Part shown: positions 1-64,000 of the stretch, piece by piece
Layout of the letters: the number at the start of each line of letters is the position of its first letter
Position numbering within the stretch: position 1 is the stretch's first letter
Assembly: GCA_963745835.1 (NCBI GenBank)
Contig: CAVUZH010000013.1
Location: 544,001 to 608,000, forward strand
DNA from: an uncultured delta proteobacterium
GTDB taxonomy: Bacteria > Desulfobacterota > Binatia > UBA9968
DNA: 64,000 nucleotides
Direction of reading: 5' to 3'
Position numbers and translations under genes: made by a program
The notes under the pieces: generated by a model
Database searches by the model: none
Seen by the model: only the letters and a program-made list of their open reading frames with translations
What the model was told of the DNA's origin: nothing

Positions 1-363
1 CTTTAAGCCCCAAACTATTCGGTGAAACTTGAGCCGTTCATCACCAAATCATCTGCAGCGCGCAATTGTTCTGCGTGAGTGATGAGCCAAATACGCCAGG
101 TGAAATGCCGGTTGCTCGGCATCGTTTTGTTTAGCGGTAGTTTGAGACTAAGAACCAACCGTGTAAGCGCTTGAACGATCCTCTGTTATCTTGGTTATTA
201 ACCGTAGTCCCATCCGGCAATGATATGATACGATCTGCGTCGATGAACAACCTTGACAATTTCTGGCTTCGCTGATGATCGCGGGAAAAATCTGCTAGAG
301 GGTATTGCATACGCCCTGAACATTTGACCAGTTCATCCATGCCTGTTTCATGATTTCCTCAAC

Positions 364-1545
364 ATGACGATGCCCTTCCGGCCGCGCTGGTATTTCTTCA
401 TCGCGTTGGTCTTGATCACCTTCATCGGTCCGCTGTCAATCCATCTGTTTATCCCGGCCATGCCGACAGTCAAGGACGAGTTTGGCGTCTCGACCGGCAT
501 GGCGCAACTCACGCTATCGCTGGCAATGTTGTCGATGGCGTTCTTCACCGTTGCCTATGGCGGCTTGTCCGATCGCTACGGACGCAAGCGCGTGCTCCTG
601 GGCGGGCTAGCGTTGTTCACCTGCGGCGCGGCGAGCTGCATGGCCGCCGCCAACCTGCCGATGTTGCTCGCCGGGCGCATCTTGCAAGGAGCGGGAGCGG
701 GTTGCGGTGTCGTCCTGGCGCGCGCCATTGCACGCGACGTCTACGGCCAAGAGCGCGTCGCCCAGGTGATCGCCTATCTCACCGCCGCGTACGTGCTCGG
801 GCCGATGTTTGCGCCGCCGATCGGCGGGCAGCTGACGACACTGTTGGGCTGGCGCGCGCTGTTCGTGCTAGCGTCATCAGTTGGTTTACTGGTGATCTTC
901 GCGGTGGCTTTGGCGGTGCCGGAAACCCGGGCAGACAACGCTGCCGCGCCCCGGAGCGTATTCTCCGGCTACAAGTCGCTGTTGCGTCGTCGGCGGTTCG
1001 TCGGTTTCATGCTCCAGCCGGGACTGATGTCTGCGGCCTTCTACACACAGGCGACCGCCGCATCCTTCCTCGCCGCGGAGCATCTCGGCGCCGATGCTGC
1101 CAACATCGGCCTGTGGTTCTTCGCCTTCCCGATCGGCTTCATGGCCGGCAGTTTCAGCTCGGGCCGGATCGGGGCCAACCGTTCCATCGAATTCATGACC
1201 ACTCTCGGTGGCATGATCGGGGTCGCCAACGGCGCGCTGCTCGTGGCTTGGCTTTATTTCGGCGGAGTATCAATGGCCGCGCTCTACATCCCGGGATTCT
1301 TCGTCAGCCTCGCTCAGGGCCTCTCGATGCCTTACGCTCAAGCCGGCGCGATGGCAGTCGACACCGAGCTCGCCGGTTCGGCCTCGGGCGCGGTGGTGTT
1401 CTCGCAATTCTTCTGGCCGGCCGCGCTGCAGCAGCTCACCGGGCTGCTCGCCGACGGCACCTGGGTGCCAATGGCGTCGGTTCACTTTGCCGCAGTGACC
1501 GGGGCCCTGCTCGCCGCCTGGATGGCGGCGCCGGCTAAGCGCTAG
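364..1545 (+). CDS. Bcr/CflA-family MFS efflux transporter
   Basis: 393 aa with about 12 hydrophobic segments, MFS motif A (GGLSDRYGRKRVL), and Bcr/CflA-like IFIPAMP and ARAIARDVY segments. Confidence 0.9.
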   Translation: MTMPFRPRWYFFIALVLITFIGPLSIHLFIPAMPTVKDEFGVSTGMAQLTLSLAMLSMAFFTVAYGGLSDRYGRKRVLLGGLALFTCGAASCMAAANLPMLLAGRILQGAGAGCGVVLARAIARDVYGQERVAQVIAYLTAAYVLGPMFAPPIGGQLTTLLGWRALFVLASSVGLLVIFAVALAVPETRADNAAAPRSVFSGYKSLLRRRRFVGFMLQPGLMSAAFYTQATAASFLAAEHLGADAANIGLWFFAFPIGFMAGSFSSGRIGANRSIEFMTTLGGMIGVANGALLVAWLYFGGVSMAALYIPGFFVSLAQGLSMPYAQAGAMAVDTELAGSASGAVVFSQFFWPAALQQLTGLLADGTWVPMASVHFAAVTGALLAAWMAAPAKR

Positions 1546-2009
1546 CTTTTTTAAAAAGAATTAACCCGAGCTGTCTCTCGAAGGCGTCTAAGATTGAATG
1601 TGAGACGGACACCAGCTCTGATTCGTGACAGGGCGCCGAGCATAAATCCTTCTATTTCAACATTTCGAATTTTCGTCAGACGAAACTCCCGCTGACATTT
1701 CTCTAGAAGCAACAGCACAGGGATCACACCCGCAGGGCTATGCAGACGATCTCTGAAATGCGACTAGCGAGTTTGTCTCGTGGGTCCACAGCGTCCCCCC
1801 GATGTTCCGCATATCGCGCGAAGATTTCGCAGGTCCGCATCTATTTCGAAGACGCTTCTGCTTGCCTTGAATGTGATCGACGACTAGTTGTACGCCGTCC
1901 GCCTCAAGTCATCTACGTCGGAACTGTTCCCGCAAATTTTTATATTTATATTGACGAGCTACTCTGGCTGAGGCTACTGTTCGCTGAAAAATTCGCAGGA
2001 GGATGCGTT

Positions 2010-4046
2010 GTGAATTTTAGAAAATCGTATCGAAGCATTGCGTTGCTGAGTATCGGTTCTATGCTGTTCTCCTTAGCGCGTGGCAATGTGCGTGCGGCCG
2101 GCGCCCAGTCCGGTCGCTTTCATCTCGAAGAAGCGACGATCGCCGACGTGCATCGCGCCATCCGCGCCAAGCAAATCACCGCGACGCAAATCGTGCAATT
2201 ATATTTTAAGCGAATCGAGGCCTATAACGGCCTCTGCGTGAAAGGCGACATCGACCCGGCCACTGGCCTGATGCTCGGCGATTTGACGCCGATCGAGAAT
2301 GCCGGTCAGCTAAACGCCTATACGACGTTGAACATCCGCGGCCAACGTTCCAAGACCGACACAGCCGATAACGATCCAAAAATGCCGGACGCTTTGGAAG
2401 TGGCAAAAGCTCAGGACGCGTACTTCGCGCGCACCGGCAGACTGATCGGGCCGCTGCACGGTATTCCTTTCGCGATAAAAGATAACTACGACACCGCGGA
2501 TATGCGGACCACTGCGGGCGCAGCCGCAGCGTATGCCAATGACAAACCACCGCGGGACGCTACCATGATTGCGAAACTGCGGGCCGCCGGCGCGATCTTT
2601 TTGGGCAAGACCAATCTGGATGAGTACGCGCCGGCCAGCATCGCGCGCAGCGCGCTGGGCGGCCAGACTTGCAATCCATACGACACCAAACGCGTCCCTG
2701 GTGGATCGAGCGCCGGATCTGGCGCGGCGGTGGCGGCGAATTTGGCAATGTGCGCGCTCGGCACGGACACGTCCGGCTCGGTGCGTTTTCCATCCACCGC
2801 CAATGCGCTCGTTGGCATAGTCGCTACGCAAGGGCTGGTAAGCCGAGCGGGAATAATTCCTTTATCATTTTCGCGCGACCGCGGCGGACCGATGTGCCGC
2901 ACCGTTCAGGACACCGCGACGGTGCTCGAAGTTGTCGCCGGCGCCGACCCGCGGGATCATGTAACGGCGCCGGCGCATGGCAAGAAAGCCGTACCGTACC
3001 GACAGTACGCGAACAAAAAATCCCTCGCCGGCAAACGTTTGGGTGTAGTGCGCGAGTTCATGATCGAAGCAACGGTCGCTGACCGCGACAGCATCCGCAT
3101 CGCCAACCAGGCGATAGCCGACATGAAGCGTCTCGGCGCCACCATCGTCGATCCGGTAAATTTCGACGGCGCCATAGCCGAGATCATGGCGTCTTATGAA
3201 CCGAGCTTCTTCACCCAGACTTTCAAAGATGCTGTTCCCGCGGAAATTGATCCCATTGATCGCATGGTGGAGATCAGCGGCGATCCGAAAACGCTGCCAA
3301 CCGGCCTGCGCGGCGTCAATCTCCGGATGATCGCCGGCCAGCGCCGCGGTGAAGAAGGCAAGTACGCGATGAATCTTTATCTGCGCCAGCGCGGCGATGC
3401 CAAATTTCGCAGCGTCGAAGACATGTTCGCGACCAAAACGTTCTCCGGCGATTTGCCGGTGCTGCAGAATGCATTTGGCGCCAAGGCGAAAACCCTCGAT
3501 ACGCCGGCGCATTCGAGCCACATCTTACGGATGCAAAACCTGCAACGGATACTTCACAAAGTCATGGCGGACAATAATCTCGACGCGCTGGTCTATCCTT
3601 ACAGCACCATTCCGCCGCACATGGTGTTGGCCAACCGCACGCCGGAGGTGTACGACACGCATACCGAGCCGCGGATGTTGAAGGCGGGCACGGAACTTTC
3701 CGATCCGAATTTATTGCCGGGCGAGACCAAATTGAAAACCGATTTGGATCTGTGGCGCGGCGCCGGCAGCAGCTGGAGCGTGAACTTGAGCCCGGTAAGT
3801 GGATTCCCCGCCATCGTTGTACCGGCGGGATTCACCCGAGAAGTGTACGATCGTGTCCCTGACGCCAATGATCCTAACCGCAGCCGCTTGGAAGGCCCCA
3901 AACCGGATCAAATTCCGGTCGGCATGGAATTTCTTGGGCGTCCATTCGACGAAGCGACCCTCTTTGAAATCGCCTCGGCCTATGAAGCCGGAACAAAACA
4001 CAGGCGCGCGCCGAAAGCGTTTGGGCCGCTAAAAGGAGAACCATAA
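2010..4046 (+). CDS. Amidase-signature (GatA-like) family enzyme with N-terminal signal peptide
   Basis: Motifs GPLHGIPFAIKDNYDT, GGSSAGSG and GTDTSGSVRFPS (Lys-cisSer-Ser triad). GTG start at 2010 follows GGAGG; the 1740 start of the ORF track is probably over-extended. Confidence 0.88.
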   Translation: MNFRKSYRSIALLSIGSMLFSLARGNVRAAGAQSGRFHLEEATIADVHRAIRAKQITATQIVQLYFKRIEAYNGLCVKGDIDPATGLMLGDLTPIENAGQLNAYTTLNIRGQRSKTDTADNDPKMPDALEVAKAQDAYFARTGRLIGPLHGIPFAIKDNYDTADMRTTAGAAAAYANDKPPRDATMIAKLRAAGAIFLGKTNLDEYAPASIARSALGGQTCNPYDTKRVPGGSSAGSGAAVAANLAMCALGTDTSGSVRFPSTANALVGIVATQGLVSRAGIIPLSFSRDRGGPMCRTVQDTATVLEVVAGADPRDHVTAPAHGKKAVPYRQYANKKSLAGKRLGVVREFMIEATVADRDSIRIANQAIADMKRLGATIVDPVNFDGAIAEIMASYEPSFFTQTFKDAVPAEIDPIDRMVEISGDPKTLPTGLRGVNLRMIAGQRRGEEGKYAMNLYLRQRGDAKFRSVEDMFATKTFSGDLPVLQNAFGAKAKTLDTPAHSSHILRMQNLQRILHKVMADNNLDALVYPYSTIPPHMVLANRTPEVYDTHTEPRMLKAGTELSDPNLLPGETKLKTDLDLWRGAGSSWSVNLSPVSGFPAIVVPAGFTREVYDRVPDANDPNRSRLEGPKPDQIPVGMEFLGRPFDEATLFEIASAYEAGTKHRRAPKAFGPLKGEP

Positions 4047-4184
4047 ACCAGGTAAGTTGATGGTCGGGCGTTCGGCGCGACCTGAACACACGGAGGAACG
4101 TATTGATAAAGTCGATGGCAGGTCCTCTTCCTGTTGGTGTTCGATGTGCGGTTTCGGTGGAAGGGAAAACGAGTGGGTCAGTAG

Positions 4185-4260
4185 GCTGCCATATTGTCGA
4201 CGACAACGGTCGGGTTGCCAGGAATATGCTTGTGCAGATGCCGGCCGATCACCCCTCCCA
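4185..4260 (-). pseudogene. Short remnant of a TctC/Bug-type solute-binding gene
   Basis: Minus strand reads IGRHLHKHIPGNPTVVVDNMAA, matching RHLGKHLPGNPSIVVQNMPG in 55622-56668. Confidence 0.55.
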
Positions 4261-4469
4261 AGTCATCCGTATCGGTCATTGGTATCGATGCTCCAACCTC
4301 TTATGATTTAAAGACGTTCAGCGGACCGCAACTCAGTCGACAATCTTTCTCTCGGCGGGATTTCTTTGTTCATGAGCAGGCCGTCCCGTCCATTTTCGGA
4401 GTGGCCTCATTCTGCGCCGCTTTGGAATCCTTTTTAAGGAAGGACCGGTGCGCTCGTGACCGTCTCATA

Positions 4470-4582
4470 TATTACCGTAGTAATTAAAGCTAATGGCATT
4501 GGCGGAATCAAAGTTTCCGCTCAGGGACAAATTTCCGTTCCTGTTTAGTCCGACGAAAGCTCGGTATCGGCGCCGGTTCGTT
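4470..4582 (+). pseudogene. Decayed 5' copy of the AbrB/VapB antitoxin gene, with operator-like upstream sequence
   Basis: atggcattggcggaatcaaag...cagggacaaatttccgttcc...cgacgaaagctcggtatcggc aligns with 16693-16790; contains a frameshift and a stop. Confidence 0.75.
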
Positions 4583-4625
4583 GTCCACACTCAAGCCAAC
4601 TTAACTGTTCATCGGCGAGTTGCAA

Positions 4626-4654
4626 TTGACGAGAGCCGATCTAGACCGTAGATT
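4626..4654 (+). promoter_or_regulatory. Sigma70-type promoter of the phd-relE pair
   Basis: TTGACG-17 nt-TAGATT, with a repeated TAGACC motif that could be an antitoxin operator. Confidence 0.55.
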
Positions 4655-4695
4655 AAAGTTAGACCAAAATTCTGGTTGAGTGGAGGAATCAAAGC

Positions 4696-4989
4696 GTGGC
4701 CAAAACCATGCCAATTTCGGAGGTAAAGACGCGCTTGCCGGAGCTCGTAACGGGTGTGGAAGAGCGCGAAGATGAAATTGTCGTCACGCGCAACGGAAAA
4801 CCCGCAGCCGTGCTGATTAACTATGATGAATACGAACGGTTGCAGGAAACGCTCGATGTATTGAGCGATCCCGTGTCCATGAGACAGATCGCTCAGAGTA
4901 AACGTTTTTATGGCAAAACCCGCCGGGGAGAATCCTACGAAGCTCTTTTCGATGAACCTCTCATTCCTGGTACACGTCGAAAACGGTAA
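4696..4989 (+). CDS. Phd/YefM-family antitoxin
   Basis: MPISEVKTRLPELV...EIVVTRNGKPAAVLI...YERLQETL. Confidence 0.9.
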   Translation: MAKTMPISEVKTRLPELVTGVEEREDEIVVTRNGKPAAVLINYDEYERLQETLDVLSDPVSMRQIAQSKRFYGKTRRGESYEALFDEPLIPGTRRKR

Positions 4990-5279
4990 TGGTCCCGTAT
5001 CGGACCGATATACCGCCACACAGAGCCGAGATCGTTCGCCACTTACCTCCGGATTTGAAGCGGAGCGTAAAGCAAGCGCTGCGATCATTAAGCGCAGATC
5101 CCCTCGCTGGAACGCCGCTGATCGGAGAATTAGCGGGGTTATGGCGAATCAAAGTCAGACGGTTTCGTATTGTTTATGCGCCGGATCGCAAGGCGCGACT
5201 TATTAGAATTTTCGCTATTGCACATCGACGAGAAGTGTATGAGAAAACAGCGGACCTGTTTCGACTAAGTCAAAAGTAA
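4989..5279 (+). CDS. RelE/ParE-family toxin
   Basis: 96 aa, overlaps the antitoxin stop, GLWRIKVRRFRIVY...IAHRREVYE. Confidence 0.9.
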   Translation: MVPYRTDIPPHRAEIVRHLPPDLKRSVKQALRSLSADPLAGTPLIGELAGLWRIKVRRFRIVYAPDRKARLIRIFAIAHRREVYEKTADLFRLSQK

Positions 5280-5501
5280 GACCCTGCACTTCATACCATC
5301 CAATGTCGATGTCATCGCGTCTGGAGTTCTCCCGATTCGCAGGTAGAGGCCTTGCGCCTCCTGGGCAAAGCCGGATTGGCGAACACATAGCGTCAACACG
5401 ATGCGCCAAAATTAAAAACTGCTTCGCGTTCATGCTGCTCTCCTGGTTGAGCTCGTCGCATCTGCTTACTATGCAGACTCCTTTGCAAAATCGTGATTGA
5501 A

Positions 5502-5552
5502 GCCCTCACCCTGCGCTCTCCCGCAAACGGCCAACCCCCCTTGCGGAGAGGG
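5502..5552. repeat. REP-like palindrome (CCCTCACCC...CTCTCCC / GGAGAGGG type)
   Basis: gccctcaccctgcgctctcccgcaa...ttgcggagagggc is an imperfect inverted repeat between convergent genes. Confidence 0.55.
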
Positions 5553-5573
5553 CAATTCACTTGCTGCAGGCAA

Positions 5574-6617
5574 TCACGGCTCGACCAAGACCTTGATCGA
5601 CTCGCGCTGATCCATCGCCCGGTAGCCGTCAGGCACATCGTCCAAACCCACGGCCCGGTCGAAGACCTTGCCAGGCTCGATCCTGCCCTCGAGAATGTCG
5701 GGTAGAAGCTCGTCGATGTATGCGCGGACCGGCGCCGGTCCGCCGCTCACGGTGACGTTGTTGTAGAACGCCGGCAACGACCCCGGCATCGTTTGACCCT
5801 GGGGAACACCGACCCGGCCGACTGCACCGCCCGGACGCGCGATGCTGATCGCGGTGAGCATCGACTGTTCGAGGCCGACGCATTCGAGCACGGAGTGAAC
5901 GCCATAGCCGCCGGTGAGCTCACGCACGCGCTCAATCGCCTCGTCGCCGCGTTCGCTCACGACGTCAGTCGCGCCGAACTCTTTAGCGAGTGCGATCCGG
6001 GCGGCATGCCGGCCCAGCATGATGATCTGCTCAGCGCCTAAGCGTTTCGCGGCAATCACGCCGCACAATCCCACGGCGCCGTCACCCACAATGGCCACTT
6101 TCTTTCCTGGACCAACCTTCGCCGTGACGGCCGCGTGATGCCCGGTGCCCATCACGTCTGAAAGCGTGAGAAGGGAAGGCATCAATGCGTCATCTTGTCC
6201 TACGGCCAGGACGAAGAGAGTTCCGTCTGCCAGAGGCACGCGCAGCGCTTCGGCCTGCGCTCCATTCATGCCGGCGATGCCGAAGAATCCTCCCTGAACA
6301 CAGGAGGTCTGCAGTCCTTCGTGGCAGAAGACGCAGGTGCCGTCCGAGTAGGCGAACGGCATAATGACGAGATCGCCGGCTTTCATCGTGCGAACGTCGT
6401 TGCCAACTTCTTCGACGAAGCCGATCGCCTCATGTCCCATGCGACGGCCGCTGTCAGGGATCTCTTCCATTCCTCGATACGGCCATAAATCGCTGCCGCA
6501 GATACAGGCCCGGCTGACCGCTACGACCGCGTCTGTGGGCTCAATGATACGGGCGTCGGGGACATTCTCGATGCGAACGTCGCCCGCTCTGTACATTACA
6601 GTTGCACGCATAAACAT
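5574..6617 (-). CDS. Zinc-dependent medium-chain alcohol dehydrogenase
   Basis: CICGSDL, GHE and GDGAVG motifs, plus a structural Zn cluster (D..C..C.......C). Confidence 0.92.
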   Translation of the reverse strand: MFMRATVMYRAGDVRIENVPDARIIEPTDAVVAVSRACICGSDLWPYRGMEEIPDSGRRMGHEAIGFVEEVGNDVRTMKAGDLVIMPFAYSDGTCVFCHEGLQTSCVQGGFFGIAGMNGAQAEALRVPLADGTLFVLAVGQDDALMPSLLTLSDVMGTGHHAAVTAKVGPGKKVAIVGDGAVGLCGVIAAKRLGAEQIIMLGRHAARIALAKEFGATDVVSERGDEAIERVRELTGGYGVHSVLECVGLEQSMLTAISIARPGGAVGRVGVPQGQTMPGSLPAFYNNVTVSGGPAPVRAYIDELLPDILEGRIEPGKVFDRAVGLDDVPDGYRAMDQRESIKVLVEP

Positions 6618-6644
6618 TTACCTCTGCTTTCCGTGATTATTGAG

Positions 6645-7037
6645 CTAAGAGCTTGTTGAGCGTGGCACTACTTTCAGTGTCGTGGATCGTGCCTTCGGAG
6701 TAACAATGCTGTTAATGATGTTGGCCGCATAGCGCCGGTACTTTGTCCGGTACGCGGCATCGAGCTTGTCGTTGATTTCGGGATCGGCGTCTACGAACGT
6801 GACGTCTTTGGCAACGCCGCCGGCCTCGATGCGCCCTTCGTGACGCACCTGAGTGCCACGGAACCAGGCCGCCGTACGCCCATTCACCGATCGCACGTAG
6901 AGGTCGCCACCGTCGCGGACAATCCAAATCGTCACCGGCTTTGTCAGCGTGCCGTCCGATCGGAGTGACGCGATCTCCAGTTCTTCCGCTTCGCCAATCT
7001 TGTCCAGCTCGTTGCTGGTCCACATCGTCATCAACAC
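6645..7037 (-). CDS. DUF2255-family protein
   Basis: W...EL..I..AEEL.IAS.R.DG.L..PVTIW.V...LYVRS..G...WFRG pattern. Confidence 0.75.
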   Translation of the reverse strand: MLMTMWTSNELDKIGEAEELEIASLRSDGTLTKPVTIWIVRDGGDLYVRSVNGRTAAWFRGTQVRHEGRIEAGGVAKDVTFVDADPEINDKLDAAYRTKYRRYAANIINSIVTPKARSTTLKVVPRSTSS

Positions 7038-7086
7038 GTCTCCTTCCTAATGCCCAGTTGCGCCAGTTGCGTTCTGCCGGTTCCTT

Positions 7087-7497
7087 TCATTCAGGGTTTG
7101 ATGCGGCCCGGTATTGTTCGTCGCTGACTTTCTCCAGCCACTCGACAACTTTGCCGTCGAGCTGTTCCTGGATGGCGATATGGGTCACCGCCGTGGTCGA
7201 TGTAGCGCCATGCCAATGCTTTTCATTCCGCGGGCACCAGACCACGTCGCCCGGCCGAATTTCCTCTTTTGAAGCGCCTTCGCTTTGCACCCACCCACAC
7301 CCGGACGTGACGATCAGGTTCTGCCCGAGCGGGTGGGTGTGCCATGCCGTCCGGGCGCCGGGCTCGAACGTGACACTCGCCGCACGCGCGCGTGAAGGGT
7401 CGGGCGCCTCGAACAACGGATCAATACGTACGTTGCCGGTAAAATATTCCGCCGGCCCTTTGGTGGAAGGCTGTGAGCCGCATCGTCGCAGGTTCAT
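7087..7497 (-). CDS. Cupin domain protein
   Basis: [18 protein letters not shown] and GDVVW.P...KHWHGA. Confidence 0.9.
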
Positions 7498-7622
7498 CGT
7501 TTAACCTCCTTGTCTGATTAGGCCATCGCTTATTTCTTCACTGCCATGCGGAAAATGTAGCAGTTGCGGCGGCACGAGATTAGAGAGTAAATTCCGCATG
7601 CACTCATGAGGTCTGTTCATAA

Positions 7623-8516
7623 ATGCAGCGCGAAAATTTTAACGATATCCTCGCGTTTCTAGCTGTCGCGCGAGAGCGAAGCTTCACCAAAGCGGCTGCA
7701 CAGCTCGGGGTTTCCCAGTCAGCGTTAAGCCATGCGATTAGCGCTTTGGAGGCAAGACTCGGACTTCGGTTGCTGACTCGCACCACGCGTAGCGTCTCGC
7801 CGACCGAGGCGGGTGAACGCCTGGTTCTGACGGTGGCTCCCCGGTTCGAGGAGATCGAAGCCGAGATGGAAGCCCTAACCGAGCTTCGGGAGAAGCCGGC
7901 CGGCACAATTCGGATCACCGCCACCGACTATGTGGCCGATACGATCCTCTGGCCGAAACTTACGAAGTTCCTGCGGGATTATCCGGACATCAAGGTCGAG
8001 ATCACCGTCGAGTACGGCCTGACCGACATCGTTGCCCAACGCTATGACGCCGGCGTGCGATCTGGCGAGCAAGTGGCCAGGGATATGATCGCGGTTCGGA
8101 TCGGACCGGACATCCGTATGGCGGTCGTTGGCGCCCCGTCATATTTCGCTAAGCGGTCTCTACCAAAGAAGCCGCAGGATTTGACCAATCACAAGTGCAT
8201 CAATCTGCGCCTGGCAACTTATGGAGGGTTGTATGCGTGGGAGTTCGAAAGAGGCGGCCGCGAACTGAAGGTGCGAGTCGATGGCCAGCTCGTCTTCAAT
8301 GGCACTGCCCAGATGCTCAATGCGGCGCTGGCAGGATTCGGCTTGGCTTATTTGCCGGAGGAGCTGGCGCGGCCGCATTTAACTCGAGGACATCTCAAGC
8401 GAGTGCTCGAGGATTGGTGCCCGCCTTTTCCGGGATATCACCTTTATTATCCGAGTCGCCGCCACTCGTCACCCGCGTTCTCACTGCTGGTTGATGCGTT
8501 GCGCTACCGGCGTTAG
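7623..8516 (+). CDS. LysR-family regulator, divergent from the cupin-DUF2255-ADH operon
   Basis: HTH segment SFTKAAAQLGVSQSALSH and LLTRTTRSVSPTEAG; 297 aa. Confidence 0.95.
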   Translation: MQRENFNDILAFLAVARERSFTKAAAQLGVSQSALSHAISALEARLGLRLLTRTTRSVSPTEAGERLVLTVAPRFEEIEAEMEALTELREKPAGTIRITATDYVADTILWPKLTKFLRDYPDIKVEITVEYGLTDIVAQRYDAGVRSGEQVARDMIAVRIGPDIRMAVVGAPSYFAKRSLPKKPQDLTNHKCINLRLATYGGLYAWEFERGGRELKVRVDGQLVFNGTAQMLNAALAGFGLAYLPEELARPHLTRGHLKRVLEDWCPPFPGYHLYYPSRRHSSPAFSLLVDALRYRR

Positions 8517-8576
8517 CGCAGCGGGATCAGCTTCGGGTGAAATTCTCAACCAGGCGTTTCTTAGATGCTTAGCGCT

Positions 8577-9461
8577 TTAACCAAGCTCGAACTCACTGCT
8601 TTGCACGTCGCCGCCCCAGACGTCCACCGGAGTGCCGCTGGGATAGACGATCGGTTGGTGAGTGGCGTCTTCGAGCCGGCGATGGCCCCAGCCAAACTCC
8701 ACGGCAAATCCCCCGGGCGTTTGCACATAAACATGTATGGTCTGACAATTGGGATGCCGCCCTGGTCCCATGCCGATGGGCGCTCCGCGGGTCCGCAGGA
8801 AGTGGTAGGAGCGCATCACGTCATCGAGTGATCCAACTTCCAGCATCACATGTTGCAGCCGCGGAGACTTACCCGGCATGCATGGCGCGAAAGCGATGCT
8901 GTGATGGCGCGCGTTGCAGCGCAGGAAACACAACCGGATATGCTCGTCGATGCATACCCAGTCGCTCAAGCGAAAGCCCAACACACCGGTATAAAAGTCA
9001 TGTGACCGCTGCGTATCCTTGACCGTGAGCAGCACATGGCCCAGGCCTGTGACGTTTAGTTCGCGGGTGTAACGCGCGGGCTCTTTGTCGACCTCGAAGC
9101 CATGCGCTAACGCCAGAGGATGACCATCGGGATCCCTGAATTCGATAAAATCAGCCACCTGCCGTGCGAGACATTCCTCCTTGTTGCCTGCGCGCCAATC
9201 GATGTCTTGGGCTGCGAGTTTGGCTTTCCACTCGTCAAGCGCGTCACACCCACCGACGTCAAAACCAATGTAATTAAGCACCGGCTCCGGAGCCGTACGC
9301 GCGGTCAGCCGATGCGGATAGCGATCGACCCGCATATACGTCACATTTCCATCGGATGAGTCGGTAGTCGGAAACCCCAGCATGTCATGGGAGAAACGCG
9401 CGAATGTTTCACGATCCGGCATGCCGACGCCAATCTGCATAATGTCCTTTATCGTACTCAC
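8577..9461 (-). CDS. VOC-family extradiol ring-cleavage dioxygenase (BphC-like)
   Basis: GLGHVLL, FYTGVLGFRLSD, FLRCNARHHSIA, LQHVMLEV, GRH and YVQTPGGFAVEFG (His/His/Glu metal ligands). Confidence 0.88.
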   Translation of the reverse strand: MSTIKDIMQIGVGMPDRETFARFSHDMLGFPTTDSSDGNVTYMRVDRYPHRLTARTAPEPVLNYIGFDVGGCDALDEWKAKLAAQDIDWRAGNKEECLARQVADFIEFRDPDGHPLALAHGFEVDKEPARYTRELNVTGLGHVLLTVKDTQRSHDFYTGVLGFRLSDWVCIDEHIRLCFLRCNARHHSIAFAPCMPGKSPRLQHVMLEVGSLDDVMRSYHFLRTRGAPIGMGPGRHPNCQTIHVYVQTPGGFAVEFGWGHRRLEDATHQPIVYPSGTPVDVWGGDVQSSEFELG

Positions 9462-9637
9462 GGTAGATTCCCTTTCGTCGCAAAATCCTCAGCGGAATTA
9501 TCATCTCTCAATCTTCCGGCTTGTACAACCGCACAGTGAATAGAACGCTGGTGTTTGTAAGTCGGTGCGCGTCCGTTGGTCGACCGCGAAATCCGGAATC
9601 TAAAAAAACAATACAGTGTTGAAAAACTCTGGTACAC

Positions 9638-9758
9638 GCTGTTCAAAAAGGCCTCAGATACTAGGCGCGCGAGAAATCGATGAGCGCAGGCGCATTTATT
9701 GATACGTTGGAGAGAGGCGATCGAGCGGCAACGAAGCAGGTGAGCCTTTTTCAACAGC
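9638..9758. mobile_element. MITE-like element of about 120 bp
   Basis: Terminal inverted repeats gctgttcaaaaaggc (9638-9652) and gcctttttcaacagc (9744-9758), 14/15 match; non-coding interior. Confidence 0.6.
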
Positions 9759-9945
9759 CTGACAAAGCTTGACCCCGATGCTTAGGTTTGAGATTAAAAC
9801 GACCAAGCACAAGGACGCCCGGTGGAGGGAAAGAATCTCCCCGTCGCCGGTGTGAGCTCAGGAATCTATGAAGTAAAAGTCTGACGACGGGTCGCCGGAC
9901 GGAAAAATAGTTGTCCTTATATAATAGTTGTCTCTATTATATAGC

Positions 9946-10953
9946 ATGCCGATTCAGATTGACCGGAAAAGAGCAGAAACCCTCGCATCTCAATTCGACG
10001 AAGCGCGCGAACTCGTGCGCAACGAATTTCACGGTCTCGACACACACCGCCAGTACCGTAACGCCTTTGCCCGGCTGCTGAAGCCGGATCCGCTCGGGCG
10101 GGTACTGATGATGGGTACCGACCAGCGCGACATGTTCGCGCCGGAGCTCCGCCGCGTCATAGAAACGTCGGTGCCGAGTGACGGTCACATCTTCGACTTC
10201 GGAGCGGGCGACGGTCAAACCTTCGCGCTAGTCGCCGATTCCGTGCCGCAGGGCACCCGCGTCTCGATCGAGGAGCCCAATCCCGAATACCTCGCAAACT
10301 ATCGCGCGTTTCTAAAAACAAAGGCGCATTTGCGGCCCGGTGCGGCGCTGGCGGCGGAATTTGATGAGATCGACGCAGCGGCCGAGCGTTCGGGGGAAAA
10401 GCTTCCGTTAGATGGCAGCATCGACCTCGGCCTGGCGCTGCACATGATTTATTTCGTCAGCGACCTTCCCACCAGCGTCATAAGGATGGTGCGCTTTTTG
10501 AAGCCCGGCGGTGCGCTGTTCGTCGTCGTCACCGACGAAACCATCGGCTATACCGGGCTCGCGCTGAAAAGTTTTATCGAACAGGGCGGCGACACCGGTG
10601 ACAATGCGCGGCATCTCGCAGTCATCGAAGAGCGCCGCCGCTTGCTCGGAGTACCCGCGGAAGGCGGTGGCGCGATTGGCGAAGTGCTCGGTGCCGCGGG
10701 AACTCCGGTGGAAATTAACGTGCGGCGCCAGCCGAGCCGGCTCTATGGACACAATCTCGCCGACCTGGTCGCGCTCTCCTCGATTGCGCTCCTGGCCGGC
10801 ATCGAAGGTCTCGACAAATACGAGGCCGCAACTGCACTGCTGCGCCACAATCCCGAAGCCGCGGACCTGCGCATAGAAGACGACGGCCCCCGTAAAGGCA
10901 TGTGGAGCGTCACCCAACCGCAATGGGTCGCTGTCTTGCGCCGAACGCCCTAG
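9946..10953 (+). CDS. Class I SAM-dependent methyltransferase
   Basis: Motif I FDFGAGDG, plus DLGLALHMIYF and LKPGG; ATG at 9946. Confidence 0.8.
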   Translation: MPIQIDRKRAETLASQFDEARELVRNEFHGLDTHRQYRNAFARLLKPDPLGRVLMMGTDQRDMFAPELRRVIETSVPSDGHIFDFGAGDGQTFALVADSVPQGTRVSIEEPNPEYLANYRAFLKTKAHLRPGAALAAEFDEIDAAAERSGEKLPLDGSIDLGLALHMIYFVSDLPTSVIRMVRFLKPGGALFVVVTDETIGYTGLALKSFIEQGGDTGDNARHLAVIEERRRLLGVPAEGGGAIGEVLGAAGTPVEINVRRQPSRLYGHNLADLVALSSIALLAGIEGLDKYEAATALLRHNPEAADLRIEDDGPRKGMWSVTQPQWVAVLRRTP

Positions 10954-11187
10954 TAGCTAGCGCCGCTTTCGATCACGACGAATTGGACGGGTGTCATCAA
11001 GAGGATTTCCCGCTCTCGCGGAGACAAAAGTTTGTCGTGGGTGTTATGTCTGAGCCGAATATGCCCTCAGTTCTTCTCGCCGGCGATGCCGGGGCCCATG
11101 GCGACCCCCATACAGCCCGCGAGCAGAGCCGCCGTCATTGCGCAAATGCACCGGGCCCGCCCTGCTCATTCCAAGGGAGCCGGTCTG

Positions 11188-12447
11188 TCAGAGAACTTCG
11201 TTGAGCATGTAGAAAGCGTTGTCTTTCAATTTGTGCCACAGCCCGCGTTTGCGCCACGCCTCGAGCTCAATTTCCTCGCACCCGGGAACGTACTTCTCGA
11301 AGACTGCGTCGAACCGCTGTGCCGTTGCCGGGTCCAGGATGCCGAGGGTAATTTCATCGTTGGTCTCGAAAGACCGGTCGTCGAAGTTGCTTGAACCCAC
11401 TGCGCTCCACACGCCGTCGATGGTCATCACTTTCTGGTGCAGCAGGGTGTGCGGATACTCGAATAGACGCACGCCGCAGCGCAGCAGCTTTTCGAAGTTG
11501 CGGTGCCCGGCGTGTTGCACCATGGGATTGTCGGATCCCGCAATCGACGGCATGATCACGCGCACGTCGACGCCGCGGGAAACGGCTTCTCCCAACGCGT
11601 CGATCGCTTCGGGCTCGGGAATGAAATAGGGATTTTGAATCCAGATTCGCTTGCGCGCGAGGCATATGGCCGTGTGGTGGAGAATCTTCACGGCAGGCGC
11701 CGAGCCTTCCGGCTTTACGAACGCGGCATGGATCAGCACGTCGCCTGCAGGCTCCAGAGCCGGGAACACATCGTCGCCGGCGAACAAATCACCCGTTTGC
11801 CCAGCCCAATTCTCGCTGAACGCGGCCTGCACGCTGTGCACGATGGGACCGCGCAACCTCACGCTGATGTCGGCGACGTGTTCGCTGTCCTGGGCGTCGC
11901 CCAACCAACTGTCGACGATGCAATGACCGCCGACGAACGCTTCGCGCCCATCGACGACGACGATCTTGCGGTGGTCGCGGTCGTTCAGCACGCCGATATT
12001 GCGCCAAACCTTTTCATGGAAAAACACGACCCGGCATCCGGCTTCTTTCATCTGTCGCACAGATGCTTTGCCGACATCTTTAGAGCCTTCCGCATCCAGC
12101 AGGACACGCACCTGCTTGCCGGCGCGAGCCCGCTCCGACAACGCGTCCGCCATGCGCTGACCGAGCGCCCCTTCCTTCCAAAGAAAGGTTTCGAAATGGA
12201 CTGACATTTGAGCTGATCGAATTCGCTCCAACAGCACCTCAAAAAAAGCGCCGTTCTCAAGGACTTCGACGGAATTGCCGGGGACGGCTGTGCCGAGGGT
12301 TAACCCGGCGAGCGAAGGAATCAGCTCACCGATCGGCGAACTGCATTCGATGCGCAGCTTGGGATCACGGTGACGTTTAATCGACCAAATGACAATCGAT
12401 AGCAGCACAACGAGACAAACTAACGCCACCGCTGTAAGAATGTTCAT
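11188..12447 (-). CDS. Cardiolipin synthase-like phospholipase D
   Basis: Two HKD motifs (DHRKIVVVD, LHQKVMTID), N-terminal TM helix and GSSNFDDRS; likely start MNILT at 12447. Confidence 0.9.
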   Translation of the reverse strand: MNILTAVALVCLVVLLSIVIWSIKRHRDPKLRIECSSPIGELIPSLAGLTLGTAVPGNSVEVLENGAFFEVLLERIRSAQMSVHFETFLWKEGALGQRMADALSERARAGKQVRVLLDAEGSKDVGKASVRQMKEAGCRVVFFHEKVWRNIGVLNDRDHRKIVVVDGREAFVGGHCIVDSWLGDAQDSEHVADISVRLRGPIVHSVQAAFSENWAGQTGDLFAGDDVFPALEPAGDVLIHAAFVKPEGSAPAVKILHHTAICLARKRIWIQNPYFIPEPEAIDALGEAVSRGVDVRVIMPSIAGSDNPMVQHAGHRNFEKLLRCGVRLFEYPHTLLHQKVMTIDGVWSAVGSSNFDDRSFETNDEITLGILDPATAQRFDAVFEKYVPGCEEIELEAWRKRGLWHKLKDNAFYMLNEVL

Positions 12448-12580
12448 CGGCCCTAATCTATGAAGTCCAGTGCAGCGGAGCAAGTCATCGAGGAAGAGGA
12501 CTGCTCGTCGGGTGGGCGGCCCGTCGCTAAGGCCCCTAGTGCTTAATGCAATGGCCGTTGGCGACTGGGTGAGTTTCAAC

Positions 12581-12628
12581 GATTGAATGGAGCCGAGCTA
12601 TTGAACAGCTGGAACGGTTGGAGCAACT
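12581..12628. repeat. TTGAAC/TGGAAC short tandem repeat tract
   Basis: gattgaatggagccgagctattgaacagctggaacggttggagc; same family as 47122-47168 and 48605-48665. Confidence 0.5.
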
Positions 12629-12819
12629 TTTTAGGTTATGCCGCCTGCCTCGGTGGGTAATCTCGAATGATTCGTCCAAACTCAAATCAGGATCGCGCTA
12701 TCGCATTGAACGCGCTGAAACCGACTTAAGTCGCGTCTTCGCGCAAACTTCACCAACCAACTCTACGTCTCCGCCGCTAAAACTAAGCAACCAATCCTGT
12801 GGCCGAATTTGTCACCCAG

Positions 12820-13431
12820 TTACCTGCTGTCCCCCACTCTTCTCCCCTGAGTGGCTTTGCGTGTCTCGACGACTGTTCTCCAACTTTCCCAGTCAAAGAG
12901 CAGGATGGCATCGGCTCCGGAGACCACTTTGTACCGAACTCCCTTGTGAACAAAAAACCTGTCGGGGAGTTCCGAAATTCTCTTGAAGTCTTTACTCCCG
13001 TCAACCTCGGTGGCAATCCAGTAACGGCCATCATATAGGTTCGGGTCGGTGACAAAGGGAATATCGACTCCTCCCTCCCTAAAGCTCACTTTAATCCAAT
13101 TTGGGCCTGCGCCCGTGGCAACACCGGGAGTCAATCTGGCCAGCAGCAAAGACTTCGTTCCGGCCGCATCTTGATATTGAGCGACAACGTCACTCGAAAT
13201 ATAGAACTGCAGTTTTTCCAGATCTTCTAAGTTGAGGCTGGGAGTCTGGCGATGGGAATAGTTCTGAAAAGCCATCGGCGGAGCCGACGAACAGCCAGCG
13301 AAAAGAAAAATGACAGACACCGTCAGTAATCCTCGATTGCTTCGTCTGCTGATCGAGCAGGTCCGCGAGCGGACGAGTGCATACACCCACTGCGCAGCGG
13401 ATAACGTTGCGAACGTTTTTTGAATTTTCAT
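12820..13431 (-). CDS. Hypothetical lipoprotein
   Basis: Hydrophobic stretch ending in lipobox-like LFAGC; start uncertain. Confidence 0.55.
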   Translation of the reverse strand: MKIQKTFATLSAAQWVYALVRSRTCSISRRSNRGLLTVSVIFLFAGCSSAPPMAFQNYSHRQTPSLNLEDLEKLQFYISSDVVAQYQDAAGTKSLLLARLTPGVATGAGPNWIKVSFREGGVDIPFVTDPNLYDGRYWIATEVDGSKDFKRISELPDRFFVHKGVRYKVVSGADAILLFDWESWRTVVETRKATQGRRVGDSR

Positions 13432-14062
13432 TGCCGTTCTTTCTAGCTGGTCTTTACCTCGGAAATCTAATCGAAATAGACGCGGCGAGTATTTTATAGT
13501 CTCTATCGAATGTCAACACTGATTTTGCTTCTCGGTACGCGAGGCCTAAATTAGTGTTCGGGCATTCTGATGAAGGATTTTGAAACCAAGGCAATCTACG
13601 AAGAGATCGGGACCTTCGCTCATTCGACCGAAGAATACCTTCGGTATATGACGCGTCATCACGGCTTCTTCTCCTCTTGGTTAGTAGGCCTGAGGCTGCG
13701 CTCAGCCGGCGCTTTCAGTGATAGGGCTCATGCCAGAGTTTAGACAACCTCTGCATTTTATTTCGATTGATTCCTCGCGCATTCAATGATGCTTATATCC
13801 ATCACAGATTTCATCGGAATGATTCTCTCGGCGTGCAACCGCTAGTTCGGCGGCGTGTTCATCGGGTCCGCAACATGATGTCACTGCCCGCGAATACCTG
13901 TCATGGGCCATCACTCTGGCAAGAGACCCGCCTGCCGGAGCACACTCGCGAATACAAGACGCCAATTACTGACTATTCCCCCGCGACGCTCTCTTCCATT
14001 TGCGTGCATGCGGGAATGTGGGCTACTATAGCTACAGTTATAGCTATTGATGGGGACCCGTC

Positions 14063-14293
14063 ATGAAGACCGTGCAGATGACCTTGGATGAACAGCTGGT
14101 AAAGGCCGTGGACAGCGCCGCAAGGAAGTTGGGAACCACACGATCCGGCTTTACACGGGAAGCCTTGCGTTCCGCGCTCAAGGAAGTTCGCGTCAAAGAA
14201 TTGGAGTTGCAACACCGCGAAGGATACAAACGTAAGCCGGTTAAGCGCGGCGAGTTTAGCGAGTGGGAATCGGAACAGGTCTGGGGCGATTGA
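14063..14293 (+). CDS. Ribbon-helix-helix antitoxin
   Basis: MKTVQMTLDEQLVKAVD...TRSGFTREAL; overlaps the toxin start. Confidence 0.85.
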   Translation: MKTVQMTLDEQLVKAVDSAARKLGTTRSGFTREALRSALKEVRVKELELQHREGYKRKPVKRGEFSEWESEQVWGD

Positions 14294-14604
14294 TGAAGCG
14301 CGGGGAAGTTAGATGGTATGTGTTTTCCAGACCCGACAAGAAACGGCCAGTGCTCATTCTAACGAGAGACTCGGCGTTGGAGTTTCTCGGAGAAGTGACC
14401 GTCGCCCCTATTACAACCGTGATTCGCGATATTCCGTCGGAGGGCTTGTTGACCAAGATGGACGGAATGCCGAGGGACTGCGCCGTAAACTTTGATCATC
14501 TTCAAACCGTTTCTAAAGGAAAGATCGGTTCGCTCATTGCGACTTTAAGCTCGAGCAAGATGCAACAAATGCGGTCAGGCTTGCTCTTTGCGCTTGGCTT
14601 CTGA
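14293..14604 (+). CDS. PemK/MazF-family toxin
   Basis: MKRGEVRW...PDKKRPVLILTR...VTVAPIT; ATG at 14293. Confidence 0.9.
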   Translation: MKRGEVRWYVFSRPDKKRPVLILTRDSALEFLGEVTVAPITTVIRDIPSEGLLTKMDGMPRDCAVNFDHLQTVSKGKIGSLIATLSSSKMQQMRSGLLFALGF

Positions 14605-14621
14605 ATTTCAGTTGCCCCGTT

Positions 14622-14674
14622 GCTCGGCGGATTTCGCGATCTATCAGCTGCTCAGCCGCAATGTTCTCGACCCC
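14622..14674 (+). repeat. SBP-gene fragment, copy 1 (internal 53 bp)
   Basis: 52/53 identical to 27440-27492. Confidence 0.85.
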
Positions 14675-14937
14675 TTCCTTCCAAAGAAAGTTTTCGAGAT
14701 GCACCGACTTCTGAGTCGCTTGAGTTCCCTCCAACAGCACGTCCAAAAGAAGCGCCGTTCTCCAGGACTTCGACGGAATTGCCAGGGGACGGATGTGCTG
14801 AGCGTCAGTCCGGCGAGCGAGGGAATCAGCTCATCGATCGGCGAACTACATTCAATGTGCAGCTTGGGATCACGGTGACGTCGAATCGACCAAATGACAA
14901 TCGATAGCAGCAATACCAGGCAAAGAAATGCCACCAC
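14671..14937 (-). pseudogene. Decayed duplicate of the 5' part of the PLD/cardiolipin synthase gene
   Basis: LLSIVIWSIRRHRDPKLHIECSSPIDELIPSLAGLTL nearly matches 12170-12430; contains an internal deletion and frameshift. Confidence 0.85.
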
Positions 14938-15000
14938 TATTCATCGAGATTTTACGCCATTCAGTCACTATAGAGAATGGACCCTTATCCCCTCTGATTC

Positions 15001-16317
15001 TTATCGATGCGAAGCCGCAATCTGATTGAGCCGCGATTGAATCTCGCGCTCCGGTAACCAGCGCCCACGCACCATCACGCCGGACCGGCGCGCGATATTG
15101 TCGATGTCCTCGAGGGGATTGGCATCGAGTAGGATCAGATCGGCGCGCTTCCCCACTTCTATCGTTCCAAAACTATCTTTCTCTTTGAGATATAGACCGA
15201 CATTGTAGGTTCCCGACCTGAGGATGTCGTACGGCTTCATCCCCGCATCCGCCATCCGTTTCATTTCGCGGTGAATCGAAAATCCCGGGACGCTGAAGCG
15301 CTGCGGCGCGTCGCTGCCCAACAGGATTTTCACGCCGCTATCGTGTAGCGCTTTGAGCAGGCGCATACGGTTCTGGATCACGGTGCGCGCTACGTCAGGC
15401 TTGAATTCGGAGTTCTTGAGGAGATTCTCCTGAGCGCTTGTCCACTGCTGGATCTGCTGCGGCGGCATGTATTTCAGCTCCGGGTAAGCACGCAGGGTGG
15501 CCAGATCTGCGGTTCCTCGGAGTGTTTCCCACAGAGCCATGGTTGGCACGACCCAAACGCCCGCCTCGCGCGACAGCTTGGCGATCTCTTGAAGCTTGGC
15601 GTCGGGCATGGGGCCCTTTTCTCCCTGCAGAAATTCGATATAGCCGTCGAGATGATCGAAGGTTTCCTGTCCGCTCTGGATCGCATGAAGGAGCCCGACA
15701 TCGGCCGGCACGTGGCCCGCAAAGCTTATTCCCACTTCCTTTGCGGTTCTCGCCATCGCGTCGTAATGATCCCGCGCCAGACCCGTAAGGACTTTCAGGA
15801 GGTCCCATCCTTCGCCCTTCTGTTGCCGGACAGTTTGTATCGCCTCTTCGGCAGACTTGATCGTCTTTCCACTGAAGGGAGGTCCAGCGAGATAAAGATT
15901 CGGCGCCATTAATTCGCCTCGCTTGGCTCTCTCTCGAAGATCGAGTTGCCCTGGCGCGCCCTGCATTCCTCGGACAGTTGTAACGCCATTGGCGATGTAC
16001 AGGAACAAGACCGCCTCGGTAAATTCCCGAGACTGAAGGGGTGAAGGAATATGTCCATGCATTTCGCCTAGGCCCGGCATTAGATATTTGCCGCGACCGT
16101 CGAGCGACAACGCTTTCTCCGGTACCTTGGTGTTTCCCGCTGGCCCCACAGCACTGATTCGGCCATCACGGATAACAACAGTCTGATTGTTTAGCAGCCC
16201 CTCCCGGTCCATTGGGACAACGTTGACGCCGATAAACGCAAGATCTTGGGCCGAGGATGGTTCGAGAGAAACGAAAAGCATCAAAGCCACACCAACGAGA
16301 CACAAACTCGGTTTCAT
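15001..16317 (-). CDS. Secreted amidohydrolase-family protein
   Basis: Signal peptide and the motifs LMPGLGEMHGH, GSDAP and GTIEVGKRADLILLDANPL. Confidence 0.88.
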   Translation of the reverse strand: MKPSLCLVGVALMLFVSLEPSSAQDLAFIGVNVVPMDREGLLNNQTVVIRDGRISAVGPAGNTKVPEKALSLDGRGKYLMPGLGEMHGHIPSPLQSREFTEAVLFLYIANGVTTVRGMQGAPGQLDLRERAKRGELMAPNLYLAGPPFSGKTIKSAEEAIQTVRQQKGEGWDLLKVLTGLARDHYDAMARTAKEVGISFAGHVPADVGLLHAIQSGQETFDHLDGYIEFLQGEKGPMPDAKLQEIAKLSREAGVWVVPTMALWETLRGTADLATLRAYPELKYMPPQQIQQWTSAQENLLKNSEFKPDVARTVIQNRMRLLKALHDSGVKILLGSDAPQRFSVPGFSIHREMKRMADAGMKPYDILRSGTYNVGLYLKEKDSFGTIEVGKRADLILLDANPLEDIDNIARRSGVMVRGRWLPEREIQSRLNQIAASHR

Positions 16318-16429
16318 GGGCCCCTCCGTTGAAACGCCTGCTTGAACGTACCATATATCATCACTGTCGTCCCGGGATACCCGGGGGACGCGGCATCTCG
16401 TTCTTGCGATCAGAAAATGGAGGTGGCCG

Positions 16430-16618
16430 GCATGCTCGGTACAGCATCAGGAAAGAACTACGGCAGTCGGTTTTTGACCGTAGTGTTTACCGTTCGTGCG
16501 AACCGGATTGGTGTGATCAGCGCGCGTCCGATGAGCAGAAGCGAGAAGAAAGTATATGAAAAAGAAAATTAAACCGGTGCCGAAGTTCAGAAACGAACAG
16601 CACGAGCGGGACTTTTGA
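16430..16618 (+). pseudogene. BrnT C-terminal half and truncated BrnA start
   Basis: RFLTVVFTVRANRIGVISARPMSRSEKKVYE (BrnT RIISAR motif) overlaps MKKKIKPVPKFRNEQHERDF*. Confidence 0.7.
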
Positions 16619-16657
16619 ATGCGAGGCAAGCTATGACTCGCAGGCGGCTTCCTCGGT

Positions 16658-16687
16658 TTGACGATTAATCCATTACCCCGGTAATCT
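16658..16687 (+). promoter_or_regulatory. Promoter/operator of the vapBC pair
   Basis: TTGACG-18 nt-TAATCT overlapping the palindrome attacc-cc-ggtaat. Confidence 0.5.
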
Positions 16688-16692
16688 AAGTT

Positions 16693-16956
16693 ATGGCATT
16701 AGCGCAATCAAAAGTTACGGCCCAGGGACAGATTTCTGTTCCGGCGAAAGTGCGACGAAAACTCGGTATCGGCCCAGGCTCGGTGCTGGAATGGGACGAA
16801 GAAGGTGACGTCGTGGTCGTGCGCAAAGCCGGCCGGTATACATCGGAAGACATTCATCGCGCGATCTTTCCGCGAGGGACACCGGCTTCGAAGAAGCTAG
16901 AAGACTTCGACAAATGCGTGCGGCGCTATATGAAGAAAAAACATGCGCGCCGTTGA
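16693..16956 (+). CDS. AbrB/MazE/SpoVT-family antitoxin (VapB)
   Basis: SKVTAQGQISVPAKVRRKLGIGPGSVLEW. Confidence 0.9.
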   Translation: MALAQSKVTAQGQISVPAKVRRKLGIGPGSVLEWDEEGDVVVVRKAGRYTSEDIHRAIFPRGTPASKKLEDFDKCVRRYMKKKHARR

Positions 16957-17322
16957 CACCAATGTCTTGGTCCGTCTGGTCACGCGCGACGATCGGAAGC
17001 AGGTCGCCGCCGCGGAATCATTCGTGAGTAAGGGGCGTGGGTGGCCACCTTGGTTCTCACGGAAGCGACATGGGTTCTTACAGCTGTGTACGACCTGAGT
17101 CACGCGGAGATTCCGACGGCCATCGAAATGCTTTTGCGTCATCGGGATCTTATCATTCAAGAGTCCGATAGCGTGGCCGCAGCACTCGAGCAGTATCGCA
17201 AGCGTCCGGCGTTGGGGTTCTCCGATTGTTTGATCCTAGAAACAGCGCGGAAAGTCGGCCATCTTCCGTTGGCAACCTTTGACCGGAATCTCTCGAAGCT
17301 CGATGGAGCCGAAGGACTGTAG
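16943..17322 (+). CDS. VapC PIN-domain toxin, frameshifted near 17033
   Basis: MRAVDTNVLVR from 16943 continues in another frame as VLTEATWVL...FSDCLI...ATFD; the break is at a G run. Confidence 0.8.
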
Positions 17323-17452
17323 CGCTGCGCAACGCGAATTTGTTTTTGCAAAATCAGCGCGAGATTAATGCTGACTTATCAGAGTGTTGAAAAAGCGGTC
17401 GTCGACTGGACGTTTGCCGCAAGAGCCCGAGGATAATCATCAGAAGTAAAAA
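17322..17452 (+). repeat. SBP-gene fragment, copy 2 (internally deleted)
   Basis: Matches 27739-27796 and then about 27960-28012; junction contains GAGTGTTGAAAAA. Confidence 0.8.
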
Positions 17453-17567
17453 CTGCCTCCAAAGCAAAACGTCAAAAGCTACAATTGACCGAAGGCCGGT
17501 CGTGCACTCAACGAAAGCTCACCATTCCAGGAAGTGGACGCCGCTGTGGTGAGAGTTCATGGTGGTG

Positions 17568-17861
17568 TTAGGCGGCCAATTTCACCGCGACTGAGACGCC
17601 AGCCTTTGCGCACAGGCCGACGAGGTAGTCCAGAGATAGCTTGTCAACCTTGTTGCGCGCGATCTCGGAGATGCGGGGCTGGACCACGCCAAGGCGCTTG
17701 GCGGCTTCCACCTGGGAAATTGCCTCACGGTCCATCCACTTACGGAGAGCTTCGGCCAGCTGGCAACGCAGGAGCATCACAGCCGCCTCGTGCGGTGGAA
17801 AGCCGAGATCAAGGAATACATTGTTTGCGCGCTTTACTTGCCGTGCTCGTTTCTTCTTCAT
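17568..17861 (-). CDS. XRE/HTH antitoxin (HigA-like)
   Basis: NVFLDLGF...SQVEAAKRLGVVQPRISEI...LSLDYL. Confidence 0.88.
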   Translation of the reverse strand: MKKKRARQVKRANNVFLDLGFPPHEAAVMLLRCQLAEALRKWMDREAISQVEAAKRLGVVQPRISEIARNKVDKLSLDYLVGLCAKAGVSVAVKLAA

Positions 17862-18178
17862 GAGTGCCTCCCGGTTAACTTGTAACGCTCTGCTGCCAAC
17901 TTAATGTCCGCCTGGGACGTCTTTCGGGTCTTCTTCTGAAAAGCGTGCAAGACATAAACCGCTTCTTCGAATTTGGCCACGTACACGACGCGAAACACCG
18001 GCGCCACCTCGTATGCGAATCTCATACGCTCCAGATCCAACGGTCGGAAGCGGCTTAAAGTCTGCTGGTTCACGCCCGACTTGCACCATAAACAACTCGT
18101 ATCCGGCTTGTCGACGCGCCAATCGGGAAAGGTCGCTAAGTCGCGACGAGCTGTCCCGAGAAAGCGGATCGGTTTCAT
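17858..18178 (-). CDS. RelE/HigB (Gp49-like) toxin with two compensating frameshifts
   Basis: MKPIRFLG..RRDL..FP, then ARRQAGYELFMVQVGREPADFKP..TVGSGAYEIRI, then FRVVYVAKFEEAVYVLHAFQKKT, split over two frames. Confidence 0.8.
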   Translation of the reverse strand: MKPIRFLGTARRDLATFPDWRVDKPDTSCLWCKSGVNQQTLSRFRPLDLERMRFAYEVAPVFRVVYVAKFEEAVYVLHAFQKKTRKTSQADIKLAAERYKLTGRHS

Positions 18179-18187
18179 TACAAATGA

Positions 18188-18216
18188 ATTATACGATTAT
18201 TCGTATATGCTTGCAA
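18188..18216 (-). promoter_or_regulatory. Sigma70 promoter with palindromic operator for the higBA-like pair
   Basis: TTGCAA-17 nt-TATAAT on the minus strand, overlapping the palindrome tatacga-ataa-tcgtata; ATG lies 9 nt downstream. Confidence 0.7.
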
Positions 18217-18326
18217 TCGCCCCACGAACCCCGAAGACAGCAACCGCCGATCTGAAAAGCTTGGTCGATAGATTATCGATATGATTTAGGAATTGGAACC
18301 GTCGGGGATTATCAACCAGCCATATA

Positions 18327-18406
18327 CGTGGTCGAAGAATGGATTTCCGTGGGAGCGTTTAGAGCGAAAGAAACAATCACCGCCAAGCCGCAACAGGTAA
18401 TCGATC
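18327..18406 (+). repeat. SBP-gene 3'-end fragment, copy 3
   Basis: gtggtcgaagaatggatttccgtggga...caccgccaagccgcaacag matches 27890-27965. Confidence 0.85.
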
Positions 18407-18493
18407 GAACTCAGACGGCATTGCGCCCGCTGCGGCGCGTTGGTATTTTGTTTCCGGCTCGGACGGCGATAAGCTGTCCTGACAGGAGAAGGG

Positions 18494-19330
18494 ATGTCGA
18501 TCTTTAAGACCACCGGTCTTGTCGCCGGCCATTACGAGTGCCGCTCCCTGGCGGAAACTCTGCCGGTCTTCACCGATCTATTGGCCATGGAGGTCGTCGA
18601 GCGGACGGCGAGCATAGCCATACTCAAGCACCCCAACACGGAGTGGCGCCTGATCGTACATGAAGGGGGACCCGACGCGCCGGAAAAGAGTTTCGACAAT
18701 CACTACGGCTTCCGCGTCGCCCACCATGGGGAGGTGGAAGCAGCCTGGAAACACCTCGAAGCCAACAAAGAGAAATACGGCCTCAGCAAGATCACTAAGC
18801 CGCAGAGCGCGCATTTCGCTTACTCGATCTACTTTCGCGAGCCCGGCGGCAACCACTTGGAAATCGAATATTACAATCCCGGCGGCGCGCAGCATGGCCG
18901 CGCCCACACCGCCGGCCATTGGAACAAGCCGCTCGCCGACGAGCGATTGTCCCAGCGCGGCTACCTGCCGCAAGCGTTCACTCACGGCACGCTGCAGTGC
19001 GACGACATCGAGCGCAGCCGGCAATTTTACACCGAGGTTCTCGGACTCGAGATCCTGGCGGGATTCAACAACGCCCAGTATATCAAGCACGCGGCGGCGC
19101 CCTGGTACATCGTCGTCTTGAAACGCAGCCCGCGGCAATATCTCGCGCCGGTAAACCGCTTCACTCTGCAAATGGATTCAGCCGCAGCAGTCGAGCAAGC
19201 GCACCGCGAATTCTCGATCAACGGCGCGACCGCCGGCATTACAGAACTCGGCAAGCTCGACGCCATTGACGGCAAAACCAGTTTTATCTTCAGCGACCCG
19301 GATAGGAACTGGTGGGAGCTAAACGCCTAA
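18494..19330 (+). CDS. Two-domain VOC/glyoxalase-family protein
   Basis: HYGFRV, SIYFREPGGNHLEIE, HGTL..FY.EVLGLE and FSDPDRNWWEL. Confidence 0.85.
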   Translation: MSIFKTTGLVAGHYECRSLAETLPVFTDLLAMEVVERTASIAILKHPNTEWRLIVHEGGPDAPEKSFDNHYGFRVAHHGEVEAAWKHLEANKEKYGLSKITKPQSAHFAYSIYFREPGGNHLEIEYYNPGGAQHGRAHTAGHWNKPLADERLSQRGYLPQAFTHGTLQCDDIERSRQFYTEVLGLEILAGFNNAQYIKHAAAPWYIVVLKRSPRQYLAPVNRFTLQMDSAAAVEQAHREFSINGATAGITELGKLDAIDGKTSFIFSDPDRNWWELNA

Positions 19331-20413
19331 TGAAAAACAAACACGGACTGCAAACCATCGTGTTTACTGTCTTTCTTCTGCTCGCGTGGTGGATCGTTTT
19401 GGCCCCCACGGCATTGGCCCAGACGCCATTCTATGAAGGAAAGAATCTTCTTCTTGTGAGCGGCACTGACGCGGGCGGTGCCGGCGATCTGCGCACGCGC
19501 GCAGTGATTCCGGTCTTGAAAAAACATATTCCCGGCCACCCCAGCCATCGTTATGCAGTACATGCCCGGCGCGGGCGGACGTAAGGCGGCCAATCACATG
19601 TACAAATCGGTTCGGCCTGATGGTTTGACGGTCGGCGCCATGATCACCGGCATGGTGCAGGGCACGATTTTCGGCGAACAAGACGTACTTTATGATCTCG
19701 ACAAGTTCATTTATCTCGGCTCCCATGCCCGCTATGCGCCCTATGCCTTTGTGACGCACAAGGCCGCGGGCTTCAACAGCCGGGAAACTTTGAGCGCGAC
19801 CCGCGGCGTGCGCATCGGCGCGCCGTCTGTCGGCCACAGCCTCTACACCATGGCCCGGCTGTTCGCCTACATGCTGGACATGAAAGAGCCGCGTTTGGTC
19901 ACCGGCTATACACCGCGGGAAATCGACTTTGCTTTAGAAAGGAACGAAATCGATGCGCGGGTGAGTATCCTGGACAGTTTGCTGACGCGCAATGCCCATT
20001 GGTTAGATAAAGATCTGGTGCATGTCCACGCGACCATGGATATCCCCAAGGGCTTCAAACACCCCGACCGCAGGCTCGCCAAACTCCCCGAGATCGAGGG
20101 TTTCGCCCGCTCAAACCAAGAACGCCGTCTCATCCAGCTTTTTCGCGGGGCGCGCGATACCGGTCAGCCTTTTGTGCTGCCGCCGGGCACGCCGGCGGAG
20201 CACGTTAAAATATTGCGGGAAGCCATGCGCAGAGTCTTCGCCGATCCGGAGTACAGCAAAGCCTACGAGAAACTCACTTCGGAGCCCGCTATGACGGTAA
20301 CCTGGGAGGAGTTCGAAACACAGCTGCGCGAGTTGCCGCGGGAAGCCGAGACCATCGATCTCTTCAAGCGGCTTTCCGGCCCGGCACCGCTGCCGGCCCG
20401 GCCGTCCCGGTAA
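19330..20413 (+). CDS. TctC/Bug-family solute-binding protein, frameshifted near 19545
   Basis: Signal peptide and KHIPGHP, continued in another frame by MQYMPGAGG..AANHMY...PDGLT and PPGTP. Confidence 0.8.
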
Positions 20414-20446
20414 CCACGCGCCGTTTACAACAAGAGTACTCTGATT

Positions 20447-20648
20447 CCGACCGCCGAGTGGTTCTATGCTCTCTAGCGCGAGCAGTTGAACCCCGATCTC
20501 GCGGTACCGGACTCGGCCGTCGAAGAATGGATTTCCGTGGGAACGTTTAGAGCAAAAGAAGATCACCGCCAAGCCGCAACAGGTCGTCGACTGGAAGTTT
20601 GCCGAAAGAGCCCGACGCTGATCAGTGAAATTAAAGAACTGCCCCCGA
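20447..20648 (+). repeat. SBP-gene 3'-end fragment, copy 4
   Basis: Aligns with 27814-28012, including the stop and about 25 nt downstream. Confidence 0.9.
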
Positions 20649-20744
20649 ACGGACTTCGCACGATGATCGGTGTCGTGTAACAGATCGGCGGGCTTTTGGA
20701 CCGGGATTTATATCACGGCCTGGGTCCTCGCCTAGGGGTATTAC

Positions 20745-21236
20745 TCACTCTTTCCGCACCGTAATTTCGTAGTCGCCACGGGTCTTGGATGCAAGCACTG
20801 AGACCATTATGTAGTACAGCTCGCCAGGACGGCTCTCAAAAGCAAGGGTGAGAGGTTGGTCCTCAGGATTTATGCCCGGGAGCAGGGTCACGCCCTCGCG
20901 CACCTGAGCAACCCTCTTCTCATTCTGATCATAAACGTCCACTGCCCCTTGAAAGCCGGCTTTAGAGCGCTTGCGTACAATAACCCGTGTTTTGGGGCTG
21001 GACGCGGTGAATTGGAAGAAATGCCGCTCTTGGCCCGGCACGAGCGAACCGCTCAGCGTTGCCCCTTCAGCGATTGGTTTTGCAGTAGTAATGCTCGTGT
21101 TAGAACCTGGCAGCGCTGGTGAGTCTGCGGCGGGGGACTGCGCCGGGCTCATGGAGCCAATAAGCGCCCCATTCAGCATCGCAATGGCCCAGACACATCG
21201 TCGAACACGTTGGGTGACATCCGTATAGCTAGGCGT
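20745..21236 (-). CDS. Stand-alone, probably exported copy of the TIR protein's C-terminal beta-sandwich (PPC-like) domain
   Basis: Last ~115 aa nearly identical to the end of 21385-22515. The frame extends upstream through a signal-like segment (RVRRCVWAIAMLNGALIG) to an ACG at 21236 after GGAGGT; the first ATG is at 21179. Confidence 0.65.
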   Translation of the reverse strand, partial: TPSYTDVTQRVRRCVWAIAMLNGALIGSMSPAQSPAADSPALPGSNTSITTAKPIAEGATLSGSLVPGQERHFFQFTASSPKTRVIVRKRSKAGFQGAVDVYDQNEKRVAQVREGVTLLPGINPEDQPLTLAFESRPGELYYIMVSVLASKTRGDYEITVRKE

Positions 21237-21384
21237 ATGTACCTCCGATCGACAATTTGTGGGTAATGCTAATCCACGTCATGCTATTGCAAGAACGCCC
21301 TACACGAACAGCGTTTTTCTTCAGAGCGTTACAAAGTTGCGCTTACCAGCCAGCTTTCAATGCATAGGACTACCTCATTATCAC

Positions 21385-22515
21385 TTACTCTTCCCGCACC
21401 GTAATTTCGTAATCGCCACGTGTCTTGGACGCAAGCACTGAGACCATTATGTAGTACAGCTCGCCAGGACGGCTCTCAAAAGCAACGGTGAGAGGTTGGT
21501 CCTGAGGACTTATGCCCGAAAGCAGGGACACGCCCTCCCGCGCCTGAGCAACCCTCTTCTCATTCTGATCATAAACGTCCACCGCTCCTTGAAAGCCGTC
21601 TTTAGAGCGCTTGCGTACAATAACCTTTATTTTGGGGCGCGCCGCGGTGAATTGGAAGAAATGTCGCTCTTGGCCTGGCACGAGCGAATCGCTCAGCGTT
21701 GTCCCTTCAGCGATTGGTTTTGCAGTAGTAATGCTTGTGCCTGACTCGGAAGAGGGAGCACGACGAAACATAAAGAATACGAAGGCTGAAACCAAAACAA
21801 TGGTAATAATACTTCCACCAACCCATAAACGAGTTTTTGAGAAGGAGAGGCTAGGAGAAGGACCTGGCGAGTCGTGATGCGTTGTAGTATGAGCGCCTTG
21901 GTCGCGTCGCTTTTGCCGCTCTGGCTGTTGCGCTCTTGCTGCTTCCTCCTGTGCGCGACTTTTTTCTTCTTCGATGCGCCTTCGGATCTCGTCGTCCGGT
22001 TTCAATCTGGTCGCTTCCTCAGCCCGCTGTCGTTCCTGTTGGCGGAGACGCTCTTCGTCTACCTTGCGGCGCTCTTCGGCTTCCCCAAGGCGTTGCTCTT
22101 CTGCTACGGTCGCCCCCGTAGAGCTCAGTCTAAGAATCGTATAGATGTCCTCGACAAGCCTTCGAAACTCTGAGAAGTCTTTTGAGCCATCCCAATTAAA
22201 CAAACTTGGTGTATGAAGTTCTTCAAATCTAAAAGGTAGTTCCACTTGTTGGATCGTAACGGGGACGAGCTTCTTGCGTTTCAATGCATGCGTTGCCTCG
22301 TCTTTTACGTATAGCGACTGCACGGAACGTTTGGACCACAACACAATGACGCACTTCGCTTCGTTTAATGCCTTCTCAATCACGTCATTAAACCGTTCAC
22401 CTGCCCGGAGCTTCGGGTCCCACCAGACAGTCCAGCCTTCACTTTCAAGTGCATTTGCAAGTTGTCTTGCTGTGGCTTGATCTTCTCGGTTATAGCTGAT
22501 GAATATGTCGCTCAT
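21385..22515 (-). CDS. TIR domain - charged coiled coil - TM helix - PPC-like ectodomain protein
   Basis: MSDIFISYNRED, VWWD and CVIVLWS...S.YVKDEA (TIR_2 with Glu retained); E/R-rich linker; TM LWVGGSIITIVLVSAFVFFMF. Confidence 0.85.
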   Translation of the reverse strand: MSDIFISYNREDQATARQLANALESEGWTVWWDPKLRAGERFNDVIEKALNEAKCVIVLWSKRSVQSLYVKDEATHALKRKKLVPVTIQQVELPFRFEELHTPSLFNWDGSKDFSEFRRLVEDIYTILRLSSTGATVAEEQRLGEAEERRKVDEERLRQQERQRAEEATRLKPDDEIRRRIEEEKSRAQEEAARAQQPERQKRRDQGAHTTTHHDSPGPSPSLSFSKTRLWVGGSIITIVLVSAFVFFMFRRAPSSESGTSITTAKPIAEGTTLSDSLVPGQERHFFQFTAARPKIKVIVRKRSKDGFQGAVDVYDQNEKRVAQAREGVSLLSGISPQDQPLTVAFESRPGELYYIMVSVLASKTRGDYEITVREE

Positions 22516-22678
22516 TGACGGTACACAGGATTGAGAACAAAAACGCCAAAGACTCGTAGGGTGGTTAATATGGTGGGCTGTCCCGGCGTGTCTGCCGATT
22601 TCCCGTCTTATACTTCGCCGAGAGAGAAAAAATCAACGAGTAAGGCGTCTCCCTAAAACCGATCACGCAGATCGACAA

Positions 22679-22897
22679 TGGAAAAACTCTTGAAGCTCGA
22701 CCGCCGAGCGGTTCTATGCTCTCTACCGCGAGCAATTTAACCTCGATGTCACGGTACCCGACTCCGTCGTCGACGAATGGATTGCGGTGGGAACGTTTAG
22801 AGCAAAAGAAAAAATCACCGCCAGGCGCAACAGGCCGTCGATTGGACGTTGCCGAAAAAGCGCGCCGCTGATCATCAAAGTAAAGAACCGGCCCCGA
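22679..22897 (+). repeat. SBP-gene 3'-end fragment, copy 5
   Basis: Aligns with 27797-28012; shares an 8-nt deletion with copy 4. Confidence 0.9.
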
Positions 22898-23005
22898 GGC
22901 ACAACGTCACAAAGCAACTTGACCCGAAGCAGTCGCTCTTAGGCTTTGTGATACCACTTATGATCGACAATAGGTCAATGACTCATGCCCGACCCCTGCC
23001 ACTGA

Positions 23006-24073
23006 TTAGCCTTTGCGGCCGATTTCTCGGAGCAGCTTCTCCCATTGTTCCATCGATTGTTCGTACTGGGCCATCGACATGCCCGCTTCGGGGTACCAAA
23101 GTTTGTAGGGCGTAGGCTTCAGAGGACCGCCATAGTTCAGGTCGCCGAGGATCTTTGCCCCTTCCGGGCTGAGAAGAAAATCGGCCATCAGCACCGCGGC
23201 ATGCGGCCGCGCCGCCTGCGCCGTGATCGCTACGCCGCCGGTGTTGGTCGGCACGACATCCATCGGTACCCAATCCACCGGCGCTCCTTTGCCTTTCACC
23301 TCGATGGCATGGTCGCGGAAGATCGTCGGCGCCAAGGGAACTTCACCGGAAACCACCAGGTCCGCCATCGCTCGACCGGATACGGAGTGCAGAACTACCT
23401 CCTGCGCCTTGAGTTTCTTCACGAACTCTTCACCTTTAAGCTTGAGCATCGCGCCGATCGCTCTCACTCCGGTTTCGTTGGAAACGAAGCCGATTTTCCC
23501 CTTGAGCTCGGGTTTCAAAAGATCGTCGTACTTTTTTGGTACGGCGGACGTCGGGATAAGCGTCGTGTTGTAGCCGACGCCGCTGTATGTCTCGCGATCG
23601 ACCGCCCAGTAGACGAGTCCTCGGCCGGCGTCTTCTTTTGTGTTGGCAGGATATTTTTTCAAATGGGGCGAGGTGTAGGCGGCAAGCAGTTTATTTTCGC
23701 GCAGATAAGTCAGCGGCGGCACCGTCGTTTCCAAAACGTCGACGAGGATCTGCTTGGCCTGGGCCTCGGCCGTGATCCGGGTCATGATATCGGTGCTCGT
23801 ACCCCGATAGGTCTCGACTTTGATCCCCGGATACTTTGCTTCGAAGCCGTTGGCGAGATCTTTGTATGAGCTCCCCGCCAGCGAGGTGTACCAAACGACC
23901 TTGCCTTCAGCTCTGGCGCCCGCGACAAGCCGCTGCTCGCGATCGGCGCCGGCGTAAGCCGCGAGCTCGGCCGTGGAGACCGGTTTCTTGCTTTGTGCCC
24001 ACGCGCCGGCAATCCACTGATGCGTGAACAAAAAAACTGCAATGGACAATATTTTCAGTCGGGTAAATCCCAT
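23006..24073 (-). CDS. ABC solute-binding protein (Fe3+/thiamine/polyamine-like class)
   Basis: Signal peptide, A.AEGKVVWYTS, YNT..IP...P..YDDLL.P.LKG and A.PHAAVL..DFLLS.EG. Confidence 0.85.
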   Translation of the reverse strand: MGFTRLKILSIAVFLFTHQWIAGAWAQSKKPVSTAELAAYAGADREQRLVAGARAEGKVVWYTSLAGSSYKDLANGFEAKYPGIKVETYRGTSTDIMTRITAEAQAKQILVDVLETTVPPLTYLRENKLLAAYTSPHLKKYPANTKEDAGRGLVYWAVDRETYSGVGYNTTLIPTSAVPKKYDDLLKPELKGKIGFVSNETGVRAIGAMLKLKGEEFVKKLKAQEVVLHSVSGRAMADLVVSGEVPLAPTIFRDHAIEVKGKGAPVDWVPMDVVPTNTGGVAITAQAARPHAAVLMADFLLSPEGAKILGDLNYGGPLKPTPYKLWYPEAGMSMAQYEQSMEQWEKLLREIGRKG

Positions 24074-24278
24074 AACCCCCCCCGGGGGTAGCCGATGGAC
24101 GAGGCGAGCGGCAAATCTTTGGCCGTTCGCGGTTAAAAATCTTCGAATAGCATAAGCGTCAGATGCAGGTCAACGCGACCGGCGTTTGTTCGATCACTGA
24201 GCGCTAACGACTGGGTTGACACAGTCAACGAAACTCATTTAGAGTCGATCATGTTTAGATTACAATCGAGGAGGTCGT

Positions 24279-25142
24279 ATGATCGTCGAGAACCATGCCA
24301 AGGGACAAATCTCGTGGCCCAATAAAAATCGAGTTGCGGTCGCCATCACTTTCGATTTTCAGGGTGGCGAGCCGGTGCGGCCGGGACCGAACGGAAAGTT
24401 GAACAACGAGGATTACGCGGAAGGGGAATATGGACCCAAGACGGGCATATGGCGGATCCTAAGCATGCTCGACGAAGTCAACGTCAAGACCACGTTTCTG
24501 ACGTGCGGCGGGATCGCGGAAAGATACCCCGACGCGATGAAAGCGATCGTCGAGCGCGGACATGAGGTCGCGGGACACGGCTACCACCATGAAATTGCGC
24601 GCGACCTGACGCGACAAGAAGAAAAGGATTGCATCCGGCGGACCACGGACATGCTCATGAAGCGAACCGGAAAGCCTCCGATCGGTTGGCGGACATGCAC
24701 GCAAAGTAACGATACGGTAGAACTGCTGATGGAAGAAGGATACGTGTGGAACAGCAATTCGTTCGCGGACGATCTCCCGTTCGTGTGGGAAAACGGCGAG
24801 TCGCGGCTGGTCGAGCTGCCGCGCCAGCCGTTTGGCGACGGCCGGCTCTATGGACATCAGAACCGGGCCGGCGATCATCCGGACAATGCCTTGCGCTTGT
24901 GGCAACGCTTCTTTAACGACCTTTACGCCGAATCGGCGACCGCACCGATGTTCACGACCTTCCAACTGCATCCGTATGTGTCGAGCCGGCTCGGTAGAAC
25001 CAGCGCGCTCAAAGAAATGATCGAATACATGAAGGGCCACGAAGGCGTGTGGTTCGCCAGCGGCATAGAGATCGCCGAATGGTGGCTCGAGCAAAACTTT
25101 TCAGAGAAACCCGCGCCGCTGCGCATCGCCGCGGTTTCCTAA
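24279..25142 (+). CDS. Polysaccharide deacetylase family (CE4, PuuE-like)
   Basis: ITFDF, EYG...G..RIL, GHEVAGHGYHH, P.GWR and LHP. Confidence 0.85.
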   Translation: MIVENHAKGQISWPNKNRVAVAITFDFQGGEPVRPGPNGKLNNEDYAEGEYGPKTGIWRILSMLDEVNVKTTFLTCGGIAERYPDAMKAIVERGHEVAGHGYHHEIARDLTRQEEKDCIRRTTDMLMKRTGKPPIGWRTCTQSNDTVELLMEEGYVWNSNSFADDLPFVWENGESRLVELPRQPFGDGRLYGHQNRAGDHPDNALRLWQRFFNDLYAESATAPMFTTFQLHPYVSSRLGRTSALKEMIEYMKGHEGVWFASGIEIAEWWLEQNFSEKPAPLRIAAVS

Positions 25143-25467
25143 TTAGAACACCCCATCCGCGGATGCCGAGCTGAAATTTCTCTGCGTCAAGTCGGCATCC
25201 GCGTGGTCCCATCTCACCCCTCGCCCTCTCGCGGAAATGTCTTTTCCGCCGACCGCTGAATCTGAAATGTCACAGACGTGACTCCTAAGGCCGTTCCGTT
25301 ATGAGACAGCGCCGAGTTCTAATCAGCGTCGTAACCGACGACGCCACCCGCCCAGCGGTTCTGCCGATCATAGCTTGGCAGCCGCTGAGCGAAAGAACAG
25401 CATCAGGACGAAAGTCTGGAACTGTCATACTTTTACTTTGAGCTCCATTAGCCAGGTAGAGCCGTCG

Positions 25468-25914
25468 TTAGCTGGCTTTTCGTACTTCTTTGTTTTTAGC
25501 CGCTTCAAGCTCGCGACCTAACTGATCAAGAGCCTCAGCATTCATGAGTTTTCGTATCTTGGGAAACATTTTTCCCTCTTCCTCTTCTTCCGCATGATGC
25601 TCTACGTTTTCCATTAACACTTTCAGTTTAGGTTCAAACTTCTCGCTATCTGCGGTCAGATTTTCCATCTCTCGGAGGAGAGTCTTTACCTGCTTGTGCT
25701 CCTCGAGAGATTCAAGCACCATATCTTTTAACTCTTCGTTTTTTGCTACGGCCGGATAGAAAACCGTCTCCTCAATATGCGTATGAGTTTCTAGTTCCGT
25801 TTTAATCTTTTCAAAAAGTTGCAACTGCTGTTTCTTGTTTTCGCTTCCTTCTGCCTTTTCGAATAGTTCTTTCACCGTCTTATGGTCTGTCTTAAGAAGT
25901 TCTAAAGCATCCAT
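25468..25914 (-). CDS. Hemerythrin/HHE cation-binding protein
   Basis: LLKTDH..V..LF, HTHIEETVFYP, EEH and VEHHAEEEE. Confidence 0.9.
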   Translation of the reverse strand: MDALELLKTDHKTVKELFEKAEGSENKKQQLQLFEKIKTELETHTHIEETVFYPAVAKNEELKDMVLESLEEHKQVKTLLREMENLTADSEKFEPKLKVLMENVEHHAEEEEEGKMFPKIRKLMNAEALDQLGRELEAAKNKEVRKAS

Positions 25915-25972
25915 TTACTTTCCTCCAAAAAAAGGTCGTTATTAATATTAGATACGAACTAAGTCCTAAAGG

Positions 25973-26004
25973 TGCGAGTCCGCCCATCTAGCTGCGGACT
26001 CGCA
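25973..26004. terminator. 11-bp intergenic hairpin (terminator or mRNA stability element)
   Basis: Perfect inverted repeat tgcgagtccgc / gcggactcgca; weak U-tract. Confidence 0.45.
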
Positions 26005-26015
26005 ACAAAGCCCGC

Positions 26016-26555
26016 CTAAACGCGGCTTTCTTCCTGCTTGGGAACGCCTTTCTCTTCGCTGTACGAGATGTCGTGGGCGCCGGCACGTTCAAAAATATCC
26101 TTTGCGCGCTTTACTTCATCGCTATCTTCCGAGTGCACTGAAATCAGGATGTTGCCCTCTTTGATTTTTCCCTCGTATCGCTTGGCCTCATACTCAGGAA
26201 TGCCCATGCCCACGAGCGCTCCGGTTAGCCCGCCGACGGCGGCGCCTATACCCGCACCGGCCAGAGCGGCCATGATCGGTCCGGCAGCTATAAACGGGCC
26301 GACGCCAGGAATGGCCAAGGCCCCAATGCCCACCAGCCATCCCAAAGCTCCTCCTAAGACTCCCCCGGTGCCTGCTCCTGTAGCGGCCCCCTCCGGTGCC
26401 TTAGTGTGCTGTTCGTGAGCAAAATCCTTCGTTCCCGATTTGTCAGGGAACAGGACCGAGATATCATTGTTGGAAAAGCCCGCAGCCTTCAGCTCTTGGA
26501 CTATCCTTTCGGCTTGGCTTTCATTATCACTTAAACAAAAAACTGATTTTGACAT
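26016..26555 (-). CDS. General stress protein-like membrane protein with glycine-zipper helices
   Basis: GA.TGGVLGGALGWLVGIGALAIPG.GPFIAAGP and GMGIPEYEAKRYEG. Confidence 0.8.
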   Translation of the reverse strand: MSKSVFCLSDNESQAERIVQELKAAGFSNNDISVLFPDKSGTKDFAHEQHTKAPEGAATGAGTGGVLGGALGWLVGIGALAIPGVGPFIAAGPIMAALAGAGIGAAVGGLTGALVGMGIPEYEAKRYEGKIKEGNILISVHSEDSDEVKRAKDIFERAGAHDISYSEEKGVPKQEESRV

Positions 26556-26572
26556 ACTTTTCTCCTTTAAAT

Positions 26573-26968
26573 TTAGTTTGCGATCTCCAATTGGTTATCG
26601 ACACTTTTTACACCAGCAATCTGCTGCGCTTTGGCACCGATATTAGTTTTCTCTTGCTCACTCTGCACCGGCCCACGTAGCGTCACTGTGCCATCATTCG
26701 TGATGATCTTTACGTTCTTGCCATTCGTGGAGACGGAATCGTCCGCTGTGACAGCCTGCCGGACGTTTTGTGAAATCGTCCGGTCCGCCTCACTCTCAGA
26801 TTGATCGCCCGGGGTCTTTGTCGCATCGTTACGATCTCGGACGTTACGGCCACTATTATCTGCCGCTATGTCGGCGGTTTGACTCGGCTGGTCATTCTTC
26901 GACACCTCGTTCTTGCTACACCCGACTACTAGAAACGCTAGAACAAAACCTAAAGCACTTGTTCTCAT
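26573..26968 (-). CDS. BON-domain lipoprotein (OsmY-like)
   Basis: Lipobox LVVGC and D..I...VR...NVKIITNDGTVTLRGPV...GVKSVDNQL. Confidence 0.88.
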   Translation of the reverse strand: MRTSALGFVLAFLVVGCSKNEVSKNDQPSQTADIAADNSGRNVRDRNDATKTPGDQSESEADRTISQNVRQAVTADDSVSTNGKNVKIITNDGTVTLRGPVQSEQEKTNIGAKAQQIAGVKSVDNQLEIAN

Positions 26969-27352
26969 AAAACCTCCTTCGTTTAAGATTTTTGTTTCTC
27001 CGAAATTGCTGATTTCCGAAAATCGTCCTTAGTAAAACCACTGCCTAACACCCCTCGATTTGGGAGTCTGTAGATCGAGCGGTTTGTCACTCCTTGCTGA
27101 CAACTTCTGCCCATACCTGGAAGGAGAATGGGGTGGACGCAAGTCGAAACGCTTGCGCGAATCGGCAGTATCATCTTTTCTAAGCGTCAGCGAGATTCGT
27201 CAACCCTGGTCAGGAGGGGTTGTGGTTCGAGCAGGTAGTGTAAGTCTTACGAGATGGAGTGCCTACGTGCTCCTTCCCTTTAAGCAGTTAATCCGCTTTG
27301 TCAATGGTTAGATTCGTTCTTTCTTCTTCGCCCGAGCAGATTCCCGTACAAA

Positions 27353-28012
27353 TCCAGCGCTATGCGATCATCTCGCGTCCCGACATCGCCAGCGTCAAGG
27401 ATCTCAAAGGGAAAAGGCTGGCGATCAACACCTTCGGCAGCTCGGCGGATTTCGCGATCTATCAGCTGCTCAGCCGCAATGGTCTCGACCCCAACAAAGA
27501 TGTCACGCTGCTATCGATCCCCGGCAGCCCGGACGCCCGTTTCGCCGCGCTGATCGGAGGCTCGGTCGAGGCCACCGTGGTGAACAGCCCGTTCGAATAT
27601 CGCGCCGAGCAAGAAGGCTTTAAGGTATTGCTCTCGATCAAAGAGACCGCCGAGTTCGTCAAAATCCCCATCAACGGGCTGAGCACGTGCCAGCGAAAAA
27701 TTGACAGAGAGCCCGATGAATTCGTGCGCATGCTGCGGGCGCTGCGCAACGCCGATTTGTTTTTGCAAAATCAGCGCGAGATCAGTGCCGGGTTAGTGGA
27801 AAAACTCTGAAGCTCGACCGCTCAGTCGCGGAGCGGTTCTATGCTCTCTACCGCGAGCAGTTTGATCCCGATCTCACGGTACCCGACTCCGTGGTCGAAG
27901 AATGGATTTCCGTGGGAACATTTAGAGCAAAAGAAAAAATCACCGCCAAGCCGCAACAGTCATCGATTGGAGGTTTGCCGAAAAACCCCGACGCTGATCA
28001 TCAAAAGTAAAA
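27353..28012 (+). pseudogene. 5'-truncated NitT/TauT-type ABC solute-binding gene (longest copy, copy 6)
   Basis: I.SVKDLKGKRLAI..FGS..D...GLDPNKDV...R.AAL.GG.V; frameshifts near 27808 and 27959; C-terminus ...EEWISVGTFRAKEK...DWRFAEK. Confidence 0.85.
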
Positions 28013-28312
28013 AGCCCTGACCACGGCTGAACCGAAAATTCCCTGCGCTGGAGGTTAACCGGCTAGTTTCATCGCTTCCGCGGCGCACTTTTAAACTTGC
28101 CTAACTCTAATACGACGTATTGGTCTTTTTTTGCATCGATACAGATCGCTTGGTCTAGGAGCGTCGGAGCGCGAGCTATCTCAGATCATCACGACTACCG
28201 AGCCGCATAGCCCGACGGTTGTTCACTTCCCAAGCAACTTGACAGTCTTTAACAGGTTTCGTTAGAAGGATCTCAATCACTGCTTCTCGTGTTTTTTCGT
28301 GGCAGGTTCATT

Positions 28313-29068
28313 ATGAGCTCCACTACCATCAGTTTAATCGCGCTCGTGTGCATTTTTGGCGGCGCACTGATTGGCATCCTGCTTCATACGATCCTGCCTG
28401 AGCATCATCTCAGTTCCGACTCAAAAGACATCGTCAAGCTCGGCGTGGGGCTGGTCGGAACTATGGCAGCCCTTGTTCTGGGCCTACTGGTGGCGGCGGC
28501 CAAGGGCGCTTACGATGCGCAGAGCGCGGAGCTGACACAGATATCGGCCAACATCGCTGCGCTCGACCGCGTCTTGGCCAATTATGGACCTGAGACCAAG
28601 GAGATTCGCGATTTGTTGCACGGCGCCTCCGCGCGCATTCTCGATCAGCTGTGGGGTAATGACAGTCACAGCGCGTTCCTAAGCACTCCGGTATCCGCCG
28701 CTGGTGAAGTTCTTTACAACAAAATTCAGGCGCTCTCGCCGCAGAATAACACGCAGAGCGCGCACCAGGGCCAAGCCTTGAGTATCGTGATGGATACCGG
28801 AAGGACTCGCTGGTTAATGTATGCTCAGGCTACGACTTCGGTTTCCATGCCGCTCTTGATCGTACTGGTGCTTTGGCTCACTGTGATCTTCATCAGTTTC
28901 GGTCTGCTTGCGCCCTTTAACGCTACGGTTGTTTCCAGTTTGTTCGTGTCCGCGCTGTCGGTAGCCGGCGCAATCTTCTTGATCCTAGAGATGTATACCC
29001 CTTACACGGGAGTCATTCAGATCTCCAACGCTCCGCTGCGCGCCACCTTGGTGCATCTTGGCAAGTAA
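28313..29068 (+). CDS. DUF4239/bestrophin-like membrane protein
   Basis: LPEHHL...SKD.VKLG.GL..TMAALVLGLL and AIFLILEM..PY.G.I.IS..PL. Confidence 0.75.
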   Translation: MSSTTISLIALVCIFGGALIGILLHTILPEHHLSSDSKDIVKLGVGLVGTMAALVLGLLVAAAKGAYDAQSAELTQISANIAALDRVLANYGPETKEIRDLLHGASARILDQLWGNDSHSAFLSTPVSAAGEVLYNKIQALSPQNNTQSAHQGQALSIVMDTGRTRWLMYAQATTSVSMPLLIVLVLWLTVIFISFGLLAPFNATVVSSLFVSALSVAGAIFLILEMYTPYTGVIQISNAPLRATLVHLGK

Positions 29069-29069
29069 C

Positions 29070-29517
29070 TCGCCAATCCGTGCCGCTCACGCCTTCAGGG
29101 CGCCGGAACTGGTTGCGGGGAGTGGATCGGTTGGCGAATGGTTTGCGGTGAAATCCCAGCGGCGACGCAGGATTGGAGAGTCAACTGATGAGCGGATTTT
29201 GGGCAGCGGAGCATTTGTAAAGCGTGTTCTAAAAGAAGCAGATGCGCGGACACTCCGGCAAAACGCCTTCAAGAAAACCAAACGCTATGCGGAGCGTGTC
29301 GTTGCCGCGGCCTGCAAGAAAGACGGCATATCGCTAACAGAACTCCGAAGCGGGAGTCGCCGTGGGAAACTGCCCGCCGTGAGAGTGAAGATCGTTCAGG
29401 GGCTAGTGGAGGATTACGGCGTGCCCACCGCCGAAGTCGCTCGCCAAGTGGGTATCTCGACATCTGGAGTTTCAAAGATTCTGACACGAAATTTGTCCAG
29501 CTAGTCAACAGCGTCCC
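29070..29517 (+). pseudogene. C-terminal fragment of a RAYT/Y1-like transposase with HTH
   Basis: RAPELVAG, DERILGSGAFV..VL, L.ELRSGSRR and AEVARQVGISTSGVSKIL; followed by gtcaacagcgtccc. Confidence 0.65.
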
Positions 29518-29648
29518 TAATCGCCACGACTGGTCAAGCTGCCGGGAAACGTGAGTGCCGGTGAGTGGTCACGGCGAATACCTAGGAAAAAAACGCGGAC
29601 TGATCGACTATGGACCAGTGATGGGAGAGTTGAAGACCGCTGCTCGTT

Positions 29649-30016
29649 ATGAAGCGTTTTATCCGCGAAGGAGCCAAGGTTAATTATCGGGCGGAGTGGC
29701 ATCCTGGAGACGGGGCGCCGTTTCTAGGACCGGAGCGCTTCGTAAAGACGATTGCCGACGAATCGGTTCCGCCGCCCATCTCCCGGCGTGCAACGTTGAA
29801 GGATTTACTCAAGAGCGTAGCGGCCAAGTCGGGACTTTCGGCCGAGGTATCGCTTCGAAAAGGCCGATTCGGAAGCGTAGTAAACGCCCGCGATCAATTT
29901 GTTCGCGAAGCCGTGTTGCACCAGGGGTATCTCGCTTCTCAGGTCGCATCTTTTCTCGATTGCCATGCATCAATGTCAGCCTACAAAAGACGTAATAGAC
30001 TTAGGCAAGTCTGACA
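29649..30016 (+). pseudogene. Second RAYT C-terminal fragment
   Basis: FLG.ERFV...AR..F...AV...GY.ASQVA.FL.CHAS; followed by caagtctgacac. Confidence 0.55.
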
Positions 30017-30120
30017 CTATTGGCTTTTGCCTCACCGGACTTGTTGCGAGCGTTTTCGCATTCACCTAATTAGTTGCGAACAAAAGCAGCCCTGTACGAT
30101 TGGAACGCCCCATTGAGCTC

Positions 30121-31137
30121 TCACTGCTTATAAAGGGCTTCGATGAATCCGCTCTCTTCGAACTCCTTGATGAAGCGCAACTCGACGAAGTCCGTGGGAC
30201 GCGCCTCTTTGGCTCTGTCGCCCAGCGACTCCAAAACCGCTTTAATCCCTTCTAAAGAAGGATATTGATTGCGCGGCAGCTTGTCGTCGGTGATCGACAC
30301 ATCATAGCTTTTCTCGAGCACGGCAGTGTCCTTGAAGCCGCCCATGAGCTGCATGAAGACTTTCATGCCGGTTTTTCTGTCCCGCTTCATCATGTGCACC
30401 GCTTCCACTTGCGACTTCACATAGCGGCGCACGATGTCCGGATGCTCCTTGATGAAGCGCCGGGTCGTCACCGGCGCGACGTTTTGAAACGGCAGCGCGC
30501 TCACGTCCGCCAAGATCCTGAAGCCCTCCTTCTCAGCGGCAAAGATCGTCGGCGGGTTGAGCGACGTCGCCTGCACCCGTCCGGTGCGCAGCGCCGCCAG
30601 GCGCTCCGGCGTTCCACCCACCGCGACAATGGAAACATCTTTGGCAGGATTGAGCCCGAGCTTTCTCACGGCCAATTGCGTCGCCGTGTACGAGCCGCCG
30701 GAAAGACCCGCGGCGCCGATAATCGCGCCTTTGAGCTGTTCCGCCGACTTGATGCTCGGATGTCCCACCAGCCAGTAATCGAGCCCGGTGTAGCCGCCCG
30801 CCACATAGACGGCTCCCGAGCCGCCGAGATTGCTTTGCAAAACCGCCGGCGCCGCCGCTTGAATCAATCCCACTTCGCCTGAAATGAGTGCCATCGTCGA
30901 CACCGCGGCCTGAGCGCGAATCACGGTGACGTCGAGACCGTTCCTGGCAAATATCCCCGCCTCTTTCGCTAAAACCACCGGGAGATTGACCGGCCCCACA
31001 CCGGTATAGCTGACGTTAAGCTTCACCGGCTGTGCACGGCTCTCAGAAAGAAAAACGGCAGAACCAAAGCACGTGAAAAACACTGCGAACATCACGCGCG
31101 TCCATTTCAACGCGCTGCTTAAAGCAGAACTCTCCAT
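30121..31137 (-). CDS. NitT/TauT-family ABC solute-binding protein
   Basis: AKEAGIFARNGLDV, GLNPAKDVSIV..GG..ERLAAL and YPSLEGIK; likely start MESSA at 31137. Confidence 0.88.
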   Translation of the reverse strand: MESSALSSALKWTRVMFAVFFTCFGSAVFLSESRAQPVKLNVSYTGVGPVNLPVVLAKEAGIFARNGLDVTVIRAQAAVSTMALISGEVGLIQAAAPAVLQSNLGGSGAVYVAGGYTGLDYWLVGHPSIKSAEQLKGAIIGAAGLSGGSYTATQLAVRKLGLNPAKDVSIVAVGGTPERLAALRTGRVQATSLNPPTIFAAEKEGFRILADVSALPFQNVAPVTTRRFIKEHPDIVRRYVKSQVEAVHMMKRDRKTGMKVFMQLMGGFKDTAVLEKSYDVSITDDKLPRNQYPSLEGIKAVLESLGDRAKEARPTDFVELRFIKEFEESGFIEALYKQ

Positions 31138-31419
31138 TCGTCGCGACCCTCGGTTCCTTGCATTCAATTGTGATTGCCGATCATGACGGGGAACAGTTGT
31201 TCCAGGATGACTAGCAGCACCGCCAGCTAACTGGAAATGGGCACCGGCGTCAATAGCCGCTGCCCATCGCCGCGCGGCCACGGGTGCAACGCGTTGAAGA
31301 AAGCAGAAATGTTGATTTTGGAAAGCGCAAGGTCGATAACGGTACGTCGAAGAACGTAGCTGGCAGGAGCACCTGAGAAGGTCAGCGATCCGGGGTCACT
31401 CATGAAAAGCTTGTCAAGG

Positions 31420-31640
31420 TCTCGTTTAGATGCACCTCTTCACGGGAGGCGTGGGGTTAGTCTAATCACCCACACTCCCGTTGTTTGCGACCAGAGTTCT
31501 GTTCGGTCTCGGTCGACCAATCGGTCAGTCACTCATGCGTGCTCTTCGGCACATTATTGAATTCGACTCTGGTCTCCTAATCAAATCTTCGGATCTCCGG
31601 CTTAGGCCGGGACCATGACCCCAGGAGGATGACCAGAGAC
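31420..31640 (-). ncRNA. Bridge/seek RNA of the IS1111-type element (ends approximate)
   Basis: Two stem-bounded internal loops whose guides match the flanking target (AAGATTTGA, GGGGTCA) and the element end (CATGAGTGA). Confidence 0.8.
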
Positions 31641-32690
31641 GTCGGTAACTTTTTTTCGCCCAGGTACAGCCATAAGTCGTTGCCGAGGTCTGTGACGCTT
31701 AAACGACTCACTTCGCTTGAGCATGGCGTAAATGACAGTGAGGATCTTTCGCGCTACCGCCACTTTCGCCGTGCTCCGACCGCGTCGTCGACTCACTCTG
31801 CGGTACACTTTCTGAAAGTTCGAATCCCCGTTGGCGGCATGGATGCTGATCTCTACCAAAATCCATCGCAGCCATCGTGAACCCTGTTTGGTGATCCTGC
31901 CGCTGTAGCTCTTGCTTCCCGAGCTATAGATACTGGGAACCAACCCGGCATACGAACACAATCGCTTGGCATCAGGAAAACGGTCAACCTCACCAATCTC
32001 ACTGAGGATTAACAGAGCCGAGTAGTAACTGATACCCGGAATACCCATCAACAGTTGAGCCTGTGGGTTTTCAGCCACCTCGGCCTTTATCGTTTTTGTG
32101 ATCTCTCCAATCGAAATCGCCAACGCCTCAGCGATCCGCAGATACCCATCAATCTCTAGGCGATAGCAAGCACGCACGGCTAGACTCTTCAGCCACTGCC
32201 GGGAGGATTTCCCCAAAATATCACTGAACGTGCAATCGATGCCGTTCTTGGTCAGCACCGCATGAATCTTGTTCTTGATGCCGACTCGTATCGATACCAG
32301 CGAGGCCCGGTAACGCAACAACTCTCGAATGTCACGAACCTCACGAGGTGGTATGTACGCTTTCGGGATGCCATCTAGACGTAGCAGTTCCGCTAAGGTC
32401 GTCGCATCAATGGTGTCGGTTTTGATGCGCGCCTCAGCAATCGCCCGGGTCTTAAGCGGGTGGGCCAGCACTACGTCAGGTGTGTACTGCTCGATACTTT
32501 CGTAGAGATACATCCAGTTGCCCCTAGCCTCCACCACCACCTGACTGCGCCGGTCCTGTTTAGAAAAATAACTTTCCAACGCCGCTTGAGTCACAGGTAC
32601 AGTAACCTTGCTGGTTGTCTTTCCCTGTCGATCTTTCTTTACCACCACGGCCTTGCGCTTCCCCAGGTCCACTCCTATATACTCTTTCAT
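31602..32690 (-). CDS. IS110-family DEDD recombinase/transposase
   Basis: YIGVDLGK, VVEA, KTDTIDA (D-E-D-D), SYAGLVPS..SSG (catalytic Ser region), ITKQGS..LR..L and A.VAVARK. Confidence 0.95.
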   Translation of the reverse strand: MKEYIGVDLGKRKAVVVKKDRQGKTTSKVTVPVTQAALESYFSKQDRRSQVVVEARGNWMYLYESIEQYTPDVVLAHPLKTRAIAEARIKTDTIDATTLAELLRLDGIPKAYIPPREVRDIRELLRYRASLVSIRVGIKNKIHAVLTKNGIDCTFSDILGKSSRQWLKSLAVRACYRLEIDGYLRIAEALAISIGEITKTIKAEVAENPQAQLLMGIPGISYYSALLILSEIGEVDRFPDAKRLCSYAGLVPSIYSSGSKSYSGRITKQGSRWLRWILVEISIHAANGDSNFQKVYRRVSRRRGRSTAKVAVARKILTVIYAMLKRSESFKRHRPRQRLMAVPGRKKVTDVSGHPPGVMVPA

Positions 32691-32934
32691 GCTGCACCTC
32701 CTTTAGGCTTAGGCGACTCCTCACAGAGTCAGCCTGGTATAATGTTGGTCCATTAGAGACCGTCACCGCCCAATTTGCGAGGTGCAGCTCACAACATCTG
32801 CTTTTCATTTAATCAAATCTTTTGTTGACAATTTAGGTCGTCGTTGGTCAGGCCTTTTACTTTTGATGTTCATCGTTCATGGGACAAGATTTCAAGTCAC
32901 CCCATACCTGCAGCGGCAGCAGCGACGAAATGGG

Positions 32935-34032
32935 TCAAGGGCTCGGAGTCACGACCTCAGCGTGGCTGGACTCGGACGCGGGGGCATGGACGTCGCGCAC
33001 GCTCGCCAAGTCATGGAAGGCCCGCCACCGAAAAATCGACCATCGACCGTACGCTCGGAGCAGAGCCAGTACTGTGCGACGACGCATCCGCGGTGGAAGA
33101 AAATGCAGTAAGGACCATGTCAGAAGGAGGTTCCAGGTCTTTCGCGTTAGCAGCGTTCGGGGATAAAGGCGGATACACTCCGCGAGCTTGCGTCCGGCCT
33201 TTCTGTGGGAATCGAGACCGGGCGTCCGGCTCAAATAGAGGAAGGCAACATATTGCTTCACGTTCGAAACGCTTTCCCTGCGTATGCGGACGGGAAGACT
33301 CGGAGTTTGACGGAACGCGTTGTCGCAAACCCGCAGGCAGCCTCGTTCGGCGCGCTCTGAATCGGCGGACATGGTCCTTTCCGAAATACGATAAAGAATC
33401 TGGTACCGCGGCACGAGCGCGAACGGCCAACGGGCCGCGACCCGCAAGCAAAAATCCCAATCCTGGGCCGAGACGATCGAAGCATCGAAGCCGCCGACGG
33501 CAACGGCGCAGCTTTTACGAACGAGGATATTGGAACCGCTCGCTATAAAGCAGTGCCGGAGAAGGTCCGAGTAGACGTACCCCTCGAAACGCGCGCCTTC
33601 TTTGGCAAAGAGGAAGTGCGACCGCTGATCTATGAACACGGTCCAGCTGTACGCTATGGCCGCCTCGGAACGTTGGCGTAAAGCTCGAAGCTGCAGCTCC
33701 AGTTTGTCTGACGTCCAGAGATCGTCCGCGTCGATGAACGAGATGAACTCGCCTAGGGATTTTTCGATTCCACGGTTGCGCGCCGCCGGGAGACCGGCGT
33801 TCGGATAGCTGAAGATCCGTAACCGCGGGTCCCGGACGGTTTGCAAGCGAGCCAGGGTACCGTCGGTCGAGCCGTCGTCGATAACGAGGATTTCGAAATC
33901 GGCAAACGTCTGACGGCGAATCGACCGGATCGTCTCGAGGATCGTGTCTTCGGCGTTATAGGCTGGGACAACCACGGAAACCGGCGCCCTGCCGCCATCC
34001 GGCCTCTCCGGGAACGCGCTTTGATTGATCAT
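32935..34032 (-). CDS. GT2-family glycosyltransferase
   Basis: VSVVVPAYN, IDDGSTD, ARNRG, FIDADD and QDWDF. Confidence 0.92.
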   Translation of the reverse strand: MINQSAFPERPDGGRAPVSVVVPAYNAEDTILETIRSIRRQTFADFEILVIDDGSTDGTLARLQTVRDPRLRIFSYPNAGLPAARNRGIEKSLGEFISFIDADDLWTSDKLELQLRALRQRSEAAIAYSWTVFIDQRSHFLFAKEGARFEGYVYSDLLRHCFIASGSNILVRKSCAVAVGGFDASIVSAQDWDFCLRVAARWPFALVPRYQILYRISERTMSADSERAERGCLRVCDNAFRQTPSLPVRIRRESVSNVKQYVAFLYLSRTPGLDSHRKAGRKLAECIRLYPRTLLTRKTWNLLLTWSLLHFLPPRMRRRTVLALLRAYGRWSIFRWRAFHDLASVRDVHAPASESSHAEVVTPSP

Positions 34033-35672
34033 GCCGACACCGCCGCGTCGAGAAAGCGACTCGGTGGTTTGCTCGAGAGCGGCGCGCCCTCCATGTAGGC
34101 GGGGAGACGGGCGCCGATCAAGGTGAGAATTGTGGGCGCGAGATCCCGCACATGCCGCTCCGCGAGCATCGACCCGGCTCGATAGTCTGGGGCCCTGACG
34201 ATCGCAAATCCCCGATTCGCGTGGCCGCCGGTGCGCGCGTACGGAATGGGGCCGATGCGGCCGAATGTCGGGCTGTCGACGACGTCAACCGGCCACGGCT
34301 CGAAGAACACGATGAGATCCGGGTCCGGGAGATTCGAATCCGCGGCAAGCGGATCATGGCGCGTACGGACAATCTCCGCGATTAGCGGCTTTCCGGTTCT
34401 GGCATCGCGCAGAGCTTTCAAATGGCGGCTCAGCTGGTCGCAGAATAAATCGTATTCCGAGGGCAGGACGATTCCCTCTTTTTCACGGCCGCGCACGTTG
34501 ATCCTGATGTACCCGTGGGCGATGCTGGGAAGCGCGAAGCACTTCATCTCCCGCCACAGCGGGCTGTACCACATCGGCGGCTGGTGAAAGAGAGAACCGA
34601 ATTCGTTGGGATAGGCGGGCCCCGGCCCCGGGCTGCTTCTCCTCTCCCACCAGGCCGCGACTTCCATCGGGATCCAGCGCCGCAGCCGGCGACGCACGGG
34701 GTGGGTATCGGCACGAAGAGCATAGATTTCACGATGCCAGCCGAGGGCTTTTGGCAGGAACATCGGGGGCGGAGGAAGACCACCGGAGCCTTTGGCCAGC
34801 CCTCCCAGGGAGCCGAAGCTGAATCGGTAAAGGAACTCCGTAAGAAAGACGGTGCTCGGCAGATCGACCGAGTTCGCCTGCATGCCTTCGGGAGAAAAGA
34901 GGACGATATCGGCGTCCGGTCGAACGGTCATAATCCGTCCGATGGCCCGATCGACGGCTTTGAAAACACGCAGCATCGGGTCGCCTGAAATTTTTCTCCA
35001 TTGGCGCATGGGATGATCCTGGCTCAGGTGCCAAAAAAAGTGTCCGGCTGAATGCGTCTCGCCGAAAGTCGTAAAGAAAAAATCCCATGACTCACGGCGG
35101 AGAAGGTCCTCGCAGATCGCGGCCCTTCGCTCGATGCCTTTGTCGAGCGCTCTCTCCAGCCAAGCGACGGCGACGGGATTCCAGTAGCTCGCATGGTCGC
35201 GGTCGTATGCAGGATGGCGTCCATACTTTTGGATGAGCTGATCGAGCAACTCGGACGGCGCGGAGGCGCTTTCCGTCCTCGCGGAACGTGCGCCCCATGC
35301 GAGAACCTGGATGCCGTCCACGTTCCCGCAGAGCCTGGTTTGCGGTACGTCGAACACAGCGCAGCGATAACCGGGGCCAAGGGCGTAGAACGGAGGGTAG
35401 TCGACGAAAGGATAGGCTCCTGTATCGTTAAGCTCATAGTTGCGGGAATTGAACTTCCAGCGGCTCCAGTATCCCGTTCTTCCTGCTTCGCATCCCGTGG
35501 TGACGAGCGTCCATGCCTGCTCAGAGAGGTAAAGGCTCGGGCCTCGTAAAGGACAATAGGCCCCCTGCTCTCTCAGGCGGGCAATGTTCGGAAGGCGCCC
35601 CTCGCCGGCCCATGTCTCCAGGAGCACCGGATCGGCCGAATCGAGCCCGATTACGATGACAGGTTTTTTCAT
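34029..35672 (-). CDS. Alkaline phosphatase / nucleotide pyrophosphatase superfamily protein
   Basis: MKKPVIVIGLDSAD...G.LPNI..L...G, AWT..TG, GGH and DLAPTIL; start at 35672 overlaps the GT4 stop. Confidence 0.85.
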   Translation of the reverse strand: MKKPVIVIGLDSADPVLLETWAGEGRLPNIARLREQGAYCPLRGPSLYLSEQAWTLVTTGCEAGRTGYWSRWKFNSRNYELNDTGAYPFVDYPPFYALGPGYRCAVFDVPQTRLCGNVDGIQVLAWGARSARTESASAPSELLDQLIQKYGRHPAYDRDHASYWNPVAVAWLERALDKGIERRAAICEDLLRRESWDFFFTTFGETHSAGHFFWHLSQDHPMRQWRKISGDPMLRVFKAVDRAIGRIMTVRPDADIVLFSPEGMQANSVDLPSTVFLTEFLYRFSFGSLGGLAKGSGGLPPPPMFLPKALGWHREIYALRADTHPVRRRLRRWIPMEVAAWWERRSSPGPGPAYPNEFGSLFHQPPMWYSPLWREMKCFALPSIAHGYIRINVRGREKEGIVLPSEYDLFCDQLSRHLKALRDARTGKPLIAEIVRTRHDPLAADSNLPDPDLIVFFEPWPVDVVDSPTFGRIGPIPYARTGGHANRGFAIVRAPDYRAGSMLAERHVRDLAPTILTLIGARLPAYMEGAPLSSKPPSRFLDAAVSA

Positions 35673-36904
35673 TTCGACAGTATGCGGCCAAGCCCGGCTT
35701 CGGTTGTCGCGGCCGGAAGGTCGTCCGATTCCGATCGAAGAGGGCCCCACGCCCTCTCCAAAGCCGAGCGAACGGATTCGCGCCATCGCGCCAGCGAATA
35801 TTCCCTCGCGGTTTGCAACGCCCGCGCCGACATGCTCCGGTAGCGCGCGGGATCCGATAGACAAGCGCTCGCCGCGGCGGCGAGCGCCTCCGGCGTTTTC
35901 GTTTCGAGCACGACGGCGCAGCCTTTGCGCATCAGCGCCGGGGCAATCTCCGTAGGCGCCGTTACGACGGGAAGGCCGCAAGCGAGTGCCTCGTGCAGCG
36001 CTTGCCTGAAGGATTCGGTCTCGGCAGCCGGCAGGCAGCACATCAGATCGGCCTTTCGAAGCAGATCGAGGATGCGTTCGCGGCTCGGGGATCCATGAAA
36101 GGCCACGCGGTCGCGCACGCCAAAATCGTCCGCGACCTCCTCAAGCATCGAGAGGGATCGAAAGTCCCCTACCACATCGAGGCCGGCGCCCGGAAATTCA
36201 CGCGCGAGAAGAGAGAGGGCGCGGAGGGCAACGAGCGTTGGCCCGGCTTCGACCTCCCGGCCGAGCATGATCAGGCGCGCACAGCCCGGCTTGCGGACTC
36301 GTGCGGCGGCCGCGCCGGCCGTCTCAGACTCGGAGAGCGTAGTAATAAAGAGCCAGCAGATGGCGGGGTTTCGAATCGACGGCGGTTCCTCCGAGTCGCC
36401 GGTTGCGAAAACGACGTTCCTTCCGCCCGCGATCCTCTCCAGCATCGAGCGCTCCATGCGCCAGAGCCATCTCGGCTCAGACCATGTATTCAACTGCCGA
36501 GTCAAAAGCGGTTTTCGAAAGATCAAGGCGAGGATCAGTCCCAGGAAACCGATGGGAGACGGTATGAATGCGAACACCGCCCCCGTCGTCGCGATCTCCC
36601 GTGTGAGCTTGAGGGTATTGCGAATGAGCCAAAGCGGCAAAACGATCCAGGTTATCCAGGGCGACCTCGGCAGCCAGCTCAGGGGTACGACTGAGACATT
36701 TTTTCCAGAAATGAAAGAATCTCCGAGGGGCTCTTGAAAAGAGGGACCCACAATTCGGGTCGAGTCGAATAGCTGGGAGAGAGTTTCGACCTCGCGCGGA
36801 AGGCCGCCGAAGCCGGGGTGGCCCAGGCAACCGCGGCATGCAAACCCACTGGGGGACAACGGAGAAGACCACATCGGCTTATGCCAGACGACCGTCAGCT
36901 TCAT
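35669..36904 (-). CDS. GT4-family glycosyltransferase
   Basis: L.VVGD, V.FHG and ESFRQALHEALACGLPVV (EX7E); likely start MKLTVVW at 36904. Confidence 0.82.
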   Translation of the reverse strand: MKLTVVWHKPMWSSPLSPSGFACRGCLGHPGFGGLPREVETLSQLFDSTRIVGPSFQEPLGDSFISGKNVSVVPLSWLPRSPWITWIVLPLWLIRNTLKLTREIATTGAVFAFIPSPIGFLGLILALIFRKPLLTRQLNTWSEPRWLWRMERSMLERIAGGRNVVFATGDSEEPPSIRNPAICWLFITTLSESETAGAAAARVRKPGCARLIMLGREVEAGPTLVALRALSLLAREFPGAGLDVVGDFRSLSMLEEVADDFGVRDRVAFHGSPSRERILDLLRKADLMCCLPAAETESFRQALHEALACGLPVVTAPTEIAPALMRKGCAVVLETKTPEALAAAASACLSDPARYRSMSARALQTAREYSLARWRESVRSALERAWGPLRSESDDLPAATTEAGLGRILSK

Positions 36905-37126
36905 CGCGGTGTTCTCTACTCTTTCGAGGCCGAGGATTCCTGCCAGAGTTCCGAGCTTGTTCGCGGCATGCCACAAGGGTAACCGAGCTACTCAATACAT
37001 GCGGGCCCGGTATAGTCAAGCGACCGCAGGCGGCACGATAGAGAGGCGAGAGAATCGATCGAACCGGCGGAAATCGAATCAATCGAACAGGGGGTTTCAA
37101 ATAAAGCGTCAGGGATCAGGGATTCT

Positions 37127-37160
37127 GGGGTCAGGAGTTGTACTGCCACATCACTCCTGA
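37127..37160. repeat. REP-like palindrome upstream of RAYT
   Basis: GGGG followed by the 8-bp stem tcaggagt...actcctga. Confidence 0.55.
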
Positions 37161-37175
37161 TTAAAGGAACTTCTT

Positions 37176-37597
37176 ATGGCGGGACCCCTCCGACTTTCTG
37201 GTGCCATCTATCACCTCACCAGTCGCGGCAACGCACGTCAGAAAGTCTTTTTAGTGATACCGACCGAGAGCTATTTCTGAGTACTTTAGTCGGGGTTGTC
37301 AGCCGGTACGGTTGGATCTGCCACGCCTACTGGTTGAAGGCCAATCATTATCATCTGCTGATTGAGACACCCAAGGCCAATCTCTCCATCGGCATGCGCC
37401 AGCTCAATGGAATCTATACTCAAAGTTTTAATCGACGGCACAACAGGGTTGGGCATCTATTTCCAGGTCGTTTCAAAGCGATTCTGGTGGAAAGGGAATC
37501 CTACCTCCTGGAGCTCTGCCGCTACATCGTTCTTAATCCTTTACACGTGAAAGATCGGGCTATCGCTCAAAGTTGGAATCTAAAAAAGATGCGATAA
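37176..37597 (+). pseudogene. RAYT / Y1 HUH transposase, frameshifted and 3'-truncated
   Basis: GAIYHLTSRGNARQ, NHYHLL (HUH), FNRRH.RVGHLF.GRFK and RYIVLNP (catalytic Tyr); frameshift near 37250. Confidence 0.85.
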
Positions 37598-37601
37598 ACG
37601 T

Positions 37602-38240
37602 TCACTTGAACGCATCCTGCGCTGCGTGTTTCGCTAATTCAACAATTGAAGGCTCTGCTTTTGCGATGGATCCAGAATCGAAAGGCGGTTTTGGATCGTA
37701 TTCGATAATCAATTGAATGGTCTTCGCCATCTCCGGTCCTGAGACCTCCTGCGCAAGGTGAAGAGCCATATCAATGCCCGAGGAAACCCCAGCCGCGGTG
37801 ATGATTTTTCCTTGCCGAACAACTCGCTCACTCAGGTACTGAGCTCCGAACTTCTCCAGAACATCTCGGGCATACCAATGCGTTGTTGCCTGCAGCCCTT
37901 TTAAAAGCCCTGCCGCGCCGAGTATTAGTGATCCGGTGCAGACAGAGGTAGTCCACTTCGAAGTTTCGTGTGCTTTTCTAAGCCAGGAGAGTATGCGCGG
38001 ATCTTCGGCCGCGACCATCGTTCCCTTTGTTCCCCCCGAAACCACAATGATTTCAGGATCCGAGATATCATTCAGCGTGTAATCTGCCATAACAGAGAGA
38101 AAGTTCGTATGCGCTCGCTTCGGACCGAGTTCGGTAGAAACAAAGTGGACCTTTGCTCCCGGTAAACAGCTCAGGACTTCATAAGGACCGACCGCATCGA
38201 GCGCGGTGAAACCATCGTAGATCAGAATCGCAATCTTCAT
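37602..38240 (-). CDS. DJ-1/PfpI-family protein (isonitrile hydratase-like)
   Basis: LDAVGPYEVL, SVCTGS..LGAAGLL.G..ATTHW and TAAGVSSGIDMAL. Confidence 0.92.
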   Translation of the reverse strand: MKIAILIYDGFTALDAVGPYEVLSCLPGAKVHFVSTELGPKRAHTNFLSVMADYTLNDISDPEIIVVSGGTKGTMVAAEDPRILSWLRKAHETSKWTTSVCTGSLILGAAGLLKGLQATTHWYARDVLEKFGAQYLSERVVRQGKIITAAGVSSGIDMALHLAQEVSGPEMAKTIQLIIEYDPKPPFDSGSIAKAEPSIVELAKHAAQDAFK

Positions 38241-38326
38241 GAATCCTCCTTAAGAAAACCATTCTGTTGTAACAGATGAGACTTAGGATTGGATTGTCGA
38301 AAGATCGAGTTGGGCAAAATTAAAAC

Positions 38327-38653
38327 TCACCGCCGCATGCGCTCAAGCTCAGCGATTGCCGATCGTTTTTTCTTGCCCGACTGCTTGAGCAACTGGTCTG
38401 TTACCGTCTGCCAAGCATCCCAGGCATTGTCACCGTTACGATGATTCAACAGCCGTTCGCCGGCATCGCTGGGAACAATCAGGGCCTCCACCCTTCAACG
38501 CTTTGTCACGGCGTAGGAAACGCGCCGAACTTTTACATCGTCGATTATTGCTGACGCTTTGGCCTTGAGTTCACGAATTCCGATCGACGGTCTGCCTAGC
38601 TTAGGCTTGACCCTCCGGGACTGTTCCGTTCGTGAAGCACGGTATTTTCTCAT
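38327..38653 (-). pseudogene. Phd/YefM antitoxin with an internal stop; partner toxin lost
   Basis: IGIRELKAKASAII..V......VTKR*...ALIVP; TGA at 38497-38495. Confidence 0.75.
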
Positions 38654-38840
38654 GTGGTCACCTTCCAGCAGTATGAAACCGCAATGGATCTATTCTGGCA
38701 AGTGATCAGGATGACGAAAAAGGGTTTCGACATAGCATTGATCCGCATACGGTACTGTCCGGAAGGAAATCAAGGATGAGATTTCTTCTAGTTTAGTCTT
38801 GCCCTTTGCTTGGTTTACCCGCACAGGCAACTTTTTGAAC

Positions 38841-38995
38841 TCAACTCCACAACTTCTTGCTCGCTATCGCCGCGCCGTCTGAATGGGACCTTCGAACGGT
38901 TCAAGGGTCAACGTTCAAAGTTCAAAGTAGGAAACGGAGTTCGGTGCACGTCGCGCAGCTTGGCCCAAACGATTTTCGGATGGACGCGGCCGCTA
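38841..38995 (-). pseudogene. Extreme 3' end of a MetE-like (cobalamin-independent methionine synthase II family) gene, interrupted by a repeat tract
   Basis: GRVHPKIVWAKLR, then an insert at 38879-38952, then GAAIASKKLWS*. Confidence 0.7.
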
Positions 38996-39152
38996 AGCGC
39001 AGAGCGATTCTCCGTCTCCAAGGTTGGAAACGGGTTGCGGTCTGTAATCCTGATCCGAACTTTCAGAGTTTGGGAATTCCGAAAACCTGGAAATCGCGAC
39101 CGGCAATATGGCAAAAAGCCTATCGGGGAAGGAGGCAAGCTATTTGACGGAT

Positions 39153-39464
39153 TTACGAACCCGATTTGCGTTTTCGGGCACGTGAAGGGCGTTTGACTCG
39201 AGGGCGCCGGGCGACAGTCTTCCAGAATTCATCGTGTGATACGCCTTTGCCTGCTTTGATGCTTTTTCGTGACTTACTAAGCAAAGACTGCAAACGGCGC
39301 GAGTGGGCTAACATCAGCCGTTCCAAATCGTCGTCGTCCTTGGGTGCGAGCAATACCGCAGCTGCCTTGCCGTTGCGCGTGATAATGACCGGGCCTTCGT
39401 TCGCGCATTCGTCTACATAAGCACTGAGATGGGCTTTCACGTCCGCCAGCGCTGCGATCTTCAT
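39153..39464 (-). CDS. Phd/YefM-family antitoxin
   Basis: LADVKAHLSAYV...GPVIITRNGKAAAVL. Confidence 0.9.
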   Translation of the reverse strand: MKIAALADVKAHLSAYVDECANEGPVIITRNGKAAAVLLAPKDDDDLERLMLAHSRRLQSLLSKSRKSIKAGKGVSHDEFWKTVARRPRVKRPSRARKRKSGS

Positions 39465-39784
39465 AATTCAAACTCCTGTCCGCCAATAAACAGCCGATTT
39501 CCTTCTTTCACGCCGATCGCCAAGACAGAGACAGTCTTTTCTTCATGACTCACGTCGTAAAAAACACGAAATGAGTTTTTCGGACCAAAACGCAGCTCCC
39601 ACGTCGCGCCAAACGAGGCGGGCTCCTCAAGTGGTTTCCGGTTTCTCGTCTCCGTTGTAGGTGTTTGGGAAAGCTGCTCCTTGATCCTGGTCGCGACTAA
39701 ACGGAGATATTTAGACTCGATCCAATCCAGATGTTTGTACGTCTCTGGCGCGTAGATGATCGTAAATTCGGATCGCCGCGCCAT
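39461..39784 (-). CDS. RelE/ParE-family toxin, upstream of its antitoxin
   Basis: RNRKPL...WELR....FRVFYDV....V.VLAIGVK; TATAAT 8 nt before the ATG at 39784. Confidence 0.85.
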   Translation of the reverse strand: MARRSEFTIIYAPETYKHLDWIESKYLRLVATRIKEQLSQTPTTETRNRKPLEEPASFGATWELRFGPKNSFRVFYDVSHEEKTVSVLAIGVKEGNRLFIGGQEFEL

Positions 39785-39916
39785 TGACCACAATTATAGT
39801 CATCAAAGAACGGAAATCAAATCCTTGGGGAAGAAGAAATGGTGGCGCGAACGGGTCAGATGTTTATTTCTACGGTTCTGATTTTTGTTTGGTCATTTTG
39901 CGAAGGGACTGTTGAA

Positions 39917-40230
39917 TCAACTCCGCAACTTCGTGCTCGCGAGCGCCGCCCCTTCGCGCAGGGCGCAGCTTGGCCCAGGCGATTTGCGGATGGACGTCCT
40001 CCGACGCTACAAGTCGTACCGGCGATGATGTGTTCTTGGCTGACGGTTCAGCAAACTGATGAGGCGATCGACTCCAGCTCGGGGTGCTCTACAAGATCGG
40101 TGGCATGGCTGACAAACACCCGGAATCAAATTGTCCCGGCGGGAAGTTTCACGTCGCGCCAGACGTTGCATTCATGCTCGTGACCGACGTTGCTGGCTTC
40201 GATCCTCAGTCGCAGTTCTTACGGCAACTG
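39917..40230 (-). pseudogene. 3' fragment of a MetE-like (methionine synthase II family) gene
   Basis: Across frames: EASN..HEHE..VW.DVKLP.G.ILIPGV.SHATDLVEHPEL...VHPQIAWAKL...EGAALAS.KL. Confidence 0.75.
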
Positions 40231-40299
40231 CGTATACCGCGAATCTCAACTCGGCCATATTGCCAAACCCTTGTAAGTACCTTGAGTGGAATTATTCCA

Positions 40300-41853
40300 T
40301 TACCGGAGTACCCTGATATCCTCTCCAAAGATTCGACCGTTCGGTCTCGGCGTGTACTCGATATTTTTTGAAATGCCGTGCAGAATCTGATGACGCCACA
40401 GGAAGTGGGCTGGCGCCTCTTCGGTGATTAAGCTCATGGCTTCCGAGAGGACTTTTTTGCGCTTGCCAGGATCAAAAGTCTCTCGCTCGAGTGACAAAAG
40501 CGAGTCGACCTTTGGGTTGGAGTACCCGATCCTCGGTGAACGGCCGGTCTCAAACTGTTCAGATAACGCCACACTTGGATCCACCACTGAGCCGCGCCCC
40601 ATATAATAAAACGGGACCTTGCCAGCCTGAACATTAGCCCATAAGGTAGCCCACTCCGGCGTTTGGAGCTTCGCTCTGATGCCCGCCGCATTCAGCATAG
40701 GAACCATGGCCTCGGAAATCTGCTTGTCTAACGTATAGCGTCCCACAGGAGTGTAGAATTCCACGTCTACCCCATTGGGGAATCCAGCCTCGATTACGAG
40801 CTTCTTTGCTTTGGCCGGATCATAGCTGTACTTCGGCTTCAAGCCAGGGTCGTAGCCATACTGACCGGGGCCAATCGGTCCATCTAACCGGCTCGCCTGA
40901 CCTTGCAGCAGAGTCGCGATTATCGTCTCGCGATCGATAGCATGGGCTACAGCCTGACGCAGAAGTTTATTATCCCAGGGCTTGAATTTAGGACTCATGG
41001 CTAAAAACATCATCTCTACAGAGTTCACGGCGGAAACTGTTGTGTTGGGATTTCTTTCGACTCTCTCGCGCAAATGGGGCGGTATGAATTGCGCAATTTG
41101 GATTTCCCCGTTGAGGAGCGCCGTAACGCGTTGCTCGGGCTCTCGCATGATATGAAAGACGACTTCATCGGGAGCTTGCTTTTTAGCTCTGATGCCCGGG
41201 TACTCCAGGTTTTTTGCAATAACCAGGCGCTGCCCTGGTATAAGCTCCCTGAACTTGTAAGGGCCCGCCCCAAACGGGTACTTCCGATCAGCGATATCCG
41301 GACCGTGCTTGTCGTAAATTGTTTTGCTCGTGATGGCGAATCTATCAAAGAGGTACTCCAAGAGCGGCGCGGTGGGCTTGTGGGTCGTAAATCGCACCGT
41401 GTGGTTGTCTATCGCGGTGACGGTGGCAATGGGGACGGCATATTGTGTTTGTTTTGTATGCGGATCGCTTTTCATGCGGTTAAACGAGTGCACGACATCG
41501 GCTGCTGTGAGCGGCGAACCGTCGTGAAATTTAACATTCTTGCGAAGATGAAAGACCCAGTTGTTCGAATCTTTGACTTCCCAACGCTCTGCCAGCATTC
41601 CTACGTATTCGCCTTTGACAAAATCGAAAGTGCCGAGGCACCCCATGACCTGACACCAGACGCCAAACATTAACGACACAGTGTCGCCGTAGGGATTGAA
41701 AGTCTCCATCGTTTCTGTAACCCCTACCGACACACGGACCTGCGCGTTAACGGATTGAGCGACGGCATAAAGACTGATTACCGAGAAAACGGTTGCCACA
41801 AAGATCGTACTCATTCGTGCCTTCATCGAAAAACTTCCTTTCATGCGCGTCAT
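40300..41853 (-). CDS. ABC peptide/nickel solute-binding protein (family 5)
   Basis: LAERWE, F.LRKNVKFHDGSPLTAADVVHSF, GAGPYK and LRQAVAHAIDR. Confidence 0.92.
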   Translation of the reverse strand: MTRMKGSFSMKARMSTIFVATVFSVISLYAVAQSVNAQVRVSVGVTETMETFNPYGDTVSLMFGVWCQVMGCLGTFDFVKGEYVGMLAERWEVKDSNNWVFHLRKNVKFHDGSPLTAADVVHSFNRMKSDPHTKQTQYAVPIATVTAIDNHTVRFTTHKPTAPLLEYLFDRFAITSKTIYDKHGPDIADRKYPFGAGPYKFRELIPGQRLVIAKNLEYPGIRAKKQAPDEVVFHIMREPEQRVTALLNGEIQIAQFIPPHLRERVERNPNTTVSAVNSVEMMFLAMSPKFKPWDNKLLRQAVAHAIDRETIIATLLQGQASRLDGPIGPGQYGYDPGLKPKYSYDPAKAKKLVIEAGFPNGVDVEFYTPVGRYTLDKQISEAMVPMLNAAGIRAKLQTPEWATLWANVQAGKVPFYYMGRGSVVDPSVALSEQFETGRSPRIGYSNPKVDSLLSLERETFDPGKRKKVLSEAMSLITEEAPAHFLWRHQILHGISKNIEYTPRPNGRIFGEDIRVLR

Positions 41854-42027
41854 CGTTTAATTGCAGCGGGCGGAAAAATTACGGGTAAACAGCTCCGATT
41901 CTTATAATGCCGCTATCTATTTTCTGTCAATCTTCGTTCCTCTTTGCCTGGCGGGGCACCGGACACCTTTTCCGCGGCGGTTTTACAAGGTATAACTGAC
42001 AACTCCAAACGCACAGGAGTTGCACGC

Positions 42028-43023
42028 ATGAACGATCAGGAAACAATAGGCGGCACCAAAGCGGCAGTCCACGAACTCATTGCCAGCCCTAACAACGTGC
42101 ATTGGGGGTACTTCAGCGCTGCACTCCGGCCGGCACTGACAATCGATCCGGGTGAGATCGTTGTCATTGAGGATGTCCCCCGAGTGGATCCGCAAATCGT
42201 TGAGCGGTCCGGGGTGGTACCTGTAGCCGATATTACGCCCAATCACCGTCTGATTTATAAGGAAGTAAACGACCGAGGTCCTGGACCGCACATCATGGTT
42301 GGTCCGGTTTACATAAACTCAGCTGAGCCTTGGGATGTTCTTGAGGTCCGCATTCTCGATGTCCGCCTCGCCTACAGCTATGGCTATAACACCCAGCGTC
42401 CGTACCAGGCGACCTTGCCGGAAGAGTTTCCGCGATTCTGGCAGCGAATCATCCCGATCGATCAGAAAGAACGTACGGCTAAGGTCGCTAAAGACGTCGT
42501 GGTTCCACTATCTCCTTTTTTCGGCACGATGGGGGTTGCGCCGCCCGCAAGTATGGGGCGGATCACGACGGTCCTTCCCGGGGTACACACTGGAAATATT
42601 GACAACAAGGACGTGGGCGCAAACACAGTTCTCTATATGCCGATCCATGTTCACGGTGCCCTGTTTTCCGCGGGGGACGGTCACGCGAATCAAGGGCATG
42701 GTGAGGTTGATGGAACGGCCATCGAGACAGGCTTGCGCGGCCGTTTCCAGTTCTTTGTTCGAAAAGATATGAGACTTAAGTGGCCACGAGCGGAGACGTC
42801 TACCCACTGGATCGTTATGGGACTACATGAAGAATTAGATCAAGCGATGAAGATGGCAGTTCATGAGACTATTGATTTCATTGTCAGTCGGTTTCCTCAT
42901 TTAACACCCGAGGAGAGCTACATGATTGCCAGCATTGCAGTCGATTACCACGTGACCCAAGTAGTCGACGGCAGGAAGGGCGTGCATGGAATGATTCCCA
43001 AGTCCATCTTTATCAAAACGTGA
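42028..43023 (+). CDS. Acetamidase/formamidase-family protein
   Basis: VHWGYF, GPHIMVGPVYI..AE..DVLEV, PFFGTMGVAP, GNID and GDGH..QGHGEV.GTAIE; ATG at 42028 after AGGAG. Confidence 0.9.
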   Translation: MNDQETIGGTKAAVHELIASPNNVHWGYFSAALRPALTIDPGEIVVIEDVPRVDPQIVERSGVVPVADITPNHRLIYKEVNDRGPGPHIMVGPVYINSAEPWDVLEVRILDVRLAYSYGYNTQRPYQATLPEEFPRFWQRIIPIDQKERTAKVAKDVVVPLSPFFGTMGVAPPASMGRITTVLPGVHTGNIDNKDVGANTVLYMPIHVHGALFSAGDGHANQGHGEVDGTAIETGLRGRFQFFVRKDMRLKWPRAETSTHWIVMGLHEELDQAMKMAVHETIDFIVSRFPHLTPEESYMIASIAVDYHVTQVVDGRKGVHGMIPKSIFIKT

Positions 43024-43049
43024 AGGTGATCGTCCTAGTGTTTCCCGAG

Positions 43050-43215
43050 CTTCGCACGGCATTTTTACGGCTAGAATTGGATCCATAAGATTCACCCAAT
43101 CAAGTTTGGATTTTGGATTCCGCCTGGATCAGCGCTGAAATCTAAAAATCACTTCGCGATGCGCAGCTTTGAATCCCCGTTCGCTCTTCACCTTTCGCAA
43201 GTTCAAATTGCCTGC
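43050..43215 (-). pseudogene. RAYT C-terminal fragment; repeat of 48425-48585
   Basis: KVKSERGFKAAHREVI followed by the same AATCCAAAAT-containing insert seen at about 48460-48520. Confidence 0.65.
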
Positions 43216-43247
43216 CATGGTCCGACCCTATGACCTGCTAGAGTAAA

Positions 43248-45275
43248 TCACAGAAGCCTTCGTTTCACGCGCCGATTCCATGCCCACGTGAAAAAAATCT
43301 CATCACCTTCATACGCTGCCAGCTCACCTTGCAGCACGAAATCGTCGGCAGTCGAAGAGAAACGAGTATGCGTCTCGATGCGAGTTTTCCATGGGCCACG
43401 GCTAAACCAGGTTTTCAGAATAATCTCTGCCTGGGCCCCGTCCGGATCCACTTCGCTAATACGGAAACGCTTGAGCATTGTGTGGCCAATCTCCAGGTCG
43501 ATGGCATTGATGCGCACGAGCTTCGGACTGTTCAAATCGACATTAGTGGAGATCGTGTACACGGTCTCATCGGTTGCGCGGTTTCGCTCAATAATGCGCT
43601 TTAGGGCGGCCGGCCGAAGCTCGGTTACTTCTGCCGCCGCGCGCTCCGGCGCTGCGAAGCGCCGCAGCGCAGCGTCATTTGGATCCGGCGGCCGCACTGG
43701 AAGATCGACAAAACTGTTGCCGGTAAAAAGGCTCAATGTAACGGGCTGCGGCGCCGGCCACGCGATAGGCCAGTAGCACGTAGAAACGGCCAGGCGAATT
43801 TTGTGCCCTTCGGGAAATGCGTGAGCGATATCGTTCAGCGTCACGCTTACGACGTAGCGCTTGCCCGGCTCCAAAGCGAGCGGCTGCTCGTGGTTCTCGC
43901 GATGCGTCAAATTCAACAGCCCATAGGTTATACGGTCGGAGGCGCCGTCAGGGGCGACGTCGTTCAAACGAACAGCGATGAGAGCCACGGGTCGGTCTGC
44001 GGCAAACTCCAACGTCACGATGGGAGCGCCGAAAATTTCTATCCTGTCCCGGAGAGTCTCTGAGTCGAACGTCAATGAACAACCATCGTCGCCGCGCTGG
44101 TCCGGCGGCGCTTCGCCCGGCGCACCAAACCCGCACCATTCACCGGCATCGAGGCCGGTGGTTTGCGGCGAGCGCAATTCCAATTGAGTTTCGTCAAGCG
44201 CCGCATCGCTTAGGCGATCGGCATTGAGCCATAATCGTTTGGGCTTTATGCGCGGCGAGGGCCACTGAGCTTCCGCCACCCATCGGCCCGGTCGATGTTT
44301 ATGAAACGGCTTCGGCGCGACACTCTCCTGCATCCAGACACGCAGCATCGGCTCTGCCATAATCCCCGTATCGGCGCGTTTCAACCAGTGGTCCCACCAG
44401 CGTAGCGCCTCCTGCAGAAAGCCGATGGCCGGCCCTGGCACGCCGTCGTGCGGATAGAGATGGGCCCAAGGTCCGATGAGACCTTTGCGTGGCACCTTGA
44501 GCCCCGCGAGGAGGCGCGAAATCGCGTTGCTGTACGCATCGGACCAGCCGCCGATCGCGTAGACCGGACAGGCGATCGCTTCGTAGTCTTCACAGACCGA
44601 TCCGTGCTTCCAGTACTCATCTCTGTGTGAATGCTCGAGCCAAATCTCCGGAAAGAACACCGCGTGTTCAAGACGATCGCGCCACATGTCGCGCCAACGT
44701 TCTCCGACGAGCTCAGGATCAGGCGGACACGCATTGTAGCTCATCAGCACCGAGCCCCAGGTGAGGTTTTCATTCAAAAGGCAACCACCCATGTAATGAA
44801 CGTCATCGAGATAACGATCGTCGGTGGAACAGACGGTAATAATCGCCTTGAGCGCGGGCGGACGCCGTGCCGCCACTTGCAAAGCATTGAAGCCGCCCCA
44901 GGATTTGCCCATCATGCCCACGGCGCCGCTGCACCAGGCTTGTTGCGCGATCCAGCGGATCACTTCCAGAGCGTCGTCGTGCTCCTGCTGCAAATATTCA
45001 TCGAGCAAGATGCCGTCCGAATCGCCGGAGCCTCTGAGATCCACGCGCACCGCGGCGTATCCATGACCTGCGAAATAGTGGTGCATGGGTTCGTCGCGTG
45101 CGCGCGTAAAGTCACGCTTGCGATAAGGGATGTATTCCAAAATCGCAGGCACGGGAAAGATCTCCGCGTCTGCGGGCAGCCAGATACGAGCGGCTAGACG
45201 GCAGCCGTCGGCCATTGAGATCCAGCAGTTTTCAATGACCCGGACTGTGCAAGGAAATTGATCGATAACTTTCAT
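43248..45275 (-). CDS. CocE/NonD-family serine hydrolase
   Basis: LEYIPYRKRD, VDLRGSGDSDG, GKSWGG (nucleophile), GGWSD.Y and GPWAH. Confidence 0.92.
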   Translation of the reverse strand: MKVIDQFPCTVRVIENCWISMADGCRLAARIWLPADAEIFPVPAILEYIPYRKRDFTRARDEPMHHYFAGHGYAAVRVDLRGSGDSDGILLDEYLQQEHDDALEVIRWIAQQAWCSGAVGMMGKSWGGFNALQVAARRPPALKAIITVCSTDDRYLDDVHYMGGCLLNENLTWGSVLMSYNACPPDPELVGERWRDMWRDRLEHAVFFPEIWLEHSHRDEYWKHGSVCEDYEAIACPVYAIGGWSDAYSNAISRLLAGLKVPRKGLIGPWAHLYPHDGVPGPAIGFLQEALRWWDHWLKRADTGIMAEPMLRVWMQESVAPKPFHKHRPGRWVAEAQWPSPRIKPKRLWLNADRLSDAALDETQLELRSPQTTGLDAGEWCGFGAPGEAPPDQRGDDGCSLTFDSETLRDRIEIFGAPIVTLEFAADRPVALIAVRLNDVAPDGASDRITYGLLNLTHRENHEQPLALEPGKRYVVSVTLNDIAHAFPEGHKIRLAVSTCYWPIAWPAPQPVTLSLFTGNSFVDLPVRPPDPNDAALRRFAAPERAAAEVTELRPAALKRIIERNRATDETVYTISTNVDLNSPKLVRINAIDLEIGHTMLKRFRISEVDPDGAQAEIILKTWFSRGPWKTRIETHTRFSSTADDFVLQGELAAYEGDEIFFTWAWNRRVKRRLL

Positions 45276-45538
45276 GCCGGCGACCTTTGCGGCCCATTAT
45301 ACTAGCCGGGATGATTTCGGATAAGGGAGTCTGTTCAACGTTAAAGGTTCAAGGTTCAATCGCACAGGTTCAGGTGAGGAAGATGGGTTGGCGTTCCAGG
45401 AAAGATGCGCCTGCTACTAGGTCCTGCTGAAAATCTTCAAGGCGGCACAAGAAGGCAGTACGGCTAAAACACGGCTGTGGCAGCGACTGAGAGCGACTCG
45501 GGTTCTTGCTGAACCTCCTCTACGACGAGACAAATGGT

Positions 45539-46502
45539 TCAAAGTTCGCGCGAGGCTCCATTGACATCTCGAATCATGAAGAGTGAACCTTGAACAGCGC
45601 CATTTTGGAACAGCGCCGCGAGGCGCTCCCGGACTTTCAAACCTATCTCGAGGTTCCAGCAGTTGACAACGGCGAGTCTGAAGCCACCCGGCGGCATCGA
45701 GTGGAGTTCCGGCGCTTTGTCTTCGTGAAACGTAATCTGGATGCTGGAAATGCCCGGCCAGGTGAGAAATTCGTCGACATAATCTTGCCCGGGCTTTTGA
45801 TAGCGCGGGCCGTGGGCGCCGAACAATACGACGCTGTAACCGGTCCGCCGCGCGTCATCGCGATAGTGCCAGGAACCAATGCTGTAGAGATCCACCACCG
45901 CATCGAGCCAACCCGGCGCCATACAAGTCGGGCCACTGGTCGGCGAAGCGCAGGTGTGCCTCGATAATCTTTGTGCCGATGGTCTCGACGTTCACACAGC
46001 CCGTATATCCTTTTAAGTGGCGGCGCAGCCACTCGCCGCAATACGCTTCGATTTCCGGCCGCGCTTCCTTGAGAATCTTCCAGTGATCAAACATGCCTTG
46101 ATCGAGAGTTCTGCCGACGGTGTGACGCCACCATACCGCCTCGCCGTCGATGACAGCGGCGTCCGTGCTCACATGCTCGCCGCTAAGAAGCGGCATCGAC
46201 ATATGCCCGGGTTGGATCGCGGCGCGGAACTGCTGGGCCGATTCGATAATTTTGCCGCCACAACCCATACCGCGCATGTTGTAGATCGGCTTGCTGAACA
46301 CCGGAAACTGGCGCGGCATAATGTCATGCGGCGCGCTGTCTAATTTTTGTGTGTCGCAGATGAGCAGCTTGTTGTAGATCCAACGATGCTGCGGATAACG
46401 CTGGTAGGCCAACTCATCGTCGGTCGGAATGACCACGTCATCGGGACAAGAAACGTCCGTGAAATACTGCGTGCGCCATGGATCTGCTTCCACAATCGGC
46501 AT
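45539..46502 (-). CDS. Hypothetical ATP-grasp-like protein, frameshifted near 45920
   Basis: Track ORFs 45855-46502 and 45539-45922 join at DLYG/APGWL; FPVFSKPIYN.RGMG.G, L.GEH.S.D and N.E.IG..IIE.HLR resemble ATP-grasp motifs. Confidence 0.55.
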
Positions 46503-46944
46503 TGAAACTCCAATGGTATAATCAATCGCGCAGCGGCAAGAGTTTCCTTCCGGTCAGGGTCGCTATACAATTTTGCCTCACCAGTACGACAACTTTGTTC
46601 TGTCCACGCACGTTGTTGTCGGCTCGGTTGAGCGCGGGCCGAGGACAATTTCATCAAACCAGCAATAAAAACCTGAAAAGATCTTGAGGTTTAAGTCTTT
46701 AGCTCGCCACTGTCACAAACATTTTTGCCGCTGAGACTTACCTAGTTAGCAAAGGGAGGACCAGCGGGCTTTTTCCGGTCCGTGAAGCGTTGGGTGGGTT
46801 TCTAGACCGAGGTATTCACGAGATTTCGCCGCGAGTTTTCCTGGGAACATGAATAATCGGCGAAGCATGGAAGATTGCGGCCTAGCGATTTAACGGAAGG
46901 TTGAAGACGCGTTCCATGCCACGGCCAATCCCGCCGCCGATCAA

Positions 46945-47234
46945 CTGTCTGTGACTTTAACCAAAAGATGGACGTGCTTGGATGTGACGATATAATTCAC
47001 CGATAACCGAAGTGCTTTTTCACTTCGAAAACCCAATACAAGTATGGGCGACGATCGCAGCTTCCGAATAGGTGGGTAAAGTTAGATTCTTATCTTAATT
47101 AAACGTCTTAAACCGAGCAGAGCGATTGAACGACTGGAAAGGTTGGAACATTTGGAACGACTGGAACTGTCTTCTGCATCGGTGAGTGATATGCCAAACA
47201 CAGCCAGGGAGAAAATGAGGTTTGCTCGCGGCAT
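46945..47234 (-). pseudogene. RAYT N-terminal fragment interrupted by a TGGAAC repeat tract
   Basis: MPRAN..LPGCVWHITHRC, then an insert at about 47075-47170, then DRRPYLYWVFE.KK.FG...NYIVTSKHVHLLVK. Confidence 0.75.
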
Positions 47235-47441
47235 TGGTTTTTCTTAGATAGAGAAACCTTTCGGCCTTAAAGCCGACTTTTAAGCGCCCAGACGATGCCT
47301 TTTATGTTATCTTACATCGGTAAACATAAAGTGAGGTTCGAGCGTGAGGATAATACGAGCGGAATTTGTGATCGCGATCCTTGTTCGGCGATGACGAGCC
47401 TCAATCATTTCTCTCATAGATCTGTAAGCTCAGAGGAAGCG

Positions 47442-48272
47442 ATGTTGAAAAATTTGACTAATGGCTTGCGCTATGGGGTCCTTGCAGTTTTGTTGGTTGT
47501 TATTTATTTGTCGGGCTGTTTCTCGTACGGGGTACCACCGCCACCTCCGCCGGAGCCACCGCAACCATCTGGGACTCTGCTGAAATCTCAATTCCGCATT
47601 GGAATTTCACCCGACTATATGCCGTTGGCTTACAAAGACCCGAGATTTGGGATTGTCGGCGTCGAAGTAGACTTTGCAAATCAGCTTGGGAAAGAACTCG
47701 GAAAAAATATAGTTTTTGTGGAAACTCCATTCGCTGAATTGATCGATGCCCTGGTCGCAGAGAAAGTCGACATCATTATGTCTGGAATGTCGATTACACG
47801 TGAAAGAGCAGAGCGGGTAAATTTCTCAGATCCTTACGTCACGATAGGCCAGATGGCACTGGCACGTACCAAAGATCGTTCAAAGTTTCGTGATGTCCAA
47901 TCGTTCTCTAGCGTTACAGTTAAAGTAGGGTTCGTCCGAACGACCACGGGCGAAATGGCAGCCAAGGCATTCTTTGGAAGCGCGAGTCTCGTGCCTCAGT
48001 CAACCGTCGATGACGGAGTTGCAGCACTGCGCAAGGGGGAAATAGATGTCTTCCTCCACGACGCTCCTACGGTCTGGCGGATTGCCGGCAATCCCAACGA
48101 AAAGGAGCTTACGGGTTTGTACTGGCTTCTCACCAAAGAGCCACTCGCGTGGGCGGTGAGAAAAAGCGATGAGCCGTTACTGTTTACGCTCAATCGTCAG
48201 GTTCAGCAGTGGCAGGCAAGTGGTTTTGCAAAACAAACTTTGTCTCGATGGATACCGATAACAATTTGGTAA
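47442..48272 (+). CDS. Amino-acid ABC solute-binding lipoprotein (family 3)
   Basis: Lipobox LSGC, IGISPDYMP, GVEVDFA and DIIMSGMSITRERAE.VNFSDPY; ATG at 47442. Confidence 0.9.
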   Translation: MLKNLTNGLRYGVLAVLLVVIYLSGCFSYGVPPPPPPEPPQPSGTLLKSQFRIGISPDYMPLAYKDPRFGIVGVEVDFANQLGKELGKNIVFVETPFAELIDALVAEKVDIIMSGMSITRERAERVNFSDPYVTIGQMALARTKDRSKFRDVQSFSSVTVKVGFVRTTTGEMAAKAFFGSASLVPQSTVDDGVAALRKGEIDVFLHDAPTVWRIAGNPNEKELTGLYWLLTKEPLAWAVRKSDEPLLFTLNRQVQQWQASGFAKQTLSRWIPITIW

Positions 48273-48361
48273 AACAACGGCTTGGGCGGACATGCTGCTG
48301 GTCATCGGCGATCCGATGAGAGATATTACTTTGCTCGAGGGGGTCAAACATCGGACAAAGC

Positions 48362-49075
48362 TAAGTTGCGGTAAGTTCAGGATTCTCGTTCCAAAACGGA
48401 GTGCTTCCGAAACTTAGGCCTTCACTTTTACGGTTAAAATTGGGCCCATAAGTTTCACCCAATCAATTTTGGATTTTCGATTTTTGGGTTCTGCCTCGAT
48501 CAGCGCTGAAATCTAAAAATCACTTCGCAATGCGCAGCTTTGAATCTGAGTTCGCTCTTACCTTTGCACAAAGTTCAAGTTGCCGACCGCGATCGCTTCC
48601 GACTAACAACGGTTGTTCAAACCGTTCTAGCCGTTCGCTAGCTCAGTTCAAATCGTTCCAAGAAAGAATTCGGGAATTCTCGAGTGCGAACGCCGCGACA
48701 ACGGCTTCTGCGATGCGCTTATTGAAAATCGGTGACACCGGTAAATCCGCATATGGACTTAACTCCTGGAGATTAATAATTCTGTAGCGCTCTGACGGAC
48801 TATTTATTTCTCGATGACCGCTGTGTGTCCAATCCAAGGGATGCGTAACCACTTGGGCGCCAGCCATGTTCAATCGATATAAACAAGACAAGAGTGGACG
48901 TGCTCGTTAGCCTCGATGGCCGTCGCATGATAGCGGTCTTTTCAGAATACGCTGTGGCGTCCTTTGCGCTGATTATATTCTTGGCCACTACGGCCAGCGA
49001 TCAGCGGCATCGTATCGGCGATAACCTTTGGACCGGTGTCTCCAATCACAAGGTGAACGTGGTTGCACGTCGTCA
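48362..49075 (-). pseudogene. RAYT central and C-terminal fragment with a stop and two repeat insertions
   Basis: NHVHLV..DTG, LIAGR..QEYNQRK.R...F*KDRYHATA, YID.NM...VV.HP..W.HSG.REI, AIAVG...KSEL.FKAAH and FWNEN. Confidence 0.8.
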
Positions 49076-49112
49076 GAATCAAAGGCAAAGGCTGTAACGA
49101 GAACAGCTTCAG

Positions 49113-49691
49113 TTACGGTGCTAGCAGCCTAATCCTCCAACCATCAGCTTGGCGCGTGTAAAGTTCGCGGTCATGTAAACGGTCAGGCTGTTCTCGCCAG
49201 AACTCGATGCGTTCGGCCAACAACCGATAGCCCGACCAGTACGGCGGACGCGGTACTGTCTGGTCTTTGTATTTGGCGGCGAAAGACGCAGCCGCGGCGA
49301 TAAGTTCCTCGCGCGACGAGAGCTCGCTGCTCTGGCGCGATGCCCAGGCTCCGATCTGACTACCGAGCGGACGGCTGGCGAAATACTCGTCGGATTGTCG
49401 CTCGCTGACGAGCTCGACCGCACCCTCGAAGCGAACTTGCTGTCGCAGTTGCGGCCACCAGAAACAGGCCGATGCCCGCGGGTTATCGTTCATCTGGCGC
49501 GCCTTGCGGCTCTCCAGGTTCGTGTAGAAAACAAGCCCGCGATCGTCGACATCTTTTAACAGCAACATGCGCACGGTGGGTTGCAGGTCTTTACCCGTCG
49601 TGGCGAAAGCCGCCGCGTTATAGGGCACGATGCCGAGTTGCGCGGCTTGGGCTAACAATTCTTTAAAGCGGAGGATAGGGTCGCTATTCAT
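49113..49691 (-). CDS. pdxH: Pyridoxamine 5'-phosphate oxidase
   Basis: R.LLLK, FYTN.ESRK, YFASRP.GSQIGAWAS.QS, RPPYWSGYR and EFW....DRLHDR. Confidence 0.93.
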   Translation of the reverse strand: MNSDPILRFKELLAQAAQLGIVPYNAAAFATTGKDLQPTVRMLLLKDVDDRGLVFYTNLESRKARQMNDNPRASACFWWPQLRQQVRFEGAVELVSERQSDEYFASRPLGSQIGAWASRQSSELSSREELIAAAASFAAKYKDQTVPRPPYWSGYRLLAERIEFWREQPDRLHDRELYTRQADGWRIRLLAP

Positions 49692-49769
49692 TCCGTTTCC
49701 TCGATCCTTGGTCTAATTCGTGCCTCGGCCAGAATTCACAATAGTCACTAGGTCCTTCGCCTTTGCTCA

Positions 49770-49940
49770 TGTTTGCCGCTTCATCCAAATGCTTGCCGAC
49801 GTGAGACCCATGAAGGATATCGCCGCGTCAATCTCCAACCGGGCCGCACCGAGAAATGCCAATAGGCGTCGAAGCAGAAGCCGATGAAGGCATTTTTCCG
49901 TTGCACCTTGCATGGGACTTAAGTCCTCGATGATGGCGGC
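49770..49940 (-). pseudogene. Dienelactone hydrolase-like fragment
   Basis: Across frames: IGFCF...FLGAARL.IDAA.SFHG..VGKHLDEA. Confidence 0.5.
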
Positions 49941-49942
49941 AG

Positions 49943-52211
49943 TTATCTGATTTCGCGCGCGCCCCTAACGCTTTTCATCGCATCGTAAACCGCCTCGGCG
50001 CTCAACGGTAAATTCGGTAATTTGTTTGCCGATGGCGTCGTAAAGCGCGTTGGCAATGCACGGTGCGGTTGGCACCGCGCTGTGTTCGCCTATCGGTTTG
50101 CTATGAAACGGTCCGGGGCCGTCTTGATCTTGGAACAGCAGAGTTTCAAGTGGCGGCACATCGGCGGCGCACGGAATTTTGTATTCGCCCAGGTTGGGCG
50201 TGATGATTTTGCCTTCGTCGTCGCGCAGATTTTCCATCAGCGCGAAGCCTAGGCCCTGCATCATGCCGCCTTCGACCTGCCCTTGATAAGTGAGCGGATT
50301 GATCACCGTGCCGGTGTCATGAGCGGAAAGCATTTTGAGAATTTTTACTTTGCCGGTCTCCGGATCGACTTTGATCTTCGCCGCCTGGGCGAAAAAACAG
50401 GCGGTGCCACCGCGCTCTTGGATTTGAAAATTCGCTTTGACCTGGAGCTTTCGTCCGGCCGAGACGGCGCGTGCAGCTAACTCGGCAAAAGAGATTTTTT
50501 GTTTGGCGCCGTTACGGAGAACACCTTTACCAATCCGCAGTCTCTCGACCGGGCAGCCAAAAATTTCTGCGGCCTCAACGTGAAGCAGATCGCGCAAACC
50601 GCCGGCGGCTTTTTGGCTTGCTTGACCCGCAAGATAAGTCACCCGGCTGGCGGCGACGGCGACATCGGTTGGGAAATGGTCCGTGGTGCCCATGACAATT
50701 TCAATATCGCCGGCGGCAACGCTAAGCGTCTCGGCGGCGATTTGGCGGAAAATCGTGTGGGAGCCGGTGCCGGTGTCGGGAACGGTGGTGACCAGATAAA
50801 CTCGGCCATCGTCTTTCAGGCCAATCTCGATGTTGGCTTCGCCGATGCCGATCTCGCGGATGCAAAACGCCAGCCCTTGACCGACGTAAGGTCGCCTCTT
50901 TCTCGCGCCGTTCCAGCCGATTTTCGCCGCAACCCGTTTGAGCAGTTGGCGCGCCTTATCGTCTTCGAGCCGCACACCATAAGGCAGTAGGTCGCCGCGC
51001 TTGAGCAGGTTGCGGTAGCGGAATTCGATCGGGTCCATTTTGATTTGCGCGGCAAGAAAATCGGTGTGGCTTTCAACCGCGAACAGCATCTGAGCTTCAC
51101 CGGGGGCGCGCATGATGCCGCTCGGAACGCAATTGGTGTAAACCGACAAGGCGTCGATCTTGAGATGAGGAATGAAGTAAGGGCCGGCGCCGTGGCGCGC
51201 GCCCGGTAGATTCACGTTCTCGCTGTTTTTAAATCCGGCGTAAGCGCCGCTGTTGAAGATCACTCCGACTTCCCTGGCCCAAAGTCTGCCGTCGCGCTTG
51301 AGGCCAGTTTTGATCGTGATCAGCGCCGGGTGGCGCGGGTTGGCGGCGGTCAATTCTTCACTATAGCTCATGATCATCTTGACCGGCCGGCCGGTGGCTT
51401 TGGCCAGCGAGTAGCAGAGCGGAATGTCCATGAGCGAAGCTTTACCGCCGAAGTCGCCGCCCACCGGGCTGATCTGGAAGCAGATTTCTTCTTCCGGCAA
51501 ATCGAGCCATTCGGCGAGATGCGATCGAGTAACGTAAGGACCCTTGGCAGGACACCAGACGATGATCCGCCCCGACGCTTCGATATCGACGACCACGGCG
51601 TGGGGCTCGAGATAGCCGTGATGCACGCGCGGCGTGGTGAAGGTCTGTTCAAAAATCAGCTCGGACTCTTGAAATCCTTGCGCGACGTCGCCGAAGACCG
51701 ACTGAACGCGAGAATGAACGTTGGGAATATCGGGCAGCGGCAATCGGAGAATTTCGTAACTGCCCAAGTTCGGATGCAGAAGCGGCGCCTTGGCAGCCAT
51801 GGCTTCGATCGGGTCATGGACCGATTGCATTTCTTCGTAATCGACGACAATCCGGCTGAGCGACTCTTCGGCGATCTCAGGCGTTTGCGCCGCGACCACC
51901 GCCACCCGCTCACCAATGAAACGCACGGTTTGCTGCGCCAGCACCGGCATGTCCTTCAATCTTCGGCCGACCAAGCGGCGCGGCAAGTCGGCGGCGGTGA
52001 GAACGGCAAAGACGCCTGGGATTTTTTTCGCCGCGGCAGTATCGATGCTGCGAATGCGCGCATGGGCATAGGGGCTGCGCAGGCATTTACCCCAGATCAT
52101 GCCGGGCCGTTGGATATCCGCGGCGTAGCGCATGGCGCCGGATACTTTCGCCTGCCCGTCGAGACGGGTTGCTGATCTGCCGATTTGGGTGAGCGGCTGT
52201 GCCATCGTCAA
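49943..52211 (-). CDS. Xanthine dehydrogenase-family molybdopterin-binding subunit; probable frameshift in the last ~20 codons
   Basis: GGDFGGK, MRAPG, GQVEGG..QGLG.AL and KPIGE; an alternative frame restores LPLSAEAVYDAM (stop at 49943). Confidence 0.88.
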
Positions 52212-52219
52212 CGCCGTTT

Positions 52220-54556
52220 CTATGAGCGAGAGTTGCGGATCTTGATCAGGTCCATCGTCGTCGCACCGCGCAACGATTTTGCCGATCGCGGTCCAGCCCG
52301 CTGTGCAGCGGCCCGTTGGCGCAGCGCGGCGAAAACTTTTTCCGCAGTGATCGGCAGATCGGTGATCTGTACGCCGATTGCGTCGTAGACGGCGTTGGCT
52401 ATCGCCGCAGCTGTCGGGATCGCGCCGTGCTCGCCGATTTGTTTGGCTTGAAACGGCCCGGGGCCGGTGTGATCTCTGACGTAGAGCGTTTCATGCTCCG
52501 GTATGTCGCGGATGTTGGGCAGCTTGTACTCGCCCAGGTTGGCGGTGACAACCTTGCCGTCCTCGATGGCGAGATCTTCGCTCATCGCGAAGCCGAAACC
52601 CTGGATCATGCCGCCTTCGACCTGTCCACGATGGGTGAGCGGGTTGATGATGGTTCCGACATCATGGCCAGAGATCACCTTGCGCACTTTCACCTGTCCG
52701 GTTTCCGGATCGACCGTGACTTCCGCCGCCTCGGCAAAGAAGCACATGGCGCCGAGCCGCTCTTTGATATCGATGCTGCCGCGCGCGCTCAAGGATCCAT
52801 CATTCGATTTCGCCCGCTCGGCGAGATCGGCGAAGTTGACTTTTGAGCGTTTCGGTCCGACGGCGGCACCTCGCTCCAAACGGACCGCGTGCGGCGAACA
52901 GCCGAGCACGGTCGCCGACAGCTGAAGGAGCTTGTCGCGCATTGCGAAGGCTGCCTGTTGGACCGCTTGTCCGCTCAAGTAGGTGACCAGACTGGCGATC
53001 ACTCTGACATCGGTCGGGAACATTTCCGTGGTGCCCATTCTAACTGCAACATCGTCGGCTGAAACCGTGAGCGCTTCGGCGACGATCTGGCGAAAAATTG
53101 TGTGCGCGCCGGTGCCGGTATCGGGAACCGTTGTCAGGATGTACGCCGCGCCATTTTCACTGACGCCGACGTCTATATTCGCCGCGCCGAAATTGACGTC
53201 GCGCGAAGCCAAAGCAAGACCTCGACCGACATAAGGGATTTTCTTTCCGCGCCCGCGCGGCTGGATTCCGCGACGCATCTTTTCCAACAGGCGCTGTCCC
53301 ATGTCGGTATTCACACGCTGGCCGCTGATCAGCAGGTCGCCGGGTTTGAGGACATTAAGGCGACGAAACCGATAGGGATCCATGCCGAGGCGGCGCGCGA
53401 CGTAATCCATGTGCGATTCGACGGCGAAGATGACTTGAAGATCGCCGGGACCTCGCATGATGCCGCCGGGAATGCAGTTGGTGTAGACGCACAGTGACTG
53501 AATGTACGAATGGGGAATCGCGTAGGAGCCGTTGCCATGACGCGAGCCGGGCAGATTGCCGTTGCTGCTTTCTTTGATGCCGGCGTAGGCGCCGCCGTTG
53601 AATACAGCTTTCAATTCTCTGGCCCAGAGCCGGCCATCCTTTTTGACGCCGGTCTTGATCGTAATGACCGAGGCGTGGCGCGGGTTAGCGGCGCTCAACT
53701 CTTCGGCATAACTCATGATCATCTTCACCGGTCTGCCGGTGACCTTAGCGAGAAAGTAGCAAAGCGGCAGGTCCATAAGCGTGCCCTTGCCGCCGAAGTC
53801 GCCGCCAACGGCGCCGACTTGGAAGATAATCTTTTCTTGATCGACGCCAAGCCACTCGGCTAGATTTGCTCGCGTGAGATAGACCTGCTTGGCCGTGGAC
53901 CAGATCAAGATTTTTTCCGACGCCTCGACTTGGACGACGACGGCATGAGGTTCGAGATAGCCCTGGTGCGCCCGCTGAGTGGTGAAGCTCTGCTCGAAGA
54001 CGAAATCCGCCTCGGCGAATCCTTGCCGGTGATCTCCAGAGCGCCATTCGGCGCAGTTATGCAGGTTAGGAACATCCGGCAGTGGCGGACGCAGTCCCTC
54101 GTAGCTTCTGAGCTGCTCGTGGACTAGCGGCGCGCCGGCTGCCATCGCTTGCAGCGGATCGTAAACAGCGGGCAGTTCCTCGTAGTCCACCTCGATCCGG
54201 CTTAAAGCTTCTTCGGCAATGTGCGGCGCCGCCGCGCCAACTACTGCGACCCGCTCGCCGATAAAGCGCACCCGATCTTTGGCGAGTACCGGCATGTCTT
54301 TCAAGATGATTCCGGTCAAACGATCAGGAAGATCGGCCGCAGTGAGCACCGCGAAAACGCCTTTCAGATTTTTCGCTTTTTCGACATCGAGGCGTCGGAT
54401 GCGCGCATGCGGCAGCGGGCTGCGCAGGCACTTGCCCCAAATCATATTGGGCAAACTGTGGTCCGCGGTGTAGCGGGTGGCGCCGGTGACTTTCGTTGCG
54501 CCGTCGAGGCGGCGCACCGAGGTGCCCACCGAGGAAAATTTTTGCCGCGAGTTCAC
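52220..54556 (-). CDS. Xanthine dehydrogenase-family molybdopterin-binding subunit (paralogue)
   Basis: KVTG..RY.AD, GGDFGGK, MRGPG, KQIGE and DLPITAEKV; likely GTG start at 54556. Confidence 0.9.
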   Translation of the reverse strand: MNSRQKFSSVGTSVRRLDGATKVTGATRYTADHSLPNMIWGKCLRSPLPHARIRRLDVEKAKNLKGVFAVLTAADLPDRLTGIILKDMPVLAKDRVRFIGERVAVVGAAAPHIAEEALSRIEVDYEELPAVYDPLQAMAAGAPLVHEQLRSYEGLRPPLPDVPNLHNCAEWRSGDHRQGFAEADFVFEQSFTTQRAHQGYLEPHAVVVQVEASEKILIWSTAKQVYLTRANLAEWLGVDQEKIIFQVGAVGGDFGGKGTLMDLPLCYFLAKVTGRPVKMIMSYAEELSAANPRHASVITIKTGVKKDGRLWARELKAVFNGGAYAGIKESSNGNLPGSRHGNGSYAIPHSYIQSLCVYTNCIPGGIMRGPGDLQVIFAVESHMDYVARRLGMDPYRFRRLNVLKPGDLLISGQRVNTDMGQRLLEKMRRGIQPRGRGKKIPYVGRGLALASRDVNFGAANIDVGVSENGAAYILTTVPDTGTGAHTIFRQIVAEALTVSADDVAVRMGTTEMFPTDVRVIASLVTYLSGQAVQQAAFAMRDKLLQLSATVLGCSPHAVRLERGAAVGPKRSKVNFADLAERAKSNDGSLSARGSIDIKERLGAMCFFAEAAEVTVDPETGQVKVRKVISGHDVGTIINPLTHRGQVEGGMIQGFGFAMSEDLAIEDGKVVTANLGEYKLPNIRDIPEHETLYVRDHTGPGPFQAKQIGEHGAIPTAAAIANAVYDAIGVQITDLPITAEKVFAALRQRAAAQRAGPRSAKSLRGATTMDLIKIRNSRS

Positions 54557-54638
54557 GTCAAATATTGGCCGAGAAATTTTTTCAGTCGAAGCCGCAAGAT
54601 AAAGTGAAAAAGCGCAGGGTGTCAATCTATGGGCGAAT

Positions 54639-54793
54639 AAATCCGAATACCGAATAGCGAAATCCGAAACAAGCGATGAGACAAACAAATTCAAATCTCA
54701 AATGGTATCCAACACACCAAATACAAGCGTTTCGAATTTTCCTCTTTTGAGAATTCGGATTTGTTTCGAATTTCGGATTTCGGGCTTCGAATT
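54639..54793. repeat. Inverted array of AAATCCGAA-like ~7-mer repeats
   Basis: aaatccgaataccgaatagcgaaatccgaaacaa ... ttgtttcgaatttcggatttcgggcttcgaatt. Confidence 0.75.
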
Positions 54794-54807
54794 GAATTTT
54801 GACCCTT

Positions 54808-54904
54808 CACCGCAGAGACGCCGAGGACACGAAGTTCGGAAAGGCAGTCTGATTAAGTGGCGAAAATCCATTCTTCTCTCGGTGTCCTTTGTGCCTCTGT
54901 GGTG
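54808..54904. repeat. CACCACAGAG-type REP-like imperfect palindrome
   Basis: caccgcagagacgccgaggacac ... gtgtcctttgtgcctctgtggtg. Confidence 0.7.
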
Positions 54905-55049
54905 CACCTTCGAATCTCTTCATTGCGACGATTATGCATTGACAAGATTTGGGCAAGGGGATAAACGAATTTTGGCATTGTCGTGCGCATGAAACTGACC
55001 AAAAAAAATTCCGTAATTTCACCAACGCCCCTAGAGGAGACAAGGCAAC

Positions 55050-55574
55050 ATGAGTAAGATCGCTCGTCATCCGCGTCATCCCGCGGTCGTCAACATGAGC
55101 CTCGAAGACATTTCGCAGCGCTACACGGTGCGCTTCGCCGACATCAAGCCGGACTGGAGTGTGTTCGGTGATTCGAACTTCGACGGTTACCGTCGAGCGC
55201 AGTTCCGCTATATCGGCCAAACTCTCGGCAAGCCGGAGGTGAGACATATTCCGGCCGGCGCGACGCGCTTGTCTGTGATGTTCGTGCCGCCGGGGGAAGG
55301 CAATGCGCCGCACACGCATCCGGTCGAAGAGGTGTTTTTTATCTTGAAAGGCAATGTGACGGTGTTCTTCGAGGAAGAAGATGGCCGGCGCGTAGAGGAA
55401 AATCTCGGCCCGTGGGACTGCGTCTCCTGCCCTGCTGGAGTCATTCATGGCTTCCACAACAACGGCCTCGAACCGGCTTACTTGCAGGTGATGGTAGGGC
55501 AAACCAAACCAGAGCCAATGGGCTACGCCGATGTGAAGCTTGACGCCAGCGACCCTCACCTCGCGCGCAAGTAG
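55050..55574 (+). CDS. Cupin domain protein
   Basis: PGEGNAPHTHPVEEVFFILKG and PAGVIHGFHN. Confidence 0.88.
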   Translation: MSKIARHPRHPAVVNMSLEDISQRYTVRFADIKPDWSVFGDSNFDGYRRAQFRYIGQTLGKPEVRHIPAGATRLSVMFVPPGEGNAPHTHPVEEVFFILKGNVTVFFEEEDGRRVEENLGPWDCVSCPAGVIHGFHNNGLEPAYLQVMVGQTKPEPMGYADVKLDASDPHLARK

Positions 55575-55621
55575 CTCTTGGAAAACATTTCAACAAACCT
55601 CCGCACGCTCAAGGACGCTCT

Positions 55622-56668
55622 ATGAGTTTAGCAATGTGGCACAGCGTAAAGATCATCGTCGCATCGGTATTACTCCTGAGCGCCGCCGTTTCGGCTACGG
55701 CCCAAGAGTTCTTCAACGGGAAAACCGTCGTGGTGATTGTCGGCACCGCTGCCGGCGGCGGATTCGATACCTACAGCCGCATGATGGCGCGCCATCTTGG
55801 CAAACATCTTCCCGGTAATCCGAGTATTGTCGTGCAGAACATGCCGGGCGCCGGGCAGCTCATCGCCGCCAATCATTTGTACAATAGATCGGCGCCGGAC
55901 GGTTTGACCATCGGCCATTTCTCCGGCTCGGTAATCTTTCGCCATGTGCTGGGCGATAAAGGTGCGATGTTCGACGGCAGGAAATTTGGCTGGCTCGGCA
56001 CGCCCGCGCCGGAGCGCCACGCCTGCGTGGTCACGGAAAAAACCGGCGTGAAAACGTTGGCGGATTGGTCCGCATCCAAGCGGCCGCTCAAGTTCGGCGC
56101 GCTTGGGCCGGGTAACTCGACGTCGGCCTGGCCCCATCTGCTCAAGTCGACATTGGGTGTTCCGCTCAGCGTCATCGAAGGGTTCAAAGGAACTTCCGAC
56201 GTTCGGCTCGCGGCGGAGTCCGGCGAAGTCGATGGCGGATGTTGGGGCTGGGATTCGATTAAGGTCACCTGGGCGAAAGGACTCGACTCGGGATTCATTC
56301 GGCCGTTAATCCAGACCACGCTCGAGCCCCATCCGGATCTAACCGATGTTGCAGTCGCAATTCAGCACGCCAAGAGCAAAGACGACCAAGCGCTGCTGCG
56401 GCTTGCGGCGCAAGCCTACGGCCCCGCCTCCATCGCTTACTCTCTGCCGCCGGGCATGCCCAAGGATCGCTCGCAAATTTTGCAGACAGCTTTTATGGCG
56501 ACAATGAAGGATGCCGACTTCTTGGCCGAAGCGAAAAAGGCGAACCTGGTAGTCAGTCCGCTCGATGGACCGACGATTGAGCAGACGGTGGCGGAACTCT
56601 ACCGCGCCGAGCCCAAACTTCTCGAGCGCTTCCGCGACGTCATCGAGGTATCACAGCCGCAGCGCTAA
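55622..56668 (+). CDS. TctC/Bug-family solute-binding protein
   Basis: GGGFD.YSR..ARHLGKHLPGNP.IVVQNMPGAG, PDGLT and A.ESGEVDG. Confidence 0.9.
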   Translation: MSLAMWHSVKIIVASVLLLSAAVSATAQEFFNGKTVVVIVGTAAGGGFDTYSRMMARHLGKHLPGNPSIVVQNMPGAGQLIAANHLYNRSAPDGLTIGHFSGSVIFRHVLGDKGAMFDGRKFGWLGTPAPERHACVVTEKTGVKTLADWSASKRPLKFGALGPGNSTSAWPHLLKSTLGVPLSVIEGFKGTSDVRLAAESGEVDGGCWGWDSIKVTWAKGLDSGFIRPLIQTTLEPHPDLTDVAVAIQHAKSKDDQALLRLAAQAYGPASIAYSLPPGMPKDRSQILQTAFMATMKDADFLAEAKKANLVVSPLDGPTIEQTVAELYRAEPKLLERFRDVIEVSQPQR

Positions 56669-57005
56669 CGGTCGTGTCAGCTCATCACTTAAGTCCGTGA
56701 AGCATTTATCCGCCAAAAGACATAGCGGTGCTGTCGTCCGGGATTCATGACACGGTAGAACGTTCCTGGATATTCGATTCACGTTTGGGCTCATCGGGTC
56801 TCTTTGGGGTGCCGTCGTTGCTCAACGTGTTGCGCTACTCGGGCAGTATCGCAACCGCCCGGCGCGATTCTCCGGAGCCGAGAGACTTAGCTTCACCCCA
56901 CTCGGCCCCTCAGAGAAGTAGCCGGTCGGTATATTTTTATCGCTTAAGTTCCTTCAGGATGCTAAAGCATTCGGGGCACGGCGATGACTCGGAACGCCAA
57001 CACGG

Positions 57006-58144
57006 TTAGATTAGATCCCGGCTTCTCGCAGTCAGCGTAAAATTCTTTCCTGGCGATCAATTCAGCTCCTAAGCCGAAAAGCATCACCAGAGGGACCACG
57101 AGCCAACCAACCACAGGAATGATGGCAAGGATATAATAGACAAATAGCTCCCACGACCAAGGCCGAGGCACGGCTCGGGGTCGGTCGCAATCGAGCGAGG
57201 ATCGATTCACCAATTCGGCCGATAGCGTAGATTCGCGACCAGTAGAGCAGTATGAAAAACGCGGCCAGAAGAATCAGTCCAATCGGTATGGCCACAATTG
57301 TTGCGAACAGGAGCGCGCATACCACCGGCACGACGACTGCCGCGACAAATCCTATGCCCAGTGATGCCCATGGTTTCTCCCTGAGAGTAGTGATCACCGA
57401 TTGATGATATCGCGGAAGAAAACGGGCCGAGAGAAGTCCGAGGATCAAGGTGCAGACAAAATTAATCGACACGAACACGAGCCAGGCAAATAACGCGGCC
57501 GGAAAAATGCGCGGCCGTTTCGGCGGAACGTTTCGGACGATCTTCCCTTTAACACGCGCTCCTTCGCTAACTGCGGCCTCCTGACCGCTCCAGTAGCTCA
57601 CGTTGCCGTCGATCTCGGCTCTGGAGGTGATGCGAAGTGTCCCTACAGCCGCTTCGACGTCTCCGGCGATCCGATTCGCTATGACGAGCGTTCCCGCCGC
57701 GATCTTTGCCGCGCTGCCTACAGGTGCCGCCAAGTCGACGCTGCCGCCTGCTGCAACGACAGCGCCGCGGACGACTGCCGATGGAGCGATCTCCACGTTC
57801 CCTCCAGCAACGGTCAAGTTTCTGCCGACGTTGCCGGTAATCGATACCTGGCCGCCGGCAGCCCGCACGTCCTGAGAAACGGTTCCAGATAAACTGACTC
57901 TGCCGCCGGCGACGAGAACATCGCCGTTGACACGTCCGTCGATAGCGATTTGACCGCCCGATGCGTAAAGATCACCGTTGATAGTCCCGGAGATCTCTAC
58001 CGTTTGGCCAAGTGCAAAGTAGTCGCCGTCTACGACCTGCGAGGCAGGCACCGTTACTTGGCGGCCGCGCTCCTGCGCCGCCGCGATCGAGAGAACGAAT
58101 AAAAGCGCGGCGACACTCACGGCGGTAACGATTCGCTGCTTCAA
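57006..58144 (-). CDS. Polymer-forming (bactofilin-like beta-helix) membrane protein, frameshifted near the 3' end
   Basis: Signal peptide, repeated V.I.G.V.GD...AGG units and C-terminal TM helices continuing in another frame (IPVVGWL...LFGLGA). Confidence 0.7.
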
Positions 58145-58400
58145 GCAATCTCCTTCCTATTTAATTAAAGGCTAGCAAACAGCGATCCGTACAGGAAGAC
58201 TTCGCCGGTCGAAGAAACTAAGGTCGAGCTAGAAGTTTATCTAAGAGAGCTGAGAAGCTTTCATGAGTGACTTTGCTGACCTTACTGCTTCTTTCGTCCG
58301 AGCAAAATTTTCGCGTTGTATCAGTCCAACAGCCGATTGACATAGAGTTCGCTTTCTTATTAGCGTCGGCTGCACATACTCTCGCCTGAGGAGGAATAGT

Positions 58401-59315
58401 ATGAAGCCGAAGCCCACGGTGGTCATCGCCGCGTTCCTCTCTATCGCATTGGCTGCTCTCGCCTATAGCCAGGAGCTGCCGCCCAATATCAAAAAGATCA
58501 AAGAAGGCATCTACGTCTATGTGGGGAACAACTTCAACTCCAATTGCGGCATCGTAGTCACTCAGGAAGGCGTAGTGCTGATCGATAGCGGTCACAATCC
58601 TACCGATTCGCTGCGGATCCTCGATGCGGTGAAAAAAATAAGCACGCTGCCGATTCGGTTTTTAATCGACACAGAACCTCATCCGGACCATACGACCGGC
58701 CATTTTGTATTTTCTCCGCCCGCGACCGTGATCGCGCACGAAGGCGCTACCGAATCCATGATCAATCGCGAAAAAGAAACGCCAGGTCGTATCGAAAAAC
58801 TCGCCGGAGTCGCGCCTGAGATGCGCAAAGCGCTGGAAGGCTATCGGTTCGTGCCGCCGCAGATCGAGTACCGAGGAAAGATGACTTTGAATCTCGGCGA
58901 ACGGACATTCGAGCTGCTGTACTTGAAGGGCGTTCACAGCGAGGCAGACAGCGCCGTGTGGCTGCCCAAAGAGCGCGTGCTCTTTTCGGCATCGGGAATC
59001 GTCGTCGATCAATTCAATATTCTTCGTCCGTTCGTGACCATTCCCGACATATTGGCCGCATCGAAGATGATGAAGGCATTGAATCCTGAAATCGTCGTGC
59101 CCGGACATGGAACACCGGGAACGGTGAAAATCTTTGACGATACCGAGAAATATTACGCGCTGCTGGTAGAGCGCGTCGGCCAAATGGTTAAGGAAGGCAA
59201 ATCGCTCGACGAAATCAAAAAGGAGCTAAAGATGCCCGAGTACGACCATTGGGCGACCAAGGAGCGCTTCCCGACTAATGTGGAAGCCGCGTACAAAGTC
59301 GTCAAAGGTGGTTAG
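58401..59315 (+). CDS. Exported metallo-beta-lactamase-fold protein with atypical motif
   Basis: GVVLIDSG, TEPHPDH, HSEAD and VPGHG; signal peptide. Confidence 0.85.
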   Translation: MKPKPTVVIAAFLSIALAALAYSQELPPNIKKIKEGIYVYVGNNFNSNCGIVVTQEGVVLIDSGHNPTDSLRILDAVKKISTLPIRFLIDTEPHPDHTTGHFVFSPPATVIAHEGATESMINREKETPGRIEKLAGVAPEMRKALEGYRFVPPQIEYRGKMTLNLGERTFELLYLKGVHSEADSAVWLPKERVLFSASGIVVDQFNILRPFVTIPDILAASKMMKALNPEIVVPGHGTPGTVKIFDDTEKYYALLVERVGQMVKEGKSLDEIKKELKMPEYDHWATKERFPTNVEAAYKVVKGG

Positions 59316-59339
59316 AACCGAAACAGAAAGGAGAATCGG

Positions 59340-60254
59340 ATGAAAACCAAGATTTTTGCCTGTTCGATCCTGCTTGTTTATTTATTTTCACTGACCGCTG
59401 CTGTCGCGCAGGATCTCGGCGCGCAGTTTAAGAAGGTCAAGGAAGGTATCTACGTGTACGCCGCGGTGCTCAACGAAGCCAATTCCACGATCGTTTTGAG
59501 CCAAGACGGCGTCGTGTTGATCGACACGGGGCAGAGTCCGAAAGATTCCCACGTGGTGATGGCGGCTGTGAAGAAACTGACATCCCAGCCGGTGCGCTAC
59601 ATCATCCATACCGAGCCACACCCCGACCACGCCATGGGCGATTTTGTTTTCTCGCCTCCGGCTCTAGTGATCGGCCATGCCGGGTCGACCGATTCGATGA
59701 AAGCCTCCGAGTCGTTTAGCCCGGCACGTATCGAGAAATTGATGTCGACGTCGCCCGAGATGCGCGCGGCCTTCAACGGCTTTCGCCTGGTTACGCCGCA
59801 AATCGAATACCGGGATAGATTGTCGCTCAAAGTTGGCGAGCGCGCGTTGGAACTCTACTATCTGAAGAACGTCCATAGCGAAGCAGACACGGCGATCTGG
59901 CTGCCTCAGGAACGCGTGCTGTTTACGGCGGCTTCGGTTGGAGTGAAACGCTTCGGCAATCATCGAGCGTTTGTCAGCATTCCGGACACCTTGAGCGCGA
60001 TCAAAATGATGAAAGCCCTCAATCCTGAAGTTGTGATTCCCGGCCATGGCGATCCGGGGACGGTCAAGATTCTCGACGACATGGAAAGTTATTACAACAA
60101 GCTCATGGACGGGGTAGCCCAGATGGTCAAACAAGGAAAATCGCTCGACGAAATTAAAAAAGAGTTAAAAATCCCCGGCACCGAGGATTGGGAAGGCAAG
60201 GATCGCTTGGGCAACAATATCGAAGCGGCGTATCGCGGGGTCATGGGCAGATAA
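59340..60254 (+). CDS. Exported MBL-fold protein, tandem paralogue
   Basis: GVVLIDTG, TEPHPDH, HSEAD and IPGHG; strongly similar to the upstream gene. Confidence 0.85.
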   Translation: MKTKIFACSILLVYLFSLTAAVAQDLGAQFKKVKEGIYVYAAVLNEANSTIVLSQDGVVLIDTGQSPKDSHVVMAAVKKLTSQPVRYIIHTEPHPDHAMGDFVFSPPALVIGHAGSTDSMKASESFSPARIEKLMSTSPEMRAAFNGFRLVTPQIEYRDRLSLKVGERALELYYLKNVHSEADTAIWLPQERVLFTAASVGVKRFGNHRAFVSIPDTLSAIKMMKALNPEVVIPGHGDPGTVKILDDMESYYNKLMDGVAQMVKQGKSLDEIKKELKIPGTEDWEGKDRLGNNIEAAYRGVMGR

Positions 60255-60401
60255 GCGGATACTGAAGCCCGAGAAAGTGCGCAGATCCCGGGGGGGATCC
60301 GGTACCTGCAATCCGGTAGTAGATCAAGTGACGCGCCGTTGACTGGTCAACACGGAAGACATCACGCGACTAGGCAAGGATCTTGGGCGGGGTAGCTACG
60401 C

Positions 60402-61340
60402 TCATTTGATGATTCCATGTTCCTTAAAAAATCTTTCTGACCCCGAATGCAGTGGGATTGCTAGGCCTCGCAAGCCTGTTCCGGCTGAATCACCTTTAAA
60501 CCCCTCGTTCATCTTCTGAAGCTCGTCCATCCTGGAGTAGACGATCTTTAGCATTTGATAAACGACCGCATCACTCATGTCATCTCTCGTTACCAATGGA
60601 CCGGGAAGACCTACTGCCTTGGTAGAAGTGTGATACTTCGGATAGAAGTCCCGGATATCAACTTCGGTATAAAGCGGCGACTCCTTCTGCAAAGCCTTGA
60701 TCTTATCCGGCTCTATCGGTAGCAACTTCAGTGCATTCTTGTTGATCATGTCTGTGTAGGCCGGGACCGGGAGTCGGGCGATGGTAAATACCGCGTCAAT
60801 TTCCTTTCGTGCGAGAGCTGCTCGTGCTTTCTCCGTATCGCCCCTCTCTGCCCTGACGTCGTTGGTCAAACCGTAGACCTCAAGAATTTGTCTTCCCAGA
60901 AGAGCTGAGCCGGTTCCTCCGCCATAGACGATGTTCTTTCCCTTAAGCTGGGATATCTGGTGAATCGGCGAATCGGGATTCGTGTAGACGAACATGAGGC
61001 TAAAACCAAAGCTGGCCACGTGCCGAATTTTTTTTTGCGGCTTGCCCAGGAAATCGCCGGATCCTTCATAAGCGGCCTTAACGGACTCGGCCGTTGTCGT
61101 TCCGAAGGATGCCGTTCCGTCGTCCACCGAAATCATATTCGTCGGTCCGCCCTCGGAGGGGAGAGTGATCAAAGTAAAATCTGTTGCATAGCGGTTCACT
61201 AGATTGGCGAAGTAGAGCATGTTGACGTAGACGCTGCTGTTAAGTCCCGATGTGTGAATTGTATAACGATCCGCGAAGCTGGCTGTTGTATCCATGATCA
61301 AAGACAAAAGGACCGTAATCGTCCAAATAATTTTTTTCAC
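60402..61340 (-). CDS. TAXI-family TRAP solute receptor
   Basis: S.GG..N, I..I..LKGK, LV...D..D.VVY...K and IPLH.G.ERFFKE. Confidence 0.85.
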   Translation of the reverse strand: MKKIIWTITVLLSLIMDTTASFADRYTIHTSGLNSSVYVNMLYFANLVNRYATDFTLITLPSEGGPTNMISVDDGTASFGTTTAESVKAAYEGSGDFLGKPQKKIRHVASFGFSLMFVYTNPDSPIHQISQLKGKNIVYGGGTGSALLGRQILEVYGLTNDVRAERGDTEKARAALARKEIDAVFTIARLPVPAYTDMINKNALKLLPIEPDKIKALQKESPLYTEVDIRDFYPKYHTSTKAVGLPGPLVTRDDMSDAVVYQMLKIVYSRMDELQKMNEGFKGDSAGTGLRGLAIPLHSGSERFFKEHGIIK

Positions 61341-61458
61341 TACGGTTCTCCCACCGGTTGAACTCGAATCTCAACGTTTGGTGCGCTAGTTATCAGTTGT
61401 TCCTTAAGCTTAGAGGAATGCGAACCGGGAGAGATGAAAGAGCGCAGAAAGAACTGCT

Positions 61459-62490
61459 TCATTTCGAATGAGTAGTGTACAAACGATCAATGTAGCCACT
61501 CTGGTCCAACTCGCGGATGAAACTCATGTCTACGAAGTCTTCCGGCTTGGCTGAGCGCGCCCGTGGATCGGTCTCGGTCATGGAAGCCAGAATCGTTTTA
61601 ATTCCCTCTATCGAGGGGTACTGCTTTTTGGAAAGCATGGCTTCGTTTAGGAGACCGTCGCGAATTTTTTCCAGAAGGTCGCGGTCTAGGCCGCTTCCCG
61701 CGTGCCTTAAGAAGGCATTCAGGGTCCCTTCTCGATCCGTCCAAATGCGGTGGACGGCGTCGACCTGAGTCTTAACGTATCTTCTCACGAGCTCGCGATT
61801 TTCTCTGATCGTCTTCCGCGTAGTAGCGACTCCCGTGTGTTGGATCACGAGTCCCATCTTAGCCACATCGGCCAGGATGTTCATGCCTTTTTTCTGGGCT
61901 ATGGTGCCGGGTAGGGAGCCAAGCACGGCACCATGGACCCTGCCGTTCAACAGGGAGCCCAACCGAGCAGGACTATCGCCAATCTGGACGATGGCGACGT
62001 CCCGTCCCGGGGTCAAGCCCAACTTGGGTAAAGCGAAGCGGGCGATAAAGTCAGTAGCTGAGCCAAAACGGCTGATGGCGACCGATCCGCCTCTGAGTTG
62101 CTCCGGGCTTTTGACGTCGGAGCGACCCATGATCCAATAGCTGAGAGAGGTGATTCCACCGGCGACCATGATCAAGTCAGACCCGCCGATTGCACTGTTC
62201 ACGACTGACGGTCCGGCAACCTGTCCGATCTGAACGTCGCCGGAAATCAAAGCGAGCACGCTTGTGGTTCCGCCGGTGAAGTAGATGAGGCTTGCGTCGA
62301 GTCCGTTCTTTTCAAATAGCCGCGCTTCCTTCGCCACAAGAACCGGCAGCGGATCTCCCCCTGCGCCTCCGTAAGCCACGTTGACTTTCGTCAGCTGGGC
62401 CGAGGTGGACGCGACAGAGAAAATCCACACCAGAATTGTCAACATCGGTATACGCATAATTACCCTCTTCACCCCGACCACCGATGACAA
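61459..62490 (-). CDS. NitT/TauT-family ABC solute-binding protein
   Basis: AKEA.LFEKNGLD, AISRFGSATD, GL.PGRDVAIVQ.G, YPSIEGIK and KPEDFVD. Confidence 0.9.
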   Translation of the reverse strand: MSSVVGVKRVIMRIPMLTILVWIFSVASTSAQLTKVNVAYGGAGGDPLPVLVAKEARLFEKNGLDASLIYFTGGTTSVLALISGDVQIGQVAGPSVVNSAIGGSDLIMVAGGITSLSYWIMGRSDVKSPEQLRGGSVAISRFGSATDFIARFALPKLGLTPGRDVAIVQIGDSPARLGSLLNGRVHGAVLGSLPGTIAQKKGMNILADVAKMGLVIQHTGVATTRKTIRENRELVRRYVKTQVDAVHRIWTDREGTLNAFLRHAGSGLDRDLLEKIRDGLLNEAMLSKKQYPSIEGIKTILASMTETDPRARSAKPEDFVDMSFIRELDQSGYIDRLYTTHSK

Positions 62491-62548
62491 TGCCGCAAAT
62501 GCCTTCGCTCGAAATCACCTTTCCAATCGTGTTTGAACAAAGTCGATG

Positions 62549-63574
62549 CTATGGCTTGGAAGCAGAGATCTTCTCTACGACTTTCTGAACCAGCTGTGGC
62601 CCTTCGCCAGCAGACATTATTGGTCGGGCAGTCCAGGCATTGTTCGGAATGCGATCAGCTTTGCGGTAGGTCGGTCCATACATTTTAATTTTTGACTGCG
62701 CCGGGAAATTCATGCGAACCTGCAGCCGACGATGGCGCAGGCGCTGCAAAGATATCGTCGCATGTATTGCCGATTCGCCGGCTGAGTCGACCGTCGCCAA
62801 AGCCTTTCCCTCATAATCGATGATTTCACTGTGGCCGCGCGAGCGCACACGTGGGGCGCCGCTACCCAGCACACCGCCGTTGTTTACCGATGCAAAGTAG
62901 GCGACGTTCTCATAGGCTCGTGCTCGCCGCATTTCTTCCCATACAGGAAATGCCGCAGCCGTCGTTTCTGCGGTGAGATGAAGCACGACCTCCGCCCCAC
63001 GCAGCACCAGGCTGCGCGTATGTTCAAAAAAATTAACATCGTTGCCTACCAGGCATGCCAAGCGGCCAAGCGGCGTGTCGAGCACGGGAAAAAGTGGCAC
63101 TTCCCCGTCTCTACGCACGTATTCATTCAGCACATCCGCTGGACTGGTCACCGGTAACAATCCATTGAGAGTCTCCGGGTTGAGTTGTCGATATTTGAGC
63201 TCGACGTTGCCTGACGGCCCGAGGATAAAAGCCGTGTTGAAGAAACGATCCGGCCATGCGTCGCTTTGCTCGAAAGCGGCACCTGCGATGTAGACGCCGT
63301 GTTGCCGACAGAAATCACCCAGTTTATCCGTTTCAGGCCCTGGGATCTGGATGCACACCTTCAGCCAATCGGCGACGGCGCGATTCGGCACGAAGCCTTG
63401 AAGCCAGCCCTCCGGCAAAATGAAGAGACGGCTTTGCTCCGTAGCCGCCGCATAGGCGGCTAACTCCAAACTCCGGTCGAGGTTTCTCTTAAGAAGTTCA
63501 TCTTTGTCGGCAGGATCTTGGATCACAAAAATTTCGCATTGAAGACAACTCATGACATAACTAGAATCTCGCAT
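62549..63574 (-). CDS. Nitrilase/carbon-nitrogen hydrolase-fold protein with degenerate triad
   Basis: LPE, FNTAFI.GP.G...KYRQ, FPV.DT.LGRL..LVGND, GAEV and RARAYEN; start uncertain. Confidence 0.8.
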   Translation of the reverse strand: MRDSSYVMSCLQCEIFVIQDPADKDELLKRNLDRSLELAAYAAATEQSRLFILPEGWLQGFVPNRAVADWLKVCIQIPGPETDKLGDFCRQHGVYIAGAAFEQSDAWPDRFFNTAFILGPSGNVELKYRQLNPETLNGLLPVTSPADVLNEYVRRDGEVPLFPVLDTPLGRLACLVGNDVNFFEHTRSLVLRGAEVVLHLTAETTAAAFPVWEEMRRARAYENVAYFASVNNGGVLGSGAPRVRSRGHSEIIDYEGKALATVDSAGESAIHATISLQRLRHRRLQVRMNFPAQSKIKMYGPTYRKADRIPNNAWTARPIMSAGEGPQLVQKVVEKISASKP

Positions 63575-63585
63575 GGACGCTCCTC

Positions 63586-64000
63586 TCAAGCCGTCGAATC
63601 GCTCTGCGGAGAGACATAAACCTTCTCGGCCAGAAAACGCTCAATCACCGATTTTGTCGCATCGGCGCCTTCGCGACGATTTTGAATCGGTTTGTTCCGC
63701 CAGTGATCTAACGGAAACGCGTCGATACTATCGTACGTCTCCGCATAGAGCGATGATCGAAGCTGGGCCAGAATGTTGAGCTTCACTTGAGCGCGGCGCT
63801 CGCGCAGCGCCTCGATATCGATTGTCGCCTGAGCGACTCCCTCCCCCGGCCCGTTCACTACAGTGACAACGCGTCCCTCGAAACTCACAATCTCCGAGTG
63901 GCCGTGCGAACGAAATACAGGCGAAATCTCTCCTTCCCGCCGTTCTTGAAATATCGGATACGGCGAATCGGCGAAATCTTTGTCCCCGACCGGACCCACA
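63586..64000 (-). CDS. C-terminal part of a second nitrilase-family protein (runs off the window)
   Basis: RSHGHSEIV.FEG......GE....ATIDIEALR..R...N..AQ parallels the C-terminus of the downstream gene. Confidence 0.75.
   Translation of the reverse strand, partial: VGPVGDKDFADSPYPIFQERREGEISPVFRSHGHSEIVSFEGRVVTVVNGPGEGVAQATIDIEALRERRAQVKLNILAQLRSSLYAETYDSIDAFPLDHWRNKPIQNRREGADATKSVIERFLAEKVYVSPQSDSTA

Follow-up and report, generated by a model that had tools for sequence, protein, structure and literature searches.

A probable variable island of transporter-gene ends with downstream joints at solo TIRYT repeats in a soil Candidatus Binatia genome

The genome studied here (G000, 7.28 Mb) is that of a soil bacterium of the Candidatus Binatia lineage. 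A stretch of 64 000 nucleotides of its contig C13, the window in what follows, contains six fragments (stubs) of one NitT/TauT SBP gene, all on the plus strand and recovered by BLAST where a previous, sequence-only reading had placed them (Table 1). With E-values of 1e-7 to 1e-62 against the whole genome, these matches are far beyond chance. A genome-wide search added a seventh copy, also on the plus strand, at G000:C13:628722-629052 (about 84.7 kb in window-relative terms, 21 kb beyond the window). The sole further homologue in that search was an intact 70% paralogue on contig C3, and an intact anchor SBP gene was not found anywhere in G000. Copy 6 covers about two thirds of the gene. Copy 1 is a piece from its middle and copy 3 stops some 65 nt before the stop codon; the others run past it, copy 6 by 25 nt, copy 4 by about 40 nt, copies 2, 5 and 7 by about 60-70 nt. 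A common right end had been proposed for copies 2, 4, 5 and 6: the conserved tail exists, but its end positions are not uniform. Similarly, the 8-nt deletion ascribed to copies 4 and 5 is clear in copy 5, while the start of copy 4 lies a mere 6 nt or so before it, which makes sharing possible at most.

Table 1. Stubs, cargo modules and mobile-element remains in the window (TIR1 and TIR2, terminal inverted repeats)
Feature	Position	Strand	Remarks
RHH antitoxin + PemK/MazF toxin	14063-14604	+	left neighbour of copy 1
Copy 1	14622-14674	+	53-nt mid-gene SBP piece, 98% to copy 6
Cardiolipin synthase/PLD 5'-end duplicate	14671-14938	-	268 bp, 86% to 12168-12433
Amidohydrolase (-), broken brnT/brnA remnant, AbrB/MazE-type antitoxin + PIN toxin (vapBC)	15001-17322		
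Copy 2	17322-17371 plus 17397-17494	+	stub with internal deletion
HigB-like (Gp49) toxin + HTH_37 antitoxin	17568-18178	-	
Copy 3	18327-18405	+	79-nt stub, ends before stop codon, without TIR
VOC/glyoxalase + TctC-like protein	18494-20413	+	
Copy 4	20448-20662	+	stub + TIR1 at 20631-20646; BLAST match 20448-20648
TIR_2-domain protein (21385-22515) + duplicate of its C-terminal part (20745-21179, 92%)	20745-22515	-	
Copy 5	22679-22935	+	stub, 8-nt deletion, TIR1 22880-22895, TIR2 22910-22925; BLAST match 22679-22927
SBP (-) + polysaccharide deacetylase (+)	23006-25142		between TIR2 tip and BON module
Hemerythrin + YflT-like + BON module	25327-27340	-	
Copy 6	~27345-28022	+	longest stub, frameshifted, stop 27995-27997, TIR1 28009-28022
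Bestrophin-like protein	28310-29068	+	cargo beyond copy 6
TIRYT (Y1 HUH) gene 3' half + right TIR	29102-29519	+	97% to intact element C13:630847-631881
IS110 transposase ORF	31602-32690		intact-looking
Solo TIR, copy-6-tail family	32854-32876	-	behind glycosyltransferase gene, unlinked to SBP sequence
Second Y1 transposase remnant	37144-37578		

Some of the cargo needs a more cautious description than it had received. The brnTA remnant is present, with a weak, partial brnT match below the Pfam cut-off. In the supposed TIR pair, only the longer gene has a Toll/interleukin-1 receptor domain; its partial duplicate matches no Pfam family. At the left of the array, a 4-nt microhomology fuses copy 1 to the cardiolipin synthase 5' duplicate, the joint, GACCCC, resembling the tip of a terminal inverted repeat. 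In the relative G004 this 5' end is single-copy and adjoins the amidohydrolase, which makes about 2.5 kb (a hypothetical ORF, mazEF and copy 1) extra in G000. The window contains no tRNA and gave no match in an Rfam search. Claims that it lacks integrases and attC sites hold: no PF00589 match lies within about 140 kb of it on C13 (the nearest is at 754684), and a simple core-site scan of 12-30 kb found no credible attC, its one weak site (-7 to -9 kcal/mol, on both strands) lying away from the stubs.

The conserved right end of the stubs belongs to TIRYT elements, the Y1-HUH transposase-like genes of subclass 2.1: it is a solo copy of their terminal inverted repeat (TIR). A matrix built from 14 distinct TIRs flanking 12 Y1 matches in G000 scored the tail of copy 7 at 15.6 bits (per-position p 7.6e-7), copy 6 at 13.0, copy 5 at 11.6 and 10.2, copy 4 at 9.8 and copy 2 at 7.8, against 4.5 bits at most on the opposite strand; a second matrix, from relatives, gave at the joints just 6.8 for copy 6, 6.5 for TIR2 of copy 7 and 3.8 for TIR2 of copy 5. 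Most stub TIRs are decayed: read inward, the tip GGGG[AT][CG]A[CG] is exact in copy 7 and decayed in copies 2 (TIR1 17446-17460, TIR2 17478-17490), 4, 5 and 6. In 90 family genomes, a search for the copy-7 19-mer that tolerated one mismatch gave 21 occurrences, and none for its reversed control; at 7 of these 21 loci, in relatives, a Y1 gene lies on its inner side.

The stub tail is the reverse complement of the TIR consensus given for TIRtrons/TIRYT (PMC3733652) and for TnpA-Y1 group 2.1.2 (PMC6006769), and two intact Y1 proteins of G000 end, like those of subclass 2.1.2, in an HTH or DnaA_C domain (PMC6006769). Solo, dimeric and grouped TIR repeats had already been reported (PMC3733652; PMC6006769). 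The stub TIR, unlike those of TIRtrons, is solo and faces away from the end of a host gene, of which 80-680 nt are copied with it, and it lies at the joints between modules; captured gene ends, cargo arrays and activity assays are not described in the accessible parts of these two papers. Whole TIRtrons exist elsewhere in G000 (e.g. C13:630847-631881, C2, C20), and the stubs have neither a Y1 gene nor a facing left TIR. HUH/RAYT activity, one of three mechanisms envisaged by the sequence-only reading, thus gains direct sequence support. Dispersed MITE-like copies, considered there as an alternative, are rejected: the stub TIR is one-sided, stub length ranges from 53 to 680 nt, and all seven copies point the same way within 70 kb.

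TIR tips also have a sidedness of their own. Of 43 first tips in relatives, 14 are followed within 45 nt by a second TGACCC (at 13 of the 31 loci that have a tip), and none has one upstream, for a background of 0.8%; G000 itself shows this micro-duplication at just 1 of 64 pattern tips. Outward TIRs coincide with the ends of local direct repeats in G000 in 19 of 752 cases, against 4.1 +/- 2.1 after shifting, 10 of the 19 coming from the SBP array; distant repeats show no excess (7/1988 versus 8.7).

Where, then, do the stubs end? G000, two congeners and three metagenome contigs together provide 12 distinct right joints, of which 10 lie between -2 and about +40 nt of the TIR1 tip (some 42 nt), the TIR2 tip being at +31, and the left ends are spread over 27345-27890 (about 550 nt). 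With copy 1 set aside, a 45-nt span accommodates 10 of 11 right joints and at most 4 of 11 left ones (Fisher p 0.024, post hoc), right ends being censored by the longest shared tail and metagenome stubs having been picked up through a 21-mer that lies 80-100 nt before the stop. In six stubs, the end and the TIR2 tip are no more than about 15 nt apart. In L052, the left joint coincides precisely with a TIR tip (11.9 bits); left ends as a whole have no common secondary site that we could find, and the stubs have 12 different left neighbours. The shared tail tracks the TIR rather than the stop codon: it reaches about +25 to +70 nt in the SBP array; in an rlpA array, about +150 and as far as a TIR near +170; and in an array on C20, as far as the TIR, while in TIR-free arrays it ends at the stop or scatters.

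The rlpA and C20 arrays are two further cases in G000 built like the SBP array. However, 11 of the 14 local co-oriented families examined in this genome have no consistent TIR. Rows of stubs therefore form without it, and the SBP array, put forward earlier as the best candidate for an undescribed system, is not a stand-alone one. Every anchor family is confined to a region of its own, and an intact anchor comes first in four other G000 arrays. The idea that cargo was captured behind an anchor gene survives in part: the stubs are the 3' ends of one anchor and anchor-first arrays occur elsewhere, but here no intact SBP anchor heads the row.

The stubs carry polymorphisms of different intact alleles, which suggests several donors. 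They are 84-95% alike, and their tree is star-shaped: of its 9 inner branches, 1 is supported. As the stubs are short, this shape may partly reflect lack of signal. Substitutions distribute over codon positions as 39/26/62 (p 0.0004). Full-length proteins of the P0008 cluster vary at D[S/A]VV and N[Q/E]RE, and these variants recur among stubs; full-length P0128 frameshifts into residues matching the translated TIR1 tail; P0008 and P0128 are known as proteins only, without DNA context. In another genus, the corresponding gene end of the intact orthologues L117 and L118 bears TIRs from a different family.

At the stubs, neither the order nor the content of modules is constant among relatives, contrary to the alternative of an identical order. 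G004 shows one crossover inside a stub, joining the left side of copy 6 to the right flank of copy 4, its hybrid stub sharing two derived sites with copy 4. From the TIR2 tip to the BON module there are 2.4 kb in G000, an unrelated 0.55 kb in L050 and nothing in G004; this module is inherited together with copy 6 in all three, and it alone keeps its stub across three genomes or contigs. Among the contigs listed from two other studies, a copy-4-like end is joined to the bestrophin side (20636/20641 to 28119/28123), the intervening letters not being known. A fixed cassette of cargo plus stub is not what travels: vapBC, VOC+tctC, higA and SBP+deacetylase occur stub-free with other neighbours in relatives. 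Neither circles nor, in a relative, an empty site with both stub flanks adjacent were found.

We favour, with moderate confidence, the view that this is an additive variable island, which grew as DNA was integrated at a gene end, time after time, by single crossover, and in which the TIR fixes the downstream joints, probably through TIRYT proteins in trans. One allele family of the SBP gene has one or two outward-facing TIRYT repeats directly past its stop codon, and new DNA is found joined at or just beyond their tips, so that the DNA behind the TIR varies between strains. The likely cutters would be TIRYT proteins with genes elsewhere in the genome, working in trans; as the searchable literature yielded no activity report of a TIRYT cutting a TIR, the link at this step is one of position. 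A fragment from another strain, made of gene end, TIR and cargo, would then be trimmed and circularised, and the circle would integrate through one RecA-type crossover in the common gene end. This would duplicate a variable length of that end and push older cargo downstream, leaving co-oriented stubs with variable left ends. Stubs may further recombine with each other, as in G004, reshuffling or deleting modules. The intact anchor has been lost from G000; no dedicated integrase would be needed, and cargo genes are not fixed cassettes. Both comEC and dprA are present in G000.

Other explanations must be set against this island model. That metagenome assembly merged strains is of negligible probability. 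G000 is, to be sure, rated 9.3% contaminated, and some cargo-gene frameshifts, such as that near 19545 in the VOC+TctC module, are missing from short-read contigs; but the stub copies are too divergent for this (84-94% alike), contigs from independent runs bridge several of their joints (among those listed, with 0-7 other letters, the right joints of copies 1 and 6 and both joints of copies 3 and 5), and two co-oriented stubs share a contig in G004 (C441), as they do in L050. The stubs are real. An integrase island, built by a tyrosine or serine enzyme supplied in trans and an att site within the 3' end of the SBP gene, is very improbable and largely refuted by the variable left ends, where a site-specific crossover would give a constant one; moreover, the constant side is the TIRYT end and the array and its surroundings are free of integrases. 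In favour of such an island stand the 13 PF00589 matches (12 above cut-off) and the one split resolvase of G000, the integrase remnants in a classical tRNA-Ser row on C3, and the fact that target-gene repeats mark additive islands (PMC4898812).

Host recombination alone is a more serious contender, though still unlikely. It would combine single-crossover integration, merodiploidy and deletion in a tolerant region, with TIRs as passive remains of an old TIRYT insertion and right ends clustering through selection for an intact gene with a short tail. It accounts for the TIR-free rows with intact anchor first on C24, C16 and C18, for cargo homology with relatives that also ends at stop codons, and for the parallel segments from copy 6 to DJ-1 and from copy 7 to DJ-1, which have 97% pieces in common; laboratory precedents without transposase exist (PMC3240628; PMC3784515). 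Against it, in three families the shared tail reaches the TIR wherever this is placed, 25-170 nt past the stop, stubs stop close to the TIR2 tip, micro-duplications gather on the outer side of TIR tips only, and L117 and L118 have their own TIR family at that gene end. One-ended HUH transposition alone appears quite improbable: TIRYT would start at a solo TIR and copy it nearby with variable inner DNA, through an IS91-like failure of termination, the stubs being non-autonomous insertions between pre-existing genes. One fixed and one variable end, the diversity of left neighbours, cargo that is not tied to the stub and the precedent of IS91-family HUH elements (PMC13181058) speak for it. Yet the copies sit within 70 kb in one direction, each anchor family in its own region; no empty site and no common left secondary site turned up; stubs sample different intact alleles; and TIRs overall show no strand bias beyond composition (105:149 versus 69:103 for the reversed matrix).

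Integron cassette arrays hold unrelated accessory and toxin-antitoxin genes in a row, with related repeats between them. The SBP array looks alike in this respect, but its cargo modules contain several genes, are mostly read from the opposite strand and are independent of the repeat. None of 14 TIGR02249 matches in G000 reaches the cut-off for IntI (short remnants on C14 are possible), and as intact IntI and attC are both missing and the stub does not accompany most cargo genes, the integron-like interpretation is abandoned. Additive flexible genomic islands (PMC4898812), as far as the accessible text describes them, are closer, with a variable number and order of blocks at one place and direct repeats of the anchor end; here the anchor is a protein-coding transporter gene rather than a tRNA or tmRNA, it has been lost, left ends vary, and there is neither a constant att core nor a linked integrase. 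In E. coli, incoming DNA trimmed and recircularised integrates by single crossover, with gene-end duplications of 109-950 bp (PMC3240628). Such events and merodiploids formed by transformation (PMC3784515) share with the stubs the variable gene-end duplication around foreign DNA and the lack of a site-specific enzyme; in the parts available they are single laboratory events without fixed downstream joint, whereas here seven copies have a joint that tracks the TIR. IS91/ISCR one-ended transposition likewise combines HUH chemistry, one fixed end and variable adjacent DNA, but IS91-type elements, in the account available, have oriIS and terIS, no TIRs and their own transposase (PMC13181058), and the stubs carry no transposase.

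Subclass 2.1 is the second largest TnpA-Y1 group, present in 14.9% of strains (PMC6006769), and we found no test of its function in the literature. A bolder and rather doubtful proposal is that TIRYT act as trans-acting single-strand 'integrases' for solo TIRs behind host genes, attaching or swapping cargo at the tip, while homologous recombination at the gene end spreads the blocks. This would be HUH-based, integrase-free capture at SBP, rlpA and amidohydrolase anchors in Binatia, and would give this orphan subclass a cellular role. The SBP locus offers natural substrates and products for TIRYT: a near-perfect solo TIR, ten independent joints at tips, three DNA versions between one tip and the same module, and the micro-duplications in relatives. 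Should the tip be a joint produced by an enzyme, this would explain how accessory genes accumulate and are reshuffled in large soil genomes without integrons or integrases. If it is not, the locus is still a clear natural array of gene-end duplications, otherwise known from laboratory crosses and tRNA islands.

The six fragments of a single NitT/TauT-type (NMT1) binding-protein (SBP) gene which the sequence-only reading had listed are all present, on the + strand and where it had placed them, and a seventh lies further along the same contig. Besides these 3′ pieces, here named stubs (copies 1 to 7), the source genome G000 – 7.28 Mb in 25 contigs, rated 97% complete and 9.3% contaminated – contains as sole homologue an intact 70% paralogue on contig C3. 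Misassembly is unlikely, indeed barely credible as the origin of the array, because contigs from independent short-read runs bridge, among the matches listed, the right joints of copies 1 and 6 and, for copies 3 and 5, the joints on either side, and because contig C441 of the congener G004 and the metagenome contig L050 each carry two stubs. Frameshifts in vapC and tctC, missing from some short-read contigs, may be assembly errors or alleles. The viral contigs searched gave no match, and RNA runs contain a fraction of 0.09-0.19 of the words.

Positions of the features discussed (unprefixed, in the window, which is C13:544001-608000 of G000; prefixed C, on contigs of G000; TIR, terminal inverted repeat; TIRYT, Y1 HUH transposase-like genes of subclass 2.1)
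Feature	Position	Description
Seventh stub	C13:628722-629052	co-oriented with the other six
Solo TIR	32854-32876 (-)	separate; same family as the stub tail
rlpA row	C13:666704-687294	3′ ends, same build as SBP array; left ends variable, tails end in TIRs; intact first copy retained
Amidohydrolase row	C20:48067-74011	3′ ends, same build as SBP array; left ends variable, tails end in TIRs
TIR-free rows	C24:320-327k, C16:91-103k, C18:209-214k, C15:7-32k, C14:357-444k	co-oriented gene-end duplicates
High-copy family	C19:381-484k	considered as an attC array; is a tandem row of ~40 whole ABC substrate-binding paralogues
Second attC-array-like row	C15:238-270k	so at first sight; left out of the analysis
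TIRYT copies	C13:681041-696041	five, co-oriented, ~745 bp each, mostly frameshifted
TIRYT genes, subclass 2.1.2	C20:77545-78537; C2:18648-19541	in G000, outside the window
Parallel segments	27727-38336; C13:628722-634897	each with stub, TIRYT piece, second TIRYT left end, DJ-1/PfpI gene (97%); genes in between differ
Hairpin repeat	9615-9761	~145 nt, -40.6 kcal/mol as RNA; >45 copies, across contigs and in both orientations; directly precedes TIR 9761-9776; missing from corresponding G004 site
IS110 transposase	31602-32690	intact-looking, single copy in G000; a solo TIR ~170 nt upstream
Cardiolipin synthase 5′ end	12168-12433; 14671-14938	duplicated (86%) around 2.5 kb missing in G004
Frameshifts	17029; 19545	vapC; tctC
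Direct repeat, intergenic	43037-43212; 48400-48584	81%
Direct repeat, antitoxin 5′ piece	4471-4583; 16672-16785	77%
Tandem paralogue pair	49965-54694	presumably molybdoenzyme-like
Tandem paralogue pair	58401-60254	presumably metallo-beta-lactamase-fold

The right ends of the stubs are not uniform: copy 1 stops in mid-gene, copy 3 ends before the stop codon, and the tail common to copies 2, 5 and 7 is longer than that of copies 4 and 6. An 8-nt deletion ascribed to copies 4 and 5 is certain in copy 5, its sharing with copy 4 being uncertain, while the alleged pair of Toll/interleukin-1 receptor (TIR-domain) proteins in the cargo, that is, the modules between stubs, comprises one member with the domain and one with none.

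The tail itself can be given an identity. Twelve Y1_Tnp matches in G000 are bounded by inverted repeats that read outwards ...CTGACCCC, ...CTGTCCCC or ...GCGTCCC. Judged by their sequence, these repeats are what PMC3733652 and PMC6006769 give as the end of TIRYT elements, GGGG[AT][CG]A[CG], and two intact G000 Y1 proteins have the C-terminus of group 2.1.2 (HTH or DnaA_C). A matrix built from 14 distinct TIRs at G000 Y1 genes gives 15.6 bits to the tail of copy 7 (per-position p 7.6e-7), 13.0 to copy 6, 11.6 to copy 5, 9.8 to copy 4 and 7.8 to copy 2; since its training sites were chosen with the core pattern, it is not blind to the tip (the outer end of the TIR). A second matrix, from relatives' elements, is weaker at the joints (6.8, 6.5 and 3.8 bits). 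The 19-mer of copy 7 has 21 occurrences among the 90 family genomes (reversed control, 0), and at seven of these loci a Y1 gene lies inward of it. The stub tail contains two tandem TIRs, TIR1 and TIR2, with tips spaced by 31 nt. By its right end the array falls within the TIRYT TIR family, but the stubs themselves are not TIRtrons, the whole elements. According to PMC5581495, TIRYTs are richer in duplicates than the majority of RAYT groups; in the one relevant paper on TnpA-REP from after 2019 neither 'TIR' nor '2.1' occurs.

Where does the gene come from? The stubs are 84-95% alike and their tree is a star, with no nested tree among their common derived sites; substitutions against their own consensus favour the third codon position (39/26/62, p 0.0004). 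The stubs trace to the P0008 protein cluster (96 members), which at the C-terminus is 96% identical to the stub on metagenome contig L049; eight among the 15 members listed are 3′ pieces of 39-123 aa. Amino-acid variants of its full-length members reappear among the stubs, and the full-length P0128 passes by a frameshift into a stretch that matches the TIR tail in translation. We infer that the stubs derive from intact alleles already bearing the TIR, and, with moderate support, from several of them. No intact anchor, as we call the whole gene, was found in G000, where the native M16-peptidase locus, on C18, is without dienelactone hydrolase and without SBP; in other genera the intact gene lies behind M16 peptidases and dienelactone hydrolase. 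The nearest intact genes in the 90 family genomes, 86% identical to P0008, belong to another genus. Behind the stop at such intact loci, 4/14 score 7-19 bits for a TIR, the best coming from another TIR family. Such an other-family TIR follows the stop of intact orthologues at L117 (genome G073) and L118 (G056); after it, L117 has two small ORFs which we take to resemble a toxin-antitoxin pair. Rows of stubs with the L117 3′ end were sought in G073, G056, G082, G079 and G045, and none was found. Four other rows of G000 (rlpA, C24, C16 and C18) begin with an intact anchor.

The content of the array varies between genomes. G004 has, in order, a relA end, a stub, the BON module, a long stub and the sequence found behind copy 4 in G000. 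Its long stub combines the left end of copy 6 with two derived sites that are also present in copy 4, hence a crossover inside the repeat. A stub with both TIRs precedes the BON module in G000, L050 and G004, separated from it by 2.4 kb, by an unrelated 0.55 kb and by nothing, respectively, and a copy-4-like end is joined to the bestrophin side in contigs of two other studies. Because G004 has a single cardiolipin synthase gene adjoining the amidohydrolase, G000 must have gained 2.5 kb together with a 268-bp duplicate, closed by copy 1. This looks like an insertion-duplication; short-read contigs skipping the region of the duplicate exist. The joint 17349-27768, considered as a 10-kb deletion, was set aside as evidence, as it may reflect a longer copy-2 allele. 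Fixed cassettes find no support: in relatives, vapBC, tctC, higA and SBP+deacetylase stand beside different genes and lack the stub.

The joints were compared over 14 occurrences of the stub, of which G000 supplies seven, G004 two, the congener G002 one and metagenome contigs four (L049, L052 and two in L050, the second truncated at the contig end). Left and right joints each come in 12 versions; the left ones are scattered across ~550 nt of the gene, and ten of the right ones lie -2 to ~+40 nt from the first TIR tip. Copy 1 excluded, 10/11 right joints are clustered, against at most 4/11 left joints in any 45-nt span (p 0.024, post hoc and with copies that are not independent). TIR tips at left joints were negative in 12 of 14 rows, L052 alone being clear and copy 4 weak (5.5 bits). 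A second TGACCC stands within 45 nt outside 14/43 first tips in relatives, never on the inner side (background 0.8%); in G000 itself it is seen at just 1/64 pattern tips. TIRYT tips are also followed by tandem duplications of 8-36 nt spanning the tip, at L060, L063, L064, L065, L073, L103, L106, L108, L110, L112 and L116, which may be traces left by recurrent cutting and rejoining. In G002 (L032, near 3550) the stub's TIR2 tip is where another IS110 starts; insertion of IS110 into a TIR of the window was ruled out, the TIR at 32854-32876 being whole and the join scores uninformative.

Selection for an intact gene could, by itself, set breakpoints just past the stop codon and so cluster right ends with no role for the TIR; the other rows of G000 were therefore compared. 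TIRs occur at one side in 3/14 local co-oriented families, with ends of at least 7 bits in 4/6 (SBP array), 2/5 (rlpA) and 3/5 (C20 amidohydrolase end), for a null of 5%, while none of their 16 left sides scores. In these three the common tail reaches the TIR, be it 25 or ~170 nt past the stop, and TIR-free rows end at the stop codon or are scattered. The other 11/14 families show no consistent TIR, so that gene-end rows need none, as expected if host recombination were at work and the TIRs passive, a reading that we find rather unlikely. Genome-wide, TIRs at ends of local direct repeats are modestly enriched (19/752 against 4.1 +/- 2.1, after removal of the paralogue rows on C19 and C15 and of high-copy repeats), ten of the 19 coming from the SBP array; distant repeats show no enrichment. 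Solo TIRs are not generally found behind stop codons in G000 (1/79 sites against 0-7 for permuted matrices, for ORFs of at least 220 aa), and no replication-strand bias of TIRs exceeded that of a reversed or permuted matrix.

The model that we favour has two steps: TIRYT would cut in trans at a solo TIR, and the circularised fragments would integrate by single crossover. We place it slightly on the probable side. For the integration step there is a laboratory precedent, the duplication of 109-950 bp of a gene end around incoming DNA (PMC3240628). Transformation is a possible route (PMC3784515); comEC and dprA are present in G000, comEA giving no match over the cut-off. One-ended HUH transposition alone (PMC13181058) would explain right ends at TIR tips, with left ends varying from stub to stub; we find it distinctly improbable. 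Seeing in the locus an HUH-based capture system is doubtful.

The array behaves like an additive island (PMC4898812), but it differs in having no att core, tRNA anchor or linked integrase, and an island built by an integrase is most improbable. Nor does it show the features of an integron. In the literature searched, mostly non-subscription papers, we found no description of arrays of gene ends with TIRs. The array is a real feature: gene ends in an additive row, with downstream joints that keep to a solo TIRYT end.

Follow-up and report, generated by a model that had tools for sequence, protein, structure and literature searches.

A probable RNA-guided IS1111-group insertion sequence in the genome of an uncultured soil deltaproteobacterium

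Can the target and the donor of an insertion sequence be read from the element itself? The question is raised by a 1.42-kb segment of contig CAVUZH010000013.1, from an uncultured soil deltaproteobacterial lineage, which lies on the minus strand of the 64,000-nt stretch analysed here (the window). An initial annotation, made from the DNA letters alone, had described it as an intact IS1111-type element with an RNA carrying two guide loops, one for the target and one for the donor. The present analysis leads to the same reading, with a probability of about 0.87: positions 31396-32815 are an intact insertion sequence of the IS1111 group (IS110 family) that was put into AAGATT-TGA-CCCC by RNA-guided recombination. 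The element belongs to the known RNA-guided IS110/IS1111 kind, of which it is a good but ordinary example.

Recombinase, layout and boundaries of the element

The predicted recombinase scores 227.8 bits against NCBIfam NF033542 (cut-off 140), contains the Pfam domains PF01548 (N-terminal RuvC-like DEDD, E = 3.5e-20) and PF02371 (C-terminal Tnp, E = 6.4e-24), and aligns to the solved IS621 and ISCro4 transposases (PDB 8wt6 and 9t56; E = 3.6e-15 and 7.4e-13). In the alignment with IS621, GVDLG, VEARG, KTDTIDA and SSGS stand opposite IGIDTAK, IEATG, KTDTVDA and ESGS, the motif residues of the recombinase being D8, E54, D92, D95 and S257-G258; the IS621 residues aligned with them we take to be the catalytic residues of that enzyme. 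The best plasmid-borne protein matches are at most 40.7% identical, with no close sequence relative among them.

Assignment to the IS1111 group is supported by the layout of the sequence, namely a short left end, a long 3' end, subterminal repeats, a signature motif and the order of the guides. The C-terminal domain contains GLVPSIYSSG (residues 249-258), which follows the pattern GL-P----SG, and GL-P----S(t)G is given as the IS1111-group motif (Siddiquee et al., 2024; PMC11187229). The 9-bp subterminal repeats fall within the 7-17 bp range reported for the group (Durrant et al., 2024; PMC11208160). IS1111 elements are also described as having a longer non-coding region downstream of tnp (PMC11187229), and here the 3' non-coding end measures 203 nt vs 122 nt for the left end. 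General traits of the IS110 family are present as well, with a short core repeat at both junctions, long terminal inverted repeats being absent, and the same flanks recurring in other contexts.

Both junctions were borne out base for base on the minus strand, where they read aagatt-TGA-ttaa-ATGAAAAGC on the left and GCTTTTCAT-gag-TGA-cccc on the right (Table 1). Since the neighbouring bases differ between the two junctions, the length of the direct repeat is fixed at 3 nt. A search of 90 family genomes with 30800-33400 found no orthologous empty site, and the element boundaries therefore rest on the direct repeat, the relatives and the contig break points. Relatives conserve TGA-TTAAATGAAAAGC at their left junction, and contigs of three further studies, together with those of one RNA library, agree with the window through 32820-32821 and 31392, beyond which they are unlike it. 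In two genomes (G086 and G044), the right flank is matched at 94-95%, starting only at window position 31379, and in each of them the sequence upstream of it differs.

Table 1. Features of the element in window coordinates, ordered 5' to 3' along the minus strand.
Feature	Position	Strand	Basis or remark
Insertion sequence, 1.42 kb	31396-32815	minus	Core repeats, ends, ORF, 3' non-coding end
Target left half AAGATT, outside element	32816..32821	minus	Equals 3' guide; other-sample contigs track the window to 32820-32821, then diverge
Left core copy TGA	32813..32815	minus	Sequence read directly
Left end, 122 nt	32691..32812	minus	Terminal extension, subterminal repeat, -10-like word, ribosome-binding site aaggagg
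Left terminal extension TTAA	32812-32809	minus	Between TGA core and left subterminal inverted repeat
-10-like TTAAAT	32812-32807	minus	Inside left end
Left subterminal inverted repeat ATGAAAAGC, 9 bp	32808-32800	minus	4 nt from left core copy
Recombinase gene, 362 aa, IS110-family RNA-guided transposase	31602..32690	minus	Pfam, NCBIfam, structure alignment
Target-binding loop module	31567..31638	minus	Fold, covariation, guides match flanks
Target-loop outer stem	31638-31626 with 31578-31567	minus	Flanks the guides as CTCC.../...AGGAG
5' guide GGGGUCA	31622-31616	minus	Matches TGA-CCCC, right flank
Inner hairpin, with CCGGC-CTAA-GCCGG	31614-31591	minus	Recombinase stop codon inside apical loop
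3' guide AAGAUUUGA (DNA AAGATTTGA)	31589-31581	minus	Matches AAGATT-TGA, left flank
Donor-binding loop candidate	31527..31566	minus	3' arm equals own right end and core
Loop-2 5' arm with AUUCAAU	31562-31556	minus	Donor match only through UCA
Loop-2 hairpin GUGC-cgaaga-GCAC	31552-31539	minus	Sequence
Loop-2 3' arm CAUGAGUGA (DNA CATGAGTGA)	31537-31529	minus	Equals the element's right end and core
Conserved hairpin GACC-GAUU-GGUC	31526-31515	minus	Within 31489..31526
Downstream strand CUCUGGUC	31496-31489	minus	Complementary to target-loop stem 3' strand
Right terminus	31399..31417	minus	CTTGAC and terminus invariant or nearly so in 18 relatives
-35 TTGACA	31417-31412	minus	Inside right terminus
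Right subterminal inverted repeat GCTTTTCAT, 9 bp	31410-31402	minus	3 nt from right core copy
Right extension GAG	31401-31399	minus	Between right subterminal repeat and core
Right core copy TGA	31396..31398	minus	TGA in 30/35 distinct right ends
Target right half CCCC, outside element	31392..31395	minus	CCCC 15 and CCCT 11 of 35; other-sample contigs diverge at 31391-31395

The target-binding loop and the flanks of related copies

The first loop had been decoded as a 7-nt and a 9-nt guide matching the two target halves, and both were found at the positions claimed. The overlap of this loop with the last recombinase codons was likewise confirmed: the reading frame ends with TAA (31604-31602) inside the apical loop of the inner hairpin, such that loop 1 is coding in its 5' half. 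Folded as a 265-nt strand, the 3' end forms the proposed stem, internal loop and hairpin (z = -3.46), and the 72-nt loop-1 module has a z-score of -3.54. Across 18 relatives, 95.2% of cells in helices 1-3 of the target loop (20 pairs) are paired, the corresponding values for slid control helices being 29-44%, and nine pairs have changed on both sides vs 3.2 +/- 1.1 in shuffles, none of 500 shuffles being as high. These comparisons of sequences support the target-loop fold by covariation. The top-strand-complementary guide stands 5' of the bottom-strand-complementary one, which is the order described for the seekRNAs of IS1111 elements, themselves located 3' (PMC11187229). A bridge RNA at the right end has been predicted in 93.0% of IS1111 elements (PMC11208160).

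If these words are guides, the flanks of other copies should resemble them, and this expectation held in part. The contigs share AAGATT and CCCC, and in another genome a deletion derivative of 96% identity (L037), which keeps both ends and the whole RNA, lies at AAGACT-TGA...TGA-CCCC; in contrast, a full copy that is also 96% identical (L013/L069) has the left flank CATACT-TGA and an extra C, a poor match that pairs with its own guide at only three contiguous positions beyond the core. On the right, the flank is CCCC or CCCT, both of which pair with GGGG through Watson-Crick or G-U pairs, in 26 of the 35 distinct right ends of the clade. One of the 35 is L028 from the unpublished genome G019; the conclusions rest neither on it nor on L049 from G022, which is likewise unpublished. 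The element L003 has the guide cuGGGUCA and the flank CCCA. The right guide hardly varies, and almost no covariation can therefore be drawn from it.

The left guide occurs in at least five different versions in the clade, on an almost constant scaffold. AAGAUU goes with AAGATT in the window, with AAGACT in L037 and with ..AGACT in L077, where only 5 nt are visible, and AAUACU goes with TATACT in L072. With the guide GUGCC, seven of eight flanks end in CC (GCC 3, ACC 4, GTC 1). Position -1 agrees between left guide and flank in all 12 elements compared, but cognate pairs surpass non-cognate pairs by a modest margin, with means of 3.9 vs 2.7 contiguous matches. Four AAGACC flanks would pair better with the non-cognate guide AAGAUU (6-7) than with their own GUGCC (3). 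The guide-target covariation that the initial annotation had proposed as a check thus appears at the level of guide classes, where L072 and L003 fit but L069 and the four AAGACC flanks fit poorly, and the sequence evidence for covariation of left guide and flank across the wider clade is partial. As for the reach of the searches, an order-level DNA search retrieved 10 of 123 genomes at E <= 1e-30 and added nothing beyond the family, a scan of genome contigs gave three loci, one of them in the same place as L013, and a metagenome scan gave 20 loci, ten of which include the left junction and the target loop (one of the ten with 5 nt of left flank).

The candidate donor loop and the proposed cycle

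The second loop had been described as matching the donor over 9 nt with its 3' arm and over the core alone with its 5' arm. The 9-nt match of the 3' arm stands, and in 16 of 18 relatives this arm equals the element's own terminus and core over at least 8 nt; in L035, a double compensatory change of two adjacent bases, ATGAGTGA to ATAGGTGA, is found in both arm and terminus. The window copy has a C at 31537 (minus strand) where contigs of X5, X10 and X15 and most relatives have a G, and owing to this C the donor match is 9 nt long instead of 8. The 5' arm matches the core only, as had been claimed, and in another register AUUCAAU agrees with ATTAAAT with one mismatch (6/7), this register being perfect in 4/18 relatives and having one mismatch in 12/18.

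In the target loop, the closing helix is made by GACCAGAG (31574-31567) and CUCUGGUC at 31638-31631. The identical CUCUGGUC at 31496-31489 could pair with GACCAGAG instead and close the donor loop, and the isolated 98-nt donor part folds in this way. Between the two sub-clades, the three strands have changed in concert (A1 pairs 16/84 and 84/171), and the alternative helix has one covarying pair only. A built-in switch, by which a single molecule would offer just one of the two loops, target or donor, is quite improbable.

When the element is circularized in silico, TTGACA comes to lie 16 nt from TTAAAT or 17 nt from TAAATG, the spacing given in the initial annotation. A promoter scan found no sigma-70-like promoter inside the integrated element, and a terminator scan found nothing there. 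Contigs of the RNA-library run X15 cover 31513-32206 and 32694-32820; being contigs alone, they are no proof of transcription, and uncovered stretches in the contigs of X9, X10 and X15 carry no meaning. In the proposed cycle, the element would excise as a circle, in which the -35 box of the right end and the -10-like word of the left end, 16 nt apart, would form a promoter. This promoter would drive a recombinase mRNA whose 3' part would be, or would yield, the bridge/seek RNA. The first loop would recognize the target by base pairing, GGGGUCA binding the top strand of TGA-CCCC and AAGAUUUGA the bottom strand of AAGATT-TGA; the second would recognize the circle junction, where CAUGAGUGA would pair with the right end and core on their bottom strand. 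For the left end, recognition is probably mainly by the protein through the 9-bp subterminal repeat, and the DEDD/Ser recombinase would swap strands at the TGA core.

It is extremely unlikely that the guide-like words, rather than being RNA guides, match by chance or are left over in the element's DNA from earlier duplications of a target. Such an origin would agree with the outcome of an Rfam search, which gave no match at E <= 1 across 31200-33000. However, when the 262-nt 3' end was simulated 200,000 times with a first-order Markov model, the 9-mer guide turned up 570 times, the 7-mer 2003 times, and the two together, correctly ordered within 80 nt, only three times, a joint chance of about 1.5e-5. 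Each word also occupies one strand of an internal loop closed by covarying helices, the two are arranged and ordered as in the published account of the family (PMC11187229), and different guide classes accompany different flanks. An unlikely alternative, for which more can be said, is that loop 1 alone acts as a guide, in the manner of a short seekRNA, with loop 2 serving as a protein-binding scaffold or processing element and the ends being read by the protein via the subterminal repeats and the flanking target. For ISEc11, an RNA of 70-100 nt with the target matches alone sufficed, and the donor must have the correct flanking target (PMC11187229). Here, the 5' arm of loop 2 is without a convincing donor match, and loop 2 and the ends are almost invariant, such that little covariation is available for testing. 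The near-general identity of the 3' arm with its own terminus and core argues against this alternative, as do the two-base change shared by arm and terminus in L035 and the donor loops that Durrant et al. (2024; PMC11208160) predicted in IS1111 right ends.

The decoding may also be right and the copy nevertheless immobile in this genome, as a recently acquired or silenced single copy, which is rather unlikely. The 7.28-Mb genome holds one full copy. The 13-mer AAGATT-TGA-CCCC occurs five times exactly and 19 times with at most one mismatch, vs 4 for the reversed control, and the five perfect and 14 one-mismatch sites are unoccupied. The lack of a promoter-like site inside the element and the deviating base at 31537 can be counted on the same side, together with the state of the relatives, most of which are transposase-less relics (tblastn detected transposase similarity in 6/30 relative loci of family genomes). 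On the other hand, the claim that the element is intact was upheld, as the ORF is uninterrupted, the catalytic motifs are complete, and both ends and both loops are whole; the variant at 31537 lengthens the donor match instead of shortening it; and copies 96-99% alike are present in different contexts, in another genome and several metagenomes, which points to a recently mobile lineage. That the RNA-guided element is probably active, as the initial annotation had it, we can only infer.

Natural target and relation to known elements

The natural target appears to be the short repeat AAGATTTGACCCC. The target motif also bounds one or more IS200-like Y1-transposase genes elsewhere in the genome, and specialization of the element on the terminal repeats of such IS200-like elements is more likely than the RNA switch considered above. 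A REPIN-like pair (GGGGTGACTTGAAATCTT ... AAGATTTGA-CCCC) was considered and dropped, the 123-nt left flank being repeated in the genome only as short words. It was also considered whether the transposase-less right-end fragments are RNA modules that move by themselves; they begin at ragged 5' boundaries, the sequence upstream of them is unlike a left target half, and they are therefore treated as relics. Among these copies, boundaries and flanks gave no sign of a self-moving RNA module.

The core of IS621 is 2 nt long. The element resembles IS621 and ISCro4 in its protein family, with D, E, D, D and SG aligned, and in the logic of one loop for the target and another for the donor (Durrant et al., 2024; PMC11208160). 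In contrast, the IS621 bridge RNA is located in the left end, upstream of the gene, whereas here it is in the right end, and IS621 is described as having a reversed guide order and very short subterminal repeats (PMC11208160; PMC11187229); the weak second donor arm is a further difference from IS621. The likeness is to ISEc11, ISKpn4, ISPa11 and ISPst6, as these are described by Siddiquee et al. (2024; PMC11187229), in the DEDD transposase with GL-P----SG, the subterminal inverted repeats with short terminal extensions, the long non-coding region downstream of tnp, the stem and internal-loop RNA with ordered guides that overlap at the core, and the circle-junction promoter, predicted here in silico. 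Unlike the family's transposases of 330-350 aa (PMC11187229), that of the present element has 362 aa, and the element is also set apart by the last ~12 codons and the stop lying inside the target loop, by its 3-nt TGA core and by its target AAGATT-TGA-CCCC. ISPpu9 and ISPpu10 of Pseudomonas putida are IS110-family elements that reside in repetitive extragenic palindromes and, downstream of tnp, carry a small-RNA module (PMC12288879). Their extra RNA-only genome copies and the hybrid junction promoter of ISPpu10 (PMC12288879) both count as likenesses, but the transposase-less copies seen here look like truncated relics with ragged 5' boundaries.

The element leaves the known picture of the IS110/IS1111 family unchanged. 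Bridge/seek-RNA recombinases are under development as programmable DNA-insertion tools, and an orthologue with readable target guides, donor guide, core and ends is a ready test candidate; in favour of the present element are its clean target loop of 7 + 9 nt, the 3-nt TGA core, the occurrence of a natural deletion derivative (L037) and a clade with varied guides. The switch, if true, would bear on the origin of the long and short seekRNA forms and on the loading of two recombinase dimers. For the uncultured soil lineage that hosts it, the element adds a case in which an RNA-guided insertion sequence apparently targets a short repeat at the borders of IS200-like (REP-type) transposase genes.

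The element and its recombinase

The sequence supports an intact IS1111-group element whose predicted bridge/seek RNA can be decoded; the core is TGA and the target 6 + 3 + 4 nt long, in keeping with the target of about 13 nt that the initial annotation had read from the junctions and guides. Both junctions are identical to those it described on the minus strand (see table). Since the neighbouring bases differ at the two TGA copies, the direct repeat measures exactly 3 nt. The layout, in which the left end is short, the right end long and the inverted repeats (9 bp) subterminal, is that of the IS1111 group (PMC11187229; PMC11208160). No orthologous empty site was found in the DNA search of the family genomes, and the left flank shows no further repetition in the genome; in the window the target site is a solo motif. 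At about 31379, 13 nt past the target, the region of the downstream gene begins to match two family genomes (G086 and G044) at 94-95%; this is a variable junction, since upstream of it all three genomes differ.

Features of the element and of related loci
Feature	Position	Strand	Description
Left junction	32821-32800	minus	aagatt-TGA-ttaa-ATGAAAAGC
Right junction	31410-31392	minus	GCTTTTCAT-gag-TGA-cccc
Left end		minus	122 nt, good ribosome-binding site
ORF	31602..32690	minus	362 aa, uninterrupted; single ORF between junctions
Right end		minus	203 nt, non-coding, 3' of ORF
Target loop, outer stem	31638-31626 with 31578-31567	minus	CUCUGGUC-A-UCCU with AGGA-GACCAGAG
Target loop, 5' strand	31622-31616	minus	guide GGGGUCA, complement of TGA-CCCC (core + right flank)
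Target loop, 3' strand	31589-31581	minus	guide AAGAUUUGA, identical to AAGATT-TGA (left flank + core)
Target loop, inner hairpin	31604-31602 (stop codon TAA)	minus	recombinase stop codon in apical loop
Donor loop		minus	gucgaAUUCAAUaau-GUGC-cgaaga-GCAC-g-CAUGAGUGA-cu
Full copy, G088 (L013 = L069)			96% to window; left CATACT-TGA-C, which its guide AAGAUU matches poorly; right TGA-CCCC
Deletion derivative, G088 (L037)	G088:C28:59686-60287		96-97% to window; left AAGACT-TGA, one U-G wobble; right TGA-CCCCC
Right-end-only loci			L003, L005, L016-L019, L023-L026, L028-L031, L033, L036, L038, L039
Further IS110-family genes, window's genome	C22:70360-71343; C19:502659-503639; C15:11687-12679; C5:169428-170261

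The encoded protein contains PF01548 and PF02371 and scores 227.8 bits (cut-off 140) against NCBIfam NF033542, "IS110 family RNA-guided transposase". It is alignable with the structurally solved transposases of IS621 and ISCro4; its GVDLG, VEARG, KTDTIDA and SSGS stand opposite the corresponding IS621 motifs, and the IS621 alignment gives residues D8, E54, D92, D95 and S257-G258. Its GLVPSIYSSG fits GL-P----S(t)G, described in PMC11187229 as the motif of IS1111 transposases. Profile and alignments place the protein in the IS110 family, and motif and end layout fit the IS1111 type proposed earlier. Among PLSDB plasmids, no protein relative exceeded 40.7% identity. Four further IS110-family genes of the same genome are 26-35% identical to that of the window, one of them with two in-frame TAG codons, and two fragments lie elsewhere.

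The predicted bridge/seek RNA

The target loop matches both target halves, over 7 and 9 nt, and overlaps the end of the recombinase ORF, as had been claimed. Its guide order, with the top-strand complement 5', is that reported for IS1111 seekRNAs in PMC11187229; when the 262-nt end was simulated 200,000 times with a first-order Markov model, both guide words in this order and at most 80 nt apart arose 3 times. The folding suggested for the 3' end bore out the proposal: the 265-nt 3' strand folded better than 200/200 shuffles (z = -3.46), and a 72-nt module (31637-31566) formed one stem, internal loop and hairpin (z = -3.54). These helices covary. RNAalifold recovered them from an alignment of 18 related right ends, taken from family genomes and metagenome contigs, in which a fixed 28-pair structure was paired in 95.2% of cells; sliding the partners by 1-3 columns lowered pairing to 29-44%. 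Nine pairs had both partners changed, where shuffling gave 3.2 +/- 1.1 (0/500 as high), and all nine fall within the three target-loop helices; the donor-loop hairpin and the next one, being nearly invariant, are uninformative. No Rfam model matched the element region.

The stem sequence CUCUGGUC is present twice (31638-31631 and 31496-31489), each copy complementary to GACCAGAG (31574-31567), and the donor part, when folded alone, takes the downstream copy as its basal stem. Between sub-clades all three strands change in step: their T/A/T and C/G/C states are concordant in 14/17 sequences, with wobble pairs retained in the remaining three, a concordance that represents few independent events. 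This three-way complementarity may serve as a switch or as a signal for processing, or may be coincidental.

In the putative donor loop, the 3' arm has the same sequence as the final 6 nt of the right end followed by the core. The claimed 9-nt donor match is present in the window through a C at 31537 (minus strand); most relatives and contigs of three sequencing runs (X5, X10, X15) have G there, giving 8 nt. Identity of at least 8 nt between arm and own terminus holds in 16/18 aligned sequences, the exceptions (L003 and L090) being degenerate copies, and in L035 ATAGGTGA replaces ATGAGTGA in arm and terminus alike, one double compensatory event. In the register first proposed, the 5' arm does match the core alone (UCA), and the C of this UCA is U in 7/18 relatives. 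An alternative register sets AUUCAAU (31562-31556) against ATTAAAT of the left end, with one mismatch in the window; it is perfect in 4/18 and has one mismatch in 12/18. PMC11187229 suggests that IS1111 elements may have their ends recognised in another way than IS110, and the 9-bp subterminal repeat may carry this role.

Other copies, guides and flanks

The window's genome (7.28 Mb, 25 contigs) holds one full copy, a 79% related, internally deleted mini-element and two right-end relics; 25/90 family genomes gave some DNA match. The mini-element (L002; C5, about 18594-18953; about 340 bp) comprises left end, donor-loop 3' arm and right end without the target loop, at CATGCC-TGA ... TGA-CACT. 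It and L037 are two non-autonomous derivatives; L037 joins positions 1-259 to 1085-1426, keeping both ends and the whole RNA while lacking most of tnp.

Guides and flanks of relatives gave a modest outcome overall. Among relatives at 20 metagenome loci, five left-guide classes (AAGAUU, AAUACU, AAGUGCC, AAAGUCU, AAAAUCU) occur on a constant scaffold. Position -1 (agreement 12/12), L072 (guide AAUACU, flank TATACT) and L003 (guide cuGGGUCA, flank CCCA; GGGGUCA stands in 17/18 aligned RNAs) speak for the proposed guide-target covariation, but mean contiguous pairing is 3.9 for cognate and 2.7 for non-cognate pairs, the left flank of the full copy in G088 fits poorly, and four AAGACC flanks would find a better partner in the AAGAUU guide than in that of their own element, barring a bulged U. 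Where the left flank of a GUGCC element is visible (eight elements), it ends in ACC (4), GCC (3) or GTC (1). Across 35 distinct right ends, including L028 from the unpublished G019, TGA occurs in 30, with CCCC in 15 flanks and CCCT in 11. As for flanks unrelated to the target, named beforehand as counter-evidence, L037 matches on both sides, with one U-G wobble on the left; the full copy in G088 matches on the right and poorly on the left.

At least 18 family-genome loci have a right end stopping at the core or a variant (TGA in 14/18, right flank CCCN in 12/18); for at least 1500 nt upstream of it, none shows similarity to a transposase. Some have complete loops; their 5' truncation points are ragged, and in L017 and L024 lie exactly at the 3' guide.

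Logan contigs from four runs (X5, X9, X10 and X15, an RNA library) were compared with the window; as contigs, they show presence, not abundance or transcription. Pieces matching the element end at 31391-31395 with mutually discordant loose ends (five contigs in X5, six in X10, three in X9) and others at 32820-32821 (X9, X10, X15), so that in other contexts the shared sequence extends through CCCC and AAGATT and ends there. The locus of the window itself is also present in X5.

Probable natural target and predicted expression

Elsewhere the genome has five exact occurrences of the 13-mer AAGATTTGACCCC, and 19 if up to one mismatch is allowed, against 4 for the reversed control. An inverted site pair bounds a 330-aa ORF (C20:77545-78534) encoding a Y1_Tnp/IS200-like transposase (PF01797) with a DnaA-C helix-turn-helix, and by coordinate comparison 5/19 sites abut this gene or its relatives. 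In several flanks, including the window's, TCAAC lies about 3 nt upstream of AGATT, where it can form a small hairpin with the TTGA(C) of the site. From these bounding sites and hairpins the element appears aimed at a REP-like repeat, a behaviour known in the IS110 family (PMC12288879; reference titles in PMC11208160).

The inverted motif copies around the Y1 gene, GGGGTCAAATCTTTAC ... GTAAAGATTTGACCC, span C20:77492-78541 (L054, about 1500-2545), and C3:239825-241168 is a further location of a Y1 gene so bounded. Searched by tblastn, the Y1 protein gave 19 matches in the genome, counting itself, fragments and weak hits, one of which falls within the window (about 37244-37555). Another type of repeat, AAGTAGCCTGNCCCCTTTA with its complement (L069, 1180-1240; L005, C13, about 687 kb), lies beside further remnants of IS200-like genes and beside members of this IS family, either copies or relics.

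A scan of 31300-32950 gave neither a sigma-70-like promoter nor an intrinsic terminator. Joining the ends in silico yields TTGACA-16 nt-TTAAAT, the spacing predicted for the circle, and CTTGAC and the left-end TTAAAT are kept in relatives. In the model set out in PMC11187229, tnp and a long RNA are co-transcribed from the junction promoter and then processed; the same course would apply here from the circle junction. With no close plasmid relative and no Rfam match, the element adds a member to the IS1111 group.
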